Shown here piece after piece: positions 1 to 64,000 of a stretch of 64,000 nucleotides of DNA (position 1 is its first letter; each line of letters begins with the position of its first letter). Source of the DNA: an uncultured Actinomycetes bacterium. Lineage in GTDB: Bacteria; Actinomycetota; UBA4738; HRBIN12. The notes under the pieces were generated by a model. That model was not told the DNA's origin. It ran no database searches and worked only from the letters and a program-made list of their open reading frames with translations. The translations under genes and the position numbers were made by a program. The stretch lies in the NCBI GenBank assembly GCA_964640085.1, contig CAZXFA010000005.1:46438-110437 (forward strand). The letters run 5' to 3'.

Positions 1-1
1 C

Positions 2-1186
2 GGCGGTCAGGCGGGGCTCTCGGTCGGCCACGAGCTGAGGCGGCGCGATGTCGACCACGTCATCCTCGAACGCGACCGGGTCGGCAGCATGTGGCGCGGG
101 CTCTGGGATGGCTTCTGCATCAACACACCGAACTGGAGCCTCAGGCTGCCGGATCACCCCTACGATGGCGAAGAGCCCGACGGCTTCCTGAGCCGAGAGG
201 GCATCGTCGCGTATCTCGAGGCGTATGCGGAGCGCGCCGCCGATACGGTCCGCGAGGGCGTCGAGGTCACCTCGGTGCGGCCGACAGATGATGGATTCGC
301 GCTCGCCACCTCCGACGGCCCGATGTCGGCCGGCGCGGTCGTCGTGTGCGCCGGGGCGTACCAGGCGCCGCACCGCCCGCCCGGGGCAGCCGAGCTGCCG
401 GCAGGCCTCTACGCGATCGATACGAGCTCGTACCGGAACCCATCGGCGCTGCCGAACGGGGCCGTCCTGGTCGTGGGGAACGGGCAGTCGGGTTGCCAGA
501 TCGCCGAGGAGCTCATCGAGGTCGGGCGTGAGGTGATCCTGTCGTGCGGCAGGGCGCCGTGGGCGCCGCGCAGGATCGGCGACCACGACGTCGTCTGGTG
601 GGCGATCGAGACCGGGTTCCTCGACGGGACCGTCGAGTCCCTCCCCTCTCCGGCTGGGCGCCTCGCCGCCAACGTCACCGCGAGCGGCGTGGCCGGCGGC
701 CACGATCTGCACGTCCGCTGGCTGCGTGCGAGGGGCGTGACCATCGTGGGACGGTTCCTCGGATGCGAGAACGGCCGGATCGACTTCGCCGACGATCTGG
801 CCGAGACGGTCGCCTGGTCGGATGCCCGCTACCTGGACTTCCGGGGGCTCGTCTCGAAGCTGTGTGAGGAACGCGGGATCGAGGATCCGGCGCTCCCCGA
901 TCCCGAACCGTTGTTCGCCGACGCACCGGCGTCGATCCGGACGGACCGGCTCGGCGCCGTGATCTTCTCGGGTGGGTTCCGCCCGAACTTCGGGAACTGG
1001 GTGGAGGTGCCCGACGGTTTCGACGACATGGGCTTCCCGATCCAGCGCGACGGTGCGAGCTCGGCGGCCCCGGGCCTGTTCTTCGCGGGCGTGCACTTCC
1101 TGCGGACGCGGAAGTCCTCGCTGCTGTGCGGGGTGGGCGACGACGCGGCGATCGTGGCCGCGGGCGTCCGGGCGCATCTGGGTTGA
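2..1186 (+). CDS. FAD/NAD(P)-binding oxidoreductase, flavin-monooxygenase-like; 5-prime end lies upstream of the window
   Basis: Frame is open from nt 2. Translation begins GGQAGLSVGHEL (GxGxxG dinucleotide fold) and has a second GNGQSGCQIAEEL motif. Strong G/C third-position bias. Track ORF 89..1186 is its 3-prime part. Confidence 0.85.
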   Translation, partial: GGQAGLSVGHELRRRDVDHVILERDRVGSMWRGLWDGFCINTPNWSLRLPDHPYDGEEPDGFLSREGIVAYLEAYAERAADTVREGVEVTSVRPTDDGFALATSDGPMSAGAVVVCAGAYQAPHRPPGAAELPAGLYAIDTSSYRNPSALPNGAVLVVGNGQSGCQIAEELIEVGREVILSCGRAPWAPRRIGDHDVVWWAIETGFLDGTVESLPSPAGRLAANVTASGVAGGHDLHVRWLRARGVTIVGRFLGCENGRIDFADDLAETVAWSDARYLDFRGLVSKLCEERGIEDPALPDPEPLFADAPASIRTDRLGAVIFSGGFRPNFGNWVEVPDGFDDMGFPIQRDGASSAAPGLFFAGVHFLRTRKSSLLCGVGDDAAIVAAGVRAHLG

Positions 1187-1618
1187 CGAGAGCCCCTCGG
1201 CGTCGACGTGTCTGGTCGAGAGCCGGGCGAACACGGGAGGGCCAGCCTGGGCAGTCCGGCAACTCGCGAGGTGCTGTTCGACGATGCCACCACCTCGCTT
1301 GGAGGGCTGAGACCCTACCCGAGAGGAGAGGCGGGCCGGAAGACTCCTGTCTCCGATGCGAGGGGCATGCTTGCAGCAAGCGTCGCCACCCTCAGATCGA
1401 GGTCGGGGCGGCGTAGCTCAACGGCATGTCCTTCACCGAGGACCGCAGCCACGTACCGGGCCGCCTTGTGGTGTGGGCCCTTCCAGCGGAACGTGAAGTC
1501 ATGGGAGCCGACGGAGAACAACAGCAGCTCGCTCATACGAACATGCCCCCGCGTACCGTTACGCAGTAGTTGTCGGCCCCGGCGCCTCCCGCCTTGAGCG
1601 GTGCCCAGCCCCGGTCCG

Positions 1619-2542
1619 TCAGCTCGGGACGGGAGGGGGCGGCGGCGCGAGCGGCGGCGCCATCGGCCGCATCTCGCTCGGCCCGGGGCGCCTGGCGACC
1701 CAGAGCGCCCCGAGCCCGACGACCGTTGCCACCAACCAGGCGAGTCCACCGAGGAACGGAACCAGGGCGAGGAGCCGGAAGATGCCCCATCCGATCAGGA
1801 ACGCGAGATACCGGGACGTGGGCTCGCTGACGATGAGCCGACCGAAGGCGAGCGTGCCGACCACGTACCCGATCGAGTACACGAGCGCGAGCGCGAGGAG
1901 GAGGAACAGCCCGAGCGGGATCCCCACGATCGTCACCAACAGCAGGCCAGCGACGATCGGGAGCAGGATGAACACCAGCAGGCCGAACCCGATCGTGGCC
2001 CCGAGGCGCGTTCGGAGCGCTCGGACGCTCGCCGGGTCGAGCCTGGGGACGAGGAGGAGCAGGATCAGCCCGAGCACGAGCGAGGACACCGTGTACGCGA
2101 GCCACCAGGCGAAACGACCGACGAACGTGACGTCGTAGAAGTCCCATCGGGTCGCGAGGTCGTCGACGCTGCCTCCCACGGTGGCCCCGTCCTCGATCTG
2201 CGGCTCCTCCAGGCTGATGACGTCTCCCCCCACCCGCGATCCCGAGCGCAGCACGACGGCACCGTTGAAGACGATCACGTCCTCGTCGACCGTGCCGGTG
2301 ATCTCGGTCCTCCCGTTGAACACGACGAGCGACTCGGAGACCATCCCGTCGATCACAGCATCGCCGTTGAAGATGACCGCGGTCTGCACGGTCTCCCCTC
2401 GAGGTACCAGGAGACTTCCGGTGATGACGATCTGGTCGTCGGTGGACAGGCTGGCGTCCTGCGCGGCGGCTCCGGGAGCGACGGTCAGGACGCCGAGGAA
2501 GAGGATCGCCGCGACGCCGATCGATCTTCCCAACCACCGCAT
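1619..2542 (-). CDS. Membrane-anchored bactofilin-like (polymer-forming cytoskeletal type) repeat protein
   Basis: Signal-like N-terminus MRWLGRSIGVAAILFLGVLTVAPGAAAQ. Repeated beta-helix-like units (VIFNGDAVIDG, VVFNGRTEITG, IVFNGAVVLRSG). C-terminal half has several hydrophobic spans. Start chosen at the internal ATG with the signal peptide. Confidence 0.75.
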   Translation of the reverse strand: MRWLGRSIGVAAILFLGVLTVAPGAAAQDASLSTDDQIVITGSLLVPRGETVQTAVIFNGDAVIDGMVSESLVVFNGRTEITGTVDEDVIVFNGAVVLRSGSRVGGDVISLEEPQIEDGATVGGSVDDLATRWDFYDVTFVGRFAWWLAYTVSSLVLGLILLLLVPRLDPASVRALRTRLGATIGFGLLVFILLPIVAGLLLVTIVGIPLGLFLLLALALVYSIGYVVGTLAFGRLIVSEPTSRYLAFLIGWGIFRLLALVPFLGGLAWLVATVVGLGALWVARRPGPSEMRPMAPPLAPPPPPVPS

Positions 2543-2613
2543 GCTGGCACTATCCACCCCACGCGGCACGACCGCAAACCGCCTGCGCGCTGGGCGCTTC
2601 CTCGGCGCTCTGC

Positions 2614-3207
2614 TCAGACCCGCTCGCTGGCCGGCATGCGGAGCTCCCTCGGAGATGCCAGCAGCTCCTCCTCAGGCGGGACCCGCCGCAGGTGCCAGAA
2701 CCCGAGGATCGTCAGGATCGCCATCACGCCAGCGAGCCCGAACGCGACGATGCCGGCGAGGAGCGCGATCTGGCCGAACTTCCAGAACGCGTAGGCGTCC
2801 AGCAGGACACCTCGGAGCATCGTTCCGCGGAAGAGCGTGTCCCTCTGTGCGGCTAGCTCCGCATCGTCCGGGTTCTCGCGGGCGAGCTCGCTCACCTCGG
2901 AGTACGTCTTCCCCTCGGCGACACCTTCGAGGTGAACGGCGATGAAGTGATCCGCGTACGCCGCCGCCTGCTCCCCGTTCACGAGCTGCTGGCCGGCGTA
3001 CTGGTTCAGGTACGGGCCGATCTGCGGGTCCGCGAGCGCTTCGCTCCCCTCCGGCGGGAAGAAGATCCTCTGTGCCGTGAGCCGGTCGTGGACGTTGCTG
3101 TCCGCGAACCGCCACGCCACCATCAGCAGCGACCCGGCGACGATCAGGACGATCGTGAGCATCAGGCCTCCCGCCGACATCAGCAGATCGAACGTACGAC
3201 GGCGCAT
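2614..3207 (-). CDS. Two-span membrane protein, function unknown
   Basis: N- and C-terminal hydrophobic helices flank a soluble domain. GGAAGGAGGGG Shine-Dalgarno just upstream of the ATG. Good codon bias. Confidence 0.75.
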   Translation of the reverse strand: MRRRTFDLLMSAGGLMLTIVLIVAGSLLMVAWRFADSNVHDRLTAQRIFFPPEGSEALADPQIGPYLNQYAGQQLVNGEQAAAYADHFIAVHLEGVAEGKTYSEVSELARENPDDAELAAQRDTLFRGTMLRGVLLDAYAFWKFGQIALLAGIVAFGLAGVMAILTILGFWHLRRVPPEEELLASPRELRMPASERV

Positions 3208-3366
3208 GACCCCTCCTTCCTCGCACGTCCGGGAGTCTCCTCCAGGACGCGGTGTATTTCATCGGACGCAAGGGTGACGTATCGGTGCACGCGCATCACA
3301 GGCCCTACGGCCCTCTTCCGCACGGGCCATCCGACCCAGCGCCGGGCAGGAGTAGGATCGCGGGTC

Positions 3367-3978
3367 ATGGATCTGAGCGCGTTCCTCCCGGTCGCCTTGG
3401 TCGTCGTGGTGACACCCGGACCAGACATGGCGCTCGTCGCCAGGAACACCCTGACCGGGGGTCGCGTCTGCGGCCTCGCGACCTCGGCCGGGACGTGCTC
3501 GGGCCTGCTCGTGCACGGATTCGCCGCGACGCTCGGCCTGTCCGCGTTGCTCCTAGCGTCCTCGCGCGCCTTCACCGTCGTCAGGCTCGCCGGGGCCGCG
3601 TACCTCGTGTTCCTGGGTCTGCGCACCCTGGTTCGCGCGGGCCGCGACGAGGCAGCGGAGGCCGGAGTCGCGGTCGCCCGTCCCTGGTCCGCCTATTGCC
3701 AGGGCGTGACGACGAACGTGCTCAACCCGAAGGTGGCCCTGTTCTTCGTTTCGCTGCTCCCGCAGTTCATCGAGGCCGGGGACGGGTTCGTCTGGAGGCT
3801 GGTCGCGCTCGCCGGCCTGTTCATCGCGATGGGCCTGGTGTGGCTGACCGTCTACACGCTGCTGCTGCACGCCGTCGGGAGCTTCCTCCGCCGCGGAGCC
3901 GTTCGACGATCGATCGAGCGCGTCACCGGCGCCCTGTTGGTCGGCCTGGGCGTTCGCTTGGCCGTCGAGCGCACCTGA
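3367..3978 (+). CDS. LysE/RhtB-family amino-acid exporter
   Basis: About 203 aa with MDLSAFLPVALVVVVTPGPDMALV and NPKVALFFVSLLPQF signatures typical of LysE translocators. The upstream part of track ORF 2932..3978 is non-coding-like. Confidence 0.85.
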   Translation: MDLSAFLPVALVVVVTPGPDMALVARNTLTGGRVCGLATSAGTCSGLLVHGFAATLGLSALLLASSRAFTVVRLAGAAYLVFLGLRTLVRAGRDEAAEAGVAVARPWSAYCQGVTTNVLNPKVALFFVSLLPQFIEAGDGFVWRLVALAGLFIAMGLVWLTVYTLLLHAVGSFLRRGAVRRSIERVTGALLVGLGVRLAVERT

Positions 3979-4018
3979 GGTCGAGGGAGGACGAGCGCGC
4001 CCGGGGAAGATGCAGCAG

Positions 4019-4369
4019 CTAGCCCTTCCTCATCTTCGCCCGGGCCTTGACGATCGTCCGGATCGTGAGCAGGAGGAAGACGGCGACGATCTGGCCGCCT
4101 AACACGATCCGGTTGAGGTCGACCGCGGGCCGCCAGGTCACCTCGTCTCCCCGGATGAGGAACGCCCCGACCGGTCGGGCGCTCATGCCGAACCCACTCC
4201 CGGACCCTCGGCCCTGTCCCCCCGGGCCCTCGCCACCCCCTCCGCCGGCGCCGCCTCGGACCCTGGCGACGGGGATCATCGTGGTGCCGTTCCTCTCGTA
4301 GGGCTCCCCGAAGACCCGTTTCACCGTGAGCGCATCGCGGGCTTGCGCGATGACGTCCTGGACCTCCAT
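4019..4369 (-). CDS. GerW/YtfJ-family protein with Gly-rich linker and C-terminal membrane anchor
   Basis: VKRVFGEPYERNGTTMIPVARV...RPVGAFLIRGDEVTWRPAVD pattern. GGAAGGAGGGAG Shine-Dalgarno before ATG 4369. Confidence 0.7.
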   Translation of the reverse strand: MEVQDVIAQARDALTVKRVFGEPYERNGTTMIPVARVRGGAGGGGGEGPGGQGRGSGSGFGMSARPVGAFLIRGDEVTWRPAVDLNRIVLGGQIVAVFLLLTIRTIVKARAKMRKG

Positions 4370-4463
4370 AGCTCCCTCCTTCCCCTCCCCCATCACAGCA
4401 CGTTCCGGTTCGAGGCGTGATAGGACGCCGGACCAGCGCCATCCGGGACGACGAACCGCCGCC

Positions 4464-4679
4464 TCAGCGATCCTCGCGCACGATCCGGACGACCACCTCG
4501 GCCGCGGGAGCCCGACCGGAGCGCTTCGAGACCAGGCGCCGGACGAGGAGGGCCACGATCCCCGCCGCGATCAGGGATCCGATCAGGGTCTTGGCGGAAC
4601 GGACCGGGCCGGGCAGGCGTTCCTCGAGCTCGCGGAGATCCAGCTCGAGCTGCCGCCGGACCTCGTCGATCTCGGTCAC
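4464..4679 (-). CDS. DUF3618-like small protein with C-terminal TM helix
   Basis: VTEIDEVRRQLELDLRELEERL coiled segment then LIGSLIAAGIVALLV. GTG start overlaps the upstream stop as GTGA. Alternative ATG at 4703. Confidence 0.6.
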   Translation of the reverse strand: MTEIDEVRRQLELDLRELEERLPGPVRSAKTLIGSLIAAGIVALLVRRLVSKRSGRAPAAEVVVRIVREDR

Positions 4680-5140
4680 CTTGCGAGCTGCTGCTTGGCC
4701 CATCGGGCGTCCTCCTTCAGCGTCTCCTGCGTCTTCTCCGGCGCGGTGGGTGCGGTACGCATGGCTCGGCGACCGCCGAGCACGAGCCCGCCGGCGATCA
4801 CGCCGAACACGCCGGCTACGATCAGGTTTGCGGCCCACCTCGGCAGCACCAGGTCGAGGGCTGCCGACCCCGAGGCCGCGATGAAGATCAGGGCGAAAAG
4901 CCCCATCAACGCGGCGGCCGCCATCATGCCGCCACCCTTCGCTCGGGCCGAGACGGCTTCGGTCATCTCGATCCTGGCGAGCTCCACGTGCTTGCGCACC
5001 AGGATGCGGGTGCCGTCGATCGCGGAGGCGATCACTGCGCCGAGCGGCCGTTTGGATCCGGGCGGCCGCGACCCGGCCTCGCGCGCGCCATCGGAGGCGC
5101 TCGGACCCGCGCCTCCGTTCCCTCCGATCCGATCGTTCAT
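4676..5140 (-). CDS. Holin-X / DUF1469-type membrane protein
   Basis: Two central TM helices (GGGMMAAAALMGLFALIFIAASG; WAANLIVAGVFGVIAGGLVLGG), a family pattern common in actinobacteria. GGGAGG Shine-Dalgarno 8 nt before ATG 5140. Confidence 0.7.
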   Translation of the reverse strand: MNDRIGGNGGAGPSASDGAREAGSRPPGSKRPLGAVIASAIDGTRILVRKHVELARIEMTEAVSARAKGGGMMAAAALMGLFALIFIAASGSAALDLVLPRWAANLIVAGVFGVIAGGLVLGGRRAMRTAPTAPEKTQETLKEDARWAKQQLAR

Positions 5141-5352
5141 GGCCCGAACCTCCCTTCGCACGATGAGGTGACCACCCGAACCTATCGCAGCGCCCCCTTC
5201 ATCCGCTGGCGGTCGGCCGTAGCCGGATCGCGAACCGGGACCCCTGGCCTAACGCGGGGAGCCCACGCTCCTGGTCTCGTGGGACCTTCGACCCTAGTGA
5301 CGCGGCGTCCCCATGTGTCCCATGGGGACAGACGTCGGAGAAGGAGACAGCG

Positions 5353-5640
5353 ATGACGCAAGGCGATCCTGCGCTCGAGACGGCGAAGAAGCACGCGAAG
5401 CGCGTTCGCGACTTCGCCTACCACCTGATGACCTTCCTCTTCGTGAGCGCGCTCCTCGTCATCATCGATCGGCGCGGCGCCGCCGGCGAGGACGCCATCC
5501 TCGGCCTCGACTGGGCCTACTCGGTGATCCTGTTCTGGGGTCTCGGCGTCGTGGGGCACGCGATCTCGGTGTTCCTCGGAAACTCGCGGATCGAGCGGAG
5601 GTACGGCGCCGGGGAGGCTGAGGGTCTTGGGCGCCGCTGA
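5353..5640 (+). CDS. 2TM-domain small membrane protein
   Basis: 95 aa with two hydrophobic helices (HLMTFLFVSALLVIID; WAYSVILFWGLGVVGHAISVFL). Good codon bias. Confidence 0.7.
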   Translation: MTQGDPALETAKKHAKRVRDFAYHLMTFLFVSALLVIIDRRGAAGEDAILGLDWAYSVILFWGLGVVGHAISVFLGNSRIERRYGAGEAEGLGRR

Positions 5641-6673
5641 GGGCGGGGGGCGGCGCGGTTCGGCCGTGAAGCACCGTCGGATCGTCGTATCTCGCCGCGG
5701 TGGCCCGGACGTGCTGCGGGTGGTGGAGGAGGAGCTCCCCCGACCGAAAGCCGACGAGGTCCGCGTGAGGGTCCAGGCGGCCGGGGTCTCCGGCCTGGAC
5801 CCGATGGTACGCGCCCATCGATTCCCGGGGTTCCCACGCGTCCCGTTCACGCCGGGCGTCGATGTCGTCGGCGTGGTGGACGCGGTGGGCGAGGGTGTGT
5901 CGACCGTGGAGGTCGGGCAGACCGTCGCGGCCCTGCTCGGCCAGCAGGGCGGCTATGCCGAGCACGTGTGCGTGCCCGCGGATCGTGCGGTGCCCGTCCC
6001 GAACGGCGTGGACCCCGCGCAGGCCGTCTGCGTGGTGGCGAACTACCTCACGGCTTCCGCGATGCTCCAACGGGCAGCCCAGGTGGCGAGCGGGGATCGC
6101 GTCCTGATCCAGGGCGCGGCCGGCGGCGTGGGCACCGCGCTCCTCGAGCTCGGAAGGATGGACGGGCTGGCGATGTACGGCACGGCGTCGCGACACAACC
6201 ACGACCTCGTGTCCGCGCTCGGGGCGACGCCGATCGACTACCGGACCGAGGACGTCGTCGAGCGTATCCGGGAGCTCACCGGCGATGGGGTGGACGCCGT
6301 ATTCGACCCCATCGGCGGCGCCCGGCAGATGTGGCGCTCGTACCGGACGCTCCGCAGGGGGGGCCGGCTCGTGTGGTTCGGAGTGGCCGCCGCGTCCAGG
6401 AACGGGGTGGGGGTCATCCCGCTCAGCCTGCTGACGCGCCTGGCCCTGTCGCTCATCCCAGACGGCAGGAAGGCTCCGATGCCACCGGCCGCCGACGAGC
6501 CCAGGAGCTGGTACCGCGAGACGCTGATCGAGCTCCTCGAGCTGGTGGCGGTGGGCAAGATCGAGCCGATCGTGGCGGAGCGCATCCCGTTGGCCGAAGC
6601 GGCTCGCGCCCACGAGCTCCTCGGGCGTGGCGGGCACGCGGGCAAGGTGGTCCTCATCACCGACGCCGGCTGA
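5627..6673 (+). CDS. Medium-chain (zinc-type fold) NADPH:quinone oxidoreductase family protein
   Basis: GGPDVL...PGVDVVGVVDAVGEGV...GDRVLIQGAAGGVGTALLEL...GHAGKVVL motifs. Start is uncertain: TTG 5627 or GTG 5666. Confidence 0.85.
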   Translation: MGAAEGGGRRGSAVKHRRIVVSRRGGPDVLRVVEEELPRPKADEVRVRVQAAGVSGLDPMVRAHRFPGFPRVPFTPGVDVVGVVDAVGEGVSTVEVGQTVAALLGQQGGYAEHVCVPADRAVPVPNGVDPAQAVCVVANYLTASAMLQRAAQVASGDRVLIQGAAGGVGTALLELGRMDGLAMYGTASRHNHDLVSALGATPIDYRTEDVVERIRELTGDGVDAVFDPIGGARQMWRSYRTLRRGGRLVWFGVAAASRNGVGVIPLSLLTRLALSLIPDGRKAPMPPAADEPRSWYRETLIELLELVAVGKIEPIVAERIPLAEAARAHELLGRGGHAGKVVLITDAG

Positions 6674-6942
6674 GACCAGCGTCGTGGCCGGGATCTGGGA
6701 ACGCCACAGCGCTAGACCCAGATCAGCGCGACCGACGCCACCAGGAGAGCGGCGGGAGCGATGCTCACGGCGAGACGCTTCCGTTCGTCCTCGACGATCC
6801 GGCCGAGCGCGGCCCCGCCCGCCGCCCAGATAGACGACGACGGTCGCGATGTGGCTGGTCTCGACCGGATCCCACCCGATGGGCGGGGGCCGCGGGGCTC
6901 CGGCCCGGCCGGCGCCGCGGCCTGAGAACACATCCGGCGTCC

Positions 6943-7047
6943 CTACCGCTCGCGGTGCTCCTTGTTCATGTGGCGATCGAGCTCATCTTGATCCGAGGCT
7001 CGCTTCCCACAGTTCGGGCACTTGAGGCCCTCGTCCTTCTCATCCAT
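6943..7047 (-). CDS. 34-aa mini-protein with classical C2H2 zinc-finger spacing
   Basis: Hand-translated as MDEKDEGLKCPNCGKRASDQDELDRHMNKEHRER, i.e. C-x2-C-x12-H-x4-H. Below the ORF-track length cutoff. Same strand as the neighbouring genes. Confidence 0.4.
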   Translation of the reverse strand: MDEKDEGLKCPNCGKRASDQDELDRHMNKEHRER

Positions 7048-7137
7048 CCGGGACACCTCCTCGATGTGCCTTCCAAGGCTCCGATGTGCCTTCCATGGCT
7101 TCCTACTCGCGACGGGGATCGCTCACCCCCCGATCGA

Positions 7138-7815
7138 TCACACCGCCTCTTCGAGATCCTCCTTCCGCACCGTCCCCACGAGCCGGCCGTCCGAGGTGGT
7201 GACCAGCGCGGTCTGAAGATCGTGGCGTTCCATGAACCGGAGCATCTCGCGGGCCGTCACGTTCGGTCGGAACGTGCTGGGACCCGATGTCATCGCCTGT
7301 TCGATCGGCGCACCCGGATCGGCGTCCTCGAGATCCGACGCGTACGCCCGGCCGAGCACGACCTGGTCCCCGCTCACGACGACCGCCGTGGTCCACCCAT
7401 CCTCTTCCAGACGGTCGCGGACGCCCTCGACGGTGTCGGAGAGCCCGGCGGTGGGGACGCCGCTCTGGGCGAGGCCCCCGAGACGCGGCTTCTCGGCCTC
7501 ACGCCCTTCCATCGGGAGCCCCATCGCCGCCCAATCCGCCTTGCCGGCCGCGTAGTCCGACACATCGGTGAAGCCGAGCGCTTCGAGCCGCCACGCGGCT
7601 CGTGGGCTCATGTCTCACTGGTGGTCGTAGCAGTAGACGACCACCGGCCGGGATCGGTCCAACTCGGAGGCCGCCCGATCGATCCCGTCCAGGGGGACGT
7701 TGACCGCACCTGGCAGATGCTCCTCCTCGTACTCCTGCGCGGGGAGCACCTCGACCAGGGTGGCCCCCGCCTCGGCCAGCGCTCGGACCTCCTCTCGGTC
7801 AACGACGTTCGGCAT
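7138..7815 (-). CDS. Rhodanese domain + tandem CBS protein interrupted by one in-frame TGA (7615-7617): selenoprotein candidate or pseudogene
   Basis: Track ORFs 7615..7815 and 7138..7611 share a frame. The rhodanese fold spans the stop (VVVYCYDHQ-TGA-DMSPRAAWRLEALGF...GKADWAAMGLP). Two CBS repeats lie C-terminal. Confidence 0.7.
7585..7609 (-). promoter_or_regulatory. Hairpin immediately 3-prime of the in-frame UGA (SECIS-like position)
   Basis: RNA GAGCCCACGAGCCGCGUGGCGGCUC forms GAGC/GCUC plus CCACG/CGUGG (9 bp, 2-nt bulge, loop AGCCG), beginning 6 nt after UGA. GC-rich context makes chance hairpins common. Confidence 0.3.
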
Positions 7816-7869
7816 GGTTCACCTCCGACATCCGCGTTCGGCCGGTCCCGCACACCGCCGGTGAAGGGC

Positions 7870-8079
7870 TCATCCCCCGTGCTCGTGGAGGACGGGGACC
7901 GACTCGCGGAGGACGAGGCGCACGTCGCGGGCGCAGAGCGCCTCGCGGCAGTCCTCGCGCTCGCAGAACGCGCAGGCGACGAGCAGGGCCCCGCAGGTGT
8001 TGCAGGTCAGCTCCATCGATGTGAGGTGTTCCCCCTCCGGGCGGGGGTCAAACCGCGGCCGGGCCTCGTGCTCGCCCAC
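7870..8079 (-). CDS. Small Cys-rich protein (6 Cys in the last 48 aa)
   Basis: MELTCNTCGALLVACAFCEREDCREALCARDVRLVLRESVPVLHEHGG, with almost every third codon position G/C. Start is either GTG 8079 or ATG 8016. Confidence 0.45.
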   Translation of the reverse strand: MGEHEARPRFDPRPEGEHLTSMELTCNTCGALLVACAFCEREDCREALCARDVRLVLRESVPVLHEHGG

Positions 8080-8134
8080 CGACGCAGCCGAACCGGCCGA
8101 TCATCAGGCCCGGGGCAGGCCCAGCATCGGTCGG

Positions 8135-9634
8135 CTACCGACCCTGCTGAACGAAGTGCGTCTCGTCCGGCTCGGTGCCCTCGGGCCAGCCGGGATAGGT
8201 GTCGCCCGGGTACTCCCAGGGCGAGCCGTAGCACGCATGGGTCTCCGGGGTGGGGCGCGCATCCGTGCGGGGGTTCCGGTCGAAGTCGAAGACGTGCTCG
8301 AAGTTGTGGCTCGTGGCGATCCGACCCGTCAGATAGGGCAGGCCCCAGTTGTCCTCGATGAACCGCAGCGGGGCGCAGAGGTCGGCCCGCGCCTCGTCCA
8401 CGTAGCCCCTCCCCGCGAAGGGCGAGACCACCAGGCACGGCACGCGGTACCCATAGCCGATGTGGTCGACGACCGGGGGCGCCACGTGGTCGTACAGGCC
8501 ACCCCACATGTCCCAGGCCACGAAGATCGCGGTGTGCTCCCACGCCTCGCTCTCCATCACCGCGTCAAGGATGCCCGCCAGCCACTGTTGGGCGAAGCAG
8601 GTGCTCTCCGGAGGGTGGCCCGAGAGCTCGAACCGGGGGGTGACCCAGGTGACGGCCGGGAGCCGCTCGGCGCGGATGTCCTCCACGATCCGGTCGACGG
8701 GCCGGATGTGCTCGGGGCGCCACAGGTCGGTGTGGAAGACACCGGAGATGGCGTTCAGGGCGTTCCAGAAGTAGCCGCTCTGGTAGGGGCTCGCCGAGTA
8801 GTAGGCCCAGCTCACACCGATGCTCTCGAGCTGCTGCGGGACGCTGAGGTAGTCGAAGCACGTGTCGTGCTTGGTCACGTTGCCCCGCTCGTCCATCACG
8901 AGGACGAACACGTTCTCACCGACCGCGTCGCAGCCCCAGCTCTTGAACGTGCCGTGCTCGTCCTTCCGAGTCTGGATGTTCTCCGGGTTGTCGAACACCC
9001 CACCGGACTGGCCGGCGACGAAGAAGAAATGGTTCGGGTACGAGGGCCCACCGACCGAGCAGAAGAAGTCGTCGCACAGGACGTAGTCCCGCGCCAGCTG
9101 CCAGTAGACGGGGGCCTTCTCCTGGTCGTGCATCGTGTACGCCCACGGATCGCCGAACTGCCCGATCGCGAACCCGTCGTACGTGCCCCCGTTCACGCTG
9201 TTCAGGAAGGCGGCCCGGTCGTGGGGCAGGTCGCCCGGGAGCCAGTGCGGCGAGGGCGCGAGCGGCACCTCGAGGCCGAACTTCACCCCGGTCGTGGAGC
9301 CCCGCGCACCGGGGAACGATCCGAAGAGGTTGTCGAAGCTCCGGTTCTCCGGCATCACGTAGAGGACGCGCTTGATCGGCCAGCGGGTGTCGGTGGCCAT
9401 CACCGATGCGCTCGCGCTGGGGGCGACCACGGAGCGCTTGCGTCCGCCACCCGTGCACGCGTACAGGGTGGCGCCGGCGATGGCGAACGCGGAGGTCCGG
9501 AGGAAGCGTCGTCGAGAGAAGAACGGGGAGTCGTCGTGGTCGGAGCGCTCGTACCCGGCTCCGGCCCCGTCGCGGGCAGCGGGAGCGTGCGGGGCCTGCA
9601 CGTTCCCGACTCTACCAAGGCGGTCCGAGGGCAC
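8135..9634 (-). CDS. Phosphoesterase-family protein (phospholipase C / acid phosphatase type), Tat-signal lipoprotein
   Basis: SRRRFLRTSAFAIAGATLYAC is a twin-arginine motif plus lipobox. VMPENRSFDNLFG and downstream conserved blocks are typical of the phosphoesterase family. Confidence 0.9.
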   Translation of the reverse strand: MPSDRLGRVGNVQAPHAPAARDGAGAGYERSDHDDSPFFSRRRFLRTSAFAIAGATLYACTGGGRKRSVVAPSASASVMATDTRWPIKRVLYVMPENRSFDNLFGSFPGARGSTTGVKFGLEVPLAPSPHWLPGDLPHDRAAFLNSVNGGTYDGFAIGQFGDPWAYTMHDQEKAPVYWQLARDYVLCDDFFCSVGGPSYPNHFFFVAGQSGGVFDNPENIQTRKDEHGTFKSWGCDAVGENVFVLVMDERGNVTKHDTCFDYLSVPQQLESIGVSWAYYSASPYQSGYFWNALNAISGVFHTDLWRPEHIRPVDRIVEDIRAERLPAVTWVTPRFELSGHPPESTCFAQQWLAGILDAVMESEAWEHTAIFVAWDMWGGLYDHVAPPVVDHIGYGYRVPCLVVSPFAGRGYVDEARADLCAPLRFIEDNWGLPYLTGRIATSHNFEHVFDFDRNPRTDARPTPETHACYGSPWEYPGDTYPGWPEGTEPDETHFVQQGR

Positions 9635-9651
9635 CGGCGGGGCGCGGGTGA

Positions 9652-9942
9652 TCAGCTCGCGCGCTCGGTGCGGCGATCTGCGCGGCCGCGGCCGCCCGTG
9701 GTCTTCCCCCCGGAGCCGGGGCCGACGCCCGCGGGCGGCCGGATGGCGGGTACGAGGGCCCGAAGGAGCGCGTCCAAGCGCAGATCGATCGGCGGTCCGT
9801 CCGGCTGCACGGTGATCCGGGCGAGGTAGCCGCCCGACGTAGCGTCGGGTTCCGGCCCCAGGAGCAGCACCTCGACCGGGAACGCCTGTTCACCACTGCG
9901 AGCGGGCAGGCGCGTGACGTTCACGATCGGGCGGGCCATCAT
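9652..9942 (-). CDS. Hypothetical 96-aa protein downstream of ureC
   Basis: MMARPIVNVTRLPARSGEQAFPVEVLLLGPEPD... is the only protein-like part of the 672-aa track ORF 9652..11670. GAGGA Shine-Dalgarno 7 nt upstream. No family recognised. Confidence 0.5.
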   Translation of the reverse strand: MMARPIVNVTRLPARSGEQAFPVEVLLLGPEPDATSGGYLARITVQPDGPPIDLRLDALLRALVPAIRPPAGVGPGSGGKTTGGRGRADRRTERAS

Positions 9943-10088
9943 GGGTATCCTCGGACGCCGCGGGGCGGCCCTCGATAGGACGAAGGTCTCGTTCGGCCCC
10001 TTCCTCCGTTCGGTTCGAGGCGGACCCGCGGGGGGCCCGTGTTGAGGGGTCACCCCGGGAAAGCCGTGCGGTCCGGTCCTGCTCCCGG

Positions 10089-11753
10089 CTATCCGAGCAG
10101 GTAGCGCCGGCTGAGCGGCACGTCCGACACCGCATCCACGGCCAGTACCCGCCCGTCCAACGTCACCGTCCCGTCCGCGCGGTCGACCTCCACGGGGAGC
10201 ACCGACGTGTTGCGCAGCAGCGACGCGCGGTCGACCCGGCGGGCCCCCTGGACGGCGACGAAGCGCCGGGAGCTGCCCAGGCGGCGCCCGATCCCCGCCT
10301 CGAGCGCCGCACGGGAGACGAAGGTGATCGATAACGGGGCCGCCGCCCGACCCAGCGCGCCCCAGTGGGGGGCGTACCGGACCGGCTCGGCCGACTCGAC
10401 CGTCGCGTTCCCCGCCCCGAGCGCCCCCCAGGCGAAGTGCCCGGCCTTCAGGACCAGCTCCGGGTGCACGCCGAACCGGTTCGGCCTCCACAGCACGACG
10501 TCCGCCAGGCGACCCGGGACGAGCGAACCGACCTCGGCGGCGATCCCGTGGACCCGGGCCGGCTCCTCCGTGTACTTGGCCAGATATCGGAGGACGCGCG
10601 CGTTGTCCGCCTCCGGACGCTCCCCCGCCCACGCCTTCATCACGTGGGCGAGCTGCCAGGTGCGCCGGATCGTCTCGCCGATGCGGCCCATGCCCTGGGA
10701 GTCGCTGTTCACGATCGAGATCGCGCCCAGGTCGTGCAGCGGACCCTCGGCCGCCATCGTCGCCGGGTGGATCCGCTCCCGCGCAGCCTCGACGTCCTCG
10801 GGCACGGATGCCGAACCGCCGTGGACCGCCAGGATCATCTCCAGGTGCTCGGCCGCCGTGGCGCGCCCGAGCGGGATCGTCGGCGTGGTCGAGGAGCAGA
10901 CGACGTTCGGCTCCCGCACCAGGCCGATCAGGTCGGGCACGTGCCCGCCGCCGGCACCCTCGACGTGGTAGGCGTGGACGACCCGTCCGGCGATCGCCTC
11001 GACGGTATCCTCGAGCTCGCACGATTCGTTCAGGCCGTCCGTGTGCAGGCACACCGCGACGTCGTGGGCCTCGGCCAGCCGAAGCGTCGCGTCCACGATC
11101 TCCGGATACGCTCCCCAGTCCTCGTGGATCTTCAGCCCGCAGGCGCCGGCCCCGATCACGCGCTCGACCTGGCCGAGGACGTCGGTTCGGGCGCTCGCCT
11201 GCAGGCCGAGGTTCACGGGCAGGTCCTCGAAGGCCCGGTAGGTCTCGTCCATCGTGTACGGCGGTTCCTCGAACCCCGCGGTGATCAGCGTCGTGATGCC
11301 GGCGGAGAGGGCCACCGGCACCAGCCGCGGCGTGATGAGGTGCACATGGCTGTCCACGCCCCCCGCCGTCGCAATCAGCCCGTAGCCGTTGACCGGCCAC
11401 GTGTTCGGTCCGATCACGAGCTCCACGCCGTCTGCGATGTCGGGGCTGCCGGCACGGCCGACGCCGGCGATCCGTCCGTCCTTGATCCCGATGTTGGTCT
11501 TCCGCACGCCGAGGACGGGATCGATCACGACCACCCCGGCGATCAGCATGTCGAGCTCGCTCTCGACCGTGGCCCGGTCGAACTGCGCCATCCGGGAGCG
11601 GAAGTTCTTGGCGTATCCCCAGATCGGCTCGTCCCCGTAACCGACCTCGTCCTCCTCGATACGGACCCACAGGTCGGTGTCGCCCAGCCGGATCCGATCC
11701 CCGGTCGTCGGACCGAAGCGCTCGACGTACTCGTCGTGAGAGAGCTCAGCCAT
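10089..11753 (-). CDS. ureC: Urease alpha subunit, divergent
   Basis: [43 protein letters not shown] and [12 protein letters not shown] retain all metal-ligand positions. The start ATG overlaps the ureB end by 8 nt. Confidence 0.9.
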
Positions 11754-12000
11754 CGAGCCCCCCGTGGCCGCCCAGCCGCACGAGCACCACCTCCCGCTCC
11801 TCCCCCGGTATGAACCGGACCGACGCCCCGGCCGGCAGATCCAACCGGAACCCACGCGCGGCCTCGCGGTCGAACTCCAAACGCGGGTTCGTCCGCCAGA
11901 ACGGGTAGTGGGAGGAGACCCGGACGACGCGGTCCGAACCGTTCTGCACCCGCAGCCGGATCCGCTCGCGTCCCGCGACGAGCTCGATGCGCACGCTCAC
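11746..12000 (-). CDS. ureB: Urease beta subunit, N-terminally short (84 aa)
   Basis: [59 protein letters not shown] matches the UreB core. The GTG start overlaps the ureA stop (GTGA). Confidence 0.8.
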
Positions 12001-12299
12001 CCCCACGGCCTCCGGAGCACGACGAGGCGGCTCCCTTCGTCGAGCAGCACCTCGAGCCGGATCTCGTCCACCAGCTCGGCCACGCCCGGCATCAGCTGGT
12101 CCGGGCGAAGGGCGCGGCGACCGGCCTCGATCACCTCCTCGAAGGAGGCCCCGCCCCGAGCGGCCAGGTGCATCTCGTCGCACGCGAGCGCCGTGGCCTC
12201 GGGGGCGTTCAGCTTCAGACCGCGGTCCAGCACCCGCCGCGCGAGCTCGGCGGCCGCGAAGACCCGGAGGCGATCCTCCTCGGTCGGCCCAAGGTACAT
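11997..12299 (-). CDS. ureA: Urease gamma subunit
   Basis: [39 protein letters not shown]... matches the UreA pattern, 100 aa. The ATG lies 1 nt after the stop of the upstream deiminase gene. Confidence 0.85.
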
Positions 12300-12300
12300 C

Positions 12301-13332
12301 TCAGGCGGGCACCGGGGTCCCGGCGGGGACCTGCTGGGTGATGCAGTGCGGGCCACCGCCCCCGTAGGAGATGCAGTCGCCGGGGACCGGGACGATCTCG
12401 CGGTCGGGGAAGACCTTGGCGAGCCGCTCGAGCGCCTGCTCGTCCTCGGGACGCCCGGCGATCGGCGCGATCACCCCGCCGTTGGGCAGGTAGATGTTCA
12501 GGTACGCGATCCGTCCCGGGGGCGTCGTCTCGAAGGGGATCACCTCGAACGCGCGACCGCGCGCGTCGCGTGCCCGCGCCAGGCGCACGAGGTTGTCGTG
12601 CCCGCTCCCGTGGTCCGGGTCGGAGGGGTCCTCGGGAGCCAGGAGCACCACCGTCGCCGGCGCCACGTACTGGGCGATGCCATCGACGTGGCCATCGGTG
12701 TCCCGGTCGGTCGAGTGCCCGAGGCCCAGCCACACGACGGTCTCGAGGCCGAGGTACTCGCGGAGCCCCCGCTCGATCTGCTCCCGGGACATCGAGGGGT
12801 TCCGGTTCGGGTGCAGCAGGCACTGCTCCGTGGCGATCAGGGTGCCCTCGCCGTCCACGAAGAACGAACCGCCCTCGAGCACGAACGGGGCCTCGTAGCG
12901 GCGCACCCCGAGATGGGCGGCGACGTGTCGGGGGACCTCGGCATCCCTGTCGAAGGGAAGGAACTTCCCTCCCCACGAGTTGAACCGGAAGTGGACCAGC
13001 GCCACCTGGCCCGAGCCGTCGCGCACGAAGATCGGGCCGTTGTCCCGCATCCACGAGTCGTCGATCGGGAGCGGAAGGATCTCGATGCCCTCGCCGCAGT
13101 ACCGCCGGGCCTCCGCCTCCTGCTCGGGGTCGCAGACCATGGTCACGGGCTCGAAGGCGGCGATCGCGTTCGCCACGGCGGCGTAGTCGCGCTTCGCCTC
13201 GTCGAACCGGTCGGCCCAGAGGTCGCGGCGGGTCACGGTCGGCCACTCCATCAGACACGATGCATGCGGCTCCCACTCGGCCGGCATCCGGAACCCGTCC
13301 TCGCTGGGGGTGGGATAGCCTCGTTCCTCCAT
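12301..13332 (-). CDS. Agmatine deiminase / Porphyromonas-type peptidyl-arginine deiminase family enzyme
   Basis: MPAEWEPH, DDSWMRDNGPIF, GHVDG and C-terminal GGGGPHCITQQ (catalytic Cys motif) are typical of the guanidino-group deiminase family. Confidence 0.9.
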   Translation of the reverse strand: MEERGYPTPSEDGFRMPAEWEPHASCLMEWPTVTRRDLWADRFDEAKRDYAAVANAIAAFEPVTMVCDPEQEAEARRYCGEGIEILPLPIDDSWMRDNGPIFVRDGSGQVALVHFRFNSWGGKFLPFDRDAEVPRHVAAHLGVRRYEAPFVLEGGSFFVDGEGTLIATEQCLLHPNRNPSMSREQIERGLREYLGLETVVWLGLGHSTDRDTDGHVDGIAQYVAPATVVLLAPEDPSDPDHGSGHDNLVRLARARDARGRAFEVIPFETTPPGRIAYLNIYLPNGGVIAPIAGRPEDEQALERLAKVFPDREIVPVPGDCISYGGGGPHCITQQVPAGTPVPA

Positions 13333-13370
13333 GTCTCAGCTCCTTCCGGCTGCCGGACAACCATACGGCG

Positions 13371-14294
13371 TCATCTCACGGGCTCCGCGTCCATGAGGCG
13401 CGACGACCGCATCAGAGGATCCAGCCAGTCTCGTAATCCATCCCCCACGAGGTTGAACCCCAGCGCGGTGGACGCGAGGGTCAGCCCGGGGAACGCGGCG
13501 TACCACCACGCGTCCGGCTGATAGGGGAGCGATGCGAGGATCGTCGAGCCCCACTCAGGGGCGGGCGGCTGAGCCCCAAGCCCCAGGAACGATAGGCCGG
13601 CCGTGGAGAGCATGACGTAGCCAACGTCCATCGTCGCTTGGACGAAGAGGATGGGGGCAACGTTCGGGAGGAGGGTCCGGAACATGAGTCGAGTCCGGCT
13701 CGCCCCCATCGTCCGGGCGGCGAGGATGAACTCGCGCTCTCGTAGGCTCAGGACCTGTCCTCGGGCGATGCGCGCGTACCAGGGCCAGTACACCGTGGCG
13801 AGTGCCACCATCGTGGTCTGGAGGCTCGCGCCCAGCGTGAAGGTGATCGCCGCGGCGAGGATCAGGGCGGGGAACGCCAGGAACAGGTCCGTGAGGCGCA
13901 TCAGGATCTCGTCCACGATGCCGCCCGCGATCCCGGCCGCGAGCCCTACCACGATCCCCACAACGAGGGCGACCGCGAGGACGATCAAAGCAACCTCGAC
14001 GGCGATGTGGGTGCCAGCAAGGACGCGGGAGAAGAGGTCGCGTCCGAGGTGGTCTGTTCCCATGAGATGAGATGCCGAGGGCGCCTCGAGCCGGTCGGCC
14101 AGGTTCGGTGCGAGCGGATCGTACGGCGTGAACCGGATGTCCAGGAGGTCGGCGCCCAGGCCGACGACCGAGAGCACGAGCGTGATGGCGACGATGGTTC
14201 CGCCGAGGAGGTTCAGCGGGGAAGCTCGCAGGAAGCGTCCCACGAGCCGAATCCTGCGCCAGCGCGACATCCCAGCGACGTCCGGAGCTGCCAT
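13371..14294 (-). CDS. ABC transporter permease, DppC/OppC type
   Basis: HLMGTDHLGRDLFSR plus the permease EAA-loop region. The ATG overlaps the upstream permease stop (ATGA). The upstream part of track ORF 13371..14993 is not protein-like. Confidence 0.9.
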   Translation of the reverse strand: MAAPDVAGMSRWRRIRLVGRFLRASPLNLLGGTIVAITLVLSVVGLGADLLDIRFTPYDPLAPNLADRLEAPSASHLMGTDHLGRDLFSRVLAGTHIAVEVALIVLAVALVVGIVVGLAAGIAGGIVDEILMRLTDLFLAFPALILAAAITFTLGASLQTTMVALATVYWPWYARIARGQVLSLREREFILAARTMGASRTRLMFRTLLPNVAPILFVQATMDVGYVMLSTAGLSFLGLGAQPPAPEWGSTILASLPYQPDAWWYAAFPGLTLASTALGFNLVGDGLRDWLDPLMRSSRLMDAEPVR

Positions 14295-15301
14295 CACGCA
14301 AGCCTCACGCGCGGATCGAGATACGCGTACGCGAGATCTACGATCAGGTTGACCAGCACGTATCCGACCGTGACGACGATCGTCACCCCCATGATCGCGT
14401 TGTAGTCGGAGGATGAGATGGCCTCCGCCATGTACCGGCCCAAGCCAGGCCAGGCGAAGATCGACTCCACGAGCACCGTGCCTGAGAGGAGCAGTCCGAA
14501 CTCCAACCCGATGATCGTGGCGACAGGGAGCAGCGCGTTGCGAAGTGCATGCCGGCGGTAGATGCGCCAGGGGCTGAGGCCCTTCGCGCGGGCGCTCCTG
14601 ATGTAGTCCTGCCCGAGCACGTCGAGCATCGAGGTCCGCACGACCCGCGCCACCAAGCCCATCTCGGCGAGCGCCAGGGCGGTCACCGGCAGGATCAGGT
14701 GGGACACCGCCTGGACGAACAGATCGATTCTGCCGGCGAGCAAGGAATCGATCGTGTACAGGCCGGTCACGGTGGGAGGCGGAAGCACGCCTGTATCCAG
14801 CCGCCCGCCGAATGGGAGGATCCCGAGAGATGAGAAGAACGCGAACTGCAGAAGGAGCGCGACCCAGAAGTTCGGAAGCGATAGCCCACCGATGGCGACG
14901 AGCCTCCCGCCGACGTCGCTCGCGCGGCCCCGTCGGATCGCCGCCACCACTCCGATCACAAGTCCCAGCACCGACCCGACGATGAGCGAGCACAAGATGA
15001 GCTCCAGCGTCGCCGGGACGAAGGTGGCGAGGTCGCGCGTCACCGTTCGCCGGGTCACGAGCGACGTGCCGAGGTCACCCCGGGCCAACGCGCTCATGTA
15101 GCTCGAGTACTGCTCCCAGAGGGGACGGTCCAAGCCTCGCTCCGCGCGGATCTCCTCGACCGCTTCGCTGCTCGCCCGAGGACCAGCGAGTAGACGCGCG
15201 GGATCGGACGGCACCACCCGGGCCAGGAAGAAGGTCAGGACCGTGACGCCGAGGAGCACGAGGATCACGAAGGCGAGGCGTCGGATCAGGTACGCGGCCA
15301 T
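14294..15301 (-). CDS. ABC transporter permease, DppB/OppB type
   Basis: MAAYLIRRLAFVILVLLGVTVLTFFL N-terminus and SARAKGLSPWRIYRRHALRNA EAA motif. Confidence 0.9.
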   Translation of the reverse strand: MAAYLIRRLAFVILVLLGVTVLTFFLARVVPSDPARLLAGPRASSEAVEEIRAERGLDRPLWEQYSSYMSALARGDLGTSLVTRRTVTRDLATFVPATLELILCSLIVGSVLGLVIGVVAAIRRGRASDVGGRLVAIGGLSLPNFWVALLLQFAFFSSLGILPFGGRLDTGVLPPPTVTGLYTIDSLLAGRIDLFVQAVSHLILPVTALALAEMGLVARVVRTSMLDVLGQDYIRSARAKGLSPWRIYRRHALRNALLPVATIIGLEFGLLLSGTVLVESIFAWPGLGRYMAEAISSSDYNAIMGVTIVVTVGYVLVNLIVDLAYAYLDPRVRLA

Positions 15302-15328
15302 CGTGAGCCGAGCTTCGTGGCCGTGGAC

Positions 15329-16999
15329 CTAGCCCTCGGTCCTGTGCAGTTGGTACATGTCCAGCGTGAGAACGTAGACGGGGTTCAGGACCAACCCTCC
15401 GATATCGCTGCGCACATAGAGGTGCGTCGGTTCCTGTGCGACCGGGATCCAGGGAGGATCTTCGAGCGCGAGGATCTCCTGCAGACGGGACGACATCCGC
15501 ACGAGGTCCGCATCGATCGGCGCGTTCCACATGGCGTCGATCAACCCGTCCGCCTCCTCGTTCGAGTAGAGGCCCGCGTTGCCGCCCGCCGACCCCGCTG
15601 CGTCGGTGTGATAGAGCACCCAGGCCCAATCGAACGGGTGGTTGAAGTTGGGCCACCACGAGAAGAAGTACATGTTCGGCCGCTGCTCCGGAGGCGCGTC
15701 GCTGAAGAAGTCGGCGACGAACGCGCTGAAGGAACGTTCGACCAGGCGCAAGCTGATCCCGATCTCGGCGAGAGAGGCCTGAAGGAGCTCCCCGACGTCG
15801 TCCCCGAACCCCGTGAAGTACTCGTAGGTCAGCTCGGTCCCTTCGGACACGCCAGCAGCATCGAGCAGTTGCCTGGCCTTCTGGAGATCGTAGGCCGGTG
15901 CCTGGATGGAAGTGTCGGCGGTGGTCAGGAGATCCGGGAACACCCCATGAGGCTCGTCGAGGGTACCCTGCATCACGCCCTCGAGGTAGCCCTGCCGGTC
16001 GAAGGCATGGTTCAGAGCCAGCCTCGCCCGGGGGTCCGCCAGGGGTCCGTAGTCCCCGAGCGCGACGAACTCCATCACGAGCGTCGGGGCGTTCGTGACC
16101 ACGAAACGGGGGTCCTGACCGAGCTCGATCGTGTCGTCGGCGGTCCCGGGCCACACGATGTCGGCCTCGCCCTGCTCGAGGAGCTGTCGGCGTGTGCTGG
16201 ACTCGGGGATGGTCCGCGTGATGACACGGTCGAAGTGGTCGCCGGACCACCCTCCCCAGTAGGCGGGGAACCGCTCGAAGACGATCTCCTGCCCCGGATC
16301 GTTGCGCGTGACCATGTAGGGCCCGGTCCCGACCGGGTTCGCCTGCAGCCACTCGTGCCCCTGGTCGTTCGGACCCTCCGAGTGCTCCCTGGCCGCCGCA
16401 GGGCTCGGGATCCAGAACCCGTACTGGCCCGCCGCCTCGATGTCGAAGAACGGCCGCGGGTAGGGGAAGGAGAACCGCAAGGTCAGCGGGTCCTCCACCG
16501 TCATCTGCTGATCGGGGTCGTCGAACGCCCAGACGTAGCCGAGGCCACCCTTCTGAGTCGCGGTGCGGATGATCGCGTCCTTGACAGCGTTCGCATCGCA
16601 ATCCGTGCCGTCCTGGAACATCACACCCTGGCGGAGCCGAGCGGTCCACGCGGTCGTGTCGTCGTTCGGCTCGAGGCTCTCGGCGAGCCACGGGACCGTC
16701 TCGCTGGTGGACTCACCATCCAGCTTCACGAGCGTGTCGTAGACGGGCAGGAGCCCGAATGCCCACTCGACGTTCGTGGCCGGATCCAGGTTCTCCACGG
16801 CCGCGTCGACCGCGACGACGAGCGTGTCGGGGTCTCCGCTTGCTGCGGGTGGCGGCGCGCTCGTCTCCGTCGCCGGTCCCTCGGGTTCTCGGGTACATGC
16901 TGCGAGCGCCACCCCACCGAGACCCAGAGCGGCCCCGGCGAGGAAGCGGCGTCGAGTCAGCCGGCTCTGGAGCATCCAGGCGGCGTTACCGTGCCGCAT
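15329..16999 (-). CDS. ABC transporter substrate-binding lipoprotein, family 5 (peptide/nickel/opine type)
   Basis: RLTRRRFLAGAALGLGGVALAAC is a Tat-like signal plus lipobox. The body resembles a family-5 SBP. Start chosen at ATG 16999 (GGTGAGGTGGG upstream); alternatives are 17044 and 16975. Confidence 0.85.
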   Translation of the reverse strand: MRHGNAAWMLQSRLTRRRFLAGAALGLGGVALAACTREPEGPATETSAPPPAASGDPDTLVVAVDAAVENLDPATNVEWAFGLLPVYDTLVKLDGESTSETVPWLAESLEPNDDTTAWTARLRQGVMFQDGTDCDANAVKDAIIRTATQKGGLGYVWAFDDPDQQMTVEDPLTLRFSFPYPRPFFDIEAAGQYGFWIPSPAAAREHSEGPNDQGHEWLQANPVGTGPYMVTRNDPGQEIVFERFPAYWGGWSGDHFDRVITRTIPESSTRRQLLEQGEADIVWPGTADDTIELGQDPRFVVTNAPTLVMEFVALGDYGPLADPRARLALNHAFDRQGYLEGVMQGTLDEPHGVFPDLLTTADTSIQAPAYDLQKARQLLDAAGVSEGTELTYEYFTGFGDDVGELLQASLAEIGISLRLVERSFSAFVADFFSDAPPEQRPNMYFFSWWPNFNHPFDWAWVLYHTDAAGSAGGNAGLYSNEEADGLIDAMWNAPIDADLVRMSSRLQEILALEDPPWIPVAQEPTHLYVRSDIGGLVLNPVYVLTLDMYQLHRTEG

Positions 17000-17074
17000 A
17001 GCCCACCTCACCCCTCTGCAAGGATCGAGCACGGACATCCGCATATCGCATATCGCGCGGGACCCGAACGGCGT

Positions 17075-17097
17075 TTAGAATCCGGTTCGAACTCTAA
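17075..17097. promoter_or_regulatory. AT-rich imperfect palindrome between the tetR stop and the SBP start (candidate operator/promoter element)
   Basis: TTAGAATCCGGTTCGAACTCTAA has TTAGA/TCTAA outer arms and contains the GTTCGAAC palindrome. It is conspicuously AT-rich for this genome. Confidence 0.3.
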
Positions 17098-17116
17098 GGA
17101 GGAGGTCGATCGCCTG

Positions 17117-17755
17117 TCAAGGAACCGCGGCGGCGCGCTTCCGGCGAGCCTTCGGGACACGCACACCGAGCTCCCTGACCGCCGTCTCAAGGCAGGCATC
17201 GAGCAAACGGCGTGTGTCCATGCCGTCGATGCCGGCGACGACCTTGATCGCGAGCCCGTCCATCATCGCCCCGTACCGGTTGGCGAAGTCATGCGGGTCG
17301 ATCTCGGGGGAGAACTCCCCAGCTTCCTGACCGGATCGGATCAGGTCCACCAACGTCTCCACCCACCGTCGGTCGAGGTCCGCGTGGCCTCGTCCGATGC
17401 GTTCGTCGTGGGGAGACAGGGACCACACCTCGAGCCACAGGATCCACCCCGGATCGCTGGAACCGGTGGGAGCCGCGAGCTCGGTCAGGCAGACGAAGCG
17501 CTGGGAATAGGACGGGAGTCGCTCGAACTCCTCCTCGGCTCGGCGGAGCAGAAGATCCTCGCTCCGTCGGAGGAGCTCCATCAAGAGGTCGTCCTTGGAC
17601 TCGAAGTAGTAGAGGATATGCCCTGGGCTCATGCCGGCCCGCTCGGCGATGTCGCTCATCCTCGTGTTCGCGAGACCCCGCTCCACGATGACGTCCAGGG
17701 CCGCGTCCAGCACGCCCTCGCGGCGCTTCTGCCTTTCGCCTCGACGCTTGGCCAT
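17117..17755 (-). CDS. TetR/AcrR-family transcriptional regulator
   Basis: VLDAALDVIVERGLANTRMSDIAERAGMSPGHILYYFESKDDLL is an HTH signature. Start chosen at MAKRRGE; the track ORF extends to 17833. Confidence 0.9.
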   Translation of the reverse strand: MAKRRGERQKRREGVLDAALDVIVERGLANTRMSDIAERAGMSPGHILYYFESKDDLLMELLRRSEDLLLRRAEEEFERLPSYSQRFVCLTELAAPTGSSDPGWILWLEVWSLSPHDERIGRGHADLDRRWVETLVDLIRSGQEAGEFSPEIDPHDFANRYGAMMDGLAIKVVAGIDGMDTRRLLDACLETAVRELGVRVPKARRKRAAAVP

Positions 17756-17829
17756 CCGTCCCCACGCGGTGTCGTTTCCGAAGACGCAGTCTACGTGCCC
17801 AGTCATCGTCGGGACCAGCGACGGTCCAT

Positions 17830-17841
17830 GCATCGCGATGC
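17830..17841. promoter_or_regulatory. Perfect 12-bp palindrome GCATCGCGATGC in the tetR / ABC-ATPase divergent spacer (candidate operator)
   Basis: Read directly from the sequence. It lies 19 nt upstream of ATG 17860. Confidence 0.3.
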
Positions 17842-17859
17842 CGAAGGCGTAGGACCGGG

Positions 17860-18948
17860 ATGAACGTGCTCGAGGTCCGCGACCTGGCCGTGCGGTTCCG
17901 GGACGGCGCCAGGACGGTTCACGCCGTCAACGGGGTGTCCTTCGATCTGGCGGAGGGAGCGACCCTGGGTTTGGTCGGCGAATCCGGCTGCGGCAAGAGC
18001 GTCACGAGTCTCGCGGTGATGGGGTTGCTGCCCGCAGGAGGGTCGGTGGAACGGGGGGAGGTCCGTTTGGCTGGACGGGACCTGCTCACCCTCTCCGAGC
18101 GAGAGATGCGGTCCGTACGGGGCAAGGAGCTGGCGATGGTGTTCCAGGATCCGATGACCAGCCTCAACCCCGTCCTGAACATCGAGGAGCAGATCGTGGA
18201 GACGATCCTCGCACACGAGCGGCCCTCCAAGGTGGCCGCTCGGCAGCGCGCGATCCAGCTCCTCGGCGAGGTCGGCATCCCCGATCCAGGGGGAGCGCTC
18301 CGCCGGTTCCCGCACGAGTTCAGCGGCGGGATGCGCCAGAGGGTCATGATCGCGACAGCCCTGGCGCTCGATCCCAAGGTCCTGATCGCGGACGAGCCGA
18401 CGACCGCGCTCGACGTCACGATCCAGGCCCAGATCCTGGACCTCATGCGACGGCTCACGCGTGAGTCGGGGACCGCCAAGATCCTCATCACGCACGACCT
18501 CGGCGTCGTGGCGGGCGTCGCCGAAGAGGTGGCGGTGATGTATGCGGGGTTCATCGTGGAGCACGCGGCCGTCCGAGAGCTGTTCGCCTGGCCCCGCCAT
18601 CCCTACACGGTCGGGCTGCTCCGGTCGCTCCCCCGTCCCGATGTTCGTCTCGAGGCCCTCACACCGATCGAGGGCGCACCGCCGCATCAGCTCCAGCCTC
18701 CCCTCGGATGTCCGTTCGCGCCCCGCTGCGCCTGGCGCCTCGATGTCTGCCGGTCGCAGATGCCGCCCCTCGTCGATCAGGGCGCGGTGGACCGCACGGA
18801 GCGAGCCGAGGGTGCAGGACACCTCGTCGCATGCCACAACCCGGTCGATCGAGCCGAGGTGCGGGAAGGGCGGCCGCTGCGGGTGGGGTTCGTGCCGGCT
18901 CAGCCCCCGGCCTCGGACCCGGACGACGGGACGGGGTCATCTCGGTGA
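17860..18948 (+). CDS. ABC transporter ATP-binding protein, DppD/OppD type
   Basis: Walker A GESGCGKS, signature FSGGMRQR, Walker [12 protein letters not shown], and the oligopeptide-type C-terminal Cys motif. Confidence 0.9.
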
Positions 18949-20141
18949 GCCGGGCGCCCGATCCGGGGCACGAACCGTTTCGGGAGGCGGGGGGGGAGGT
19001 GGGGCCCCCGATCGTGCAGATCCGCGACCTGAAGGTGCACTTCCCGGTCACGAAAGGCGCGATCTTCCGCCGACGCGTCGGTACCGTCAGGGCGGTCGAC
19101 GGCGTGGACCTGACGATCAGGGCCAGGGAGGCGGTGGGACTCGTCGGGGAGTCCGGGAGCGGCAAGACGACGCTGGGGCGCACGATCCTGCAGATCTACG
19201 AGCCCGTCGGCGGCTGGATCCAGCTCGGCGACGCAGCGGTGTCGAGCCTGAGAGGGATCGAGCTCAGGCGGATGCGCCGCCGGATGCAGATGATCTTCCA
19301 GGACCCTTATTCATCGCTCCATCCACGGATGACGGTGGAGGGGATCGTGGCGGAGCCGCTCGAGATCCACCGGCTGGGGACCCGGGACGAACGGCGCGGC
19401 CGGGTGGCGGAGCTTCTCTCGCTAGTCGGTCTCTCACACGAGCACGCAGGTCGATACCCGCACCAGCTCAGTGGCGGTGAGCGGCAGCGCGTCGGGATCG
19501 CCAGAGCGCTGGCCCTGAACCCCGAGCTGGTGGTGGCGGACGAACCGGTCAGCTCCCTCGATGTCTCGATCCAGGCGCAGATCGTGAACCTGTTGAGGAG
19601 CCTTCAGGACGAGCTAGGCCTCGCGTACCTCTTCATCGCCCACGACCTCGCCGTCGTCCGTCAGATCGCTCACCGGGTGGGCGTGATGTACCTGGGCCGG
19701 ATCGTGGAGCTCGGCTCGACCGACCAGGTCTTCGTGGATCCCTCGCACCCGTACACCGTGGCGTTGCTGTCGGCGATCCCCGTCCCGGACCCCGCGGTCG
19801 AGGCGCTCCGGGAACGCATCGTCCTGCGGGGGGACCTACCCGACCCTGCCTCCCCGCCGTCGGGTTGTCGTTTCCGCACCCGCTGCTGGCTCCGGGAGCG
19901 ACTGGGCGGGCCTGAGGAGTGCGAGCGCGAGGATCCGAGGGCACAGGCGTTACACCCAGGCCATCTCGTCGCCTGCCACTTCGCCTCTGAGACCGCCGCC
20001 GAAGCCGAAGCCGTGCTGGGTCGATGGGCGGGGACGCACGAGGCGACGCGTGTGGAACCATCACCGCGCGCGGACGGGGTCGACCTGCTGGAACCGCCGA
20101 GCCCCGAGAGACACGGGGAGGAAGAGAGCCAACGTGAGTGA
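18945..20141 (+). CDS. ABC transporter ATP-binding protein, DppF/OppF type
   Basis: [17 protein letters not shown] and [11 protein letters not shown] motifs. The GTG start overlaps the upstream stop (GTGA). Confidence 0.9.
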
Positions 20142-20886
20142 GGGAGAGCTGACCGGCCAGGTGACGATCGTCACCGGGGCGGCTCAAGGGATCGGTCGGT
20201 GCATCGCCGAGTTCATGGCGAACGATGGCGCCGCGGTCTTGTTGGCCGACATCCAGCATGAGCGGGTCCAGAAGGAAGCTCTCGCTCTGCGTGATCTGGG
20301 GCTCCGTGCGGAGGCCGTCTCCGTCGACGTCCGGGACCCGGGCAGCACCCGAGAGATGGCCGAGGCGGCGCTCGATCTGTTCGGGAAGGTGGACGTGCTC
20401 GTCAACAACGCAGGCTTGGACGCGCCACCTGGCGCGCCTACCGAGATGACCGAGCAGCACTGGCACGACGTGATCGAGACGAACCTGAGTGGCGCATGGT
20501 GGTGCACGCGTGCGGTCCTGCCGGGGATGATGAACCGCCGCTCGGGCCGGGTCATCTTCATCAGCTCGGGGAGCGCCCGGATCGGGCAGGTGGATATCTC
20601 CCCCGCCTACAACGCGAGCAAGGCCGGGCTGATCGGGCTCACGGTCGGGCTCTCGGCGCATCTCGAGTCCCATGGGATCCTCGTGAACGCGATCACGCCT
20701 GGCCCCACCGGAACCGGCCAGCCGATGACCACCGAAGAGCGCGACGAGCACGAGCGGCGCTTCCCCCTCGGCATCGTCGGTCCGGAACCGGTCGCCCACG
20801 CCTGCCTGTACCTCGCCCGGGAGAGCGGTGACTGGGTGAGCGGCGCAGTCCTCAACGTGAGTGGAGGTTGGTGGAGAGGCCTGTAG
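20134..20886 (+). CDS. Short-chain dehydrogenase/reductase (classical SDR)
   Basis: [12 protein letters not shown] and YNASKAG motifs. GTG start with GGAGGAAGAG upstream, overlapping the preceding gene by 8 nt. Confidence 0.85.
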
Positions 20887-20914
20887 CGGAAGGGATGAGG
20901 AGGCGGCGGGAACC

Positions 20915-21814
20915 ATGGTCCATGCTCCGATGAGCTCCCCTTATGTGTGGCCAAGGGGCAGCCGGGCAGCGGTGGCCGTGACCTTCGATGTCGACGCGGA
21001 GAGCGGAGTCCTGGGCGAGACGCCGGAGGCCGCGAACCGGCTGAGCGTGATGACGCATCAGGCGTACGGGCCGCGAGCCGGGGTTCCGCGTCTGCTGGGG
21101 ATCTTGGAGCGGCTCGGGATCCGCGGCACGTTCTTCGTCCCCGGCCTGACCGCGGAGACACACCCCGACGCGATCCGAGCGGTCCGCGATTCGGGCCACG
21201 AGATCGCGCACCACGGGTACGCGCATGAACGGGTGACCCGGCTGAGCGAGGAGATGGAGGAGCGAGTCCTCCTGCGGGGCCTCGAAGCTCTCGATCGTGT
21301 CGTCGGCATCCGCCCGGCAGGATGGCGGGCGCCCATGTGGGAAACGAGCTACCGAACCCCCGAGATCCTCCTTCGACACGGGTTCCGCTGGGACTCGAGT
21401 CTGATGGACGCGGACCGGCCCTACGTCCTGGCGACCGGGGATATCGGCGGAAGGACGCTAATCGAGATCCCGATCCACTGGGGGCTCGACGATGGCGAGC
21501 AGTACGCATGGCTTCCCGACATCTGGGAAGCCGCGACGATCGAGAGCCCGGCAAAGGTGCTCGAGATGTGGACGCAGGAGTTCGAGGCCGTGCTCGCCGA
21601 GGGCGGGTGCCTGGTCCTGACGATCCACCCTTTCCTGTCTGGAAGGCCCTCGCGAGCCCGGGGACTGGAGCGCTTGCTGGAGCGGATCGTCGGCACCTCG
21701 GACGTCTGGGTCGCGACGGCGAGCGAGATCGCCGAGCACGTGTCCTCCCTGGACCTCCCAGCGGTCTCGCACGCCCAGCCGGTCGTCCGCGCCATCGAGG
21801 GACCGGGGCCATGA
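20915..21814 (+). CDS. Polysaccharide-deacetylase-fold (carbohydrate esterase 4-like) hydrolase
   Basis: AVAVTFDVDAES..., GTFFVPG and GHEIAHHGYAHE are NodB-homology-type motifs. GAGGAGG Shine-Dalgarno before ATG 20915. Confidence 0.8.
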   Translation: MVHAPMSSPYVWPRGSRAAVAVTFDVDAESGVLGETPEAANRLSVMTHQAYGPRAGVPRLLGILERLGIRGTFFVPGLTAETHPDAIRAVRDSGHEIAHHGYAHERVTRLSEEMEERVLLRGLEALDRVVGIRPAGWRAPMWETSYRTPEILLRHGFRWDSSLMDADRPYVLATGDIGGRTLIEIPIHWGLDDGEQYAWLPDIWEAATIESPAKVLEMWTQEFEAVLAEGGCLVLTIHPFLSGRPSRARGLERLLERIVGTSDVWVATASEIAEHVSSLDLPAVSHAQPVVRAIEGPGP

Positions 21815-23472
21815 GCGCCGGCCGGGGATCTCGTGCGGCGCGGCGGTCGCTGGTGCTGGTGGATGGCGACGTGTATACCGCGGACGAGACCGGCACCAGG
21901 GCGCGCGCCGTGGCGATGGGCGACGGACGGATCCTCGCCGTGGGGAACGACGAGGAGGTGGTGTCGGTAGTCCCCGACGCCCGGCGGATCGACGTCGGGG
22001 GGAGGACGATCGTGCCCGGCTTCATCGATGCACACAACCATTTCCTGGCCACCGGGGAGTCGCTCGGTTCGGTCGACGTCCGCTTCCCTCGCGTGGCCTC
22101 GGTCGACGATCTCGTGGAGGCGATCGAGGAAGCGGCGTCCGCCACCCCCGCCGACCGCTGGGTCACGGCATTCGGGTTCGACCACGCCAAGTACGAGCGG
22201 GAGCCGACCCGCTGGGATCTCGATCGGGCGACGACCGAGCATCCCGTGCTCGTCCACCATGTGTCCGGACACCACGCGCTCGCGAACTCCCGGGCGGTGG
22301 CCGAGCGGGCGGTGAACGAGGCAACGCCGGACCCACCCGGCGGTCGGCTCGTGCGTGATGCGGCCGGAAGGCCGACGGGGCTCTTCCTCGACGCCGCGAT
22401 GGCGCTCGTGCAGCCGATCGCCGTCGACATCGGCTCCCACGGCCCGAACTTCCACACCGCGTCGGCGCTGGAGGACCGGGTCGAGGCCGTGGAGCGAGCC
22501 GGACGCGCGTTCCTCGAGGCCGGGCTGGTCACCGTGTGCGACGCGCAGGTGACCAGCCGCGAGCTCGAGGCCTACCAGGTGGCGTGCCGGACCGGCAGGT
22601 TGCCGGTCCGCACCGTCTGCATGCCGCTCTCGCACCAGCTGGATGCGTTCGCGGAGATCGGGTTGCACGGATCGTTCGGGAACGATCGCCTCTCCATCGG
22701 GCCCATGAAGCTGTACGCGGACGGTTCGCTCATCGGCGGCACGGCCTGCTTCTCGGAACCCTACGGTGTGCGGGGTGAGTTCGAGGGCTCGCTCTACCAT
22801 CGGCCGGAGGAGTTGCAGGAGTTGATCCTCCGCGCGCACCGGCTCGGATGGCGCATCGGCGTGCACACGCAGGGGGACCTTGCGATGGGGCTGGTCATCG
22901 ACGCGTTCGAGGAAGCGCAGCTCCGGTGGCCTCGCGAGGATCCGAGGTTCCGGGTCGAGCACGCCGGCTACCCGACGTCGGACCAGATCGTCCGGCTGGC
23001 CGAGCTCGGCGTGGTGACCGTGAACCAGCCTCGATACCTGCACGACAGCGGCGACGAGTTCCTGGCCCGACTCGGCGACCGTGCCCACCGTCTGCAGCCG
23101 CTCAGGGAGGAGCTGGCGGCGGGCGTGAGGGTGGTCCTGAGCAGCGACTCGGACGTCGCGAGCTACCGGCCCCTCGACACGATCGCTTCCGCGGTGCGCC
23201 GCAGGACGATCGCCGATCGAGCGATCGGGGACGACCAGGCACTCACGGTCGAGGAGGCCATCCGGTGCCATACGTTGGCTGCAGCGTTCGCGATCGGCGC
23301 CGAAGAGCGTTTGGGCTCGCTCGAGCCCAGGAAGCTGGCCGATGTCGTCGTCCTCGACGGCGATCTCCTCGGAGCACCGCACGAGCGGATCGAGGATCTC
23401 CGCGTCTGGATGACGATCCTCGGAGGGGAGGTCGTCCACGACGTCACGAGGGGCGAAGGAGTGAGGGTCTGA
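21811..23472 (+). CDS. Amidohydrolase-3 (YtcJ-like) metal-dependent hydrolase
   Basis: IVPGFIDAHNHF metal-binding motif. About 553 aa with family-typical C-terminal LADVVVLDGDL. The ATG overlaps the upstream stop (ATGA). Confidence 0.85.
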   Translation: MSAGRGSRAARRSLVLVDGDVYTADETGTRARAVAMGDGRILAVGNDEEVVSVVPDARRIDVGGRTIVPGFIDAHNHFLATGESLGSVDVRFPRVASVDDLVEAIEEAASATPADRWVTAFGFDHAKYEREPTRWDLDRATTEHPVLVHHVSGHHALANSRAVAERAVNEATPDPPGGRLVRDAAGRPTGLFLDAAMALVQPIAVDIGSHGPNFHTASALEDRVEAVERAGRAFLEAGLVTVCDAQVTSRELEAYQVACRTGRLPVRTVCMPLSHQLDAFAEIGLHGSFGNDRLSIGPMKLYADGSLIGGTACFSEPYGVRGEFEGSLYHRPEELQELILRAHRLGWRIGVHTQGDLAMGLVIDAFEEAQLRWPREDPRFRVEHAGYPTSDQIVRLAELGVVTVNQPRYLHDSGDEFLARLGDRAHRLQPLREELAAGVRVVLSSDSDVASYRPLDTIASAVRRRTIADRAIGDDQALTVEEAIRCHTLAAAFAIGAEERLGSLEPRKLADVVVLDGDLLGAPHERIEDLRVWMTILGGEVVHDVTRGEGVRV

Positions 23473-23526
23473 AATGAGGAGAGATCGGGTTCGGGCCGAG
23501 AAGCACCAGCCAGCCGGAGCGCGGAG

Positions 23527-23931
23527 ATGAGCGGTCGGCACACGGAGGCGGACGCGACATCCCAGGTGCGAGAGGTGTACGAGCGGTTGATGAACGCGTT
23601 CGCGCAAGCGGATACGGATCGGTACTTCGAGTGCTTCCACGAGCGCGCGTCCTTCGTGTTCCCCGGCGAGGAGGTCCTGGACTCTCGTTCCGCGTATCAC
23701 GCGGCGTGGTTGCAGTGGCAACGGGAGGGTCAACGATTCACGGACGTCGTGGCGACGGATGTTCGCATCCGCGTGTTCGGGTCGACGGCCATCCTCACGC
23801 ATCGTATCCAGACGACCGTGGAGGCCCAGGGGGAAACGAGCGTGGACCGGGAGCGAGAATCCATCGTCTTCTCTGAGATCGGCGGCCGTTGGGTCGCCAT
23901 CCACGAGCATCTGTCGCCCGACAGGACATAG
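23527..23931 (+). CDS. SnoaL-like / DUF4440 (NTF2-fold) protein
   Basis: 134 aa: VREVYERLMNAFAQADTDRYFECFHERASFVFPG...GGRWVAIHEHLS pattern. Confidence 0.75.
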   Translation: MSGRHTEADATSQVREVYERLMNAFAQADTDRYFECFHERASFVFPGEEVLDSRSAYHAAWLQWQREGQRFTDVVATDVRIRVFGSTAILTHRIQTTVEAQGETSVDRERESIVFSEIGGRWVAIHEHLSPDRT

Positions 23932-24079
23932 CGTGCTTCGCTGAGCTTCCAGGCAGGACACCGAGAGACAGTGTTCGCGTGCCAGCGGGGGCATGGTCCC
24001 CCCTGCTTCCGACGGCGCACCACACACGCGCGCCGCGCGGCAGGCCACCAGACCGGACGCCCTTGGTAGGGTGGGCTTC

Positions 24080-25060
24080 ATGCCCGCCGGGATCGACCCC
24101 GCGCGGTGGCGGCGCGTCCGGCGAGCGGCGGATGCGGTACGGAGCCTCGCGGTCTGGACCGCGCGAGACACGCTCCAGGATCGGGTCCCGAGCGCGGCCG
24201 GCGGGGTGGCCTTCTTCACGCTGCTCTCCCTGCCGCCCGCCCTCCTGGTCTTCCTGGGCGGGCTGGGCTACGTGAGCGACCTCCTGGGTCCGGACGTCCG
24301 AGACTCCGTCCGCGACCGGATCGTCGAGGCGGCGTCCACCTTCCTCACGGAAGAGACCGTCCGCGACGCGGTGCTGCCGTTCGTTGACGGGTTCATGGGT
24401 CGAGGACGCTCGGGCCTCCTTTCCGTCGGGATCGTGCTCACCCTCTGGTCGGCCTCCCGCGCAACCAAGGCGATGATCGAGGCGGTGGTGGTCGCCTACG
24501 ATCTGGAGGAGCAGCTCCGACCCGGATGGAAGCGCCGGCTCATCGCTTACGGCCTGACCCTCGGCGGGATCGCGGTGGCGGTGGTGCTGCTCCCGGTGCT
24601 CGTGGCCGGCCCGCGGCTCGGTGAGCTGGTCGCCGAGCCGCTCGGACTGGAGGACGCCTTCGCCACGGCGTGGCGGGCCCTGTACTGGCCGATCGTCCTC
24701 GCCGCGGGGGTGGCGGCCCTGACCACCTTCTACCACCTCGCGCTCCCGTGGAGCACCCCGTGGCGGCGCGATCTCCCCGGCGCGGGGCTGGCGGTCATCG
24801 TCTGGGTGCTGGGCGGGCTGGGGCTGCGCCTCTACGCGGACATCGCGATCATCGGCCGGGAGAGCGTGGTCGGCCCGCTCGGCGCACCCATCGTCCTGCT
24901 CCTGTGGCTCTACGTGACGGCGTTCGCGGTGCTGCTCGGGGGGGAGCTCAACGCCGAGATCGAGAAGCGGTGGCCGACGATACCCATCGAACGGCCGGAG
25001 ACGGCATCGGTCCCGACCCCGGACGATCGATCGTCCGGGGCCGGCGGCCGCCGGAGCTGA
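24080..25060 (+). CDS. YihY/BrkB-family membrane protein
   Basis: GGVAFFTLLSLPPALLV, LWSASRATKAMIEAV and LLWLYVTAFAVLLGGELNAE motifs. Confidence 0.85.
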   Translation: MPAGIDPARWRRVRRAADAVRSLAVWTARDTLQDRVPSAAGGVAFFTLLSLPPALLVFLGGLGYVSDLLGPDVRDSVRDRIVEAASTFLTEETVRDAVLPFVDGFMGRGRSGLLSVGIVLTLWSASRATKAMIEAVVVAYDLEEQLRPGWKRRLIAYGLTLGGIAVAVVLLPVLVAGPRLGELVAEPLGLEDAFATAWRALYWPIVLAAGVAALTTFYHLALPWSTPWRRDLPGAGLAVIVWVLGGLGLRLYADIAIIGRESVVGPLGAPIVLLLWLYVTAFAVLLGGELNAEIEKRWPTIPIERPETASVPTPDDRSSGAGGRRS

Positions 25061-25075
25061 GCCGGGGCCCGTGGC

Positions 25076-26299
25076 TCACTCGCCCCAGATGGCCCTCGCC
25101 CGTCCCGTGTCGACCGGTCCCAGCGCGAGCACCGGGAAGAGCCAGGCCTTGGTGAGGGCCACGCCGGCCCCCGTGAACGCGAGCACCGTGCCGAGCTCGC
25201 CGAGTCCGGGGCCGAACCATCCGCCGCCGCGACCCGCCATCAGGACCAGGCCGAGGTTGAGCAGCAGGACCTGGAGCGGCGCCGCCATCTCGAAGGCCGC
25301 CAACGAGCGGCGGCGCTCCTGCGGGTGGCCCGGTCGACCCATCGGCAGCAGGTAGGACCAGGCGCCGAGCAGAACCTGCACGAGCCACCCGCCCACGAAG
25401 GCCACCAGGAACAGGGGGCGGTAGGCGTCGAACCCGGCCTTCCCCTCGAGCAGGACCCAGCCCAGCCCGATCGAGGCGGCCACGAACCATCCGACCCCGG
25501 CGATCATGTGGAAAGCTGCCACCGGCACGGACCATCGGCGCTCGATACGGAGCACGGCCACGACCACGACGACCACCCCGAGGGCTCCGGCCGCGTACGC
25601 GACCCCGCCCGCCGCCAGCACCGGCCTGGAGTTCCAGCCCGCGAGCTGGAGCACGATCCCCGCGACGAGCAGCGCCAGTACGATCCGGCCCCTCCGGGGG
25701 GGCATCCGGACCCGGAGCGCCGTGGGCAGGAGGGTGAGCATCGTGGCCACGACCGTGATCGAGCCCCAGCCGAGCAGGTTCACCGTCATGTGGGCTCGGC
25801 GGAGATGCGCGGACAGGTCGCCGCCCACCGCTCGGCTCCCCATCAGCGCCCCCAGCGTCCCGCCGACGAGGACGAACGCGATCGCCGCGCCGTACCCGGC
25901 GATCGGGAGCGCGTGCCGACGGTTCAGCGCTCTCGACCACGCCCGCCACAGCATCCAGGCCAGGATCATCATCGCGCCGACGAACGCGATCCCACCGACG
26001 GCCGTGAGCCGCGACGTCGAGGTGGGCATGCCGATCGCGATCAGGGCGGTCCCCCCGGTCACCAGTACGAACTGGGTTACCACGAGCCACGCGGGGGGCG
26101 CGGGCGTCGCGGTGAGGGCGAGCATGAAGTTCTGCATCGCGCCCGAGATCGCGGTGGAGATCGCCCCGGCGAGCGCCAGGTGCAAGGGCAGCCAGATCCC
26201 TGAGCGCCGAGACGCCGGGAGGAGCAGGGACAGGGCCGCCGCCGTCAACCAGGCCCGCGCGGCGGTCTGGTACAGGCCGGTCGTGGTCCGGGGCTTCAC
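25076..26299 (-). CDS. Polytopic (about 10-12 span) membrane protein with His residues in helices, function unknown
   Basis: Continuous hydrophobic helices (HLALAGAISTAISGAMQNF, AHMTVNLLGWGSITVV, FHMIAGVGWFVAAS). The GTG start overlaps the stop of the MttB-like gene (GTGA). Confidence 0.75.
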   Translation of the reverse strand: MKPRTTTGLYQTAARAWLTAAALSLLLPASRRSGIWLPLHLALAGAISTAISGAMQNFMLALTATPAPPAWLVVTQFVLVTGGTALIAIGMPTSTSRLTAVGGIAFVGAMMILAWMLWRAWSRALNRRHALPIAGYGAAIAFVLVGGTLGALMGSRAVGGDLSAHLRRAHMTVNLLGWGSITVVATMLTLLPTALRVRMPPRRGRIVLALLVAGIVLQLAGWNSRPVLAAGGVAYAAGALGVVVVVVAVLRIERRWSVPVAAFHMIAGVGWFVAASIGLGWVLLEGKAGFDAYRPLFLVAFVGGWLVQVLLGAWSYLLPMGRPGHPQERRRSLAAFEMAAPLQVLLLNLGLVLMAGRGGGWFGPGLGELGTVLAFTGAGVALTKAWLFPVLALGPVDTGRARAIWGE

Positions 26300-27741
26300 G
26301 CCGGGGTCGGCGAGCTCGCTCGCCGGGCTCCGACGATCGCTCGCATCCCCTCGAGGACCTCCCCGGGAAGCGGCGACACCGTGTGCGTCTCCCAGATCTC
26401 GAAGACGCGTCGGCGCGCACGTTCGCGCAGCGTCGTCGAGCCCGCCGCCTCCCAGGCGTCGCGACCCTCCCACGAGAGCAGTCGCGGCAGCCACAGCTCG
26501 CGGAAGTGGGCGAGCGTGTGCGGCTCACCCAGGAAGATGTTCCCCGGCCCGACCTCGCGGATCGTCTCGAACGCGATCGTCTCCTCGCTCACCTCCACCG
26601 GCTCGAGCGCTCGGCGGGTCATGTCGGCGAGCTCGTCGGCGATCACCAACAGCTCGGGCGAGAACAGCAGGCCCCCCTCCACGCATCCGGCGTCGAACAC
26701 GAGATCGATCCCGCCGAGGACCGTGCCGAACCCGTAGTACCCGGCCTCGAGGGCGGCCTGCTCGTCGGCGTCCTTCGAGTCACCCCCGAAGCTCATCCCG
26801 ACCGCGGGCAGTCCCCAGCGGCGGCAGAGCTGTCCGAACAGCGTCATGAACCGGAGCCCGTCGGGGCCGCCAGCCGTCACGCTCCCGTTCCGCATGTCCA
26901 TGAGGAACGGCACCGTGCCGCTCACGAACGGCAGACCCGGCTGGAGGAGCTGGGAGATCACCAGCCCGAGCAGCGTCTCGGCCGCCGCGACGGCCGCGGT
27001 CCCGGCGATCGTGGTCGGGCCGGTGGCGCCGACCTGGGGCGCCGCCTGGCAGCAGACCGGCAGCCCCCGCTCGGCCGACTCGAACAGCTTCTCCACCGTC
27101 TCGAGGTTGAAGAGCAGTGGCGAGACGGAGTTCAGGTACGGGATCACGAACGGGCGCTCGCGCAGCTCGTCTGCACCGCCGGCCACGAGCTCGGCCATGT
27201 CGTAGATGTCCGAGAGCTCCGGACGGCCGGCGATCAACACCATCAGCGGCTTGGTGGTGTTCGCCACCATCTCGATGAACTCGCTCTGGTTCACGACGTG
27301 CAGCGGGAGCTCCTCGGACGGACGGGTGACCCCGGGGGTCGCCACGAAGTCGATGTTCGGGAGCGCGTCGGCGAGCAAGGTGGAATCTGCCGTGGCCAGG
27401 AGCGTGAAGTCCTCGACGCCCAGCGTGCGAGGGTTCAGGTAGTTGAGGTTGGTCACGCCGGCGCCCACGTACACGTTCCCTTCGCCGAGGCGGAGCGCGG
27501 GCTCGCCGGCCCGGTCGAACAACACGAACCGCGACGGGGCGGTCCCGAGGGCCCGCTCGACGAGCTCGGAAGGCAACTTCACCAGATCCTCGCCCTCGAG
27601 GGACGCGCCGTGGTCGGCCAGGAGCTCGCGCCCCTCGGGCGTCATCACCCTCGCGCCGACCTCGGAGAGGACCCGGAGGGCGGCTACGTGGAGCCGGTCG
27701 AGCGCCTCCTCGTCGCAAAGCTCCAGGTGCGGGCGATCCAC
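26296..27741 (-). CDS. MttB-superfamily (trimethylamine methyltransferase-like) protein without pyrrolysine codon
   Basis: LRVLSEVGARV...LPSELVERALGTAPSRFVLFDR...LPNIDFV... is family-typical over about 481 aa, with no in-frame TAG. GTG start at 27741. It is the 3-prime part of the 1034-aa track ORF 26296..29400. Confidence 0.85.
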   Translation of the reverse strand: MDRPHLELCDEEALDRLHVAALRVLSEVGARVMTPEGRELLADHGASLEGEDLVKLPSELVERALGTAPSRFVLFDRAGEPALRLGEGNVYVGAGVTNLNYLNPRTLGVEDFTLLATADSTLLADALPNIDFVATPGVTRPSEELPLHVVNQSEFIEMVANTTKPLMVLIAGRPELSDIYDMAELVAGGADELRERPFVIPYLNSVSPLLFNLETVEKLFESAERGLPVCCQAAPQVGATGPTTIAGTAAVAAAETLLGLVISQLLQPGLPFVSGTVPFLMDMRNGSVTAGGPDGLRFMTLFGQLCRRWGLPAVGMSFGGDSKDADEQAALEAGYYGFGTVLGGIDLVFDAGCVEGGLLFSPELLVIADELADMTRRALEPVEVSEETIAFETIREVGPGNIFLGEPHTLAHFRELWLPRLLSWEGRDAWEAAGSTTLRERARRRVFEIWETHTVSPLPGEVLEGMRAIVGARRASSPTPA

Positions 27742-27810
27742 GCGCCTATCGTCGTCGGCACGGCCGGGGTCGGCAAGCCGGCCGGGCGACACTCGGCCTA
27801 TCGTGTCCGC

Positions 27811-29169
27811 ATGCCGCGACGGAAGGAGGTCCTCGAGCTCGCCGGGCGCGAGGTCACGATCACGAACCCGGACAAGATCTTCTTCCCCCGCCTGCGGCGT
27901 TCGAAGCTCGACCTCGTCCGCTACTACGTCGCGGTCGCCGAGGGTGCCCTCCGCGGGGTGTCGGGGCGGCCGATGGCGCTCAAGCGGTTCGTGGACGGGG
28001 CCGAGGCCGCGCCGTTCTTCCAGAAGCGGGCGCCGTCGTCCCGACCGGAGTGGATCGAGACGGTCGAGCTCCGGTTCCCGTCCGGGCGGACAGCGCGCGA
28101 GATCGTGGTCCACGACGCCGCGCAGCTCGCCTGGGTCGTGAACCTGGGCTGCATCGACCTGAACCCTCACCCGGTCCGGGCCGAGGACCTCGAGCACCCG
28201 GACGAGCTGCGGATCGATCTTGACCCCGTGCCGGGTGTGGTGTGGACCCAGATCGTCGAGGTAGCGCTGCTGGTGCGGGAGGTCCTGGACGAGCTCGGTC
28301 TGGTGGGGTGGCCCAAGACCTCGGGCTCCCGCGGCTTCCACGTGTACGGCCGCATCGAGCGACGGTGGTCGTTCCCGGAGGTACGGCGCGCGGCGTTGGC
28401 GCTGGCCCGGGAGGTCGAACGGCGGGCACCGGACCTCGCGACCAGCCGCTGGTGGAAGGAGGAGCGTCAGGGGGTGTTCCTGGACTACAACCAGAACGCG
28501 AAGGACCGGACGGTTGCCTCCGCCTACTCGGTCCGTCCGACGCCAGATGCGCGCGTCTCCGCACCGCTCGCCTGGGACGAGGTCCCCGGCTGCGACCCGG
28601 CGGCGTTCACGATGGAGACCGTCCCGGGTCGGTTCACCGAGCTCGGGGACCCGGCGGAGGGGATCGACGCGGCGGCCGGCTCGCTGGACCGCCTCCTCGA
28701 GCTCGCCGCCGAGCACGAGGCGGCGGGGTTCGCGGATGCCCCGTGGCCACCCCACTACGAGAAGCAGGAGGGTGAGCCGACGCGGGTCCAGCCCTCCAAG
28801 CGTCGCTCGGCCCCGGCCGGAGCCGTCCCATCGCCGGCCCCGGGCAAGCGGGTCGGACCCACCGGCCGCCGCCGCAGCACGATGCCCCTGATCGAGATCG
28901 CCCGCGCCGCCACCGAGGAGGAGGCGATGGAGGGCCTGCGGCGATGGCGGGAGCGCCACCCGGAGGCGTGGTCGTACCTCGCCCCGGCCGACGTGCTCGT
29001 GGACTCGATGCGTGGTCGTTCCACCACGTGGACCCGGATCCGGGTGAACCTGCGTCACGTCCCCGAGGCCGACCGCCCAGCCCAGGAGCCCCTGGAGGTC
29101 GATCACGACCCTTGGGAGGGCCTGACCGAGCGGCCCGGCTCCGGTTTCGACCGGGCCGGGGGTGGGTAG
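27811..29169 (+). CDS. LigD-type primase-polymerase (NHEJ PolDom-like) with C-terminal extension
   Basis: ITNPDKIFFP...KLDLVRYYVAVAEGALRGVSGRPMALKRFVDG...FFQKRAP...KTSGSRGFHVY...FLDYNQN motifs. About 150 extra C-terminal residues. Confidence 0.85.
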   Translation: MPRRKEVLELAGREVTITNPDKIFFPRLRRSKLDLVRYYVAVAEGALRGVSGRPMALKRFVDGAEAAPFFQKRAPSSRPEWIETVELRFPSGRTAREIVVHDAAQLAWVVNLGCIDLNPHPVRAEDLEHPDELRIDLDPVPGVVWTQIVEVALLVREVLDELGLVGWPKTSGSRGFHVYGRIERRWSFPEVRRAALALAREVERRAPDLATSRWWKEERQGVFLDYNQNAKDRTVASAYSVRPTPDARVSAPLAWDEVPGCDPAAFTMETVPGRFTELGDPAEGIDAAAGSLDRLLELAAEHEAAGFADAPWPPHYEKQEGEPTRVQPSKRRSAPAGAVPSPAPGKRVGPTGRRRSTMPLIEIARAATEEEAMEGLRRWRERHPEAWSYLAPADVLVDSMRGRSTTWTRIRVNLRHVPEADRPAQEPLEVDHDPWEGLTERPGSGFDRAGGG

Positions 29170-29217
29170 CTCACGACAGAGGGGTTCCAGATCGGAGTTC
29201 GAGAGGAGCTGATCGAT

Positions 29218-29709
29218 ATGGCGCTGCTCGTGCGCCACGTGATGAGCGAGGAGCCGAAGGCGGCCCGTCCCGATATGACCGCGGCCGACGCCGCCGGCCT
29301 GATGCGCACCTTCGACGTCGGCGCGATCCCCTTGACCGAGGGCGACCGACTGATGGGGATGGTCACCGACCGCGATCTGGTCGTCCGCGTGCTGGCGCAC
29401 CGAGCGGATCCGGCGAGGGTCAGGCTGGCGGACATCGCGACGACCGCGGCCGTCACGATCTCCCCGGACGCACAGCTCTCGGAGGCCCGAGACCTCATGG
29501 CCGACCGCCGGATCCGGCGGCTCCCTGTCGTCAAGGACGACCGGCTGGTCGGCATCGTGTCTCTGGGGGACATCGCCCTCACCGACGCCTCGCCCCGCGC
29601 GGTGGGCGAGGCGCTCCGGGAGGTCTCGGAGTCCGACTCGACCCGCTCGATGAACGAGGGGCCGGACCAGGGAACCCCGGAGCGGGTCCAGGAGCGGGAG
29701 GCCGGCTAA
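29218..29709 (+). CDS. CBS-pair domain protein
   Basis: Two CBS repeats (GMVTDRDLVVRV; RLPVVKDDRLVGIVSLGDI), 163 aa. Confidence 0.85.
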   Translation: MALLVRHVMSEEPKAARPDMTAADAAGLMRTFDVGAIPLTEGDRLMGMVTDRDLVVRVLAHRADPARVRLADIATTAAVTISPDAQLSEARDLMADRRIRRLPVVKDDRLVGIVSLGDIALTDASPRAVGEALREVSESDSTRSMNEGPDQGTPERVQEREAG

Positions 29710-31928
29710 CCGAGCCGGGCATGGGCCGGGCGGATCGTTGCGATCCGCGCCGGTTCGAGCTCCTCGGTGACCTCATCCACGCGGACGATCGCGGGGCGGT
29801 CCTTCCACGGGTTCCACAGCCGAACCTGGAGCCCATCGTCCGCCCGACGGATCGACGAGAGCACGGCCTCGCCCTCCAGCCGGAGGAGGACCCCCTCGTC
29901 GGGGAGGTCGCCTCCCCCGTCCGCGTGGACCTCGACGATCGGCAGCGCGAAGCGCTCCCACCGATCCCACAGGCCCCCGCGGGACGCCTGCGCCCAGATC
30001 CCGACCGCGAACGCCGTCTCACCGAGCATCTGCGCTTCGGGCGTCGGGACGTCGGGGCCCGCAGGGAAGGGGCGGGTGGCGAGCGAGTCCCGGCTGATCG
30101 TTCCGACGCAGCGGAGGAGCGTCACGGCCATCTCTCGCCCGTCCGGGACCTCGTACTCGAACACCCCCTCGTGGAGCACGGCCCTGCCGCCGGCGAGCAG
30201 GACGTGCCGGGCGGGCCAGGTCGGCGATGCCGCCTCGAGCCGGCTCCCTTCGCCTACGAGCGGCCGCTCGACGAGCTCGAACGGTGAGCCGGCCAGGACC
30301 TCCTCCGTCGCTCGGCTTAGGCCGATGTGGAGCCGGAGGCGATGATCGGGGCGCCGGTTGTCGACGACACCGTCCACCCGAACCAGGTCGCCTTCCCCCG
30401 CGTGCGAGAACCGTGCCAGGACGCGCAGCCCATCCCAGGTCGCCTCGAGGTGCGATCCGCGGATCCGGATCCCAGCCGGCGGCATGGCCACCTGATCCTC
30501 CGCGGCGGGACAGAAGTTGTAGAGATCCCCGACATCCGGCTCATCCAACAGACGGATCGGCACCCCGTCGGCCACGACCCCACCGCCGTCGGGGAGCGGC
30601 TCGACCACGACGGGCGCGGGACCGGCTGCGGGAGCCGGCGGCGCCACCGCCCAGCCATTGCCCGGCACGCCCTCTCGCCGGAACGGAGACGGGTTGAACC
30701 GCAGGCTCCCCGCCGAGCGCATCCGGGACGCGAGCTGCACCATCGCCCGGCCCACGACCCTCTCGCCGATCGTCCGCGCCTCGGCGAGACGAGCGTCCAC
30801 GTCCCACGCCACCTTGTCGTGCGAGCAGCCGCACACCGAGTCGTGGGCGCCGTTCCACAGGAGGAGCGTCCAGGCGCGGTCCAGCTCCTCGCTCGGCCAC
30901 GTGAACCCCGGGACCTGTGCCGCCAACGGCTCGGCTACCCGCTCGATCAACGTCTCCACGCGCCCGCGTTCGCGCTTCTGTGGCGCGCGGGCGGACACCA
31001 CGTTCGGCAACAGGTGCGCACGCGCCGCCGAACGGAGCTCGCCTTCCCAGACTGGGAGCTCCGAGGCGAGACCCTGTTCCTCGACGTGCTCGGCCAGACC
31101 GCCCACCCGAACATCGAGGTCCGGCATGGCCGGCCGGGCGCGCTCGAGTCGTTCCGGCAGTGTCGGATCCGGGCCGGCGTGGTCGTAGCCCACCATCACC
31201 AGCGCCCGGTCGCCTGCGAGGTAGGGACGCAAGCGCTCGACGCTCTCCGCGATCTCCTCCGCGAGCCGGGCCGGGTCGGCCGCCCGCTCGAGGTTGGCGC
31301 CGTTCGCATACCCGAACATCAGGTACTCGGCGAGGACCTCGCTCCCATCGGGGGCCCGCCACCGGAACGCGGTCCGGTCGATCGCGCGGGACACGCCGCG
31401 CCAGACCACCGCGCGCCCGATCCCGTGGAGGCGGAGGATCTGCGGGATCTGCCCGACGTGCCCGAACTGGTCCGGCAGGTACCCGATCTCGAGGGCGGGG
31501 CCGAGCTCCCGCGCGCGGAGAAGGCCCCGCTCGAGGTTCCGCACGTGCGACTCACCCGAGACCAGGAAGGCGTCCATCTGCGTGACCCACGGCCCGAGCG
31601 AGAGCCTCCCCTCGGCCACGACCCGCCGCACCTGGGGCTCGCGTTCGGGTCGGCGGGCCAGGTAATCGTCGATCATCGCCACCTGGCCGTCGGAGTGGAA
31701 ATGCGGGAACCCCGCCTCGAGGAGGTCGAGGAGGCCGTCCATCATCGATCCGAGGCGTTCGCAGAACACCTCGAACGGCTCGTACCACTCCCGGTCCCAA
31801 TGCGTGTGCGGGACCAGGGTCACCCGCAGGCCCGGAGGGGCGTTCCCGTGAGGAGGAGGGTGAGCCCCTGTTTCGAGCTCACCGCTCGGAACTCGAGACG
31901 AAGGCGAAGGTTCGAGCGACGGCGGCAT
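29706..31928 (-). CDS. Glycoside hydrolase family 38 (alpha-mannosidase / mannosylglycerate-hydrolase-like)
   Basis: VPHTHWDREWY N-terminal signature and the following GH38 blocks. Start uncertain: ATG 31928 or GTG 31823. Confidence 0.85.
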   Translation of the reverse strand: MPPSLEPSPSSRVPSGELETGAHPPPHGNAPPGLRVTLVPHTHWDREWYEPFEVFCERLGSMMDGLLDLLEAGFPHFHSDGQVAMIDDYLARRPEREPQVRRVVAEGRLSLGPWVTQMDAFLVSGESHVRNLERGLLRARELGPALEIGYLPDQFGHVGQIPQILRLHGIGRAVVWRGVSRAIDRTAFRWRAPDGSEVLAEYLMFGYANGANLERAADPARLAEEIAESVERLRPYLAGDRALVMVGYDHAGPDPTLPERLERARPAMPDLDVRVGGLAEHVEEQGLASELPVWEGELRSAARAHLLPNVVSARAPQKRERGRVETLIERVAEPLAAQVPGFTWPSEELDRAWTLLLWNGAHDSVCGCSHDKVAWDVDARLAEARTIGERVVGRAMVQLASRMRSAGSLRFNPSPFRREGVPGNGWAVAPPAPAAGPAPVVVEPLPDGGGVVADGVPIRLLDEPDVGDLYNFCPAAEDQVAMPPAGIRIRGSHLEATWDGLRVLARFSHAGEGDLVRVDGVVDNRRPDHRLRLHIGLSRATEEVLAGSPFELVERPLVGEGSRLEAASPTWPARHVLLAGGRAVLHEGVFEYEVPDGREMAVTLLRCVGTISRDSLATRPFPAGPDVPTPEAQMLGETAFAVGIWAQASRGGLWDRWERFALPIVEVHADGGGDLPDEGVLLRLEGEAVLSSIRRADDGLQVRLWNPWKDRPAIVRVDEVTEELEPARIATIRPAHARLG

Positions 31929-32021
31929 CGTCCTGCGGCCCAGGTCCTTCCTTCGCGCGAACAGCTCCAGCCCGACACGCTACCTGGAACGACCGCGTCG
32001 ATCCCTCGCGCTCTCCGAGCG

Positions 32022-34865
32022 CTACCCGCCAGGGGTCTCGGGGGCAAGGTCCTCCCGTGCGCTCGTCCGACGCCGGCCGCGCCGAAGGAGCTTCCACAGC
32101 TCGTCGGCCCACAGGACCGCGCTCGCCATCGCCACGCAGAGCGCCCAGTCCGTCGCCTCGATCGGCACGGTTCCGAACGCGCGGTTCAGGAACGGAACGT
32201 ACACCACGAGGAGCTGGAGCGCTGCGGACAGGGCAACCGCCCCCCACACGAACGGGTTGGTGAACAGGGTGGGGAACGCGCTTGCCTCGTCCGACCGGGA
32301 GTTGAACACGTTGAACAGCTGAGCCAACACCAGCACCGTGAAACCCAACGTCCTGGACTCGGCCAGGCTCCGGTCCCCATCGATCAGCCCGCCGGGGAGC
32401 CCCAGGTCGAGGGTGAGCAAGGTCGAAACCGCCATCGCCGAGCCGACCACGAGGATCCCGAGCCACATCGTGCGATCGATCAGCCGATCCTGCCGCGATC
32501 GCGGCCGCCGACGCATCAGTCCCGGGCTGGCGGGATCGACCCCCAGGGCCAGCGCTGGTGCCGCATCGGTCAGCAGGTTGATCCACAGGATCTGCGTCGC
32601 GAGCAGCGGGGTGGCGAACGCCTCGCCCGTGACGGACAGCCCGATCGTCCCGGCGAACACCACCCCCAGGAAGACGGTGAGCACCTCTCCAACGTTGGAC
32701 GAGAGCAGGTACCGGATGAACTTGCGGATGTTCGAGAAGATCGTCCGCCCCTCCTCGACCGCCGCCACGATCGTCGCGAAGTTGTCGTCGGTCAGGATCA
32801 CGTCCGCTGCCTGCTTGGCGACTTCCGTCCCCGTGATGCCCATCGCGATGCCGATGTCCGCGGTCTTCAGCGCCGGGGCGTCGTTCACGCCGTCCCCGGT
32901 CATCGCCACGACGTGACCCTCATGCTCGAGGGCCTCGACGATCCTCAGCTTGTGCTCTGGGCTCACGCGGGCGAACACGTGGGTCCCGCGCACCATCCGG
33001 ATCAGCTCCTCCTCGTCCGCGCGCTCGAGCTGCGAGCCCGTGACCGCAGAGCCGCTTCGGTCCCCGATCCCGATCTCGGCCGCGATCGCGGCGGCGGTCG
33101 CGGGATGGTCGCCGGTGATCATCATCGCGCGGACACCTGCGCTCGAGGCGGTACCGACGGCGCCTCGCGACTCCTCCCGCGGCGGATCCATCATGCCCAC
33201 GACACCCAGGAAGACCAGATCGGTCTCGATCGCCTCGTCGACCCGGTCCGGCTCCTCGATCCGGCGACGCGCGACGCCGATCGTCCGGAGGGCCTCGGCC
33301 GCCAACGCCTCGACCTGATCGGCGATCCAGGCCCGTCGCTCGTCCGTGAGCGGGCGCTCCTCCCCCCCGACCAGCTCCCGGCTGCATCGTTCCAGGAGGA
33401 CGTCGGGTGCGCCCTTCGCGAACACCAGGGAGCCCTCGTCCTCATCGGGATGGACGACGCTCATCAGCTTCCGCTCGGAGGAGAACGGGACCTCGCCGGT
33501 GCGCGAGGCGCGCGGGGGTGTCTGGGCCTCGATCTTCCGGGCGGCCACGAGCAAGGCACCTTCCGTCGGGTCCCCCTGGATCGACCAGGCATCGTCCCGC
33601 TGATCGAGGGACGCATTGGTCGCGGTGGCGCCCGCCACGAGCGCCTCCCGCAGCTCCCCTTCGAGCTGGCCGTCCTCCAGCGGTCGGTCGCCGACGACCG
33701 CCCGGCCGGACGGTTCGTACCCGCTCCCGGTGAGCTCGACGCGACCGCTCGGGCACAGGACCACGCGGACGGTCATCTCGTTCCGGGTGAGCGTCCCGGT
33801 CTTGTCGGTCCCGATCACCGTGGCCGACCCGAGCGTCTCGACCGCGGACAGGCGCTTGACGATCGCGTTGCGCTTGGCCATCCGCTGGACCCCGAGCGCC
33901 AACACGACCGTGAGAACCGTCGCCAGCCCCTCGGGGACCGCGGCGACCGCGAGCGAGACCCCCAACAGCAGCACGGCGACCAGGTCGGCCGACGTGTCCA
34001 GGTCGCTGGAGATCACGATCGTGAGGACGACGACGGCGGCGATCACCACCACCGCGATGCCGAGGGCGCGCCCCACTCGCTCGATCTCGAACTGGAGGGG
34101 CGTCCGGCGGGCCGGCGTGGACTCGAGCATCGTCGCGATCCGGCCCATCTGGGTCCCCTCCCCGGTGGAGGTGACCACGGCACGGCCTCGACCGAACGTC
34201 GCGACCGTCCCCATGAACACCATGTTCGTCCGGTCACCCACGGAGGCATCCCGGTCGACCGGTGCCACGTCCTTCGACACGGGCTCGCTCTCGCCGGTGA
34301 GCGCCGCCTCCGACACCTGGAGCGAGGTCACCTCCAGGAGACGGCCGTCCGCGGCGATCGCGTCCCCCTCCTCCACGAACAGCAGGTCGCCCGGGACGAC
34401 CTCTCGCGAGGCGATGCGGACGCGCTCCCCGTCGCGGATCACGGTCGCGGTGGGAACGGTCATCGCGCGGAGCGCGGCGACGGCCTGTTCGGCCCGCTCC
34501 TCCTGGAGCCATCCGAGGATGGCGTTGAACACCACGATCCCGGCGATCACGATCGCCTCTAGGGGGAGCCCCTCGGTCCCCTCGAGCCACCACACGACGA
34601 GCGAGACGACGGTCGCCGCCAACAGCAGCACGACGAGGACGTCCTTGAACTGGGCGAGGAAGCGACGCCAGCTCGGGACGGACGGGGGCTCGGGGAGCTC
34701 GTTCGGCCCGCAGCGCTCGGCGCGCGCGCCAACGTCGCTCGAGCTCAGCCCCTTCTCGGCGTCCGCCCCGAGACCGTCCAGCACCTCGGCGGCGGTCCGG
34801 GCATGCGGCGCCGCCCGTCCGAGTTCGGCGACGGACTCCGCGACGGCGGTCGGGTCGTGGGACAT
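32022..34865 (-). CDS. P-type cation-transporting ATPase (P2A, Ca2+/SERCA-like)
   Basis: DKTGTLT, PEGLATV, TGDGVNDAPALKTADIGIAMG and about 10 TM helices. Start is ATG 34865 (GGAG upstream) or GTG 34886. Confidence 0.9.
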   Translation of the reverse strand: MSHDPTAVAESVAELGRAAPHARTAAEVLDGLGADAEKGLSSSDVGARAERCGPNELPEPPSVPSWRRFLAQFKDVLVVLLLAATVVSLVVWWLEGTEGLPLEAIVIAGIVVFNAILGWLQEERAEQAVAALRAMTVPTATVIRDGERVRIASREVVPGDLLFVEEGDAIAADGRLLEVTSLQVSEAALTGESEPVSKDVAPVDRDASVGDRTNMVFMGTVATFGRGRAVVTSTGEGTQMGRIATMLESTPARRTPLQFEIERVGRALGIAVVVIAAVVVLTIVISSDLDTSADLVAVLLLGVSLAVAAVPEGLATVLTVVLALGVQRMAKRNAIVKRLSAVETLGSATVIGTDKTGTLTRNEMTVRVVLCPSGRVELTGSGYEPSGRAVVGDRPLEDGQLEGELREALVAGATATNASLDQRDDAWSIQGDPTEGALLVAARKIEAQTPPRASRTGEVPFSSERKLMSVVHPDEDEGSLVFAKGAPDVLLERCSRELVGGEERPLTDERRAWIADQVEALAAEALRTIGVARRRIEEPDRVDEAIETDLVFLGVVGMMDPPREESRGAVGTASSAGVRAMMITGDHPATAAAIAAEIGIGDRSGSAVTGSQLERADEEELIRMVRGTHVFARVSPEHKLRIVEALEHEGHVVAMTGDGVNDAPALKTADIGIAMGITGTEVAKQAADVILTDDNFATIVAAVEEGRTIFSNIRKFIRYLLSSNVGEVLTVFLGVVFAGTIGLSVTGEAFATPLLATQILWINLLTDAAPALALGVDPASPGLMRRRPRSRQDRLIDRTMWLGILVVGSAMAVSTLLTLDLGLPGGLIDGDRSLAESRTLGFTVLVLAQLFNVFNSRSDEASAFPTLFTNPFVWGAVALSAALQLLVVYVPFLNRAFGTVPIEATDWALCVAMASAVLWADELWKLLRRGRRRTSAREDLAPETPGG

Positions 34866-34937
34866 CGTCTCCGACACGCTACCCACGGTCGGGAGGGCTC
34901 CGCACCCTCCCGGGCCACCGCGGGGTCCCGGCCGGAG

Positions 34938-35813
34938 CTATCCGCGCGGGGGCGACGCCGGCGGGGGTGGCTCCCGGTCCTCAGACGTCGACCCGCCCTC
35001 GCCGGCAGGGGGCGGGGCGGGCGGGGTCACATCGCTCCCAGGTGGCGTCGTGGCCCGCGTCATCGGTTCGCCGGGGGACGTCGTCGCCGCGGGGGGCGGC
35101 ACCGCCCCGGTGACCACCTCGCCAGGAGGAGCGACGGGCGAGGGGCGCCGTCGTCGCGACATCACGATGCCGACGGCGATCGCGAGGACGAGCACCACGC
35201 CGGCGATGATGAGGATCGGCGTCAGGTTCGTGCCGCCGCCGGCCCCCTCGATCGCGCTCGCGGTCGCCCGGAGCTCGAGCCGCTCACCGATCGTCGGGGT
35301 CCAGCTGACGGTATTCCCGTCGACGTCACCGTTGGCGTCGGTGACCTCGCCCGGGAACGCGATCCGGATCCGCAGGTCCGCGTTCTGGAACGCGTCTCCG
35401 AACCCCGGGACGCCGGTCACGCCCGTCGCGCTCGAGAGATCGAGCACGCCGGAGACCCGGAACTCATCCCCTTCGCGGACGATCTTGAGGCTGTCGGGGT
35501 CATCGCTGGAGTTGAACTGCGCCAGCGGGACCGAGTCGAACGAGAACTGCTGTCCGGCGAACTCGTCGTCCTCGTAGGCCTCGGCCGAGACGCCCTCCAG
35601 GTCGGTGGGGAGCGGAGCCTCGGCCCCCAGGACGTCCCCGGCGGACTGCCCGGTGAGCTCCAGCAGCTCCTTGTCGATGGCGAAGATCAGCCGGCCGCTG
35701 ACCGTGTCGTCGGCGGAGACCTGCAGGTCCATATCCAGCTTCATGCAGGCACTGAGCAGGACCGCCAGGGCCCCCAACGCCGCCACGCGCAGGGTCGTCG
35801 TCCGCGCTCTCAT
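34938..35813 (-). CDS. LppM-family lipoprotein with C-terminal TM anchor and Pro-rich tail
   Basis: Lipobox LLSAC. MKLDMDLQVSADDTVSG start is typical of LppM. Late TM helix, then a P-rich tail. Confidence 0.8.
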   Translation of the reverse strand: MRARTTTLRVAALGALAVLLSACMKLDMDLQVSADDTVSGRLIFAIDKELLELTGQSAGDVLGAEAPLPTDLEGVSAEAYEDDEFAGQQFSFDSVPLAQFNSSDDPDSLKIVREGDEFRVSGVLDLSSATGVTGVPGFGDAFQNADLRIRIAFPGEVTDANGDVDGNTVSWTPTIGERLELRATASAIEGAGGGTNLTPILIIAGVVLVLAIAVGIVMSRRRRPSPVAPPGEVVTGAVPPPAATTSPGEPMTRATTPPGSDVTPPAPPPAGEGGSTSEDREPPPPASPPRG

Positions 35814-35899
35814 CCGAACCGCCCCTCTCGTCCCAGGTCCCCCCGGTCGCTCTCCACCCTATATCGGCGCGGACCGAGGCCGGCTGATGCGGCCACCCG

Positions 35900-36376
35900 T
35901 TATCCGCCGGAGAGCGCGGCAACGATCTCCTCCTCCAGGACGGACAGGTAGCCGTACAGGGCGTAGGCGCGTCGGGCCGTCTCGTCGCCCTCGAAGTCGC
36001 CCGGTTCGCTCTCCTCGGTGAGGCTCAGGCGCACACCGAGGACCAGGCGCAGGTCGTTGATCGCCGCCAGCCACGCCAGGAGGTCGTCCTCTCCGAGCCG
36101 ACGCGCGTCGATCGTCCGCTCCATCGTCTCGATCGCCCTCGCCCGCTCACCGACCAGCTCCTCCCGCACCACCTCGTCGAACTCCTCGGCCGCCCCGGGA
36201 TCGTCCAGGTAGGCGGAGGGGAAGAGCCGACGGAGCGCGGGGTCCGCGCTCGGGTCGGCCTCCGCGAGCACCTCCCGGAGCCGGGCCGGGAGGGTGCGGA
36301 GCACGTCCCGCTCGGCGGCGGGGATCCGGAGCTGGTACTCGCCTCCACGGGTGCGCTTCACCCGACCCAGCGCCAC
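35900..36376 (-). CDS. DUF2017-domain protein (usual ClpS neighbour in actinobacteria)
   Basis: YQLRIPAAERDVLRTLPARLREVL...LAAINDLRLVLG pattern, lying directly downstream of clpS. Confidence 0.8.
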   Translation of the reverse strand: MALGRVKRTRGGEYQLRIPAAERDVLRTLPARLREVLAEADPSADPALRRLFPSAYLDDPGAAEEFDEVVREELVGERARAIETMERTIDARRLGEDDLLAWLAAINDLRLVLGVRLSLTEESEPGDFEGDETARRAYALYGYLSVLEEEIVAALSGG

Positions 36377-36379
36377 GCG

Positions 36380-36673
36380 TCAGCGATCCTTCTGGAGCGT
36401 GGCCCACAGACCGTGCGCGTGGAGCCGCGCGACGTCGAACTCGCACTTCTCTCGAGGGCCTTCGGCGACGACGGCCTTCCCCCGCTGGTGCACGTCGAGC
36501 ATCAGCTTGGTGGCCTTCTCGCGGCTGTACCCGAAGAGCTTCTGGAACACGAACACCACGTAGGACATCAGGTTCACGGGGTCGTTCCAGACGATCACGA
36601 TCCAGGGGACGTCCGGACGGACGTCCGGATCGTCGGTCGGTCGTTCCGTCTCGACGGGTGCGGTCTGCGGCAT
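36380..36673 (-). CDS. clpS: ATP-dependent Clp protease adaptor ClpS
   Basis: [46 protein letters not shown] is the ClpS core signature. Confidence 0.9.
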
Positions 36674-36677
36674 GCCC

Positions 36678-37904
36678 TCAGGGTACGCGAGGCTCCACCT
36701 TGGGGGAGGAGCGCTCGAAGCGGGCCACCAGGAGCAGGATCCCGGCCAGGATCCCGGCCGGGACGAGGATCCACACCGGCCGCTCGATCCACCACCGGGC
36801 GGTGCTGTCCTGCTCGTGACCGAAGCCGAGCGGCCACAGCGCGAGGATCGCGAGGAGGTAGGCGGTCATGTGCCACAGGAACAGGGACATGATCACGCCG
36901 TTGACGGCGATGGTCGCCTTCCAGGCTCGCGGACCCTGTAGCCAGCGCGACAGGTGGGGGCGGACGAGCATCACCGCTCCGATCGACCACAGTCCACCCA
37001 GCATGAAGCAGACCGTCGGAGGGTACGCGTTGGAGATCTCCTCCACATCGGTGCCGAGCAGGCTCTTCGGGTAGTGCCCGATGCCGGGGAACCAATCGAA
37101 TCGGGCATCGCCGAAGGGCCGGAATGCCCATGGGTTGGTGAGCAGGACCAACCCGAGCAGCCCCACCACGGCCATCGCCGCCTGCAGGCCCCGGCGCTCG
37201 GTCAGCCGGCCGTCCGCATAGAAGAACCCGAGCTGGTGCGGGAGCAGGAGAACGGGGAGGATGTTGAGGTACCGCATCTCCCGAAGTCCCATCCCGAACC
37301 CCACCGCGTCCACGACGACGACCATCGCGATCATCGAGATCGGGATCGCGGATCCGAACCGACGGTGGAGCGCGATCAGCGCGGGGGCGAACACCACCAC
37401 CAACAGGTAGAAGCCCAGGAACCACAGGGGCCCGAACGGCAGCGTCTGCGCAGGCGGATCCATCCCGCGGAGCAACTCGGTCTCGCCCCACAGCGGCGGC
37501 CCCGTGGGCCGACCCACGTCCCCGATGTGGAGGGCCAGCTGCACCACGGTCCACGCCCCGAGGAAGACCAACGAGGGGCGCAGGAGACGGCGGACCCGGC
37601 TCCGGACGAAGGCCCCGGTCGTCTCGCCCCGGGCGCGGAAGGACCGGTACGCCGTCAGGTTCGAGAACCCCCCGACGAAGAAGAAGATGGGCATCACCTG
37701 GAAGAACCACGTCCCCAGCCACAGGCCGCTCGTCACGCCCACCGCGCTGGCGAGGTACACGAGGCCCTCCTCCCGGTGAACGATGCCGATGAACCAGTGG
37801 CCGAGGACCACGGCCAGGATCGAGACCGCGCGGAGGAGGTCCACGTACCGATCGCGCGTCGCAGGCGTCCCGGCCACGAGCTCGTCGAGCCGGCTCTTCC
37901 CCAC
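36678..37904 (-). CDS. Acyltransferase family 3 membrane protein
   Basis: [21 protein letters not shown] start and about 10 TM helices. GTG start with AGGAG upstream. Confidence 0.85.
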
Positions 37905-37977
37905 GGCTCACTCCTACGCCCGCCCGCGCGCCGGGTCAACGAGGTCGAGAGTCAGGAGGCAGTGGCTCCGGGTGCGC

Positions 37978-40900
37978 TCAGGGCGAGACCCGGGCGACGA
38001 GCAGGGCCACGTCATCGGGAGCCACACCGCCGGGGTCCGCGATCGCGTCCCCCAGGTGGTCGGCCGTCTGCTGCGCGTCCAGATCCACGCACCCCTCGAT
38101 CAGGGAGAGCAGATCCTGTTCCTCCACGGGGTTCGGGTGCCGCGGATCCAGGATGCCGTCGGTGAAGAAGACCACCGTGTCCCCGCGATCCAGCGTCGTG
38201 GTGCGGTCCTCGAGGAAGACGTCGTCGAAGACCCCGAGCAGCGAGCCCGGCGCGCCGACCGACCCGATCCGGCCGTCGCGCCGAAGCACGAGGGGCATCG
38301 GATGCCCGCCACTGGACACGGTCAGGCTCGTCCCGTCATCTCCGGCTGCCAGGCGTCCCAGAGCAACCGTGCAGAACCGGTCGCCGTCCTCCCGTACCAG
38401 GACCTCGTTCAGCCCGCTCAGGGCCGCGCTCGGATCGGTCTCGCGCATCGCCGCGGTCCGGAGGGTGTGGCGCGCGAGCCCGGTGAGCGCCGCGGCCTCG
38501 AGCCCCTTGCCGCAGACGTCGCCGATCACCAGATCCCATGCCCCGCCGACCGACTCGAAGACGTCGTAGAAGTCCCCGCCGACCTCGGTCTGCGTCACGC
38601 CGGCCGGCTGGTAGAAGGCGGCGAGCTCCACACCCGGGATCTCGGGCAGCCGGCGCGGGAGGAGGGTCCGTTGGAGCGTACGTGCGACCAAGCTCCGCTC
38701 CTCGTACAGGCGGGCGTTGTCGATCGCCACCGCCGCTCTGTTGGCGAGATCCTGCGCCAGCTCCAGATCGGCGTCCCCGAACGTCCGGCCGGACCCGGCG
38801 GCGGCGAAGGTGATCGCCCCGATAGCGTGGCCACGAGCGGCGAGCGGAACGATCATCGCGGAGCGGAGCCCGAGCCGTCGCACCAGCTCCCGTCGATCCC
38901 GATCGACGATCCGCTCGTCGAGCGTCTGGTCGGAGATCACCGGGTACAGCTCGGCTCGCCCCGTCCGGATCACGGCGGCGGCGCCCTCGTGGTCGTCGGG
39001 CTCCGGGGGGTAGCGACGTCGGTACTCACGCGTAACCTCGGTGAGCTCCGGATCCACATGGGCAACCACCACGGACTGGATCGCGCCGTCGGCGTCCAGC
39101 AGATCGACCGAGCACCAGTCCGCGAGGCGCGGGACCGCCAGCCGGGCGACCTTCCCGAGCGTCTTCCGATGATCCAGGGACGAGGCGAGCATCATGCTCG
39201 CGTCCGCCATGAACGTCATCCGCTCGTGCGCGACCTCGAGCTGGTCCCTGGCCGACCGCTCGTTCTCCAGCAGCCGGGCCTGGAGCTCCTCCACCCGCCT
39301 GCGGTGCGTGAGTTCGCGCACGAAGCCGGTGAACAGCGAAGGACCCGGGCCGGGAGGATCCACCCGCGTGATCGTGAGCTCCAGGGGGAACTCCGAACCG
39401 TCCGAGCGCAGCCCCTCAAGCTCCATCCGGCGACCGAGCACCCGGACACGAGGCCCCCCTCGGTGGCGCGCCAGCGCGGCTCGGTGCCGCTCGCGGTACC
39501 GCTCCGGGATGATCGCCTCAGCGAGATCGTGTCCCACCACGTCCTCGGCGCGGAGCCCGAACATCTCCTCCGCCGCGGGATTCAGCTCGACGATCTCCCC
39601 CTGCTCGTCGATCGTGATGACCCCCTCGAGGGCTGCCGCAAGGATCGCGCTCTTGCGCGCCTCGCTCTCGCCCACCTCCGCTTCGGCGTCCATCCGCTCC
39701 AGGAACTGCCCGATCTGCGCGCCGACCGAGCCCATGAGCTGGAGCAGCCCCTCGTCGGGCTCCCGGATCCGCACGCTGAAGCATTCGACCACGCCGAGGA
39801 CCTCGTCGTGGAGGGCGATCGGGGCCGCCAGGACCGCGTGGAGCCCCGCGTCCAGCAACACGCCCGCCCGCAGGAAGTCCATGTTCTGCCTGATGTCCGG
39901 GACCCACACCGTGCGCCCGGTCTCCCACGCGTGACCGGGCAGCCACACCCCGGGAGCGAACTCCAGCTTGCGACTGGCACCCAGGACGGCGGTGGCCGCG
40001 GACGTCGGGGCGCGCCACCCACCCTCGCACCGCAGCACGCCGCTCGCCTCGTCCACCCGCCAGAGCAGGCCGAGCTCCCAGCCGAGCGCGTCGCAGATCG
40101 CCCGGAGCACTTCGGGGACCGCTCGTTCCACCCCGTCCGCTTCCGCCAGGACCCGGGAGACCTCGAACTGCACTTCGAGCGCGCGCTCGATCTCCTTCCG
40201 TTCGGTGGTGTCCGCACAGATGCCCGCCATCCGCACCGGCCTCCCAGCCTCGTCGCGGAACACGCCGCCGCGTACGGAGAGCCACCTGGTCACGCGGTCG
40301 GGCCGCACGATGCGGTAGTCGAGCTCGTACCCCTCTCCCGAGTTCACCGCCCCTTCGATGGCGGAGAGCACACGGGTCCGGTCTTCCGGATGGATGTCTC
40401 GCAGAAAGTCCTCGAACCGGCCCCCGAAGGTGCCCGGGGACAGACCGTGGATCTCCTCCAGGCTCTCGGACCAGCGCAACCCCCCGCCACCGATGTCCCA
40501 ATCCCAGGTGCCCATCCGCCCCGCCCCGAGCGCGATCCGCAGCTGCTCCTCGCTCTCGACCAGTGCGGACCGGGTGCGCTTGAACTCGGAGATGTCGAAC
40601 ACCGACGCGAGGAGGCCGAGGACCGCCCCACGTTCATCGCGCACCGGGGTGCCCGCCACCCACACCCAGACGCGCGATCCATCGCGCCGAGGCGCCAACC
40701 ACTCACCGTCCCACGACCCGCCGATCCTCGCGCGTCGCAGCGCCGCCTCGGCGGCGTCCCGATCGCTCGGGCCGGTGAGGATCTCTCCGATGGACCGGCC
40801 GATCGTGTCCTCCGACGTATAGCCGAAGAGTCCCTCGGCCGCCAGGTTCCAGCGGGTGATCACGCCCTGGAGATCGAGCGCCACCACGGCCGTATGCAGG

Positions 40901-41355
40901 TGATCGAGGAGCACCGAGTCGAGCCCCAGCGGCCACGCCGACTCCGGGAGCTCACGACGCCTCACGCCCTCGAGCTCGAGCCAGACGCGCGTGGGAGGGT
41001 CTACGGCAACGCCCCAACGATCGGCGATACGGTCGACCAGCATCAGACCCCATCCGCCGATCCCGGCACCACGGCTCTCCGGCGGCGAGAACCCTCCGCC
41101 GGGATCGGAGACCTCCAGCCGGATCGTGTCGTCCCGCAGGATCAGGCGGATGAGGACCTCGCCACGATCCTCGCCCGGCCCGTGACGGATCGCGTTCGTC
41201 ACGAGCTCGCTCACGAGCAGTCGCAGGTCGTCGAGACCGCCGGGATCGAGTCGGTCCACGAGCTCGTCCAGCGTCCGACGCGCCTCGGCGACGGCTTCCG
41301 GACGCACCGGAAGCCGTCGCTCGAGGACCGTTGCCCCGGGGTCCATCCGGCTCAT
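37978..41355 (-). CDS. Multidomain sensor: N-terminal RsbW-type HATPase (kinase) domain, several PAS and two GAF domains, C-terminal PP2C/SpoIIE phosphatase
   Basis: N-terminus has ELVTNAIRHG, SDPGGGF and GGWGLMLV. Central PAS-like repeats (e.g. GVITIDEQGEIVELNPAAEEMFG) and GAF segments. C-terminus has GGDFYDVF and VIGDVCGKG. Confidence 0.9.
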   Translation of the reverse strand: MSRMDPGATVLERRLPVRPEAVAEARRTLDELVDRLDPGGLDDLRLLVSELVTNAIRHGPGEDRGEVLIRLILRDDTIRLEVSDPGGGFSPPESRGAGIGGWGLMLVDRIADRWGVAVDPPTRVWLELEGVRRRELPESAWPLGLDSVLLDHLHTAVVALDLQGVITRWNLAAEGLFGYTSEDTIGRSIGEILTGPSDRDAAEAALRRARIGGSWDGEWLAPRRDGSRVWVWVAGTPVRDERGAVLGLLASVFDISEFKRTRSALVESEEQLRIALGAGRMGTWDWDIGGGGLRWSESLEEIHGLSPGTFGGRFEDFLRDIHPEDRTRVLSAIEGAVNSGEGYELDYRIVRPDRVTRWLSVRGGVFRDEAGRPVRMAGICADTTERKEIERALEVQFEVSRVLAEADGVERAVPEVLRAICDALGWELGLLWRVDEASGVLRCEGGWRAPTSAATAVLGASRKLEFAPGVWLPGHAWETGRTVWVPDIRQNMDFLRAGVLLDAGLHAVLAAPIALHDEVLGVVECFSVRIREPDEGLLQLMGSVGAQIGQFLERMDAEAEVGESEARKSAILAAALEGVITIDEQGEIVELNPAAEEMFGLRAEDVVGHDLAEAIIPERYRERHRAALARHRGGPRVRVLGRRMELEGLRSDGSEFPLELTITRVDPPGPGPSLFTGFVRELTHRRRVEELQARLLENERSARDQLEVAHERMTFMADASMMLASSLDHRKTLGKVARLAVPRLADWCSVDLLDADGAIQSVVVAHVDPELTEVTREYRRRYPPEPDDHEGAAAVIRTGRAELYPVISDQTLDERIVDRDRRELVRRLGLRSAMIVPLAARGHAIGAITFAAAGSGRTFGDADLELAQDLANRAAVAIDNARLYEERSLVARTLQRTLLPRRLPEIPGVELAAFYQPAGVTQTEVGGDFYDVFESVGGAWDLVIGDVCGKGLEAAALTGLARHTLRTAAMRETDPSAALSGLNEVLVREDGDRFCTVALGRLAAGDDGTSLTVSSGGHPMPLVLRRDGRIGSVGAPGSLLGVFDDVFLEDRTTTLDRGDTVVFFTDGILDPRHPNPVEEQDLLSLIEGCVDLDAQQTADHLGDAIADPGGVAPDDVALLVARVSP

Positions 41356-41440
41356 CCGCGTCCTCGTCGTCCCACCCGGGAAGCGTAATCCCGGACGGAG
41401 ATGGGACGGGAGGGCCGGCTGGGGAGCCCGGGGATCCGGG

Positions 41441-41617
41441 TCAGACGTCGAAGATGCTCACGCCACCCGGGCCGATCAGCAGCCCGGCAACGATCAGCAC
41501 CACGCCGGCGACCACGCCGCCTCGGATCAGCGTCACGATCCCGGCGATCACGAGGACCGCCGCGATGATCCACAACAGGGTGGCGGCCCCGCTCGCTGCG
41601 ACCATCCATGCCATCAT
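41441..41617 (-). CDS. GPGG-motif small membrane protein (58 aa)
   Basis: Hand-translated as MMAWMVAASGAATLLWIIAAVLVIAGIVTLIRGGVVAGVVLIVAGLLIGPGGVSIFDV. GGAGAAGGA Shine-Dalgarno. Below the track cutoff. Confidence 0.65.
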   Translation of the reverse strand: MMAWMVAASGAATLLWIIAAVLVIAGIVTLIRGGVVAGVVLIVAGLLIGPGGVSIFDV

Positions 41618-41675
41618 CGTCCTTCTCCCTCTCCTTCTCCCTCGTTTCGCATCCTTCGACGTGTCTCGCGAGCCG

Positions 41676-41837
41676 TCATGCGATGCGTGGGATCACGTAC
41701 CAGGCCAGGAACGCCAGGATCGCAAAGACGATCACGACGATCGCCGTGTACTTGATCGCGGCATATCCGACGAAGCCGTTCGACTCCGGCTCGCGGGCCG
41801 GCGCTTCATGCGCGTGGTGATCCTCTCGGTAGCTCAT
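41676..41837 (-). CDS. Small single-span membrane protein (53 aa)
   Basis: [63 protein letters not shown] Shine-Dalgarno directly upstream. Confidence 0.6.
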   Translation of the reverse strand: MSYREDHHAHEAPAREPESNGFVGYAAIKYTAIVVIVFAILAFLAWYVIPRIA

Positions 41838-41989
41838 GGAACCTCCCTCCCGTCGGGCCGCCGCTCGGAACGGGGTACCCGAATCTCTGGTCATCGACCG
41901 CTGCAAGCGTTCCCCGCCGCCGTTCCCGTCAAACCCCCTGGAGAACGGTCGATCCGATACGCTCGGGCGCAGGTCGGACCGGAGGATCG

Positions 41990-42465
41990 GTGAGGGTGGA
42001 AGGCAAGGACGAGAGCCACCAGGAGCGGCCAGATCGCGAGCTGATCGAGCTCCTGATCGAGTTCCGCGTCGCGCTCCCCGGGGTCCAGGTGCTGTTCGCC
42101 TTCCTCACCTTGCCGTCCACGGGTCGGTTCGGCGACCTTACGGCGATCCAGCGCGACGTGTACTACGGGACGTTCTGCACCACCACGGCGGCGACGGTGT
42201 TCATGCTGACGCCCACCGCGTTCCACCGCCTGCGGTGGCGTCGGTACGACACGGAGCATCTCCTTCGCCGGGGGAACCGGATGGGGATCGCCGGACTCTC
42301 GTGTCTCGCGCTCTCGCTGGGTGGAGCCGTGTTCCTCGTGACCGATGTGCTGTTCGGAAGAGCCGGCGCCGCCACCGCCGGAGCCGTGACGGTGGCGCTG
42401 ATCGGGGGCCTGTGGTTCGTCTATCCGATGGGCGCAGGCTCCGCGACGGGGACGGCCGTCCCTAG
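41990..42465 (+). CDS. DUF6328-like membrane protein; needs a frame change near 42420 to reach TAG 42463-42465 (as assembled the ORF stays open to 43246)
   Basis: DRELIELLIEFRVALPGVQVLFAFLTLP... and TM helices up to ...GGLWFV. The -1 frame then gives LSDGRRLRDGDGRP-stop, a typical basic tail that ends 35 nt before the convergent gene. Confidence 0.55.
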
Positions 42466-42499
42466 CTGCGACGCCCACCTCGCTCGATCGCCGCCGAGA

Positions 42500-42871
42500 C
42501 TACGGAAGCGACACGGAGAACGCGATCGAGCGTCTCGTCGGCTCGACGTCGATCGCCGCATCGGGGAACAGGGTGCGAACCAGATCGATCCGCGCGGGGG
42601 CCTCCGGATCGCCCAAGCCCTCAGCGGTGGAGGGGGACCGAGACAGATCGACCTCGAACCGCAACATCCGATCGCGGACGAGCGCGAGGAGTCGGATCGG
42701 CTGCCCGCCGAGGAGGGCGTCCGTGCACGCCTCCGACACGGCGAGCTTCAGGTCCTCGATGGTCTCGCCCGACACACCGAACCCTCGAGCAAGGGCCGCG
42801 GCGAACGAACGGGCGGTCCCCAGGTGCTCGGGTCTGGGAGGGAGAGCGAGCTCGAACGGGTCCGCGCTCAC
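42500..42871 (-). CDS. RsbW-like anti-sigma regulatory protein with degenerate ATP-binding motifs
   Basis: LPPRPEHLGTARSFAAALARGFGVSGETIEDLKLAVSEACTDALL resembles the anti-sigma N-terminal half. No DxGxG/GxGxG boxes. The GTG start overlaps the STAS stop (GTGA). Confidence 0.7.
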   Translation of the reverse strand: MSADPFELALPPRPEHLGTARSFAAALARGFGVSGETIEDLKLAVSEACTDALLGGQPIRLLALVRDRMLRFEVDLSRSPSTAEGLGDPEAPARIDLVRTLFPDAAIDVEPTRRSIAFSVSLP

Positions 42872-43203
42872 GACGCGACGGCGTCGGCCACGGACGGGTG
42901 GATGGAGAAGACCCGATCGAGCCCGGTGATGGTCAGGATCTTCATCGTGGGCCCTTCGCGACTGACCAGGGCAACCCTGCCGCCGACCTCGCTCATGCGC
43001 TTGTGCCCGGCGACGAGCACGCCCAGTCCGCTCGAGTCCATGAAGCTCACCCGCTCGAGATCGACGATCAGGTCCCGGACCCCATCCTCGATGAGGGAAT
43101 CGACCTCCTGTCGCAGAGCGGGAGCGGTCGACAGGTCGACCTCTCCACCGACGTCGAGGACCGTCCACGCCCCCTCCGAGCGCTTCTCGAGCTGGAGTTC
43201 GAT
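42868..43203 (-). CDS. STAS-domain anti-sigma-factor antagonist (start codon uncertain)
   Basis: IELQLEKRSEGAWTVLDVGGEVDLSTAPALRQEV...DLERVSFMDSSGLGVLVAG...MKILTITGLDRVF. Conserved DSSG phospho-serine motif. Putative ATC start 43203 after GGGGAGGA; the next canonical in-frame start is GTG 43278. Confidence 0.75.
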   Translation of the reverse strand: MELQLEKRSEGAWTVLDVGGEVDLSTAPALRQEVDSLIEDGVRDLIVDLERVSFMDSSGLGVLVAGHKRMSEVGGRVALVSREGPTMKILTITGLDRVFSIHPSVADAVAS

Positions 43204-43272
43204 CGCGTCCTCCCCTGGGATGGCCGTCGCGGTCCGGCTAGTATAGGTCGCCCCGTGCCACCGAACGCCGAC

Positions 43273-43668
43273 ATGCACCCGGGCGCCGCCTCCGACGCCG
43301 TACTCGTCACCGTCCCGGCCCGCGCCGAGCATCTGCGTGTGATCCGCGCCGTGATCGGCAGCGTCGCGGCCCGCCACCATCTCACGCTCGACGCGATCGA
43401 CGATCTCCGGATCGCGGTTGACGAGGCGTGCGCGCAGCTGGTGCGGACCCGTGGGACGAGGATCGCCGTCTCGATCGGCGGCGATGCGAGCGTCGTTGAG
43501 GCCGTCTGCTCGAGCGACGCCGAGATCGTCGCGTGGCCACCGGACGGGATCGAGCGCACCCTGGCCGCGCAGGTGCTGCACGGTCTGGTGGACGAGGTCG
43601 CCTGGGAGCTCGCGGACGGGCGACCCTCGATCCGGATCCGCAAGCGAGGAGTGGCTGCCGGCTCGTGA
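43273..43668 (+). CDS. RsbW/UsfX-like anti-sigma factor with degenerate ATP-binding motifs
   Basis: VPARAEHLRVIRAVIGSVAARHHLTLDAIDDLRIAVDEACAQLV pattern. Translationally coupled (GTGA) to the downstream sigma factor. Confidence 0.75.
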   Translation: MHPGAASDAVLVTVPARAEHLRVIRAVIGSVAARHHLTLDAIDDLRIAVDEACAQLVRTRGTRIAVSIGGDASVVEAVCSSDAEIVAWPPDGIERTLAAQVLHGLVDEVAWELADGRPSIRIRKRGVAAGS

Positions 43669-44393
43669 AGGAGGACGCCAAGAGGGACGAAGCCGCGCTG
43701 TTCACGCGCCTTCCGAACCCGGATGTGCGCGAGGAGCTCGTGCTCCGACATCGGCCGCTCGCCCTCTACCTGGCGCGGAGGTTCAGCGGTCGCGGCGAGG
43801 CGCTCGAGGACCTCGAGCAGGTCGCGAGCCTCGCGCTCCTCAAGGCGATCGATCGTTTCGACGTCGAGCGCGACGTGCGGTTCGCCACCTTCGCCACGGT
43901 GACGATCGTCGGCGAGCTGAAGCGGCACCTGCGCGACCGAGGGTGGGCCGTCCGCGTCCCGCGGCCCCTCCAGGAGCTCGCCGTCCGCGTGAGCGGCCTC
44001 CTCCCGGAGCTGTGGCAAGACCTGGGACGCTCTCCCACGGTCGCCGAGATCGCCGAGCGCGCCGATGCCACCGAGGAGGAGACCCTGGAGGCCCTTGAGG
44101 CGGCTCAGGCATACAGCACCGACCCGATCGACGCGCCGATGGGCGATCAAGGGGTCGCGCCGGCAGACGCGCTCGGTGAGCACGACGACCGGTTCGAGCG
44201 GCTCGAGGGATGGCGCACCGTCGCCCCATTGATCGGCGAGCTGCCCGAACGCGAGCGACGGATCCTCTACCTCCGGTTCTTCGGGGAGAGGACCCAGAGC
44301 GAGATCGCACAGGAGCTGGGGATCAGCCAGATGCACGTCTCCCGGCTCCTCGCTCGGACGCTCGAGCGCCTGCGGGAAGCCTCGACGGACTGA
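43665..44393 (+). CDS. SigB/SigF/SigG-type RNA polymerase sigma factor (group 3)
   Basis: Region 2 (DLEQVASLALLKAIDRFDVERDVRFATFATVTIVGELKRHLRD), region 3, and region 4 (ERERRILYLRFFGERTQSEIAQELGISQMHVSRL). Confidence 0.9.
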   Translation: MKEDAKRDEAALFTRLPNPDVREELVLRHRPLALYLARRFSGRGEALEDLEQVASLALLKAIDRFDVERDVRFATFATVTIVGELKRHLRDRGWAVRVPRPLQELAVRVSGLLPELWQDLGRSPTVAEIAERADATEEETLEALEAAQAYSTDPIDAPMGDQGVAPADALGEHDDRFERLEGWRTVAPLIGELPERERRILYLRFFGERTQSEIAQELGISQMHVSRLLARTLERLREASTD

Positions 44394-44437
44394 CCCCCGA
44401 CGGTTTGGCGGCTCCGTTCGCGGGGTATGGCTGGGCC

Positions 44438-44671
44438 ATGACCGAGCTCACAGACGTCGAGGCACTCCGATCGCTACGCGGCAGGCATCCGACGGTGACC
44501 AGGAAGGTGCCCGCGACCGCCGATCGTGGGCGCGTCTGCCGAGCCAAGGGGTGCCAGACCGTGCTCTCCGTCTACAACACGGGGGACCGCTGCTGGGAGC
44601 ACACGCCGCGCACGCCGTTCCTGTTCAACGTCCGGCGGTACGCCACCCCTCGGGTTCGCCGGACCGCGTAG
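44438..44671 (+). CDS. Small basic protein with C-x4-C-x12-C-x2-H motif
   Basis: MTELTDVEALRSLRG...GRVCRAKGCQTVLSVYNTGDRCWEHTPRTPF..., 77 aa. It is the 3-prime part of track ORF 44210..44671. Confidence 0.55.
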   Translation: MTELTDVEALRSLRGRHPTVTRKVPATADRGRVCRAKGCQTVLSVYNTGDRCWEHTPRTPFLFNVRRYATPRVRRTA

Positions 44672-44771
44672 CCGAGAGGCCGACCCGCCCCCTGCCCGGA
44701 GCCGGTGGTCCCTCTGCCGTCCGCGTCCGGGTCGGCCTCTCCCCTTCCTGGGTCTGGCATGATGCGATCGC

Positions 44772-45575
44772 ATGGACCATCGCTCCCTCCTCAGGGCCGA
44801 TGCGAACGAGGGTTCCGTCGCCCTCATCACGGGAGGTGGTACCGGGATCGGCGCGGCCACCGCTCGAGAGCTCGCGGCGACCGGTGCGCGGATCGCGATC
44901 TGCGGTCGACGCGCCGGACCGATCGAGCGCGTGCGCGACGACCTCGCGTCGGGGGGCGCCGAGGTCCTGGCCATGCCGGGGATCGACGTCCGTGAGCCGG
45001 ACCAGCGCACCGGGCTGATCGACGGTGTCCTCGAGCACTTCGGCCGGATCGACATCTTGGTGAACAACGCGGGCGGGCAGTTCGTCGCCCCGGCCGAACA
45101 GATCTCCCTCAAGGGATGGCGGGCCGTTCACCGCCTGAACGTGGATGCGGTGTGGGACCTGACCCGAGAGGTCGCCGAGCGGTCGATGATCCCCAACCGG
45201 GGCGGGCTCGTGGTGTTCCTGGGGTTCAGCCCGCGACGCGGGATGCGGCTCATGGTGCATTCCTCCACGGCCCGGGCGGCGCTGGAGAACCTCGCGGGCG
45301 CGCTCGCGATCGAATGGAGCCGCTTCGGGATCCGGGCCGTGTGCGTGGCGTGCGGCGCGATCGACACCGAAGGGCTCCGCGCCTACGGCGCCGCGATCGT
45401 CCAGGAGGCGGAGCGGACCGTCCCGGTCGGTCGCCTCGGCCGGCCGGAGGAGGTCGCCGGGACGATCGCGTTCCTCGCCTCACCGGCCGGCGCGTACATC
45501 ACCGGCACGACGATCGTCGTCGACGGCGGCGCCGACGCCTGGGGGTTCGGGAGCCCGCCTCCACCGCGCGCCTGA
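44772..45575 (+). CDS. SDR-family oxidoreductase (trans-2-enoyl-CoA reductase-like subgroup)
   Basis: [13 protein letters not shown] and [12 protein letters not shown] (atypical catalytic block seen in PECR-like SDRs). Confidence 0.85.
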
Positions 45576-45686
45576 CCGCGTTTGCCTCCCTCGGTCCACG
45601 GGTAGGACCCCAACGAAGGGCGGTCGGGCGTCGCCGCCCGTGGCGGCGCCCACGACCGCCGGACCGACGAGCCGGGAGGAGGCCCC

Positions 45687-45909
45687 ATGACGACCAGGCT
45701 GCAGTGCCTCGCGTGCGGTGAGGTCCCGGACCCTGGGACCGGGGGCCAACGCCTGCGGTTGCGGTCGGTCGGTGGCCAGGCTCGAGGGATCCGTGGTCGA
45801 GCTCCAGGGTCCAGGTCGGGTGCTGGTGCCGGCCGACGGTATCACGGTGGATGGTCTCCCATGGGCCGCCCTGCCGGAGGAGCCCGTGGTGGTCCGGCGT
45901 GCGGCCTGA
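45687..45909 (+). pseudogene. Candidate frameshifted zinc-ribbon mini-gene (CxxC...CxC)
   Basis: GGGAGGAGG Shine-Dalgarno 5 nt before ATG 45687. The first ~20 codons (MTTRLQCLACGEVPDPGTG) look coding. Coding signal then continues in the +1 frame (ANACGCGRSVARLEGSVVELQGPGRVLVPADGITVDGLPWAALPEEPVVVRRAA-stop) after the G5 run 45741-45745. Confidence 0.3.
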
Positions 45910-45939
45910 CATCCTCCGTCGGCGGCCGATCGCGTCATC

Positions 45940-45967
45940 GAGTTGACCCAAGGGAGTTGACCCAAGG
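45940..45967 (+). repeat. Perfect tandem duplication of 14 bp (GAGTTGACCCAAGG x2) just upstream of the dps ribosome-binding site
   Basis: Read directly from the sequence. Each copy contains TTGACC. It ends 16 nt before ATG 45984. Confidence 0.9.
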
Positions 45968-45983
45968 CAGGAGGTGGGATCAC

Positions 45984-46457
45984 ATGGAGACCCTCGAACG
46001 CACCAGCGACGACGTCGGCACCGAGCTCCAGGGCGTGCTGATCGAGCTCCTCGACCTGTCGCTCCAGGGCAAGCAGGTGCACTGGAACCTGACCGGCACC
46101 ACGTTCCTGGCGTTGCACCCCCATCTCGACGACCTGGTGGCCGAGTACCGATCCTGGTCGGACCGGGTGGCCGAGCGAGCCGTGGCGATCGGGACGTGGC
46201 CCGACGGTGGCGCCGGTGCGATCTCCGCCCGCAGCGGGCTGCGCGAGCTCCCCTCGGGGCCGATCCTCGATGGCAAGGCGCTTCGGCTGCTGAGCGAGCG
46301 CATCGAACAGGTCGTGGAGCGGCTCCGCGAGCGCATCGAAGCCGTGGGAACCACCGACCCCGCCAGCGAGAACCTGCTGGTCGAGATCCTCACCGGCCTC
46401 GAGGAGCAGCTGTGGATGCTCCGGGCCGCGATGGCGGACCCGGGATCGTCCGGCTGA
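45984..46457 (+). CDS. dps: Dps-family DNA-protection / ferritin-like protein
   Basis: LQGKQVHWNLTGTTFLALHPHLDDLVAEYR... is the Dps signature. AGGAGG Shine-Dalgarno. The upstream in-frame extension of track ORF 45687..46457 is Arg/Gly-rich and non-coding-like. Confidence 0.9.
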   Translation: METLERTSDDVGTELQGVLIELLDLSLQGKQVHWNLTGTTFLALHPHLDDLVAEYRSWSDRVAERAVAIGTWPDGGAGAISARSGLRELPSGPILDGKALRLLSERIEQVVERLRERIEAVGTTDPASENLLVEILTGLEEQLWMLRAAMADPGSSG

Positions 46458-46548
46458 TCCGCCCCCCGGTCCCATCGAGGGCCCGGCCGTTAGACCCTAC
46501 GCCGGGTCCGGCTGGTGGTTCACCGTTGTTCCGAAGGGGGCGAGGCGG

Positions 46549-47535
46549 ATGCATGCGCGCGCTCCAGAGCAGGTACCGGAGCTGGAACGCCAGCTCCGCC
46601 GATGGGTCCGCAAGGGACTGATCTCCGAGGAGGTCGCGGGGTCGATCTGGGAACTCGAGCGATCCCCGATCGTGCTCCCGGAGGCGGCCGCGCCACTCCC
46701 CGTTCGACGCGTGCCGATCCTGACGGAGGTGATCGGGTACCTGGGGGCGGCGCTCACGGCGGCCGCCTTCGCCGTGTTCGTCGGTCGCACGTGGGGGGAC
46801 CTGGAGACCTGGCAGCGCCTCGCGATGACCGGCGTGGGGGGCCTGGCGTTCCTGGGGGCCGGCGCGGCGATCAACCGGAGCCAGGAGCCGGCGGTCCAAC
46901 GCCTGGCCGCCCTGCTGTGGGTGGTCGGGACCGCGGGACTGACTGGCTTCACGGCGATCCTCGCGGTCGATGTGGCGGACCTCTCCGACCGGTCGGCGCT
47001 CCTCGCGGTGGGAGCGACCTTGATCGCCATCGGTGGAGCGTCGTACGCGTACCGACGGTGGGCGTTGCTGCAGGTCCCGCTGGTCGGCGGATCGGGAGTG
47101 CTCGTCGGAGTGGCGTTCTTCGATGAACCGTTCCGGATCGGCCTTGGGCTCACCGTCCTCGGCGCGGTGTGGGCGGCCCTCGGGACCTTGCGGCTGCTTC
47201 CACCCGCATCGGCCGCGCTGACGATCGGCAGCATCCTCGCGCTGTGGGGACCCACGCCGATGGTGGATGGTTCGGTTGGCCCGGCGCTGTCGATGGGCGT
47301 GCTCGTGGCCGCCGGGGTAGTCGCCCTGAGCGCGTTCGCCCGGCAGCCGGTCGTCCTGGGGATCGGGGTCGTAGGGCTCTTCATCTACCTCGTCAGGGCG
47401 ATCGGCTACTTCTTCCCGGGCTCGATCGCGACGGCGCTCGGATTGCTGGTGGTGGGGCTCGCCCTGATCGTGGTCGTGGTGCTCGCCACGCGGATGCGCC
47501 CACGCCACGGGCCCCCGCGCCCGGCGCACGGGTAG
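46549..47535 (+). CDS. Polytopic membrane protein (DUF2157-like)
   Basis: Soluble N-terminal helix (ELERQLRRWVRKGLISEEVA) followed by about 8 hydrophobic spans. Confidence 0.75.
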   Translation: MHARAPEQVPELERQLRRWVRKGLISEEVAGSIWELERSPIVLPEAAAPLPVRRVPILTEVIGYLGAALTAAAFAVFVGRTWGDLETWQRLAMTGVGGLAFLGAGAAINRSQEPAVQRLAALLWVVGTAGLTGFTAILAVDVADLSDRSALLAVGATLIAIGGASYAYRRWALLQVPLVGGSGVLVGVAFFDEPFRIGLGLTVLGAVWAALGTLRLLPPASAALTIGSILALWGPTPMVDGSVGPALSMGVLVAAGVVALSAFARQPVVLGIGVVGLFIYLVRAIGYFFPGSIATALGLLVVGLALIVVVVLATRMRPRHGPPRPAHG

Positions 47536-47551
47536 CCCGATCCGGTCCCTA

Positions 47552-48322
47552 TCAACCCTCAGAGGGGCGACGGCGGCGCTCGAGGAACGCGGCCGTCGCC
47601 TGCTCGTGCTCAGATGTCTGCGCCAGGGCGGCGTAGGCGAGCCGCTCGATCAGCAGCGCCGCCTCGCGGCTCGAGACGGCCGAGGCGTCGATCGCACGCT
47701 TGGCGACCTCCACCGCGGTGGCCGGGAGGTCGGCGAGCCGTCGGGCGATCTCGAGCGCACCGGCGAGCGCCGTGCCCTCGGGGACGACGGCGGTGACCAG
47801 CCCGGCCCGCTCCGCCTCCTCGGAGCCGAAGCGCTCGCGGAGCAGCACCAGCTCCTTGGTCCGGGCCGGACCCACGGCCTGCACCAGACGCAGGAGCCCA
47901 CCCGAGGAGGGCACGATCCCGAGCGCCACCTCGGGTAGGCCGAACACCGCCGTGGCGTCGGCCACGCGAAGGTCGCAGGCCAGGGCGAGCTCGAGGCCCC
48001 CGCCCAGGCAGTGGCCGTGGATCGCCGCCACCGTGGGCATCGGGAGGTCTGACACTCGTTCGTACACGTCGCCCGTCGCCCGGTAGTACGCAAGGATGTC
48101 CGCTGGCGTCTGCCCGCGCATCTCCGTCACGTCGGCGCCCACGCTGAAGGACCGGCCGGCCCCGGCGATCACGATGGCGCGAGCGTCCGCGACCTCTGCG
48201 GTGCCGAGCGCGGCTCCCAGGTCGGACTCGAGCGCGCTGGACAGGGCGTTCAGCTTCTCCGGCCGGTCGAGCGTCACGATCGCGACGCTCCCCTCCGTCC
48301 GGACGGCCACCAGGTCACCCAT
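47552..48322 (-). CDS. Enoyl-CoA hydratase/isomerase (crotonase) family protein
   Basis: VTLDRPEKLNAL, GAGRSFSVGADV and GHCLGGGLELALACD motifs. Confidence 0.9.
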   Translation of the reverse strand: MGDLVAVRTEGSVAIVTLDRPEKLNALSSALESDLGAALGTAEVADARAIVIAGAGRSFSVGADVTEMRGQTPADILAYYRATGDVYERVSDLPMPTVAAIHGHCLGGGLELALACDLRVADATAVFGLPEVALGIVPSSGGLLRLVQAVGPARTKELVLLRERFGSEEAERAGLVTAVVPEGTALAGALEIARRLADLPATAVEVAKRAIDASAVSSREAALLIERLAYAALAQTSEHEQATAAFLERRRRPSEG

Positions 48323-49403
48323 GGACGATCACCCACCTCGCGTCCTCGCCGCGCTCGAACGCCGCCAGCGCCTCGCCGATCTGGTCCAGGGAACAGGTCC
48401 TGGCGATCATCGGCTCCAACTGGAGCTCCCCGCGCCCCAGCAGATCCGCCAGCATCGGCAGGTCCCGAGGGGGCACGATCGATCCGTACCAGGAGCCGGT
48501 CACGGTGCGCTCCTGGACGGTCAGGGTGAGGGCGTCGAGCGGCACGCGCGCCTCCGACGGCGCCATCCCCACCAGCACAGCGGTCCCGCCAGGCGAGAGC
48601 ACGCGGAACGCGAGCGCGATCGTCTCAGGCCGCCCCAGAGCCTCGAACGCGTGATCCGCGCCACCATCGATCGCCTCACCGATCGCGCCCTCGACGTTCG
48701 CGTCGGACAGGATCGTGTCGGTCGCGCCGACCCGCGCGGCCAGCTCGAGCTTGGATGAGACCACGTCCACCGCGACGATCGGAGCGGCCCCGGCGATCCG
48801 GGCGCCCTGGATCACGCTGAGGCCCACGCCCCCGCACCCGATCACGACGACCGACTCACCCGGACGCACCCGGGCGGTGTTGAGCACCGCACCGACGCCG
48901 GTAGCGACGGCGCACCCGAGCAGCGCGACCTGCTCGAGCGGGAGGGAGCGATCCACCTTGATGGCGGTCCGGGCCGGGACGACCGAGCGCTCGGCGAAGG
49001 ACGAGGGCACGTTGTGCCGGATCGAGACGTCGCCCTTGTGGAACCGCGTGGTCCCATCGGCCAGGTAGCCCTCGTCGAACACGCGCTGGTGCTCGCACAG
49101 CACCGGCCGACCCGCGAGGCAGCGACGGCATGCACCGCAGTAGGGCAGCCATGAGCAGACCACGTGGTTCCCGGGCTCCAGCCCCGTCACGCCCTCCCCG
49201 ACCGCCTCCACCACCCCTGCCCCCTCGTGCCCCAGGACGATCGGGAGCGCATGCGGGTGGACGCCGCGCGCGGTGTGCCAGTCGCTGCGGCAGACGCCGG
49301 AGGCCGCCATCCGTACGAGCACCTCGCCGGCCTTCGGTGGATCGACCTCGAGCTCCTCGATCCGGAGGGGCTCGCCGAACGCGTAGAGCACCGCCGCCCG
49401 CAT
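48315..49403 (-). CDS. Zinc-dependent alcohol dehydrogenase (class III-like)
   Basis: GVCRSDWH, GHEGAGVV, structural-zinc Cys cluster CGACRRCLAGRPVLC, and GCGGVG. Overlaps the downstream crotonase start by 8 nt. Confidence 0.9.
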   Translation of the reverse strand: MRAAVLYAFGEPLRIEELEVDPPKAGEVLVRMAASGVCRSDWHTARGVHPHALPIVLGHEGAGVVEAVGEGVTGLEPGNHVVCSWLPYCGACRRCLAGRPVLCEHQRVFDEGYLADGTTRFHKGDVSIRHNVPSSFAERSVVPARTAIKVDRSLPLEQVALLGCAVATGVGAVLNTARVRPGESVVVIGCGGVGLSVIQGARIAGAAPIVAVDVVSSKLELAARVGATDTILSDANVEGAIGEAIDGGADHAFEALGRPETIALAFRVLSPGGTAVLVGMAPSEARVPLDALTLTVQERTVTGSWYGSIVPPRDLPMLADLLGRGELQLEPMIARTCSLDQIGEALAAFERGEDARWVIVHG

Positions 49404-49488
49404 GGCGGGAGTATGCAGGGAAGCGTTCCACGGCGCGCGAACGGCACCGCCCACGGGTGGTGGCCCGGAACCGGTTCGGGGCCGCGCA

Positions 49489-49505
49489 CGCGAGCCGCGC
49501 TCGCG
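49489..49505 (-). terminator. Possible intrinsic terminator hairpin without U-tract downstream of the ybaK-like gene
   Basis: CGCGAGC-CGC-GCTCGCG is a 7-bp perfect stem with a 3-nt loop, 28 nt after the stop. There is no T-run, so the call is weak. Confidence 0.25.
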
Positions 49506-49532
49506 CCCGATGAGCCCGGTGCCCCGCCGCTC

Positions 49533-50003
49533 CTACTCGTCGGCCGGCGTGCGGGTGAGGCGCGTGACCGTGATCGGCTCCTCGCGGAACAGATCCTGGG
49601 TGCCTGCCTTGATCGACTCGTTCTGCGTGCCGCCGGCGAACACGACCGTCTCGTGGCGCATCACGTCGGGATCGACGTACGCGTGGGCGCGGAGCAGGCC
49701 CCCGAGCGGCGGGAGCGATCCGAGCTCGAACTCCGGATAGAAGTTCTCCAGTTCCTGCTCCTTGGCCAGGTGCGCATGTTTGTCGCCCAGCACGGCCTCG
49801 ACCAGCTTCATGTCGAGCCGTCGATCCCCTGGCACCACGGCCAAGAACCGCCCCCCCTCTGCGTCCACGAGGAGCGTCTTGACCACCTCGTCGGCTTCGA
49901 TCCCCAGCGCCGAAGCCTCGTCGATCGAGGTGAAGGCCTTCTCGTGCGGGATGACCTCGAACGGGATGCCGCGCTTCTCCAGGTACTCGGTCGTGACCGA
50001 CAT
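49533..50003 (-). CDS. YbaK/EbsC-family aminoacyl-tRNA deacylase
   Basis: VVKTLLVDAEGGRFLAVVPGDRRLDMKLV...ELGSLPPLG pattern, 156 aa. Confidence 0.85.
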   Translation of the reverse strand: MSVTTEYLEKRGIPFEVIPHEKAFTSIDEASALGIEADEVVKTLLVDAEGGRFLAVVPGDRRLDMKLVEAVLGDKHAHLAKEQELENFYPEFELGSLPPLGGLLRAHAYVDPDVMRHETVVFAGGTQNESIKAGTQDLFREEPITVTRLTRTPADE

Positions 50004-50117
50004 CCGGATCCTCCTCCTCGAACGGTCCCAGCCTCCAGCGTGGCCCCGGTCCGACGGCCGTTCACGGGCCGGGCGTCGGATCGGGGCCGGGACCCTCGTC
50101 GCCGCTCGGGAAGCCGT

Positions 50118-50450
50118 TCAGGAACGAGAGCCGCCCTCGCCCGGCGCGCCCTCGGACCCCGCGTCTGACTCCGGCGCCCCCTTACCCGTGGCCAGGGCCT
50201 GCTTGGCCTTGGTCATCGCCCTCCCGACGGCGGGCCGCGCCTTCTCGACCGCCTTGTCTACAGCTGGCTTGGCTTTCTCGACCGCCTTGGCCGCGGCCGG
50301 CTTGGCCTTCTCGACCCCCTTCTCGGCAAGCTCCATCGCCCGGTCCACGACCGGCTCGGCCTTCTCGACCGCCTTGGCCGCGGCGTCCCGGGCCTTGCCG
50401 GTCGCGTCCTTCACCTTGTCGAGGAACCGTTCCTCGCCCACGGTCGCCAC
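50118..50450 (-). CDS. Small hydrophilic protein built of 11-residue KA-x-PA-xx-KAVE repeats
   Basis: KARDAAAKAVE / KAEPVVDRAME / KAKPAAAKAVE / KAKPAVDKAVE / KARPAVGRAMT / KAKQALATGKG. Good codon bias. Confidence 0.7.
   Translation of the reverse strand: MATVGEERFLDKVKDATGKARDAAAKAVEKAEPVVDRAMELAEKGVEKAKPAAAKAVEKAKPAVDKAVEKARPAVGRAMTKAKQALATGKGAPESDAGSEGAPGEGGSRS
50178..50396 (-). repeat. 33-nt periodic coding repeat (about 6.5 units)
   Basis: Recurrent cttctcgaccgccttgg-type units on the plus strand underlie the 11-aa protein repeat. Confidence 0.7.
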
Positions 50451-50524
50451 CTCCTCGTCGTCACCCTTCGACCCTACCGCGACCTCGACGGCCCCGCTCG
50501 CGCCGGGCGCCCATCCCGTACGCT

Positions 50525-50761
50525 GTGAGCATGCCGGAGAGCTACGGGAAGAAACAGCGCCGGAACGTGAAGGCCAAGAAGGCCGCCGCCCGGGACGAGC
50601 GGCGGCTCGCCCGCGCGCAACGGAGGAACGACCGGAAGGCGGGCCTCATCGAGCCGGGGACGCCGATCCAGGCGACCGACCCGGCGGACCTCGCCTTGGC
50701 ACCGCCGCCACAGCCCGAGGCCGCGAACGCGGAGGACAAGGAGGAACGACCGGCGAGCTGA
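50525..50761 (+). CDS. Lys/Arg-rich small protein, function unknown
   Basis: MSMPESYGKKQRRNVKAKKAAARDERRLARAQRRNDRKAGL... with strong G/C third-position bias. Start is GTG 50525 or ATG 50531. Confidence 0.5.
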   Translation: MSMPESYGKKQRRNVKAKKAAARDERRLARAQRRNDRKAGLIEPGTPIQATDPADLALAPPPQPEAANAEDKEERPAS

Positions 50762-50810
50762 GGCGGTCGCGGGCCTCCGCGAGCCGCCCGCGAGGCCCGC
50801 GGGACCTTCG

Positions 50811-51710
50811 ATGGGCAGACCCCTCCGCATCGGTGTCCAGCTCCCCGAGGTGGAGCGCGTGGCCTCCTGGCCGGAGCTCGCGGCGATGGCGCGGGCGGCC
50901 GAGGAGGTCGGGTTCGACTCGATCTGGGTTGGCGACCACCTCCTGTACCGGGGTGATGGAGGACCTGAGCGCGGTCCGTGGGACGCCTGGACGGTGCTCG
51001 CGGCCCTCGCGGCCACCACCTCCCGCGTGCACCTGGGGCCGCTCGTCGCGTGCCTTGGGTTCCACCCACCCGGTGTGCTCGCGCGGATGGCCTCGACCGT
51101 TGACGAGATCTCGGGCGGACGCTTCGTGCTCGGCGTGGGCGCCGGATGGAACGAAGCGGAGTTCCGCGCGTTCGGGATCCCTTTCCAGGAACGGGCCTCG
51201 CGCTTCGAGGAGTCGTTCGCGATCGTTCGCCGACTGCTCGACGGCGAGCGCGTCACCCTCCGAGGGCGCCACGCCCGGGTCCAGGATGCCGTCCTGCTGC
51301 CCCGACCGGCACGTCGCCCGCGGCTGATGGTTGGGAGCAACGGAGAGCGGGTGCTCCGCGCCGCCCTGCCGCACGTCGACGCGTGGAACACCTGGTTCGA
51401 CGAGTACGGCAACACCCCGGAGGGGTTCGCCGGTGCGAGCGCCCGCGTCTCGGCGATCGCGGGCGATCTGGGCCGGGACCCCACCGGGATCGAGCGGAGC
51501 GGGTGCGTCCATGTCGTCCTGGATCGCGGAGCGGCCGAGCGCCCGCTCGTGGAGGAGGCACCTCCCGTCGAGGGCCCGCCGGGACGGATCGCCGAGCAGC
51601 TGCGGGGGCTCGCCGAGGCCGGCGCCGATGAGGCGATCCTGGTCGTGGGCCCGATCACCGAGCGCTCGATCCGTGACCTCGCCGAGGTGCTCGAGCTCCT
51701 CGACGCCTGA
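50811..51710 (+). CDS. LLM-class (luciferase-like) flavin/F420-dependent oxidoreductase
   Basis: GFDSIWVGDHLL, GGRFVLGVGAGWNEAEF and RFEESFAIVRRLL motifs. Confidence 0.85.
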   Translation: MGRPLRIGVQLPEVERVASWPELAAMARAAEEVGFDSIWVGDHLLYRGDGGPERGPWDAWTVLAALAATTSRVHLGPLVACLGFHPPGVLARMASTVDEISGGRFVLGVGAGWNEAEFRAFGIPFQERASRFEESFAIVRRLLDGERVTLRGRHARVQDAVLLPRPARRPRLMVGSNGERVLRAALPHVDAWNTWFDEYGNTPEGFAGASARVSAIAGDLGRDPTGIERSGCVHVVLDRGAAERPLVEEAPPVEGPPGRIAEQLRGLAEAGADEAILVVGPITERSIRDLAEVLELLDA

Positions 51711-51823
51711 GCCCTGCCGGCCGCGCTCGGTTCGCCCGGAGCCGGCGCGCCGGGATCGGTCATCGCGCTGGTCCCGTAGCAGGGGCGATGCCGGGCGATC
51801 GATCGCGAGCTAGGCTTCGCAAG

Positions 51824-52228
51824 ATGGACCAGCCGCCGCAACGGAACCTGATCCTGATCCTCGCGCGCGACTTCGCCTCGCGTCTGGCCACGGCCGTGTT
51901 CCTGATCGACGAGCGGGGAACGGTCATCTACTTCAACGAGGCGGCCGAGCGACTCCTCGGGACGCGATTCGTCGAGGGGCGCGATATGGCCGCCGACGAC
52001 TGGTCCACGCGGTACCGTCCCCGGGACGCGAACGGCAAGCCGGTCAGCCTCGAGGACATGCCGATCGGCGTCGCGTTCCAGCGGCAGGAGCCCGCGCACG
52101 GCGCGCTGAGGATCGACGGGGCAGATGGCGTCGAGCACTTCATCGAGGTGACGGCCTTCCCGCTCCTCGCGCACACCGACGAGTGCGTGGGCGCCATCGC
52201 CATCTTCTGGGAGTCGGCGGAGGCCTAG
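51824..52228 (+). CDS. Single PAS-domain protein
   Basis: AVFLIDERGTVIYFNEAAERLLG...HFIEVTAFPL...GAIAIFWE fits a PAS fold. Start chosen at ATG 51824. Confidence 0.75.
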   Translation: MDQPPQRNLILILARDFASRLATAVFLIDERGTVIYFNEAAERLLGTRFVEGRDMAADDWSTRYRPRDANGKPVSLEDMPIGVAFQRQEPAHGALRIDGADGVEHFIEVTAFPLLAHTDECVGAIAIFWESAEA

Positions 52229-53071
52229 GTGCGCGTCCGCATCTGGGGGTGCCGCGGCACCATCGCCGCGCCGGGACCCGACACGGTCCGGTACGGGGGG
52301 AACACGTCGTGCGTCGAGGTCCTCCTGGATGACGGGACGATGATCATCCTGGACGCGGGCACGGGGGCGCGGCCCCTGGGCGGTGCCCTCGCCGAGGACC
52401 TTCCGCCCCAGGTCGACGTGCTGATCACCCACCTGCACGTCGACCACATCGAAGGGCTCAGCGCGTTCGATCCGATCTGGCGCCCGGAAGGCGACCTGCA
52501 CTTCTGGGGGCCCGCGTCGCCGGTGGCATCGCTCGACGAGCGGATCGCCATGTACTTCTCCCCGCCACTGTTCCCGGTGCACCTGGCGGAGGTACCGGCC
52601 AGGACCACCTTCCACGACGCTCCCGACGAGGAATGGCGGATCGGCGGAGCGCGGATCTGGTCGCTTCCGATCCTGCATCCAGGACCGACCGTCGGCTACC
52701 GGATCGAAGCCGACGGGAAGGTGCTCACGTATCTGACCGATCACGAGCCCGCGCTCGGGACCGACCTGGAGACCGCGCCGCCGGAATGGGTCTCGGGCGC
52801 GGCGTTGGCGTTCGGTGCGGACCTGCTGATCCACGATTGCCAGTACACGCCGGAGGAGTACGTGGGCAGGGTCGGCTGGGGGCACTCGACCACCGAGCAC
52901 GTCGCGAGGTTCGCGGGAGGGACCAAGGTGGACCGGCTGATGCTGTTCCACCACGACCCGATGCACACCGACGACGAGCTCGAGCCGATGCGCGAACGCG
53001 TCATCGAACGGTGGGACGTGGAACCGGACCGGGTGCTGATCGCCGCCGAGGGCTCCGAGCTCGAGGTCTGA
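52229..53071 (+). CDS. MBL-fold metallo-hydrolase
   Basis: ILDAGTG...LITHLHVDHIEGL (HxHxDH) and later His/Asp ligands. The GTG start abuts the PAS gene stop (TAGGTG). Confidence 0.85.
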   Translation: MRVRIWGCRGTIAAPGPDTVRYGGNTSCVEVLLDDGTMIILDAGTGARPLGGALAEDLPPQVDVLITHLHVDHIEGLSAFDPIWRPEGDLHFWGPASPVASLDERIAMYFSPPLFPVHLAEVPARTTFHDAPDEEWRIGGARIWSLPILHPGPTVGYRIEADGKVLTYLTDHEPALGTDLETAPPEWVSGAALAFGADLLIHDCQYTPEEYVGRVGWGHSTTEHVARFAGGTKVDRLMLFHHDPMHTDDELEPMRERVIERWDVEPDRVLIAAEGSELEV

Positions 53072-53096
53072 GCCGACCGGCGTCGGCTCGGCCAAG

Positions 53097-54170
53097 ATGG
53101 AGGCCGTGGCCATCCGCTGGATCCTCCACATGGACCTCGACCAGTTCATCGCGGCGGTCGAGCTGCTCCGGCGACCCGAGCTCGAGGGAAGCCCGGTCGT
53201 GGTCGGTGGGGACGGCGACCCCACCAAACGCGGTGTGGTCTCAACGGCGAGCTACGAGGCGCGGGCGTTCGGCATCCGGAGCGGGATGCCGCTCCGGACC
53301 GCCTTCAAGCGGTGTCCGGAGGCCGTGTTCCTCCCCGTAGACGCGGAGACCTACCTCGCCGCCTCCCGGGAGGTGATGGACGCCCTGCGGACCTTCCCGG
53401 CCGTGGTGCAGGTGATGGGATGGGACGAGGCGTTCCTGGGCGTCGAGACGGAGGACCCCGAGGGAGCCGCCGGACGGATCCAGCGCGCGGTGCTCGAACG
53501 GACCCGACTGTGGTGCTCGATCGGGATCGGCGACAATCGTCTGCGCGCCAAGCTCGCGAGCGGGTTCGCCAAACCCAGGGGCGTGTTCCGGCTCACGGCG
53601 TCGAACTGGGATGAGGTCATGGGTTCCCGTCCGACCGACGAGCTGTTCGGCATCGGTCGCAAGACGGCGGCCAAGCTGCGGGAGCTGGGGATCGTGACGG
53701 TCCGCGATCTCGCGACGGCCGACGAGGTGATCCTGGTCCGCCGGTTCGGGCCGAGGACCGGCCCCTGGCTCCGGGCGGTCGCGAAGGGCGAGGGGGACCG
53801 CGAGGTGAGCGCCGAGCCCTACGTGGCCAGGGGCCACGGTCGCGAACGCACCTTCCAGCAGGACCTGATCGATCCGGAGGAGATCCGTCGGCGGACGGCC
53901 GAGCTGGCCACGGAGCTGGCCGCCGAGCTCCGGGACGGGGGCCGGCTCGCGGTCCGGGTCGTGGTGAAGGTCCGGTTCGCTCCGTTCACCACGTCGACGC
54001 ACGGCGTGAAGCTCGTCGAGCCGACGCTGGACCCCGAGGCGATCGAACGCGGGGCGCTCGAGGCCCTCGGGCGGTTCGAGCTCGACCGCCCGGTCCGCCT
54101 CCTCGGCGTCCGGGCCGAGCTCGCGGCCCCGGAGGAGCCGGTCGAGCGCCGGTCCGGCTCGTACCCCTGA
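53097..54170 (+). CDS. dinB: DNA polymerase IV (Y-family)
   Basis: ILHMDLDQFIAAVE, VSTASYEARAFGIRSGMP, SIGIGDNRLRAKLAS and GIGRKTAAKL motifs. Confidence 0.9.
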   Translation: MEAVAIRWILHMDLDQFIAAVELLRRPELEGSPVVVGGDGDPTKRGVVSTASYEARAFGIRSGMPLRTAFKRCPEAVFLPVDAETYLAASREVMDALRTFPAVVQVMGWDEAFLGVETEDPEGAAGRIQRAVLERTRLWCSIGIGDNRLRAKLASGFAKPRGVFRLTASNWDEVMGSRPTDELFGIGRKTAAKLRELGIVTVRDLATADEVILVRRFGPRTGPWLRAVAKGEGDREVSAEPYVARGHGRERTFQQDLIDPEEIRRRTAELATELAAELRDGGRLAVRVVVKVRFAPFTTSTHGVKLVEPTLDPEAIERGALEALGRFELDRPVRLLGVRAELAAPEEPVERRSGSYP

Positions 54171-54273
54171 ACGAGCGACCGCCAGACGCTCGGGAGGATC
54201 CGGGCGACATGACCCTCGCCGAGCTGCTCCAAGTCCTGCACGTCGCTTCCGGGTCCGGTGCGTCGCGGACCTG

Positions 54274-54690
54274 GTGGGCCGGAACGTGGTCCTCGGACGC
54301 GCCCGCCGGACCGAGGACATCCAACGGGTGCGGGTGCTCGTCGAGGTGGCGGGCCGTTCGACCGACTCATGGGTGGCCCGCGGGTCGATCGCGGTGTTCT
54401 TCCTCGGGAGCCTGACGATGTGGGCCCAGGGCCTGCCGCTCTGGACCGACGGGACCCGCTGGGCCACGGTCTCGCTGATCGCGTTCCCCTCGCTGATCCC
54501 GCTCGTCCCGCCCGTGTTCATCCCCCGCGGGCGAGCGTTCGAGATCGCGCTCGTCGACGCGATCGGTTCCAGACGGGTCACGCCCGAGCTGGCCGCCGCG
54601 TTCCACGATCCGGTCACGGCCGAGGCGCGCTGGTACGAGCTCCTGTTGGTCGCATCCGTGATCTTCCTGATGATCGTGAAGACGTTCTGA
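54274..54690 (+). CDS. Small multi-span membrane protein (DUF2269-like), start uncertain
   Basis: Three hydrophobic helices (IAVFFLGSLTMWAQG; WATVSLIAFPSLIPLVPPVFI; WYELLLVASVIFLMIV). The N-terminal ~30 residues are not convincing. Confidence 0.55.
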   Translation: MGRNVVLGRARRTEDIQRVRVLVEVAGRSTDSWVARGSIAVFFLGSLTMWAQGLPLWTDGTRWATVSLIAFPSLIPLVPPVFIPRGRAFEIALVDAIGSRRVTPELAAAFHDPVTAEARWYELLLVASVIFLMIVKTF

Positions 54691-54703
54691 ACGATCCGCC
54701 CGT

Positions 54704-56836
54704 CTAACGAACCGGGATCCGTCCGGCGATCGAGGTCCCGGCCGCCGGCTCGGCGCGGATCTCGAGACCGCCCCCGACCGCCTCGAGGCGGTCGATCATG
54801 TTCTGGAGCCCGGTCCCGCGCGGCGTCAGATCCGGATCGAACCCGCGCCCGTCGTCGGTGACCTCGAAGCGGAGCACACCGTCGAGGGTCTCGAGCACAA
54901 CCTCGACCTCAGAAGCGTCCGCGTACTTCGCGGCGTTCTGCAAGGCCTCCAGCACGCAGAAGTACACGGTCGCCTCGATCTCCCGCGAGTAGCGCCCCGG
55001 GCCGTTCGCTCGGACCACGACCGGCACGGCCGCCTTCCCGGACTGGGCCTCGAGCGCCGCCACCAACCCTTGCTCAGCCAGCAGCGGCGGGTAGATCCCG
55101 CGGGCGAGATCCCGGAGCGACTCCAGCGTCTCCTGCGTTTCCCGCGCCAACTCCTGGAGGAGGGCCCGTTCCCTCTCGTCGTCCTCCCCGACCATCGCTT
55201 CGGCCAGCCTCGCCTTCACCGCGAGCGCGACCAACTGCTGCTGTGCTCCGTCGTGGAGGTCGCGCTCGATCTTCCGGCGCTCATCATCCTGGGCGGCGAC
55301 GAGCCGCTCACGCGATGCCCGGAGCTCCTCCACGAGCCGGACGTTCCTCAGCACCAGGCCCGCCTGGAGCGACAGGTCCCGTGCGAGCTTCTGCTCCGTG
55401 GGGGTGATCGGGTCGGACGCGCCCTTCGTCACCGAGAGGGCGCCGAGGAGCTCCCCGCGATCGAGGACCGGGACCGCATGGCTCACGTCGGGGAGGTCGG
55501 GGAGCTCCGCGCTCGCGGCCGCTCGGGGTGCGGATCGCGCGGCACCCTCGGGCCAGACCGCGGCGGGTCGGAGGTCCGTGCCCAGCCGGAGCCACACTTG
55601 GGCCCGCCGGGCGCCGGTCCCCTCGCCGAGGACCGTCGCCATCCTCGGCAGCACGTCCTCGGTGTCGTACGAGCCCGCGACACGCCCGGAGAACTCGGAT
55701 AGCACCTCATACGGCGTCGCCCGCTGCCCGTAGACGAGTCGGTTCGCGAGTCGCTGTGCCCACCGACGGACCGGTTGGAACGCGAGCGCCACCAGGGCGG
55801 CGGCGATCGCGGACAGCAGCGCGTTCCCGGAGCTTCCGACCAACGCCCCCACGCCCACCACGACGGCCACGTAGACGGCCGTGATGAACACCGCCAGGAC
55901 CCCGAACACGACGGTCTTGTTGATCACGACGTCGATGTCGTACAGCCGGTACCTGAGGATCGCGATGCCCACCGCCACAGGAACGCTCGTCACCGCCAGG
56001 ATGAGGACCGCCTCCGACAGATCCACGACCGTCGGATCGACCGGGGGAGCCTCTCCGAGCGGGACCGTCATCAGGACATTGGTCACGAAGGCCACCCCCA
56101 ACAACAGCCCCGCGGCCGCGACCCATCTGACCTGCGCCCGCTCCTCCGCTCCCGCCCGTCGGTAGCGGGGCGCGAGGGATCCGGCAGCGAGCGCCAGCGC
56201 GAGCAGGGCGATCGGGAGCGCGAGCAGTCCCAGCGGTTCAGCCCAGGAAGCGCCGAACGGGTTGGTCACCTCCCGAAACGTGTCCACCGGGCCGGGGAGG
56301 AACGCGACGGCCGGCACGACCAGGAGCCAGGAGGCGACCAACGCGTCTGCAACGACCCTCCATCTCCTCGAAAGCAGCCTTCCATGCGGGAAGAGCAGGA
56401 ACACGAGGCCCAGCAGCATCATCATCGGCATCCAGGTCCAGCCGCCGAGCCACGCGGCCACCACGCCCCCGGGGAGGGAGCCGCCTCGTACGAACAGGGC
56501 GTAGATCGCGTACAGGATCGTGAGCTCGGTCAGGCTGAGCGTCAGCCCCACGCCGCACAGCAGCCACCCGATCGGGTTCCCGGGCTGTCGAGAAGCGACG
56601 AGGGTGCCGAGCACCACGGTGGGCACACCGATCGCCAACGCGAGACCCCTCGGCCCGAACGAGCCCGATGGCTCGGGCGCCCCCCACTCCAGGACCAGCA
56701 GGATCACACCGACCAGCGCGAGCAGCACGACGAGCCCGAGGAGGGCCCGTGTGAGCAACGACGTCCTCCGGGTACGCATGTCCGACCTGACCATCCTCTG
56801 GCCTGAGCGGGAGATGGGGAAGGGTGGGACCACCAC
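54704..56836 (-). CDS. Membrane sensor histidine kinase, HisKA_3 (NarL-partner) type; no response regulator adjacent
   Basis: About 8 N-terminal TM helices, a GAF-like middle, ERRKIERDLHDGAQQQLVAL H-box, and the HATPase_c end. Start is GTG 56836, ATG 56794 or ATG 56779. Confidence 0.85.
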   Translation of the reverse strand: MVVPPFPISRSGQRMVRSDMRTRRTSLLTRALLGLVVLLALVGVILLVLEWGAPEPSGSFGPRGLALAIGVPTVVLGTLVASRQPGNPIGWLLCGVGLTLSLTELTILYAIYALFVRGGSLPGGVVAAWLGGWTWMPMMMLLGLVFLLFPHGRLLSRRWRVVADALVASWLLVVPAVAFLPGPVDTFREVTNPFGASWAEPLGLLALPIALLALALAAGSLAPRYRRAGAEERAQVRWVAAAGLLLGVAFVTNVLMTVPLGEAPPVDPTVVDLSEAVLILAVTSVPVAVGIAILRYRLYDIDVVINKTVVFGVLAVFITAVYVAVVVGVGALVGSSGNALLSAIAAALVALAFQPVRRWAQRLANRLVYGQRATPYEVLSEFSGRVAGSYDTEDVLPRMATVLGEGTGARRAQVWLRLGTDLRPAAVWPEGAARSAPRAAASAELPDLPDVSHAVPVLDRGELLGALSVTKGASDPITPTEQKLARDLSLQAGLVLRNVRLVEELRASRERLVAAQDDERRKIERDLHDGAQQQLVALAVKARLAEAMVGEDDERERALLQELARETQETLESLRDLARGIYPPLLAEQGLVAALEAQSGKAAVPVVVRANGPGRYSREIEATVYFCVLEALQNAAKYADASEVEVVLETLDGVLRFEVTDDGRGFDPDLTPRGTGLQNMIDRLEAVGGGLEIRAEPAAGTSIAGRIPVR

Positions 56837-56950
56837 CGCGAGCGGTGGTGGTCACCCGCTTCCCGCCCGATCCGGGTCCAGGTGCCGATGCAGGAGCCGG
56901 GGCGGCGGACAGCGACGGTCGCCCCGAGCCCGCGGAGGGACCCGCCCGCG

Positions 56951-56980
56951 GGATGCGATGCTCGCCCGGCATCCGGATGC
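56951..56980. promoter_or_regulatory. GATGC/GCATC motif cluster including perfect palindrome GCATCCGGATGC (56969-56980) in the HK / arcC divergent spacer
   Basis: GGATGCGATGCTCGCCCGGCATCCGGATGC, read directly from the sequence. Confidence 0.25.
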
Positions 56981-57065
56981 CCGTCCGATCGTCGTGACGT
57001 ACCGTTCCCGTGTCGGGGGGCCCGTTGGGTCCGCGACGCCCCGAGGGGCCGAGGAGGAGCGTGCG

Positions 57066-58016
57066 ATGGGCGACAAGACGGCGGTGGTCGCGATCGGCGG
57101 CAACTCGCTGATCAAGGACCGGATGCATCAGACGGTGCGCGATCAGTACATCGCCGCCGGGGAGACCTGCTGGCACATCGCGGCGATGATCCGGAACGGG
57201 TGGGACGTCGTGATCACTCACGGGAACGGGCCGCAGGTGGGGTTCATCCTGCGTCGGTCCGAGCTCGCGGCGCACGAGCTGCACGAGGTCCCGCTCGACG
57301 CCTGCGGGGCAGACACGCAGGGAGCGATCGGCTACGCGCTCCAGCAGAACCTGCACAACGACTTCGCCCGGCTGGAGATGGACAAGCGGGCAGTGACGGT
57401 GATCACGCAGGTCGAGGTCGCCGCCGACGATCCCGCCTTCGAGCACCCGACCAAGCCGATCGGCTCCTACATGGACGAGGGGCAGGCGCTGGGCCGGCGC
57501 GATCGCGACGGGTGGAGCGTGGTCGAGGACGCGGGTCGCGGGTGGCGTCGGGTCGTCCCCTCCCCCAAGCCGCTCAGGATCGTCGAGGAGGACGCGATCC
57601 GCTCGCTGCTCGAGCGGGGATTCGTGGTGATCGCCGTCGGGGGCGGCGGCATCCCGGTGGTCGCCGACGGCGAGGGGAACCTCTCGGGGATCGCGGCGGT
57701 GATCGACAAGGACCTGGCCTCCTCGCTCCTCGCCTCCCGCCTGCGAGCCGAGCTGCTCCTGATCAGCACCGCGGTGGAGAAGGTGGCCCTGCGGTTCGGC
57801 ACGCCGGAGCAGGAGTGGGTCGACCGCCTCACGGTCTCCGAGGCCGAGGGATACCTGGCCGAGGGGACCCACTTCGCCGAGGGGAGCATGGCGCCGAAGA
57901 TCCGGGCGGCCCTCTCGTTCGTCCACGCCACCGGCGGCACCGCGGTGATCACCGATCCGGACAACGTCGAGCGCGCGCTCGACGGCGACACGGGCACCCG
58001 GATCGTGCCGGGCTGA
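57066..58016 (+). CDS. arcC: Carbamate kinase
   Basis: VVAIGGNSL, ITHGNGPQVG, GGGGIPV and VIDKDLASS motifs. It is the 3-prime part of track ORF 56520..58016. Confidence 0.9.
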   Translation: MGDKTAVVAIGGNSLIKDRMHQTVRDQYIAAGETCWHIAAMIRNGWDVVITHGNGPQVGFILRRSELAAHELHEVPLDACGADTQGAIGYALQQNLHNDFARLEMDKRAVTVITQVEVAADDPAFEHPTKPIGSYMDEGQALGRRDRDGWSVVEDAGRGWRRVVPSPKPLRIVEEDAIRSLLERGFVVIAVGGGGIPVVADGEGNLSGIAAVIDKDLASSLLASRLRAELLLISTAVEKVALRFGTPEQEWVDRLTVSEAEGYLAEGTHFAEGSMAPKIRAALSFVHATGGTAVITDPDNVERALDGDTGTRIVPG

Positions 58017-58037
58017 TCCTGACGTAGGCTCCGCCCC

Positions 58038-58937
58038 GTGACGCACCGGCTGATCCTCGACGTCTCGAGCCTGATGTACCGCGCCTTCTTCGCGATGGGC
58101 GACACGATCGCGAGCCCGGCGGGCCGGCCGGTCGGCGCGGTGCACGGGTACCTGGACATGGTGGCCCGCCTGATCGTCTCCCGAGGTCCGGGGGAGGTGA
58201 TCCACGCCTACGATCACGAGTGGCGACCGGTCGCCCGGACGGACATCTACCCGGGGTACAAGGCCAAGCGTCAGCCCGACCCGGAGGGGCTCCCCGAACA
58301 GTTCCCGATGCTTCGCCAGGTGCTCGACCTGACCGACATGGTCCAGGCGCAGACCCGCGGGTGGGAGGCCGAGGACGCGATCGGCGCCCTGTGTGCAGAG
58401 GCGGCCCCGGCCGACCGTCTCGAGATCGTGAGCGGCGACCGTGACCTGATCCAGCTCGTCCGCGATCCGGCGGTGAAGCTCCTGTACACGGTGCGCGGCG
58501 TCTCGCGGCTCGACGAGCTCGACGAGGCCGCCGTGCTCGACCGGTACGGCGTGCCCGCCTCCCGCTACGCGGAGTTCGCGATCCTGCGGGGCGACCCGAG
58601 CGACGACCTTCCGGGCGTGCGGGGCGTCGGCGAGAAGACCGCGGCGGCGCTCGTGCGCGCCTACGGATCGCTCGATGAGATGCAGGCCGACGCGGCAGCC
58701 GACGACCCACGGCCCGGTCCGCTGAAGGGCAAGCCCGCGCTCCGCGCCCGGCTGCGGGAGGCCGCCGACTACATCGCCGCGATGCGGCGCCTGGTGCCGG
58801 TGAACGCGGACGCGCCGCTCGACCGGTGGGCCGGGGAGCGCGACGACGAGGGGCTGGCGGCGATCGCCGAGGAGCTCGCGATCCGCGGACCGGTGCAACG
58901 GCTCCGCGCCGCGCTGGATCTCGCGCAGGCCGGGTAG
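58038..58937 (+). CDS. 5-prime to 3-prime exonuclease / flap endonuclease (Pol I N-terminal domain-like)
   Basis: YPGYKAKR, GWEAEDAIG, SGDRDLIQL and GDPSDDLPGVRGVGEKTA motifs. GTG start. Confidence 0.9.
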   Translation: MTHRLILDVSSLMYRAFFAMGDTIASPAGRPVGAVHGYLDMVARLIVSRGPGEVIHAYDHEWRPVARTDIYPGYKAKRQPDPEGLPEQFPMLRQVLDLTDMVQAQTRGWEAEDAIGALCAEAAPADRLEIVSGDRDLIQLVRDPAVKLLYTVRGVSRLDELDEAAVLDRYGVPASRYAEFAILRGDPSDDLPGVRGVGEKTAAALVRAYGSLDEMQADAAADDPRPGPLKGKPALRARLREAADYIAAMRRLVPVNADAPLDRWAGERDDEGLAAIAEELAIRGPVQRLRAALDLAQAG

Positions 58938-58969
58938 GCTGCCTCGACCGTCGGACGGGAGGTGCGCGG

Positions 58970-59356
58970 ATGCGGGTGGCCAGGAACACCGAGGGCACGT
59001 ACGGCGAGGGCGACGCTGCCAGGTTCACGGGCACGGTCCACCTCCGGACCACGCTCGCGACAGAGGACGGGACGAACGTGGGGGTCGTCCACTTCTCGCC
59101 GGGCTCCCGGACGCACTGGCACCGGCACCCCGGGGGGCAGTTCCTGTTCGGGCTGGTCGGGCGGGGCCGGGTGCGCTCGCGCGACGAGGCGGGACACGTG
59201 CTCGAGCCGGGCGACGTCGTCCACGTCGGCCCGGAGGAGTGGCACTTCCACGGCGGGGGGGCGGACTCGACGATGGTGCACGTCTCCGTGAACGGCGGCG
59301 GCGCGCCGGAGTGGGGGGATCCGGTCACCGACGAGGAGTACGCGGAGGGGTTCTGA
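58970..59356 (+). CDS. Cupin-domain protein
   Basis: FSPGSRTHWHRHPGGQ and PGDVVHVGPEEWHFHG are cupin motifs. GGGAGG Shine-Dalgarno before ATG 58970. Confidence 0.8.
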   Translation: MRVARNTEGTYGEGDAARFTGTVHLRTTLATEDGTNVGVVHFSPGSRTHWHRHPGGQFLFGLVGRGRVRSRDEAGHVLEPGDVVHVGPEEWHFHGGGADSTMVHVSVNGGGAPEWGDPVTDEEYAEGF

Positions 59357-59358
59357 TC

Positions 59359-60552
59359 TCAGCCGAGGAGCTGGCGTCCCATCGCCTGGCGCCACTCCTC
59401 GTTGAAGTTGTAGAGGAACCGGTCCTGCCGCGGATAGACGCCGGTGGTGAATGCCCGAGAGCCCACGCCGGTCTGGGCGCGCTCGCACACCGCCCAGTCC
59501 TGCTTGGAGATGAGGTCCCAGAACTCGACGACGGGCTCGGGCCTGAACAGCCCGGGGTCCGCGATCGTCTCGGGCCGGAACAGGTACTCGGAAACCACGG
59601 TCGTGTGCGACGGCCCCTTCGGGAACGCGAGGTAGTACATCCCGCAGTCTGGGTGCAGGTTGAGCATCAGGTTCGGGAATTCGTAGCTCCCGTAGTACAT
59701 CGAGTAGTCCTCGGGGAGCAGGTCCGGGAGCTTGGGGAGCTCGCTCTTCCCGGTCACCGTGAAGCTCGTGGCGCCCTCCACCATCCGGTTGCCGTCGTCC
59801 CGGAGCTCCTCGTCCCACACCTCGCCGAACCGGAACAGCGGCACCACCTGGACCAGCTCGGGGTGGATGCTCGGGCAGTGGAGGCACTCGTTGTAGTTCT
59901 CCACGACGATCTTCCAGTTGGCCTCGACCTCGTAGACGATCCGGACGCCGACCCGCAGATCCTCCATCCTGAACCGCTCGAACGCCGTGATCGTCTCGGC
60001 CCCGTCGGTCAGGGCCTCCGTCAGCGGCCGGGGCCGGCGGGCGAGGTTCGCGAACACGAACCCGGCGTACGTGTCCACCTCGAACGCGTGAAGCGGGTGC
60101 GCTGACCGATCGAAGAACTCATCCTCCTGCACGTTCGGCGTCCCGATCAGGCGCCCGTTCAGGTCGAAGGTCCACGCGTGGTAGGGACACCGGAAGGCCT
60201 TGCGCACGTTGCCCTTGGCCTCGTCGTCGAGGAACTTGGTCCCGCGGTGCGCGCAGACGTTGTAGAAGCCGCGGAGCTCGGCCTCGGCGTTCCGGACGAT
60301 GAAGATCGACTCGCCCGCGAGGTCCTTCACCACGTAGTCGCCCGGCTCAGGGACCTCCTCGGCCCGGCCGACGCAGACCCAGTCCCCCCACCAGATGCGC
60401 TCCCGCTCCTCGTCGTAGACCTCGAACGAGGTGTAGTCGGCCCCGCCGAGCGTGGGACGGGGACGCCACTCGCGCTCGTCGTAGCGGAGGTGCGTGGCCT
60501 GCGGGCGGGGGTCGGTCCCGTGCGCCCGTGGGTGGGGGTCGGTCTCCTGCAT
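59359..60552 (-). CDS. Rieske [2Fe-2S] non-heme-iron oxygenase alpha subunit (choline/betaine-monooxygenase-like subgroup)
   Basis: CAHRG...CPYHAW Rieske motif and NWKIVVENYNECLHCPSIHPEL mononuclear-iron block. Start chosen at ATG 60552. Confidence 0.85.
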   Translation of the reverse strand: MQETDPHPRAHGTDPRPQATHLRYDEREWRPRPTLGGADYTSFEVYDEERERIWWGDWVCVGRAEEVPEPGDYVVKDLAGESIFIVRNAEAELRGFYNVCAHRGTKFLDDEAKGNVRKAFRCPYHAWTFDLNGRLIGTPNVQEDEFFDRSAHPLHAFEVDTYAGFVFANLARRPRPLTEALTDGAETITAFERFRMEDLRVGVRIVYEVEANWKIVVENYNECLHCPSIHPELVQVVPLFRFGEVWDEELRDDGNRMVEGATSFTVTGKSELPKLPDLLPEDYSMYYGSYEFPNLMLNLHPDCGMYYLAFPKGPSHTTVVSEYLFRPETIADPGLFRPEPVVEFWDLISKQDWAVCERAQTGVGSRAFTTGVYPRQDRFLYNFNEEWRQAMGRQLLG

Positions 60553-60571
60553 CGTGTCGCTCCGGTGTGGA

Positions 60572-60587
60572 TTGAACGACGGTTCAA
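60572..60587. promoter_or_regulatory. Inverted repeat TTGAAC-N4-GTTCAA 20 nt upstream of the Rieske oxygenase start (candidate operator)
   Basis: Read directly from the sequence. It sits in an AT-enriched patch of the divergent spacer 60553-60677. Confidence 0.25.
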
Positions 60588-60677
60588 ATTCACCACAGGA
60601 TACCCCCCGGGCCGCCCCGAGGGAAGACCTCGGGCGGGAGGCATCATCCGGCGGTTCCGTGGGTAGCATCGGGACCG

Positions 60678-61670
60678 GTGGGGGCCCTCCCAACGATCGT
60701 CGCTCACGAGCGCTGGTTCACGTCCGAGCGCCCGCCCGCGGATTGGTCGTTCCTCTTCGAGCCGGCCACGATGCTGCTGGTCGCCGCGGCGTTCGGGGCC
60801 GCGATCGCCTGGCGGTGGGTCGGCCGACGTCTCCCCCGCCCTGAGCTCCCGTTCCTCCGGCCGCTCGGGCGGCTGGCCCCGTGGGTCCCCCGCCTGCTCG
60901 CGATCCACGCGGGCGTCTCGCTCCTGGCCCAGGCGGCGCAACGGACCTACCTCGCGCCCGCGCTCGAGCTGCCGGACAACGCGTTCGGGATCGGCCTGCG
61001 GGTCCTGGAGGCCGTCCTCGGGGTGTGGCTCATCTCGGGCTTCCGGGTCCGGTGGGCGGCGGCGCTGGTGGTCGCTGCTGGACCGCTCGCGATCCCCCGG
61101 TACGGCCTGGTCCCGGTGCTCGAACGGATGGACCTGCTCGGGATCGCCCTGTTCCTGGCCCTCCTCCCGCCGGGGCCGGACGCCTGGGGGGAGACCCGCG
61201 AACCGCGCGCCCGGGTCGAGGTCGCCGTGTTCTGGCTCCGGGTCCTGGTCGGGGGATCGCTGGTCGTGCTCGCCCTGTCCGAGAAGCTCGTCAACCCCGA
61301 TCTCGCCCTCGCGTTCCTGGATCGGTACCCGGCGTTCAACCTGCTGCAGACGCTCGGCCTGGAGGTCGGCGATCTGGCGTTCGTCCGGCTCGCGGGGGCG
61401 ATCGAGCTGCTGTTCGGTCTGCTCCTGATCTCCGGGACCCTCCCCCAGGTGACGGTGATCGCGGCCGGGATCCCGTTCAACGCCACCTTGTTCTTCCTCG
61501 GCGCGGAGGAGCTGATCGGCCACCTGCCGATCTACGGCACCATGCTGGCGCTCCTCGTCTACGGCTCCACGCCCGACCTGGCCCCCACGATGGACCGCTT
61601 CCGGTGGCGCCGGATCGCGGAGGTCTCGCTGCGTGGGGCTGGGACGCGGGCGGGAACCAGCCCCGCCTGA
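60678..61670 (+). CDS. Polytopic membrane protein, function unknown
   Basis: About 8 hydrophobic spans with good codon bias. GTG start. Confidence 0.7.
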   Translation: MGALPTIVAHERWFTSERPPADWSFLFEPATMLLVAAAFGAAIAWRWVGRRLPRPELPFLRPLGRLAPWVPRLLAIHAGVSLLAQAAQRTYLAPALELPDNAFGIGLRVLEAVLGVWLISGFRVRWAAALVVAAGPLAIPRYGLVPVLERMDLLGIALFLALLPPGPDAWGETREPRARVEVAVFWLRVLVGGSLVVLALSEKLVNPDLALAFLDRYPAFNLLQTLGLEVGDLAFVRLAGAIELLFGLLLISGTLPQVTVIAAGIPFNATLFFLGAEELIGHLPIYGTMLALLVYGSTPDLAPTMDRFRWRRIAEVSLRGAGTRAGTSPA

Positions 61671-61870
61671 ACCGGGAACGAGCCCGCCTGGACCAGGGTC
61701 CGAGATAGGGCCGGACGATGGGGCTCGCCCCCGGTGACGGGCTGAGCGTCTCGCCCGAGCCCTGTGAGCGCGTTCCAGGGGTCGACCGGTCCCCCGCCGG
61801 AGCAGGGCCTGGCCGCTCGACCGGACCGAGGATGCGGCCCTGAGGGAGCGCGGGATGGTAGGGGTAGGCG

Positions 61871-63313
61871 ATGCGGATCCTGATCTGGCACGGCTGGCTG
61901 CTCGAGGGCTCGGGCTCGAACATCGGGGCCGCCCGGCTCTCGGAGGTGCTCCGGGCCGCCGGCCACGAGGTGCTGCTCCTGTGCCAGGAGGGACACCCGG
62001 GGCGCTACGGCTGGATCGACGCGTCTGGCACCGTGGGCCCCGATGGGGTCTCCGAGCTCCGACCGAACCCGGCGGCCACGCCGAACGCCGGGAGCTGCGT
62101 CCTGCTCCGGCCCGAGATCGGAACCCTCCTGCCGGTGTTCGTGGTCGACGAGTACGAGGGGTTCGATGTCAAGGCTTTCGTCGACCTCACCGACGACGAG
62201 CTCCAGCGATACCTGGAGCGGAACGTCGCGGCCGCGCGCGCCACCGCGGCGTGGCGCCGACCCGACGCCGTCCTGGCGGGCCACGCCGTGCCGGGTCCCG
62301 TGATCGCGCGGCGGGCGCTCGGAGCCGGGTCGTACGTCGGCCGGATCCATGGCAGCGACCTCGAGTACGCGGTGCGCATCCAGCCTCGGTACCGGGACCT
62401 GGCCGCGGAGGGACTCGGCGCGGCGAGGGCGGTGATCGGTCCCTCGGCGGAGGCGATCGGCCGATGCGTGGAGCTGGTCCCCGAAGCCGCCGGTCGCACG
62501 CGCGTGATCCATCCGGGGGTCGCGGTCGACGCGTTCCGGCCCCGCCCCCGACGCGAGGCGCTGCTCGAGGCCGCCGAGCGGCTGGAGACCGATCCCGACA
62601 CGGCCCGCGGGCGCCCCTCCTCCCACGACGCGCTCGTCACCCGCGCGCTCGAGGCCGGCCACCTCGACGAGCTCGATCGCCTGGCGGCGACCTACGACCA
62701 GGGCGTCCCGGATCCGGGAGCGGCGGGGCGCCTCCGACGGCTCGCCGACGGTGCGCGCCCGCTGGTCGGGTACCTCGGCAAACTGATCCCGCAGAAGGGC
62801 GTCGACGTGCTGCTCGCGGCCGCGTCGCGGGCGCGATCGGACTTCGACCTGCTGATCGTGGGGTTCGGGACGCACCGCGAGCGGCTGGAGGCCTTCGCGC
62901 GGGAGGCGGGCCGGCGGGTCCGATTCACCGGGCGGCTCGACCATCGGTACGCGCCCGAGGTCCTGGCAGCGATGGACGTGCTCGTCGTCCCCTCGGTCCT
63001 CGAGGAGGCCTTCGGCATGGTGGCGGCCGAAGGGGCGGCCGCCGGGGCGCTCCCGCTGGTCGCTCGCCATTCGGGGTTGGCCGAGGTCGGCGCGGAGCTC
63101 GAGGCAGAGATCGGCCGGCCCGGGCTGCTCTCCTTCGAGCCGGGCCCGGATGCCGTGCGAGCGCTCGCGGCGGGGATCGACCGCCTCCTCGCCCTCCCGC
63201 CGGCTGAGCGGGACGAGATCGGGGGGCGGTTGAGCGCGTTCGTGGCCCGGGAGTGGACCTGGGAGCGGGACGCCGAGCACCTGCTCGAGGCGGCGACGGA
63301 CGGGGCGGCGTAG
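61871..63313 (+). CDS. Glycosyltransferase family 4 (GT-B fold)
   Basis: MRILIWHGW... N-terminus, GYLGKLIPQKGVD, and VPSVLEEAFGMVAAEGAAAGALP (E-x7-E) motifs. Confidence 0.85.
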   Translation: MRILIWHGWLLEGSGSNIGAARLSEVLRAAGHEVLLLCQEGHPGRYGWIDASGTVGPDGVSELRPNPAATPNAGSCVLLRPEIGTLLPVFVVDEYEGFDVKAFVDLTDDELQRYLERNVAAARATAAWRRPDAVLAGHAVPGPVIARRALGAGSYVGRIHGSDLEYAVRIQPRYRDLAAEGLGAARAVIGPSAEAIGRCVELVPEAAGRTRVIHPGVAVDAFRPRPRREALLEAAERLETDPDTARGRPSSHDALVTRALEAGHLDELDRLAATYDQGVPDPGAAGRLRRLADGARPLVGYLGKLIPQKGVDVLLAAASRARSDFDLLIVGFGTHRERLEAFAREAGRRVRFTGRLDHRYAPEVLAAMDVLVVPSVLEEAFGMVAAEGAAAGALPLVARHSGLAEVGAELEAEIGRPGLLSFEPGPDAVRALAAGIDRLLALPPAERDEIGGRLSAFVAREWTWERDAEHLLEAATDGAA

Positions 63314-63325
63314 GCTGGTCGAACC

Positions 63326-64000
63326 ATGACGGTCGCGCGAGCGATCGAAGCGGTGCTCGGACCCGACCTGCCGATCGGGGTCCGGGCATACGACGGGAGC
63401 CGGCTCGGACCGGAGGACCCTCCGGCCACGCTCCTGGTCCGCTCGCCCGCGGTGTTCCGGCGGATGCTCACCGCCCCGGGCGAGCTCGGGCTCGGCCGCG
63501 CCTACGTCGCCGGCGAGCTGGACGTCCAGGGGGACATCTTCGCGGCGCTCGGCTCGCTCCGGGACCGGGTCCCCGACGTGCGACGCCTCGACCCGCGGCG
63601 ATGGACCGAGGCGGTCCGGCTGGCCGGCGCCGGCGGGCTGCGGCCGCCTCCGATCCCGCGCGAGGAGGCGCGGCTGCGCGGACGGCGCCACTCGAAGGCG
63701 CGCGACGCGGCGGCGATCGCCCACCACTACGACGTCTCGAACGCCTTCTACCGCATCGTGCTCGGGCCCTCGATGACGTACTCGTGCGCCGTGTGGGAGC
63801 GTCCGGACGCCACGCTGGAGGAGGCACAGGCCGCCAAGTACGAGCTGGTGTGCCGCAAGCTGGGGCTCGAGCCGGGGATGCGGCTGCTCGATGTCGGCTG
63901 CGGCTGGGGTGGGATGACGATCCACGCCGCCGAGCATCACGGCGTCCACGCGGTGGGGATCACCCTCTCGCGCCGCCAGGCGGAGTGGGCCGAGAAGGCG
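63326..64000 (+). CDS. Cyclopropane-fatty-acyl-phospholipid synthase-like SAM methyltransferase; 3-prime end beyond the window
   Basis: Hand-translated: LGLGRAYVAGELDVQGD, HYDVSNAFY and LLDVGCGWGG motifs. The ORF is open to the window end, so it is absent from the track. Confidence 0.85.
   Translation, partial: MTVARAIEAVLGPDLPIGVRAYDGSRLGPEDPPATLLVRSPAVFRRMLTAPGELGLGRAYVAGELDVQGDIFAALGSLRDRVPDVRRLDPRRWTEAVRLAGAGGLRPPPIPREEARLRGRRHSKARDAAAIAHHYDVSNAFYRIVLGPSMTYSCAVWERPDATLEEAQAAKYELVCRKLGLEPGMRLLDVGCGWGGMTIHAAEHHGVHAVGITLSRRQAEWAEKA

Follow-up and report, generated by a model that had tools for sequence, protein, structure and literature searches.

Within the window, by which we mean the whole 64-kb stretch of DNA that was analysed, a minus-strand gene for a rhodanese-CBS protein is interrupted by a TGA within its first domain. 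The minus-strand open reading frames 7815..7615 (66 codons) and 7611..7138 (157 codons) lie in one frame and are split solely by the TGA at 7617..7615; the initial annotation had noted this, and both the ORF list and the joined translation bear it out. The joined product runs from MPNVV...RPVVVYCYDHQ through the stop into DMSPRAAWRLEALGF..., and the gene comprises the following features.

7138..7815, minus strand: complete gene, a selenoprotein candidate of 225 codons, with selenocysteine (Sec) proposed at codon 67 and the true stop TGA at 7140..7138.
7822..7826, minus strand: Shine-Dalgarno-like GGAGG, read from the sequence, 6 nt 5′ of the start ATG at 7815..7813.
7525..7794, minus strand: rhodanese domain, residues 8-97, extending across the TGA (Pfam PF00581, 56.4 bits, cut-off 22.2, E = 4.5e-15).
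7630..7632, minus strand: Cys62 (TGC), last residue of the strand VVVYC, at the position of the canonical rhodanese active-site Cys (VYC of 3tp9).
7615..7617, minus strand: in-frame TGA, proposed Sec67 in a C-x4-U arrangement; Cys in most homologues and TGA in at least 117 loci.
7602..7584, minus strand: putative SECIS-type hairpin CGAGCCGC-GUG-GCGGCUCG, a perfect 8-bp stem with loop GUG, identified by folding and conservation.
7138..7473, minus strand: linker and CBS pair (Bateman module), residues about 115-225, from the Pfam CBS match and the model of homologue P0002.

The coding signal continues undiminished across the interruption. Third-position G/C bias had been described as equally strong on either side of the stop, and the values are indeed close (GC3 0.88 before the TGA and 0.85 after). 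Comparison of the window gene with its relative at locus L001 gives a dN/dS of 0.33 for the part before the TGA and 0.37 for the part behind it, and both halves of the gene are, as judged from these ratios, under purifying selection. Among the matches listed, the frame past the TGA remains open over a median of 163 codons (114 loci); relatives show no degraded gene, in keeping with the earlier impression that it bears no sign of decay.

The initial annotation had also read the rhodanese fold as running through the stop with two CBS repeats behind it. The first point follows from the extent of the PF00581 match; for the second, Pfam recovers one repeat (residues 172-224, 37.6 bits), and the full CBS pair is seen, behind a rhodanese domain, in an AlphaFold (AF2) model (pLDDT 96.2) of P0002, a Cys homologue with 58% identity. 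In a Foldseek comparison with this model, the nearest match to the first half was the rhodanese BH2092 (3nhv, rmsd 1.5 Å), and the second half matched CBS pairs of the MgtE and CBSX type. None of the solved structures among these matches combined a rhodanese with a CBS pair, and a sequence search of solved structures returned no close rhodanese with a C-x4-C loop.

Alignment to 3tp9 places the TGA inside the active-site loop, five residues past the catalytic-type Cys, exactly where it had been placed before. The loop is two residues longer than that of 3tp9 (VYCRTGGRS) and is acidic, with two invariant Asp residues, and it includes the TGA column. Y61, C62, D64, D68 and R72 are invariant among homologues, and from its position Cys62 would be the catalytic residue. 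In three orthologues, all from Chloroflexota bins, Cys62 is itself replaced by TGA, which gives a U-x4-U arrangement; two of these (L073 and L111) have an intact frame.

We then turned to the residue that relatives carry at the TGA column. A protein search with the joined product returned 1881 relatives, and 102 full-length ones were analysed at this position. An alignment of homologues had been named as a check at the outset, and it puts Cys under the TGA in about 90 of the 102 (C in 90, 'W' in 11, and R in one or two). The full-length Cys homologues share the motif Y-C-x-D-x-Q-C-D-x-S-P-R-A-A-W-R-L-E, and Cys homologues such as P0002, P0003 and P0007 (45-58% identity), annotated as 'rhodanese-related sulfurtransferase/CBS domain-containing protein', have the architecture and length of the window protein. 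The single 'W' case checked out of the 11, P0085, has a genomic TGA that the gene caller had rendered as Trp. Where Arg occupies the column, in P0011, the codon is AGA and the downstream hairpin is still perfect. The two nearest matches, P0001 and P0076, are truncated proteins that begin right after the stop, which hints that the same interruption exists in other organisms. The contigs agree, with the TGA present in loci L001-L004: it lies at the same codon in those encoding P0001 (Logan) and P0076 (NCBI MAG GCA_035643275.1, ENA and JGI; 68% identity).

To gauge how widely the TGA form is distributed, species-representative genomes were scanned for TGA followed by the back-translated motif D-x-S-P-R-A-A-W, which recovered at least 120 loci. 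True orthologues with the in-frame TGA make up at least 117 loci (117 of the 120 listed), from at least about 114 species-level genomes. Their consensus is ...P-V-[IV]-V-Y-C-x-D-x-x-TGA-D-[ML]-S-P-R-A-A-W-R-L-E..., and across these loci (at least 117) the TGA is retained in orthologues down to about 45-50% identity. Among the matches listed, carriers in Actinomycetota are unclassified members, Rubrobacter (six loci), Gaiellaceae, Solirubrobacterales, Acidimicrobiales, Streptosporangiaceae, Jiangellaceae and Nitriliruptorales, and those in Chloroflexota include Dehalococcoidia, Thermomicrobiales and Limnocylindria. Dormibacterota also carry the gene, as do, among the matches listed, single bins of Rokubacteria, Binatus, Eisenbacteria and Acidiferrales. 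One carrier, Micromonospora sp. NPDC005206, is an isolate.

Downstream of the UGA, the stem of the hairpin at 7602..7584 begins at 12 nt and its loop at 20 nt. The 61-nt region around the site has a minimum free energy (MFE) of -26.9 kcal/mol (z = -2.76 against shuffles) in a fold that includes the CGAGCCGC/GCGGCUCG stem, and the hairpin alone reaches -14.0 kcal/mol. The bacterial bSECIS model describes a loop of 3-9 nt, a stem of 4-16 bp, a G in the first two loop positions that is usually followed by G or U, a UGA-to-loop distance of 16-37 nt and an MFE of -7.5 or lower (PMC13188914). With its GUG loop, 8 bp, 20 nt and -14.0 kcal/mol, the hairpin lies within every one of these bounds, its 3-nt loop being at the lower limit. 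In the three U-x4-U orthologues this loop lies 35 nt from the first UGA, a distance that is also inside the bSECIS range. Comparison with such a model had been proposed initially, and the hairpin that agrees with it is a different one from that drawn in the initial annotation. The earlier structure (GAGC/GCUC plus CCACG/CGUGG) can be drawn, but it is neither the MFE fold nor a conserved one; it is intact in 56 of 119 orthologues, its mismatches are uncompensated, and we rejected it as a functional element.

Comparing TGA and Cys forms of the gene shows with which of them the hairpin at 7602..7584 is kept. We set 119 non-identical TGA forms against 32 true Cys forms from a metagenome scan. The stem is fully intact in 104/119 TGA forms versus 12/32 Cys forms (Fisher 4e-8), and the GUG loop is present in 117/119 versus 16/32 (Fisher 5e-11); 98.3% of the stem cells are paired in the TGA forms and 87.1% in the Cys forms, and an RNAalifold consensus recovers the stem for the TGA set and no structure for the Cys set. 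The general expectation of a hairpin downstream of the UGA is supported, with the hairpin maintained specifically alongside the TGA. As the Cys forms keep 87% of the pairs, some of the potential to pair has another origin, either the conservation of the peptide SPRAAWRLE or conversions of Sec to Cys that happened recently.

Codon choice within the stem is tightly constrained in the TGA forms. Arg+5 ends in a purine in 118/119, whereas across the window a pyrimidine is the last base of 43% of Arg codons; Ala+6 is GCY in 118/119, Ala+7 is GCG in 117/119, Arg+9 is CGG in 112/112 and Leu+10 is CTY in 118/118. Two double changes restore pairing: in one five-member subclade Arg+9 has become Gln (CGG>CAG) together with GCC>GCT at Ala+6, and in L030 Arg+9 has become Leu (CGG>CTG) together with GCC>GCA at Ala+6. 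These are independent compensatory events; in the Cys forms the same pair shows uncompensated C·A and G·G mismatches. Synonymous divergence between the window and L001 follows the same pattern, with a dS of 0.10 in codons +1..+14 as compared with 0.74 upstream and 0.67 further downstream. That the structure is more than a chance fold is suggested by its z-score of -2.76 and, more importantly, by the recurrence of TGA and stem together in at least 117 independent loci. A search of the whole window against Rfam at gathering scores found no match, and permissive thresholds at the site returned only a chance-level p27_CRE hit; a general model of bacterial SECIS elements may be missing from Rfam.

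Evidence for Sec use comes from the carriers of the gene. The initial annotation had reported no selA, selB, selC or selD in the window, and tRNA, motif and Pfam scans of the window agree: a tRNA scan of the 64-kb window and 117 of the 120 listed loci found no tRNA-Sec; scans with SelA, SelB and SelD motifs across the window and the flanks of the 120 listed loci yielded nothing real; and a Pfam scan of 20 window proteins found no sel genes. Four carrier contigs do encode other proteins with an in-frame TGA at canonical Sec sites. The L028 contig contains a formate dehydrogenase gene, fdhA, that reads ...ENQARI-TGA-HSATVPGLGTSFGRGG... with the TGA at the canonical Sec site and a GGUCU-loop hairpin past the UGA; the read-through product reaches 1949.9 bits with NF041513, whose cut-off is 1400. 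The L049 contig has an AhpD-like TIGR01926 gene with a CxxU motif (C-T-F-TGA), the L092 contig an ArsM-like protein with TGA at a conserved Cys, and the L120 contig a Prx-like UxxC gene (W-TGA-P-Y-C). Rubrobacter xylanophilus, moreover, is a documented Sec user (PMC1794560). Sec genes on carrier contigs, together with Rubrobacter, give indirect support for Sec use by the lineage rather than by the source genome itself.

The most plausible explanation for these results, to which we assign a probability of roughly 0.88, is that the in-frame TGA is a genuine Sec codon with its own SECIS element. The conserved UGA, the hairpin and the reading frame are directly supported by the sequence evidence. 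By analogy with the known bacterial pathway, a ribosome reaching the UGA at codon 67 would be met by SelB carrying Sec-tRNA(Sec) and bound to the 8-bp/GUG hairpin 12 nt downstream, and Sec would be inserted in place of termination. The predicted product is a 225-residue protein in which a CBS pair follows the rhodanese domain and Sec67 would sit five residues past Cys62 in the lengthened loop Y-C-x-D-x-x-U-D-x-S-P-R. Sec67 would most likely be a redox-active or chalcogen-relay partner of Cys62, and it might take over or resolve a persulfide on Cys62, or else pair with that residue in a Cys-Sec selenenylsulfide; both roles are pure inference. The CBS pair is probably a ligand-sensing regulatory module.

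Several alternative scenarios may be postulated. Programmed read-through or regulated termination at the UGA without Sec, through hairpin-stimulated near-cognate decoding that inserts Trp or Cys or as a truncation switch, is the best preserved of these and is quite improbable. A conserved UGA and hairpin in the sequence cannot by themselves name the inserted residue, and to that extent they leave room for such a scenario; we know of no comparable non-Sec read-through system in bacteria, however. The UGA aligns with Cys, moreover, and this Cys/Sec pair is a criterion for selenoprotein prediction (PMC13188914); the geometry of the hairpin and the G-U of its loop match the SelB-type model, and the carrier contigs encode canonical Sec proteins.

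Less probable again is a split gene, in which a 66-residue N-terminal piece and a 157-residue fragment starting at ATG 7611 would assemble non-covalently. An ATG does occur at 7611..7609 on the minus strand, 3 nt past the TGA, and gene callers annotate two ORFs, but no Shine-Dalgarno motif comparable to the GGAGG was seen on inspection of the sequence before this ATG. Codon +2 after the TGA is ATG in only 71 of 119 orthologues, which excludes re-initiation as a general mechanism; the non-start codons CTC, CTT or ATC take its place in at least 28, and L004 has CTG. The break would also land inside the active-site loop, and the locked hairpin would be left unexplained. Re-initiation at this ATG, which the initial annotation had listed as an alternative, accordingly fails on the orthologue survey.

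A fresh pseudogene, whether arising through a TGC-to-TGA nonsense mutation or from a base-call error in a single assembly, is highly unlikely. TGA is one change away from TGC, Cys forms are common and the window holds no Sec genes, all of which would be compatible with a recent lesion; the same TGA, however, recurs in at least 117 independently assembled loci from several phyla, the frame past it is open with purifying selection on both halves, and the hairpin is maintained specifically alongside it. The initial annotation had weighed Sec against just such a pseudogene or sequencing error, and the orthologue survey contradicts both; the survey, the Cys column, the hairpin and the selection on the gene favour Sec. 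Genome-wide reassignment of TGA to a sense codon can be dismissed almost outright: some public gene calls do render the TGA as Trp, but TGA ends 30 of the 44 predicted window genes, an indication that the genetic code is not reassigned, as well as 77 of the 114 orthologues among the matches listed, and the window has no other coding-like in-frame TGA. The remaining in-frame TGA candidates in the window were rejected as wrong-frame artefacts of high GC. Even when pooled, the pseudogene, split-gene, non-Sec read-through and code-reassignment scenarios retain a small probability beside that of a Sec codon.

Two small ORFs flank the gene.

7870..8079, minus strand: small Cys-rich ORF ending ...HEHGG, also a neighbour of the proposed Sec gene, in the same orientation, in 24 further species.
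6943..7047, minus strand: 34-aa C2H2 zinc-finger-like ORF, downstream of the gene (Pfam zf-C2H2, 27.9 bits).

The Cys-rich ORF matches no Pfam or NCBIfam model and may encode a partner protein. L001-L004 retain the zinc-finger-like ORF next to the gene, and L040 and L116 contain weaker matches to it. Across the listed loci, enriched neighbours are Thioredoxin_3/DUF2703 proteins (18), class-I pyridine nucleotide-disulfide oxidoreductases (11), ArsR (10) and MerR (9) regulators, DUF3179 (8) and DsbD_2 (6). The orthologue neighbourhoods are a thiol-redox and metal(loid) context, a pattern from which the window's own neighbourhood departs. The broadest reading, which we advance tentatively and at somewhat less than even odds, is that of an unrecognised and widespread selenoprotein family in terrestrial members of Actinomycetota, Chloroflexota and Dormibacterota. 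Its proteins would be rhodanese-CBS fusions whose active-site loop reads Cys-x4-Sec or, in some cases, Sec-x4-Sec, with a Sec position and an architecture unlike those of the five rhodanese forms catalogued to date. In many species the gene would be coupled to that of an undescribed Cys-rich protein of 50 residues that ends in H-x-H-G-G, and it would often lie amid thiol-redox or metal(loid)-response genes, surroundings that on this reading suggest a new Sec-dependent module for handling sulfur, selenium or metalloids.

Although the mechanism brings nothing new, the family is widespread and systematically mis-annotated. In public annotation the gene appears as two ORFs ('CBS domain-containing protein' and 'MgtE') or with its TGA read as Trp, and such gene calls imply that more than 100 genomes carry a mis-annotated selenoprotein; the retention of the same codon and hairpin in more than 100 soil-bacterial genomes likewise points to a widespread selenium protein that annotation has cut in two. 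Building a dedicated model of the family, equipped with a Sec exception rule, would fix this. In soils and deserts the gene could also mark the use of Sec by Actinomycetota, Chloroflexota and Dormibacterota, lineages of which the selenoprotein surveys consulted, among them PMC13188914 and PMC1794560, name few members. A single loop that occurs naturally with Cys, Sec, Arg or double Sec would provide a series for examining the role of Sec in persulfide or chalcogen transfer, and the compact, uniform SECIS (8 bp and GUG), together with its 'fossil' copies in Cys and Arg derivatives, would be useful for studies of Sec/Cys turnover.

The recoding element can be compared with known systems. With intragenic bSECIS elements, whose archetype is E. 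coli fdhF/fdnG, it shares a UGA at a Cys column, a stem-loop directly downstream within the coding sequence and a small apical loop that opens with G and then U, at a UGA-loop spacing within 16-37 nt. It differs from them in its perfect 8-bp stem and mere 3-nt loop, the GUG being unlike the GGUC-type loop found, for example, in the L028 FdhA. In the Cys rhodanese-CBS homologues, Y61, C62, D64, D68 and R72 of the loop are shared and Cys stands in place of Sec67; their hairpin is eroded, being intact in 12/32 with a GUG loop in 16/32. The fold of each half of the protein is familiar from the single-domain rhodaneses BH2092 (3nhv) and Alr3790 (3ilm), from the rhodanese domain of 3tp9 and from the stand-alone CBS pairs of MgtE and CBSX1/2, to which the P0002 model aligns with an rmsd of 1.5-2.5 Å over 105-130 residues.

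Rhodanese selenoproteins have themselves been described previously. A 2026 review lists five forms and does not mention CBS (PMC13188914): form 1, UxxS; form 2, UxxG; form 3, CxU (NF041203, rhodanese_LYCAU); form 4, UxxG; and form 5, UxxxxU, which is TsoB (NF045694), a rhodanese/DsbD fusion. The window protein shares with these a rhodanese domain and Sec in or near the active-site loop; it differs in the retained first Cys, in the fusion to a CBS pair and in a distribution mainly across Actinomycetota, Chloroflexota and Dormibacterota. No NCBIfam model reaches its cut-off for the window protein. Against rhodanese_LYCAU it scores 27.6 bits (cut-off 115), with its proposed Sec at Cys+5 rather than +2, and against TsoB 30.4 bits (cut-off 805) over the rhodanese part only, with no DsbD domain and one Sec; the four-residue spacing of U-x4-U is nevertheless shared with TsoB, and three orthologues, two of them intact, are themselves U-x4-U. 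The local U-D-M-S would read as the 'UxxS' of form 1 (WP_010941598.1), a comparison made by motif alone. In the literature collection searched, no paper joins selenocysteine, rhodanese, CBS domain and SECIS. With form 1 compared by motif only, the gene family looks like a variant not yet catalogued, one that employs the known recoding mechanism.

A small Cys-rich protein was found as a recurrent neighbour, and possible partner, of the Sec rhodanese-CBS gene, lying directly beside it on the same strand in the window, in L001 (a contig with the same in-frame TGA) and in at least 23 further loci. Its gene precedes the Sec gene in the window and in L001; in the other loci it is found downstream.

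Window 7870-8079, (-): small Cys-rich ORF of about 50 residues, adjoining the Sec rhodanese-CBS gene
L001 1051-1221; L013 3945-4079; L040 4210-4049; L072 4390-4190: other copies beside the Sec gene
Window 6943-7047, (-): C2H2 zinc-finger-like ORF of 34 residues (Pfam zf-C2H2, 27.9 bits)

The Cys pattern of the small protein is invariant (C-x2-C-x6-C-x2-C-x4-C-x4/5-C), with an extra C-x2-C in most copies, and its C-terminus is H-x-H-G-G; searches of Pfam and NCBIfam gave no match. Next to a rhodanese, this Gly-Gly end recalls, by analogy, sulfur-carrier proteins. The zinc-finger-like ORF lies directly downstream of the Sec gene, a position kept in contigs L001-L004, which share the TGA, and weaker matches occur in L040 and L116.

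In loci L005-L124, the families that recurred among genes no more than about 4.5 kb away from the rhodanese-CBS gene were Thioredoxin_3/DUF2703 (at least 18 loci), pyridine nucleotide-disulfide oxidoreductase and ECF sigma factor (at least 11 each), ArsR (at least 10), MerR (at least 9), DUF3179 (at least 8) and DsbD_2 (at least 6). This is a context of thiol redox and metal(loid) stress, and it was not found around the gene in the window. Two copies, in bins assigned to an archaeon (L071, Candidatus Nitrosopolaris) and a proteobacterium (L099, Burkholderiales), are typically actinobacterial- or Chloroflexota-like, one of them with the small Cys-rich partner; both contigs are probably mis-binned.

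Other genes with in-frame TGA codons were present on the carrier contigs.

L005 2166-2168, (+); L084 5162-5164, (-); L094 1357-1359, (-): TGA of a membrane-anchored thioredoxin-like ORF, S-P-T-TGA-x-x-C
L028 5281-5283, (-): TGA of FdhA (NF041513, 1949.9 bits)
L049 1953-1955, (-): TGA of an AhpD-like TIGR01926 gene (CxxU)
L092 1455-1457, (+): TGA of an ArsM-like gene
L120 2534-2536, (+): TGA of a Prx-like gene (UxxC)

The last four belong to established selenoprotein types, have TGA at the canonical Sec position and lie no more than a few kb from the rhodanese-CBS gene. The thioredoxin-like ORF, which matched nothing in Pfam or NCBIfam, may be a further unannotated selenoprotein; among the loci listed, its TGA is conserved in three actinobacterial bins, two of which are Rubrobacter, and its C-terminal half occurs in at least six loci.

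Downstream of the TGA, the Logan contig L004 (270-950) is 96% identical to the window (dS 0.07), whereas upstream it is strongly divergent (dS 1.03). This contrast indicates recombination or an assembly chimera, and in either case the conserved SECIS marks the junction.

Variants were also seen at the Sec column and at the first Cys. Of the 102 full-length homologues analysed, 11 read 'W' at the Sec column, including P0085 (L214 394-1056), whose TGA was rendered as Trp by public gene calls. The P0011 gene (L215 1274-1963), which a MerB gene adjoins, has AGA (Arg) at the Sec column and a still perfect downstream hairpin, which is a 'fossil' SECIS. In L073 (Chloroflexota B35T1B5), L111 and L023, TGA also replaces the first Cys codon, giving double-Sec variants (V-Y-U-M-D-G-L-U-D-M-S-P-R) in which a single hairpin, 20 and 35 nt from the two UGAs, would serve both. 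Their U-x4-U spacing is that of the selenoprotein TsoB, a known rhodanese/DsbD fusion.

Follow-up and report, generated by a model that had tools for sequence, protein, structure and literature searches.

A deiminase-linked urease homologue of soil Actinomycetota as a candidate N-alkylurea hydrolase

Introduction

Why would a gene for an agmatine deiminase-family enzyme be chained to genes for the three subunits of a urease, with none of the usual urease maturation genes alongside? This question is raised by a gene string from an uncultured Actinomycetes bacterium, located within a 64,000-nucleotide stretch of DNA (GCA_964640085.1 CAZXFA010000005.1:46438-110437) that is referred to here as the window and numbered from its first letter. 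The initial annotation of this locus envisaged the import of a guanidino compound or Arg-containing peptide and its deimination to a ureido compound, after which a urease-like enzyme would release ammonia from either the ureido product or urea. No published description of the gene combination was found in the literature. On the comparisons presented here, the likely role of the urease relative is to take the carbamoyl group off the deiminase product rather than to split urea.

Results

Layout of the locus

Translations and Pfam domain matches bore out the proposed gene string, which runs on the minus strand from a TetR regulator through a binding lipoprotein, two permeases, the deiminase (AgD), UreA, UreB, UreC and a 96-aa ORF to a phosphoesterase. 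The initial annotation had left out the importer's two ATPase genes, which occupy 17860-20141 in divergent orientation and form the start of a second operon. The features are:

17117-17755, minus strand, TetR-family regulator with a BetI-type C-terminal domain (PF00440 and PF13977)
17091-17120, minus strand, promoter-like site TTGACA-18-TAGAGT between the TetR stop and the start of the binding-protein gene (10/12 consensus matches; a consensus match only)
15329-17044, minus strand, family-5 substrate-binding lipoprotein of an ABC importer (PF00496, 248.5 bits; Tat-like RR motif and lipobox)
14294-15301, minus strand, DppB/NikB-type permease (PF00528 and PF19300)
13371-14297, minus strand, DppC/NikC-type permease (PF00528; start is GTG at 14297 or ATG at 14294)
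12301-13332, minus strand, AgD, agmatine-deiminase-family (PAD_porph) enzyme, 343 aa (PF04371, 353.8 bits)
11997-12299, minus strand, UreA-like (urease gamma) subunit, 100 aa (PF00547, 92 bits)
11746-12000, minus strand, UreB-like (urease beta) subunit, 84 aa (PF00699, 99.8 bits)
10089-11753, minus strand, UreC-like (urease alpha) catalytic subunit, 554 aa (PF00449 and PF01979)
9652-9942, minus strand, 96-aa ORF
8135-9634, minus strand, Tat-signal phosphoesterase (PF04185)
17860-18948, plus strand, DppD-type ABC ATPase, divergent from TetR (from translation; ABC_tran and oligo_HPY orthologues in the same position in L085)
18999-20141, plus strand, DppF-type ABC ATPase (start approximate; from translation; orthologue in L085)
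20134-20886, plus strand, short-chain dehydrogenase (SDR) of the divergent operon (PF00106, 175 bits; start approximate)
20948-21814, plus strand, polysaccharide-deacetylase (CE4) family protein (63% identity to the Polysacc_deac_1 gene of L085)
21847-23472, plus strand, YtcJ-like metal amidohydrolase (Amidohydro_3, AH3; PF07969, 316.6 bits)

Three of the four gene junctions quoted in the initial annotation proved exact when read from the sequence: a single nucleotide separates the AgD stop from the ureA ATG, ureA and ureB overlap by GTGA, and ureB and ureC overlap by 8 nt (ATGGCTGA). The fourth contained a minor error, since the two permease genes meet at GTGATG, not ATGA; they overlap either by GTGA or, in TGATG, by 1 nt.

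The UreC clade lacks linked maturation genes

The UreC of the window did not nest among ordinary nickel ureases. Instead, it falls in a clade that was monophyletic in 100/100 NJ bootstraps. Identity among the members is 63-87%, and to ordinary ureases it does not exceed 53%. At 90% identity the clade forms more than 120 clusters, none of which falls below 78% identity to the window's UreC. Its sister group is a second accessory-less type, and the canonical ureases, which have ureFGD alongside, stand apart from the clade. A tblastn search for UreF, UreG and UreD gave no match in the window's 64 kb, nor in about 35 related loci, whereas in the same search ureD/F/G matches adjoined almost all canonical Streptomyces loci. 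In addition, Pfam scans of the window's other large ORFs revealed neither an accessory protein nor a urea transporter. The accompanying claim that the 64 kb has no nickel transporter is untenable as stated, because the importer of the operon has the NikABCDE architecture and its permeases best match nickel permeases, albeit below cut-off.

A urease that matures without UreDEFG is known in the iron urease UreA2B2 of Helicobacter mustelae, and the urease-like operon of the window likewise has no linked UreD/F/G. Unlike the three-subunit enzyme of the window, however, UreA2B2 has two subunits and is a genuine urease, and the window's UreC is no closer to it (467 bits to 3qga) than to ordinary ureases.

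The urea pocket is remodelled while the metal site is intact

Compared with the canonical nickel urease UreABC, which is served by UreDEFG in Klebsiella aerogenes and Sporosarcina pasteurii, the window encodes a matching set of three subunits, each with the Pfam domains of its counterpart, and the alpha subunits are about 45-50% identical. Nevertheless, all three subunits failed their equivalog models: UreA scored 78 bits against a cut-off of 82.3 (TIGR00193), UreB 81.5 against 90.3 (TIGR00192) and UreC 581 against 680 (TIGR01792). UreC passed only the subfamily model NF009686 for urease alpha (662 bits, cut-off 354), and UreB is trimmed at both ends, its PF00699 match covering profile positions 10-86 of 98.

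UreC was aligned to solved ureases, including jack bean urease, and to a set of 46 canonical UreC sequences. Every metal ligand and catalytic residue was intact: the HxH motif, the Lys of KIHEDWG that corresponds to the carbamylated lysine, another two His, an Asp, the flap His and an Arg. Since the residues for urea hydrolysis are all retained, some activity on urea may persist. The pocket itself is different. A deletion of 11 residues (GPADGTHATTC), present in 31/31 clade sequences, takes out the Ala170 loop (SPU numbering), so that the clade lacks the urea-pocket loop GGGTGPA-GT-ATTCTPG that is the source of the Ala170 carbonyl. Furthermore, the flap is altered from MVCHHL to LAVHGG, and the whole clade has replacements at 31 positions that are invariant across the 46 canonical sequences. 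The Ni(2)-bound NH2 of urea is held in canonical urease by the carbonyl of Ala170 (PMC7433671). The lost loop would correspond to the wall that closes the urea pocket round the metal-2-bound nitrogen, and the resulting gap could admit an alkyl substituent.

The sister clade (100/100) is the 'second urease' of Streptomyces and Pseudonocardia (L028, L030, L032, L036, L063 and L172; the last lies outside the tree, and its placement is based on 56% identity together with the loop motif). This type, which to our knowledge is uncharacterised, also has no accessory genes, a rebuilt Ala170 loop and a link to a YtcJ-like amidohydrolase. It differs in having its own loop, GMGIGGVWDVG, and a one-residue deletion in EGAGGGH, and its partners are AH3 and an MFS transporter or amidase, not AgD.

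AgD retains the agmatine-binding residues

AgD also failed its equivalog model (TIGR03380 aguA, 323.3 bits, cut-off 381.8). Its best solved relative is the Arabidopsis thaliana agmatine iminohydrolase (AIH) 1vkp (E 1.5e-70), and it has the pentein fold with the catalytic Cys/His/Asp set and the motifs GGGGPHCITQQ, GHVD and RD. In plant AIH, the terminal amine and alkyl chain of agmatine are bound by Asp220, Asp89, Trp91 and Trp125 (PMC6447857). AgD retains the plant agmatine-binding set of Asp89, Trp91, Asp94, Trp125, Asp218, Asp220, His224, Asp226, Gly361 and Cys366; across 20 AgD sequences, 18 of them module-linked, the catalytic residues as well as Asp89/Asp220 and Trp91/Trp125 were kept in 18-20. 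A gate loop of about 30 residues is missing, as in short bacterial enzymes. Because the deiminase looks like an agmatine-type enzyme, the Arg-containing peptide of the initial annotation is not favoured as substrate.

AgD adjoins UreABC in some loci and AguB in others

The conserved core of the locus is the four-gene module AgD-ureA-ureB-ureC, which recurs in many soil Actinomycetota and is not unique to this genome. Four arrangements were observed, AgD-A-B-C, A-B-AgD-C (gaps of at most 20 nt), A-B-C-AgD and divergent, with AgD interleaved between ureB and ureC in three lineages. The ureABC genes of the clade adjoin AgD in 13/28 species-level loci and in further metagenome contigs. There is no AgD within 10 kb in about half of the clade loci (L009, L013, L015, L017-L022, L024-L027), and AgDs of the same subfamily also occur without ureABC (L089, L090, L093, L095). 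The 96-aa ORF and the phosphoesterase, which the initial annotation listed in the gene string, are not conserved with the module. A third urease-like type adjoins AgD in L120 and L122.

In the AguA-AguB pathway of Pseudomonas aeruginosa and plants, the deiminase product is hydrolysed by AguB. The locus resembles this pathway in having an AguA-type enzyme with an intact agmatine site followed by a hydrolase gene, but AguB had no match anywhere in the window, nor in the loci of the clade. The distant arcC of the initial annotation is real, a carbamate kinase forming residues 186-496 of the ORF at 56520-58016, but it lies 44 kb off. Among 91 AgD loci, AguB was found within 3 kb of AgD in 34 and a urease-like operon in 15-16, while no locus had both (0/91; Fisher p about 7e-4). 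This exclusivity is not absolute, as an AguB-like gene shares the super-locus L172 with a urease-like operon that belongs to the other accessory-less type.

Parallel operons in L108 and L171 read AH3-AgD-AguB(-like)-SBP5-permease-permease-ATPase; in these, AguB occupies the slot that UreABC holds in the window, next to the same YtcJ-like partner and an SBP5 importer. The same AH3 accompanies AgD-UreABC in the window, L085 and L008. The window's AH3 is 60% identical to that of L108 (AH3-AgD-AguB), 64% and 62% to those of L171 and L172 (both AH3-AgD-AguB-like-ABC), 62% to the copies beside AgD in L008 and beside ureC in L017, and 68% to that of L170, which stands beside a UreC with the same deletion. 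YtcJ-like AH3 genes recur beside AgD as well as beside urease-like genes. A class-III aminotransferase is present in L171 and L172, which fits putrescine as a product. Like AgD, the AguB-like genes in the parallel operons stay under the NCBIfam equivalog cut-offs, and the true substrate may be an agmatine analogue.

The importer is specific to the lineage of the window

The importer is not a conserved part of the module. It occurs in the window and in L085/L086, where a TetR orthologue of 213 aa occupies the same position; it is absent in L035, L081-L084 and L087/L088. With an SBP5 binding protein, two permeases and two ATPases, it resembles the NikABCDE and Opp/Dpp importers. The best NCBIfam matches of the permeases were nickel permeases, Opp2B for the DppB/NikB-type (288.8 bits, cut-off 350) and Opp2C for the DppC/NikC-type (279.3 bits, cut-off 300). 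The binding lipoprotein reached no NCBIfam cut-off (GsiB 117.6, NikA 115.6), resembles NikA no more closely than it does GsiB or DppA, and best matched the uncharacterised binding protein 5u4o in the PDB. Identification as a NikABCDE nickel importer is not supported: all NikA/B/C equivalog scores fall below cut-off, and the regulator is of the TetR/BetI type instead of NikR. The ATPases of the divergent operon are followed by the SDR, the CE4/PuuE-like protein and the YtcJ-like amidohydrolase; the closest NCBIfam model of the CE4 protein is the PuuE allantoinase N-terminal domain (TIGR03212), at 94.8 bits well below the 424.6 required.

Discussion

Proposed pathway

We propose, with the chances evenly balanced in our estimation, that the module strips a guanidino group in two hydrolytic steps and that the urease-like enzyme is a non-orthologous replacement of N-carbamoylputrescine amidohydrolase. 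First, AgD would convert agmatine or a close aminoalkyl-guanidine to an N-carbamoyl amine, such as N-carbamoylputrescine, and NH3. Then the urease-like heterotrimer, by way of the usual carbamylated-lysine binuclear metal centre, would hydrolyse this N-substituted urea, not urea, to putrescine, CO2 and a second NH3. It would thus do the job normally done by the unrelated AguB, a nitrilase-fold Cys hydrolase, by means of a urease fold of the amidohydrolase superfamily; the proposal is that UreABC works like AguB, not that it is an AguB. Given that none of the members has UreD/F/G linked to it, the metal centre is likely to assemble by itself, as happens in other enzymes of the amidohydrolase superfamily, and a metal other than nickel may be used. 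In the lineage of the window, the module appears to have been placed behind a TetR-controlled Opp/Dpp-type ABC importer, which together with the divergent operon may import the guanidino substrate and free it from a conjugate. Between the two options of the initial annotation, action on the ureido product is now the best supported, given the deleted urea-binding loop, the agmatine residues kept in AgD and the presence of AguB in the same slot of parallel loci.

Alternative explanations

Conceivably, agmatine is not the physiological substrate and the module handles another ureido or guanidino metabolite, for example a carbamoyl derivative of either N1-aminopropylagmatine or diagmatine, or a conjugate on which the YtcJ-like amidohydrolase acts. 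AIH/NCPAH homologues acting on such alternative polyamine-precursor substrates have been demonstrated (PMC13625781), and the sub-cut-off scores of AgD and the AguB-like partners, as well as the co-located YtcJ-like amidohydrolase, CE4/PuuE-like enzyme and peptide-type importer, would fit. With the agmatine-binding residues of AgD intact, and no spermidine or homospermidine biosynthesis genes (speY, speE) in Pfam scans of the window's larger ORFs, we regard this as unlikely. It differs from the proposed pathway only in the identity of the R-group.

It is similarly improbable that the enzyme is a genuine urease acting on urea, which matures without accessories or via ureDFG encoded elsewhere, with AgD merely co-expressed for nitrogen scavenging or alkali generation. 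An active nickel urease without accessory proteins is known from Bacillus subtilis, a precedent missing from the initial annotation. The conserved nickel ligands and catalytic residues and the match to NF009686 agree with this explanation; a Nik-like importer could supply nickel, as the permease matches might suggest, and urea-producing ureohydrolase (Arginase-family) genes occur in related super-loci (L171). Yet the loop that binds urea is deleted and the flap altered throughout the clade, the equivalog models were failed by all three subunits, and AgD, which makes no urea, sits between ureB and ureC in three lineages. Moreover, the importer is missing from most module loci, and a comparable one accompanies the metal-free AguB in L108 and L171.

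A self-contained guanidine-to-ammonia pathway, in which the deiminase turns free guanidine or a small guanidino compound into urea for the urease-like enzyme to split, is chemically simple, would let both enzymes keep their family reactions and suits a module that often stands alone without a transporter, as would be expected if the substrate is small and either diffuses or is generated internally, but is very improbable in view of the distal-amine-binding residues and Trp channel retained by AgD, the remodelled urea pocket of UreC, the absence of a guanidine riboswitch or other Rfam element upstream in the window and seven module loci, and a full-text literature search for 'guanidine deiminase' that gave no paper describing such an enzyme.

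Implications

Returning to the AguB-like reading, we tentatively suggest, with the odds leaning slightly against so broad a claim, that a soil-abundant urease-fold clade matures without UreDEFG, possibly without nickel, and has as its physiological substrate an N-alkylurea (N-carbamoylputrescine or a relative) rather than urea, thereby replacing AguB in the agmatine deiminase pathway. It would be the first urease-family member with a non-urea physiological substrate, and the Streptomyces 'second urease' and the type found in L120 and L122 would be further ureidohydrolases. If this is correct, the urease fold would be extended to N-substituted ureas, a natural urease-type carbamylated-lysine binuclear centre would assemble without the UreDFG GTPase machinery, and polyamine metabolism would have a third way of finishing the agmatine deiminase route. 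The accessory-less 'second urease' clusters that have long been noticed in actinomycetes would likewise gain an explanation open to testing. Annotation pipelines label the genes of the module 'urease subunit alpha/beta/gamma', and surveys of soil nitrogen cycling count ureC as ureolytic potential. If the clade does not hydrolyse urea, such ureC-based counts would be inflated for Actinomycetota.

Gene organization around the deiminase and urease-like genes

On the minus strand of the window (G+C ~70%), between 8.1 and 17.8 kb, we recovered the gene string described in the initial annotation, and that observation proved essentially right. When the junctions were read from the sequence, the 1-nt spacer between the gene for the agmatine-deiminase-family (PAD_porph) enzyme, AgD, and ureA, the GTGA junction of ureA and ureB, and the 8-nt overlap of ureB and ureC were all as described, whereas the two permease genes meet at GTGATG and not at ATGA. 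Absent from the initial description were two importer ATPase genes that head a second, divergent operon (17860-23472, plus strand), which encodes two ABC ATPases, an SDR, a CE4 deacetylase-family protein with weak likeness to PuuE, and a YtcJ-like Amidohydro_3 protein (AH3). The features are as follows.

Features of the region
8135-9634, minus strand, Tat-signal phosphoesterase
9652-9942, minus strand, 96-aa ORF
10089-11753, minus strand, UreC
11746-12000, minus strand, UreB (84 aa)
11997-12299, minus strand, UreA
12301-13332, minus strand, AgD
13371-14297, minus strand, Dpp/Opp/Nik-type permease
14294-15301, minus strand, Dpp/Opp/Nik-type permease
15329-17044, minus strand, family-5 substrate-binding lipoprotein (SBP5)
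17117-17755, minus strand, TetR regulator with BetI-type C-terminal domain
17860-20141, plus strand, two importer ATPase genes, divergent from TetR
21847-23472, plus strand, AH3, same operon as the ATPase genes
56520-58016, plus strand, ORF with carbamate kinase at residues 186-496 (NF009007, 388 bits); the true start probably lies well inside the ORF

A promoter-like site was present between the TetR and binding-protein genes, and a search for a TetR operator returned one weak palindrome only. Upstream of the module, neither the window nor seven other loci carrying AgD-ureA-ureB-ureC gave an Rfam match to a riboswitch or to any other RNA element. The one Rfam match obtained, to 5_ureB_sRNA in the metagenome locus L087 (10157-10442, minus strand; 41.4 bits, gathering score 40), runs antisense to ureC within its coding region; it most probably stems from homology at the coding level and not from an sRNA. 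No ornithine or putrescine carbamoyltransferase was found among the scanned ORFs of the window.

The conserved unit consists of four genes

UreC relatives were collected by scanning the window's UreC against one genome per GTDB species. This separated, by a sharp gap, a clade with 63-87% identity from all other matches, which were at most 53% identical. Its hosts are Actinomycetota MAGs, Pseudonocardia acaciae and three MAGs with other labels, such as Chloroflexia. In P. acaciae DSM 45401 (L010) the clade member adjoins an APC permease gene. AgD lies immediately next to the ure genes in 13 of the 28 species-level clade loci, and roughly half of the clade loci have no AgD within 10 kb. The adjacency of deiminase and ureABC genes, for which the initial annotation had proposed a survey, thus recurs in many loci and in four arrangements, with AgD before ureA, between ureB and ureC (L004, L006 and L007, with gaps of at most 20 nt), after ureC, or divergent from ureA. 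In the metagenome loci L081-L084 and L087/L088, AgD-ureA-ureB-ureC stand alone amid unrelated genes. MAGs with the module and long contigs include MFD06298.bin.2.131, MFD10113.bin.2.63, MFD03044.bin.1.165 and MFD02159.bin.1.20. Only L085/L086, with a UreC 86% identical to that of the window, place the module behind the same TetR/SBP5/permease set; L085 also has the same divergent operon set (Polysacc_deac_1 63% identical, Amidohydro_3 65% identical over the part compared). The conserved unit is therefore one of four genes, AgD-ureA-ureB-ureC, and not of ten.

The phosphoesterase and the 96-aa ORF are neighbours rather than parts of this unit, since tblastn with the ORF gave no match in any related locus and the genes after ureC vary among relatives, L085/L086 also differing downstream. 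The ORF itself has coding-like codon usage and no Pfam or NCBIfam match; an unrelated 55-aa ORF occupies its position in L085/L086.

The UreC family is abundant. The best 120 clusters of 7865 matches (E ≤ 1e-100) all share 78% identity or more with the window's UreC, and those that carry a name in their source are called 'urease subunit alpha'. The clade's ureABC operons in L009/L013 (8385-13236) have no AgD; they are preceded by a phosphotriesterase-family gene and immediately followed by one for an amidase-signature protein (NF005686, 498 bits). In the Chloroflexia MAG locus L027 (6500-10000) ureB and ureC are separated by ~3.5 kb holding an ORF with a weak Peptidase_M1 match.

The urease-like enzyme lacks linked accessory genes and part of the urea pocket

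With Streptomyces queries, tblastn found no UreF, UreG or UreD in the 64-kb window, as the initial annotation had stated, nor in any clade locus; the same search placed these genes beside almost every canonical urease locus. The UreC phylogeny that had been proposed there, built by neighbour joining on corrected p-distances, grouped the clade together in 100/100 bootstraps, apart from canonical ureases. All three subunits failed their NCBIfam equivalog cut-offs.

We then aligned UreC with solved ureases and 46 canonical sequences. Every metal ligand is kept in the clade (HxH, the Lys of KIHEDWG, two further His and the Asp), as are the flap His, Asp and Arg. Throughout the clade, 31 residues invariant among the canonical sequences are replaced; the flap motif MVCHHL has become LAVHGG, and the 11-residue segment GPADGTHATTC is missing. 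By residue count, this segment includes Ala170 (S. pasteurii numbering); the urea NH2 on Ni(2) is held by the backbone carbonyls of Ala170 and Ala366 (PMC7433671). Loss of the Ala170 wall would be expected if this nitrogen bore a substituent in the substrate. Clade UreB (84 aa in the window) is trimmed at both ends, matching positions 10-86 of the 98 in the Pfam model. In canonical ureases UreB takes part in UreD docking and in active-site access, and the trimming may be connected with maturation without accessory proteins.

A loop deletion of this kind (TAGL-NENP) was also seen in the MAG locus L170 (6343-10730), in a UreC with 55% identity to that of the window; the ureC gene there is divergent from an AH3 orthologue. 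Nearby is a CN_hydrolase gene, at distances of 3.6 kb from this AH3 and 5.6 kb from ureC. Since NCBI labels the AH3 protein Planctomycetes, the clade may reach beyond Actinomycetota.

In the tree, the sister group of the clade (100/100) is a second accessory-less type, from Streptomyces and Pseudonocardia acaciae (L028, L030, L032, L036, L063). Here the Ala170 loop has been rebuilt differently, as GMGIGGVWDVG, and one residue of EGAGGGH is deleted. In all five loci a YtcJ-like amidohydrolase gene directly follows ureC, and in three (L030, L032, L036) a gene for 455-475 aa comes next, called MFS from its sequence. A third accessory-less type, beside AgD in L120 (3308-8100) and L122 (1083-7077), is 45-47% identical to the window's UreC and has the rebuilt loop VQEFGPFWGVG and HEDTG in place of HEDWG. 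A carbamate kinase gene (447 bits) follows AgD in L120, and L122 has the order UreABC, TetR, APC permease, AgD.

AgD resembles an agmatine-type deiminase

The closest solved relatives of AgD are plant and bacterial agmatine deiminases. In the Medicago enzyme AIH, the terminal amine of agmatine is bound by Asp220, the Ala360 carbonyl and, through a water, Asp89; Trp91 and Trp125 form the channel, and Asp94, His224, Asp226 and Cys366 act on the guanidine (PMC6447857). In a comparison of 20 AgD sequences, 18 of them from module loci, these agmatine-site residues are kept in 18-20. Their retention argues against free guanidine or peptidyl-arginine as substrate, so that the Arg-containing peptide considered initially is disfavoured, and favours agmatine or a close aminoalkyl-guanidine. 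To judge from these residues, AgD looks like a true agmatine-type enzyme, and its score below the aguA equivalog cut-off is due in part to a missing gate loop of ~30 residues. As AIH/NCPAH homologues can use agmatine-derived substrates other than agmatine (PMC13625781, 2026), the R group of the substrate may differ from that of agmatine.

AguB and the urease-like operon as alternative neighbours of AgD

Relatives of AgD were scanned, and each of 91 non-redundant AgD loci was searched for UreABC, AH3 and AguB, the N-carbamoylputrescine amidohydrolase, which is a metal-free CN_hydrolase of nitrilase fold. Within 3 kb of AgD, 34 of the 91 loci had an AguB-type gene and 15-16 a urease-like operon (L035 is uncertain, its UreC match being split); none had both (0/91, Fisher p ~7e-4). 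AgD proteins at least 54% identical to that of the window were mostly urease-linked, whereas those at or below 52% were often AguB-linked. This indicates that AguB and the urease-like operon fill the same slot beside AgD. The most telling evidence comes from parallel operons: L108 and L171 have the order AH3-AgD-AguB(-like)-SBP5-permease-permease-ATPase, with AH3 proteins 60% and 64% identical, respectively, to that of the window, while in the window, L085 and L008 this AH3 is found together with AgD-UreABC. L171 and L172 share a long operon encoding a 377-aa protein, a class-III aminotransferase (Aminotran_3), AH3, AgD, an AguB-like protein, SBP5, two permeases, two ATPases and a second AH3; the aminotransferase is as expected if putrescine is the product. 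The exclusivity holds on the scale of immediate neighbours only, because in L172 an AguB-like gene and a urease-like operon coexist. The latter (697-4531, minus strand; Acidimicrobiia MAG) comprises an amidase-signature gene, a fused urease gamma/beta gene and a Streptomyces-type urease alpha gene, and is directly divergent from the AH3-AgD-AguB-like-ABC operon. Outside the window, the genome may also encode ureDFG or aguB.

The importer, a member of the Nik/Opp/Dpp family, may take up metal; its permeases match nickel permeases best, although below cut-off. We consider nickel uptake less likely, as a comparable importer adjoins the metal-free AguB in L108 and L171 and the importer does not consistently accompany the module.

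AH3 orthologues with 60-68% identity occur in L008, L017, L108, L170, L171 and L172, beside AgD, urease-like genes, or both, and more distant copies in L009, L013, L016, L024 and L025. The protein matched only 'predicted amidohydrolase YtcJ' and the uncharacterised structure 3ICJ. Plausibly, AH3 would free agmatine from an amide conjugate brought in by the peptide-type importer. The window also has an MttB-family (non-pyrrolysine methyltransferase-like) gene 3 kb past AH3 (26296-27800, minus strand), and another (108-1610) heads the AH3-AgD-AguB operon of L108; with only 26% identity and different positions, we provisionally took this link as coincidence.

Relation to known systems

Full-text searches of the literature, covering few subscription journals, found no account of a module that joins AgD to ureABC, nor of a carbamoylputrescine hydrolase from the urease family. 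The window's UreC is no closer to the iron urease of H. mustelae than to other ureases. Canonical urease is alike in fold, but the module departs from it in the urea-pocket loop, the equivalog scores and the accessory linkage. To the AguA-AguB pathway the module is alike in logic, differing in the fold of the second enzyme. The interpretation first offered for this region is partly supported and now sharper: AgD would make an N-carbamoyl amine, which the urease-like UreABC would hydrolyse in place of AguB, a mechanism to which we give about an even chance.
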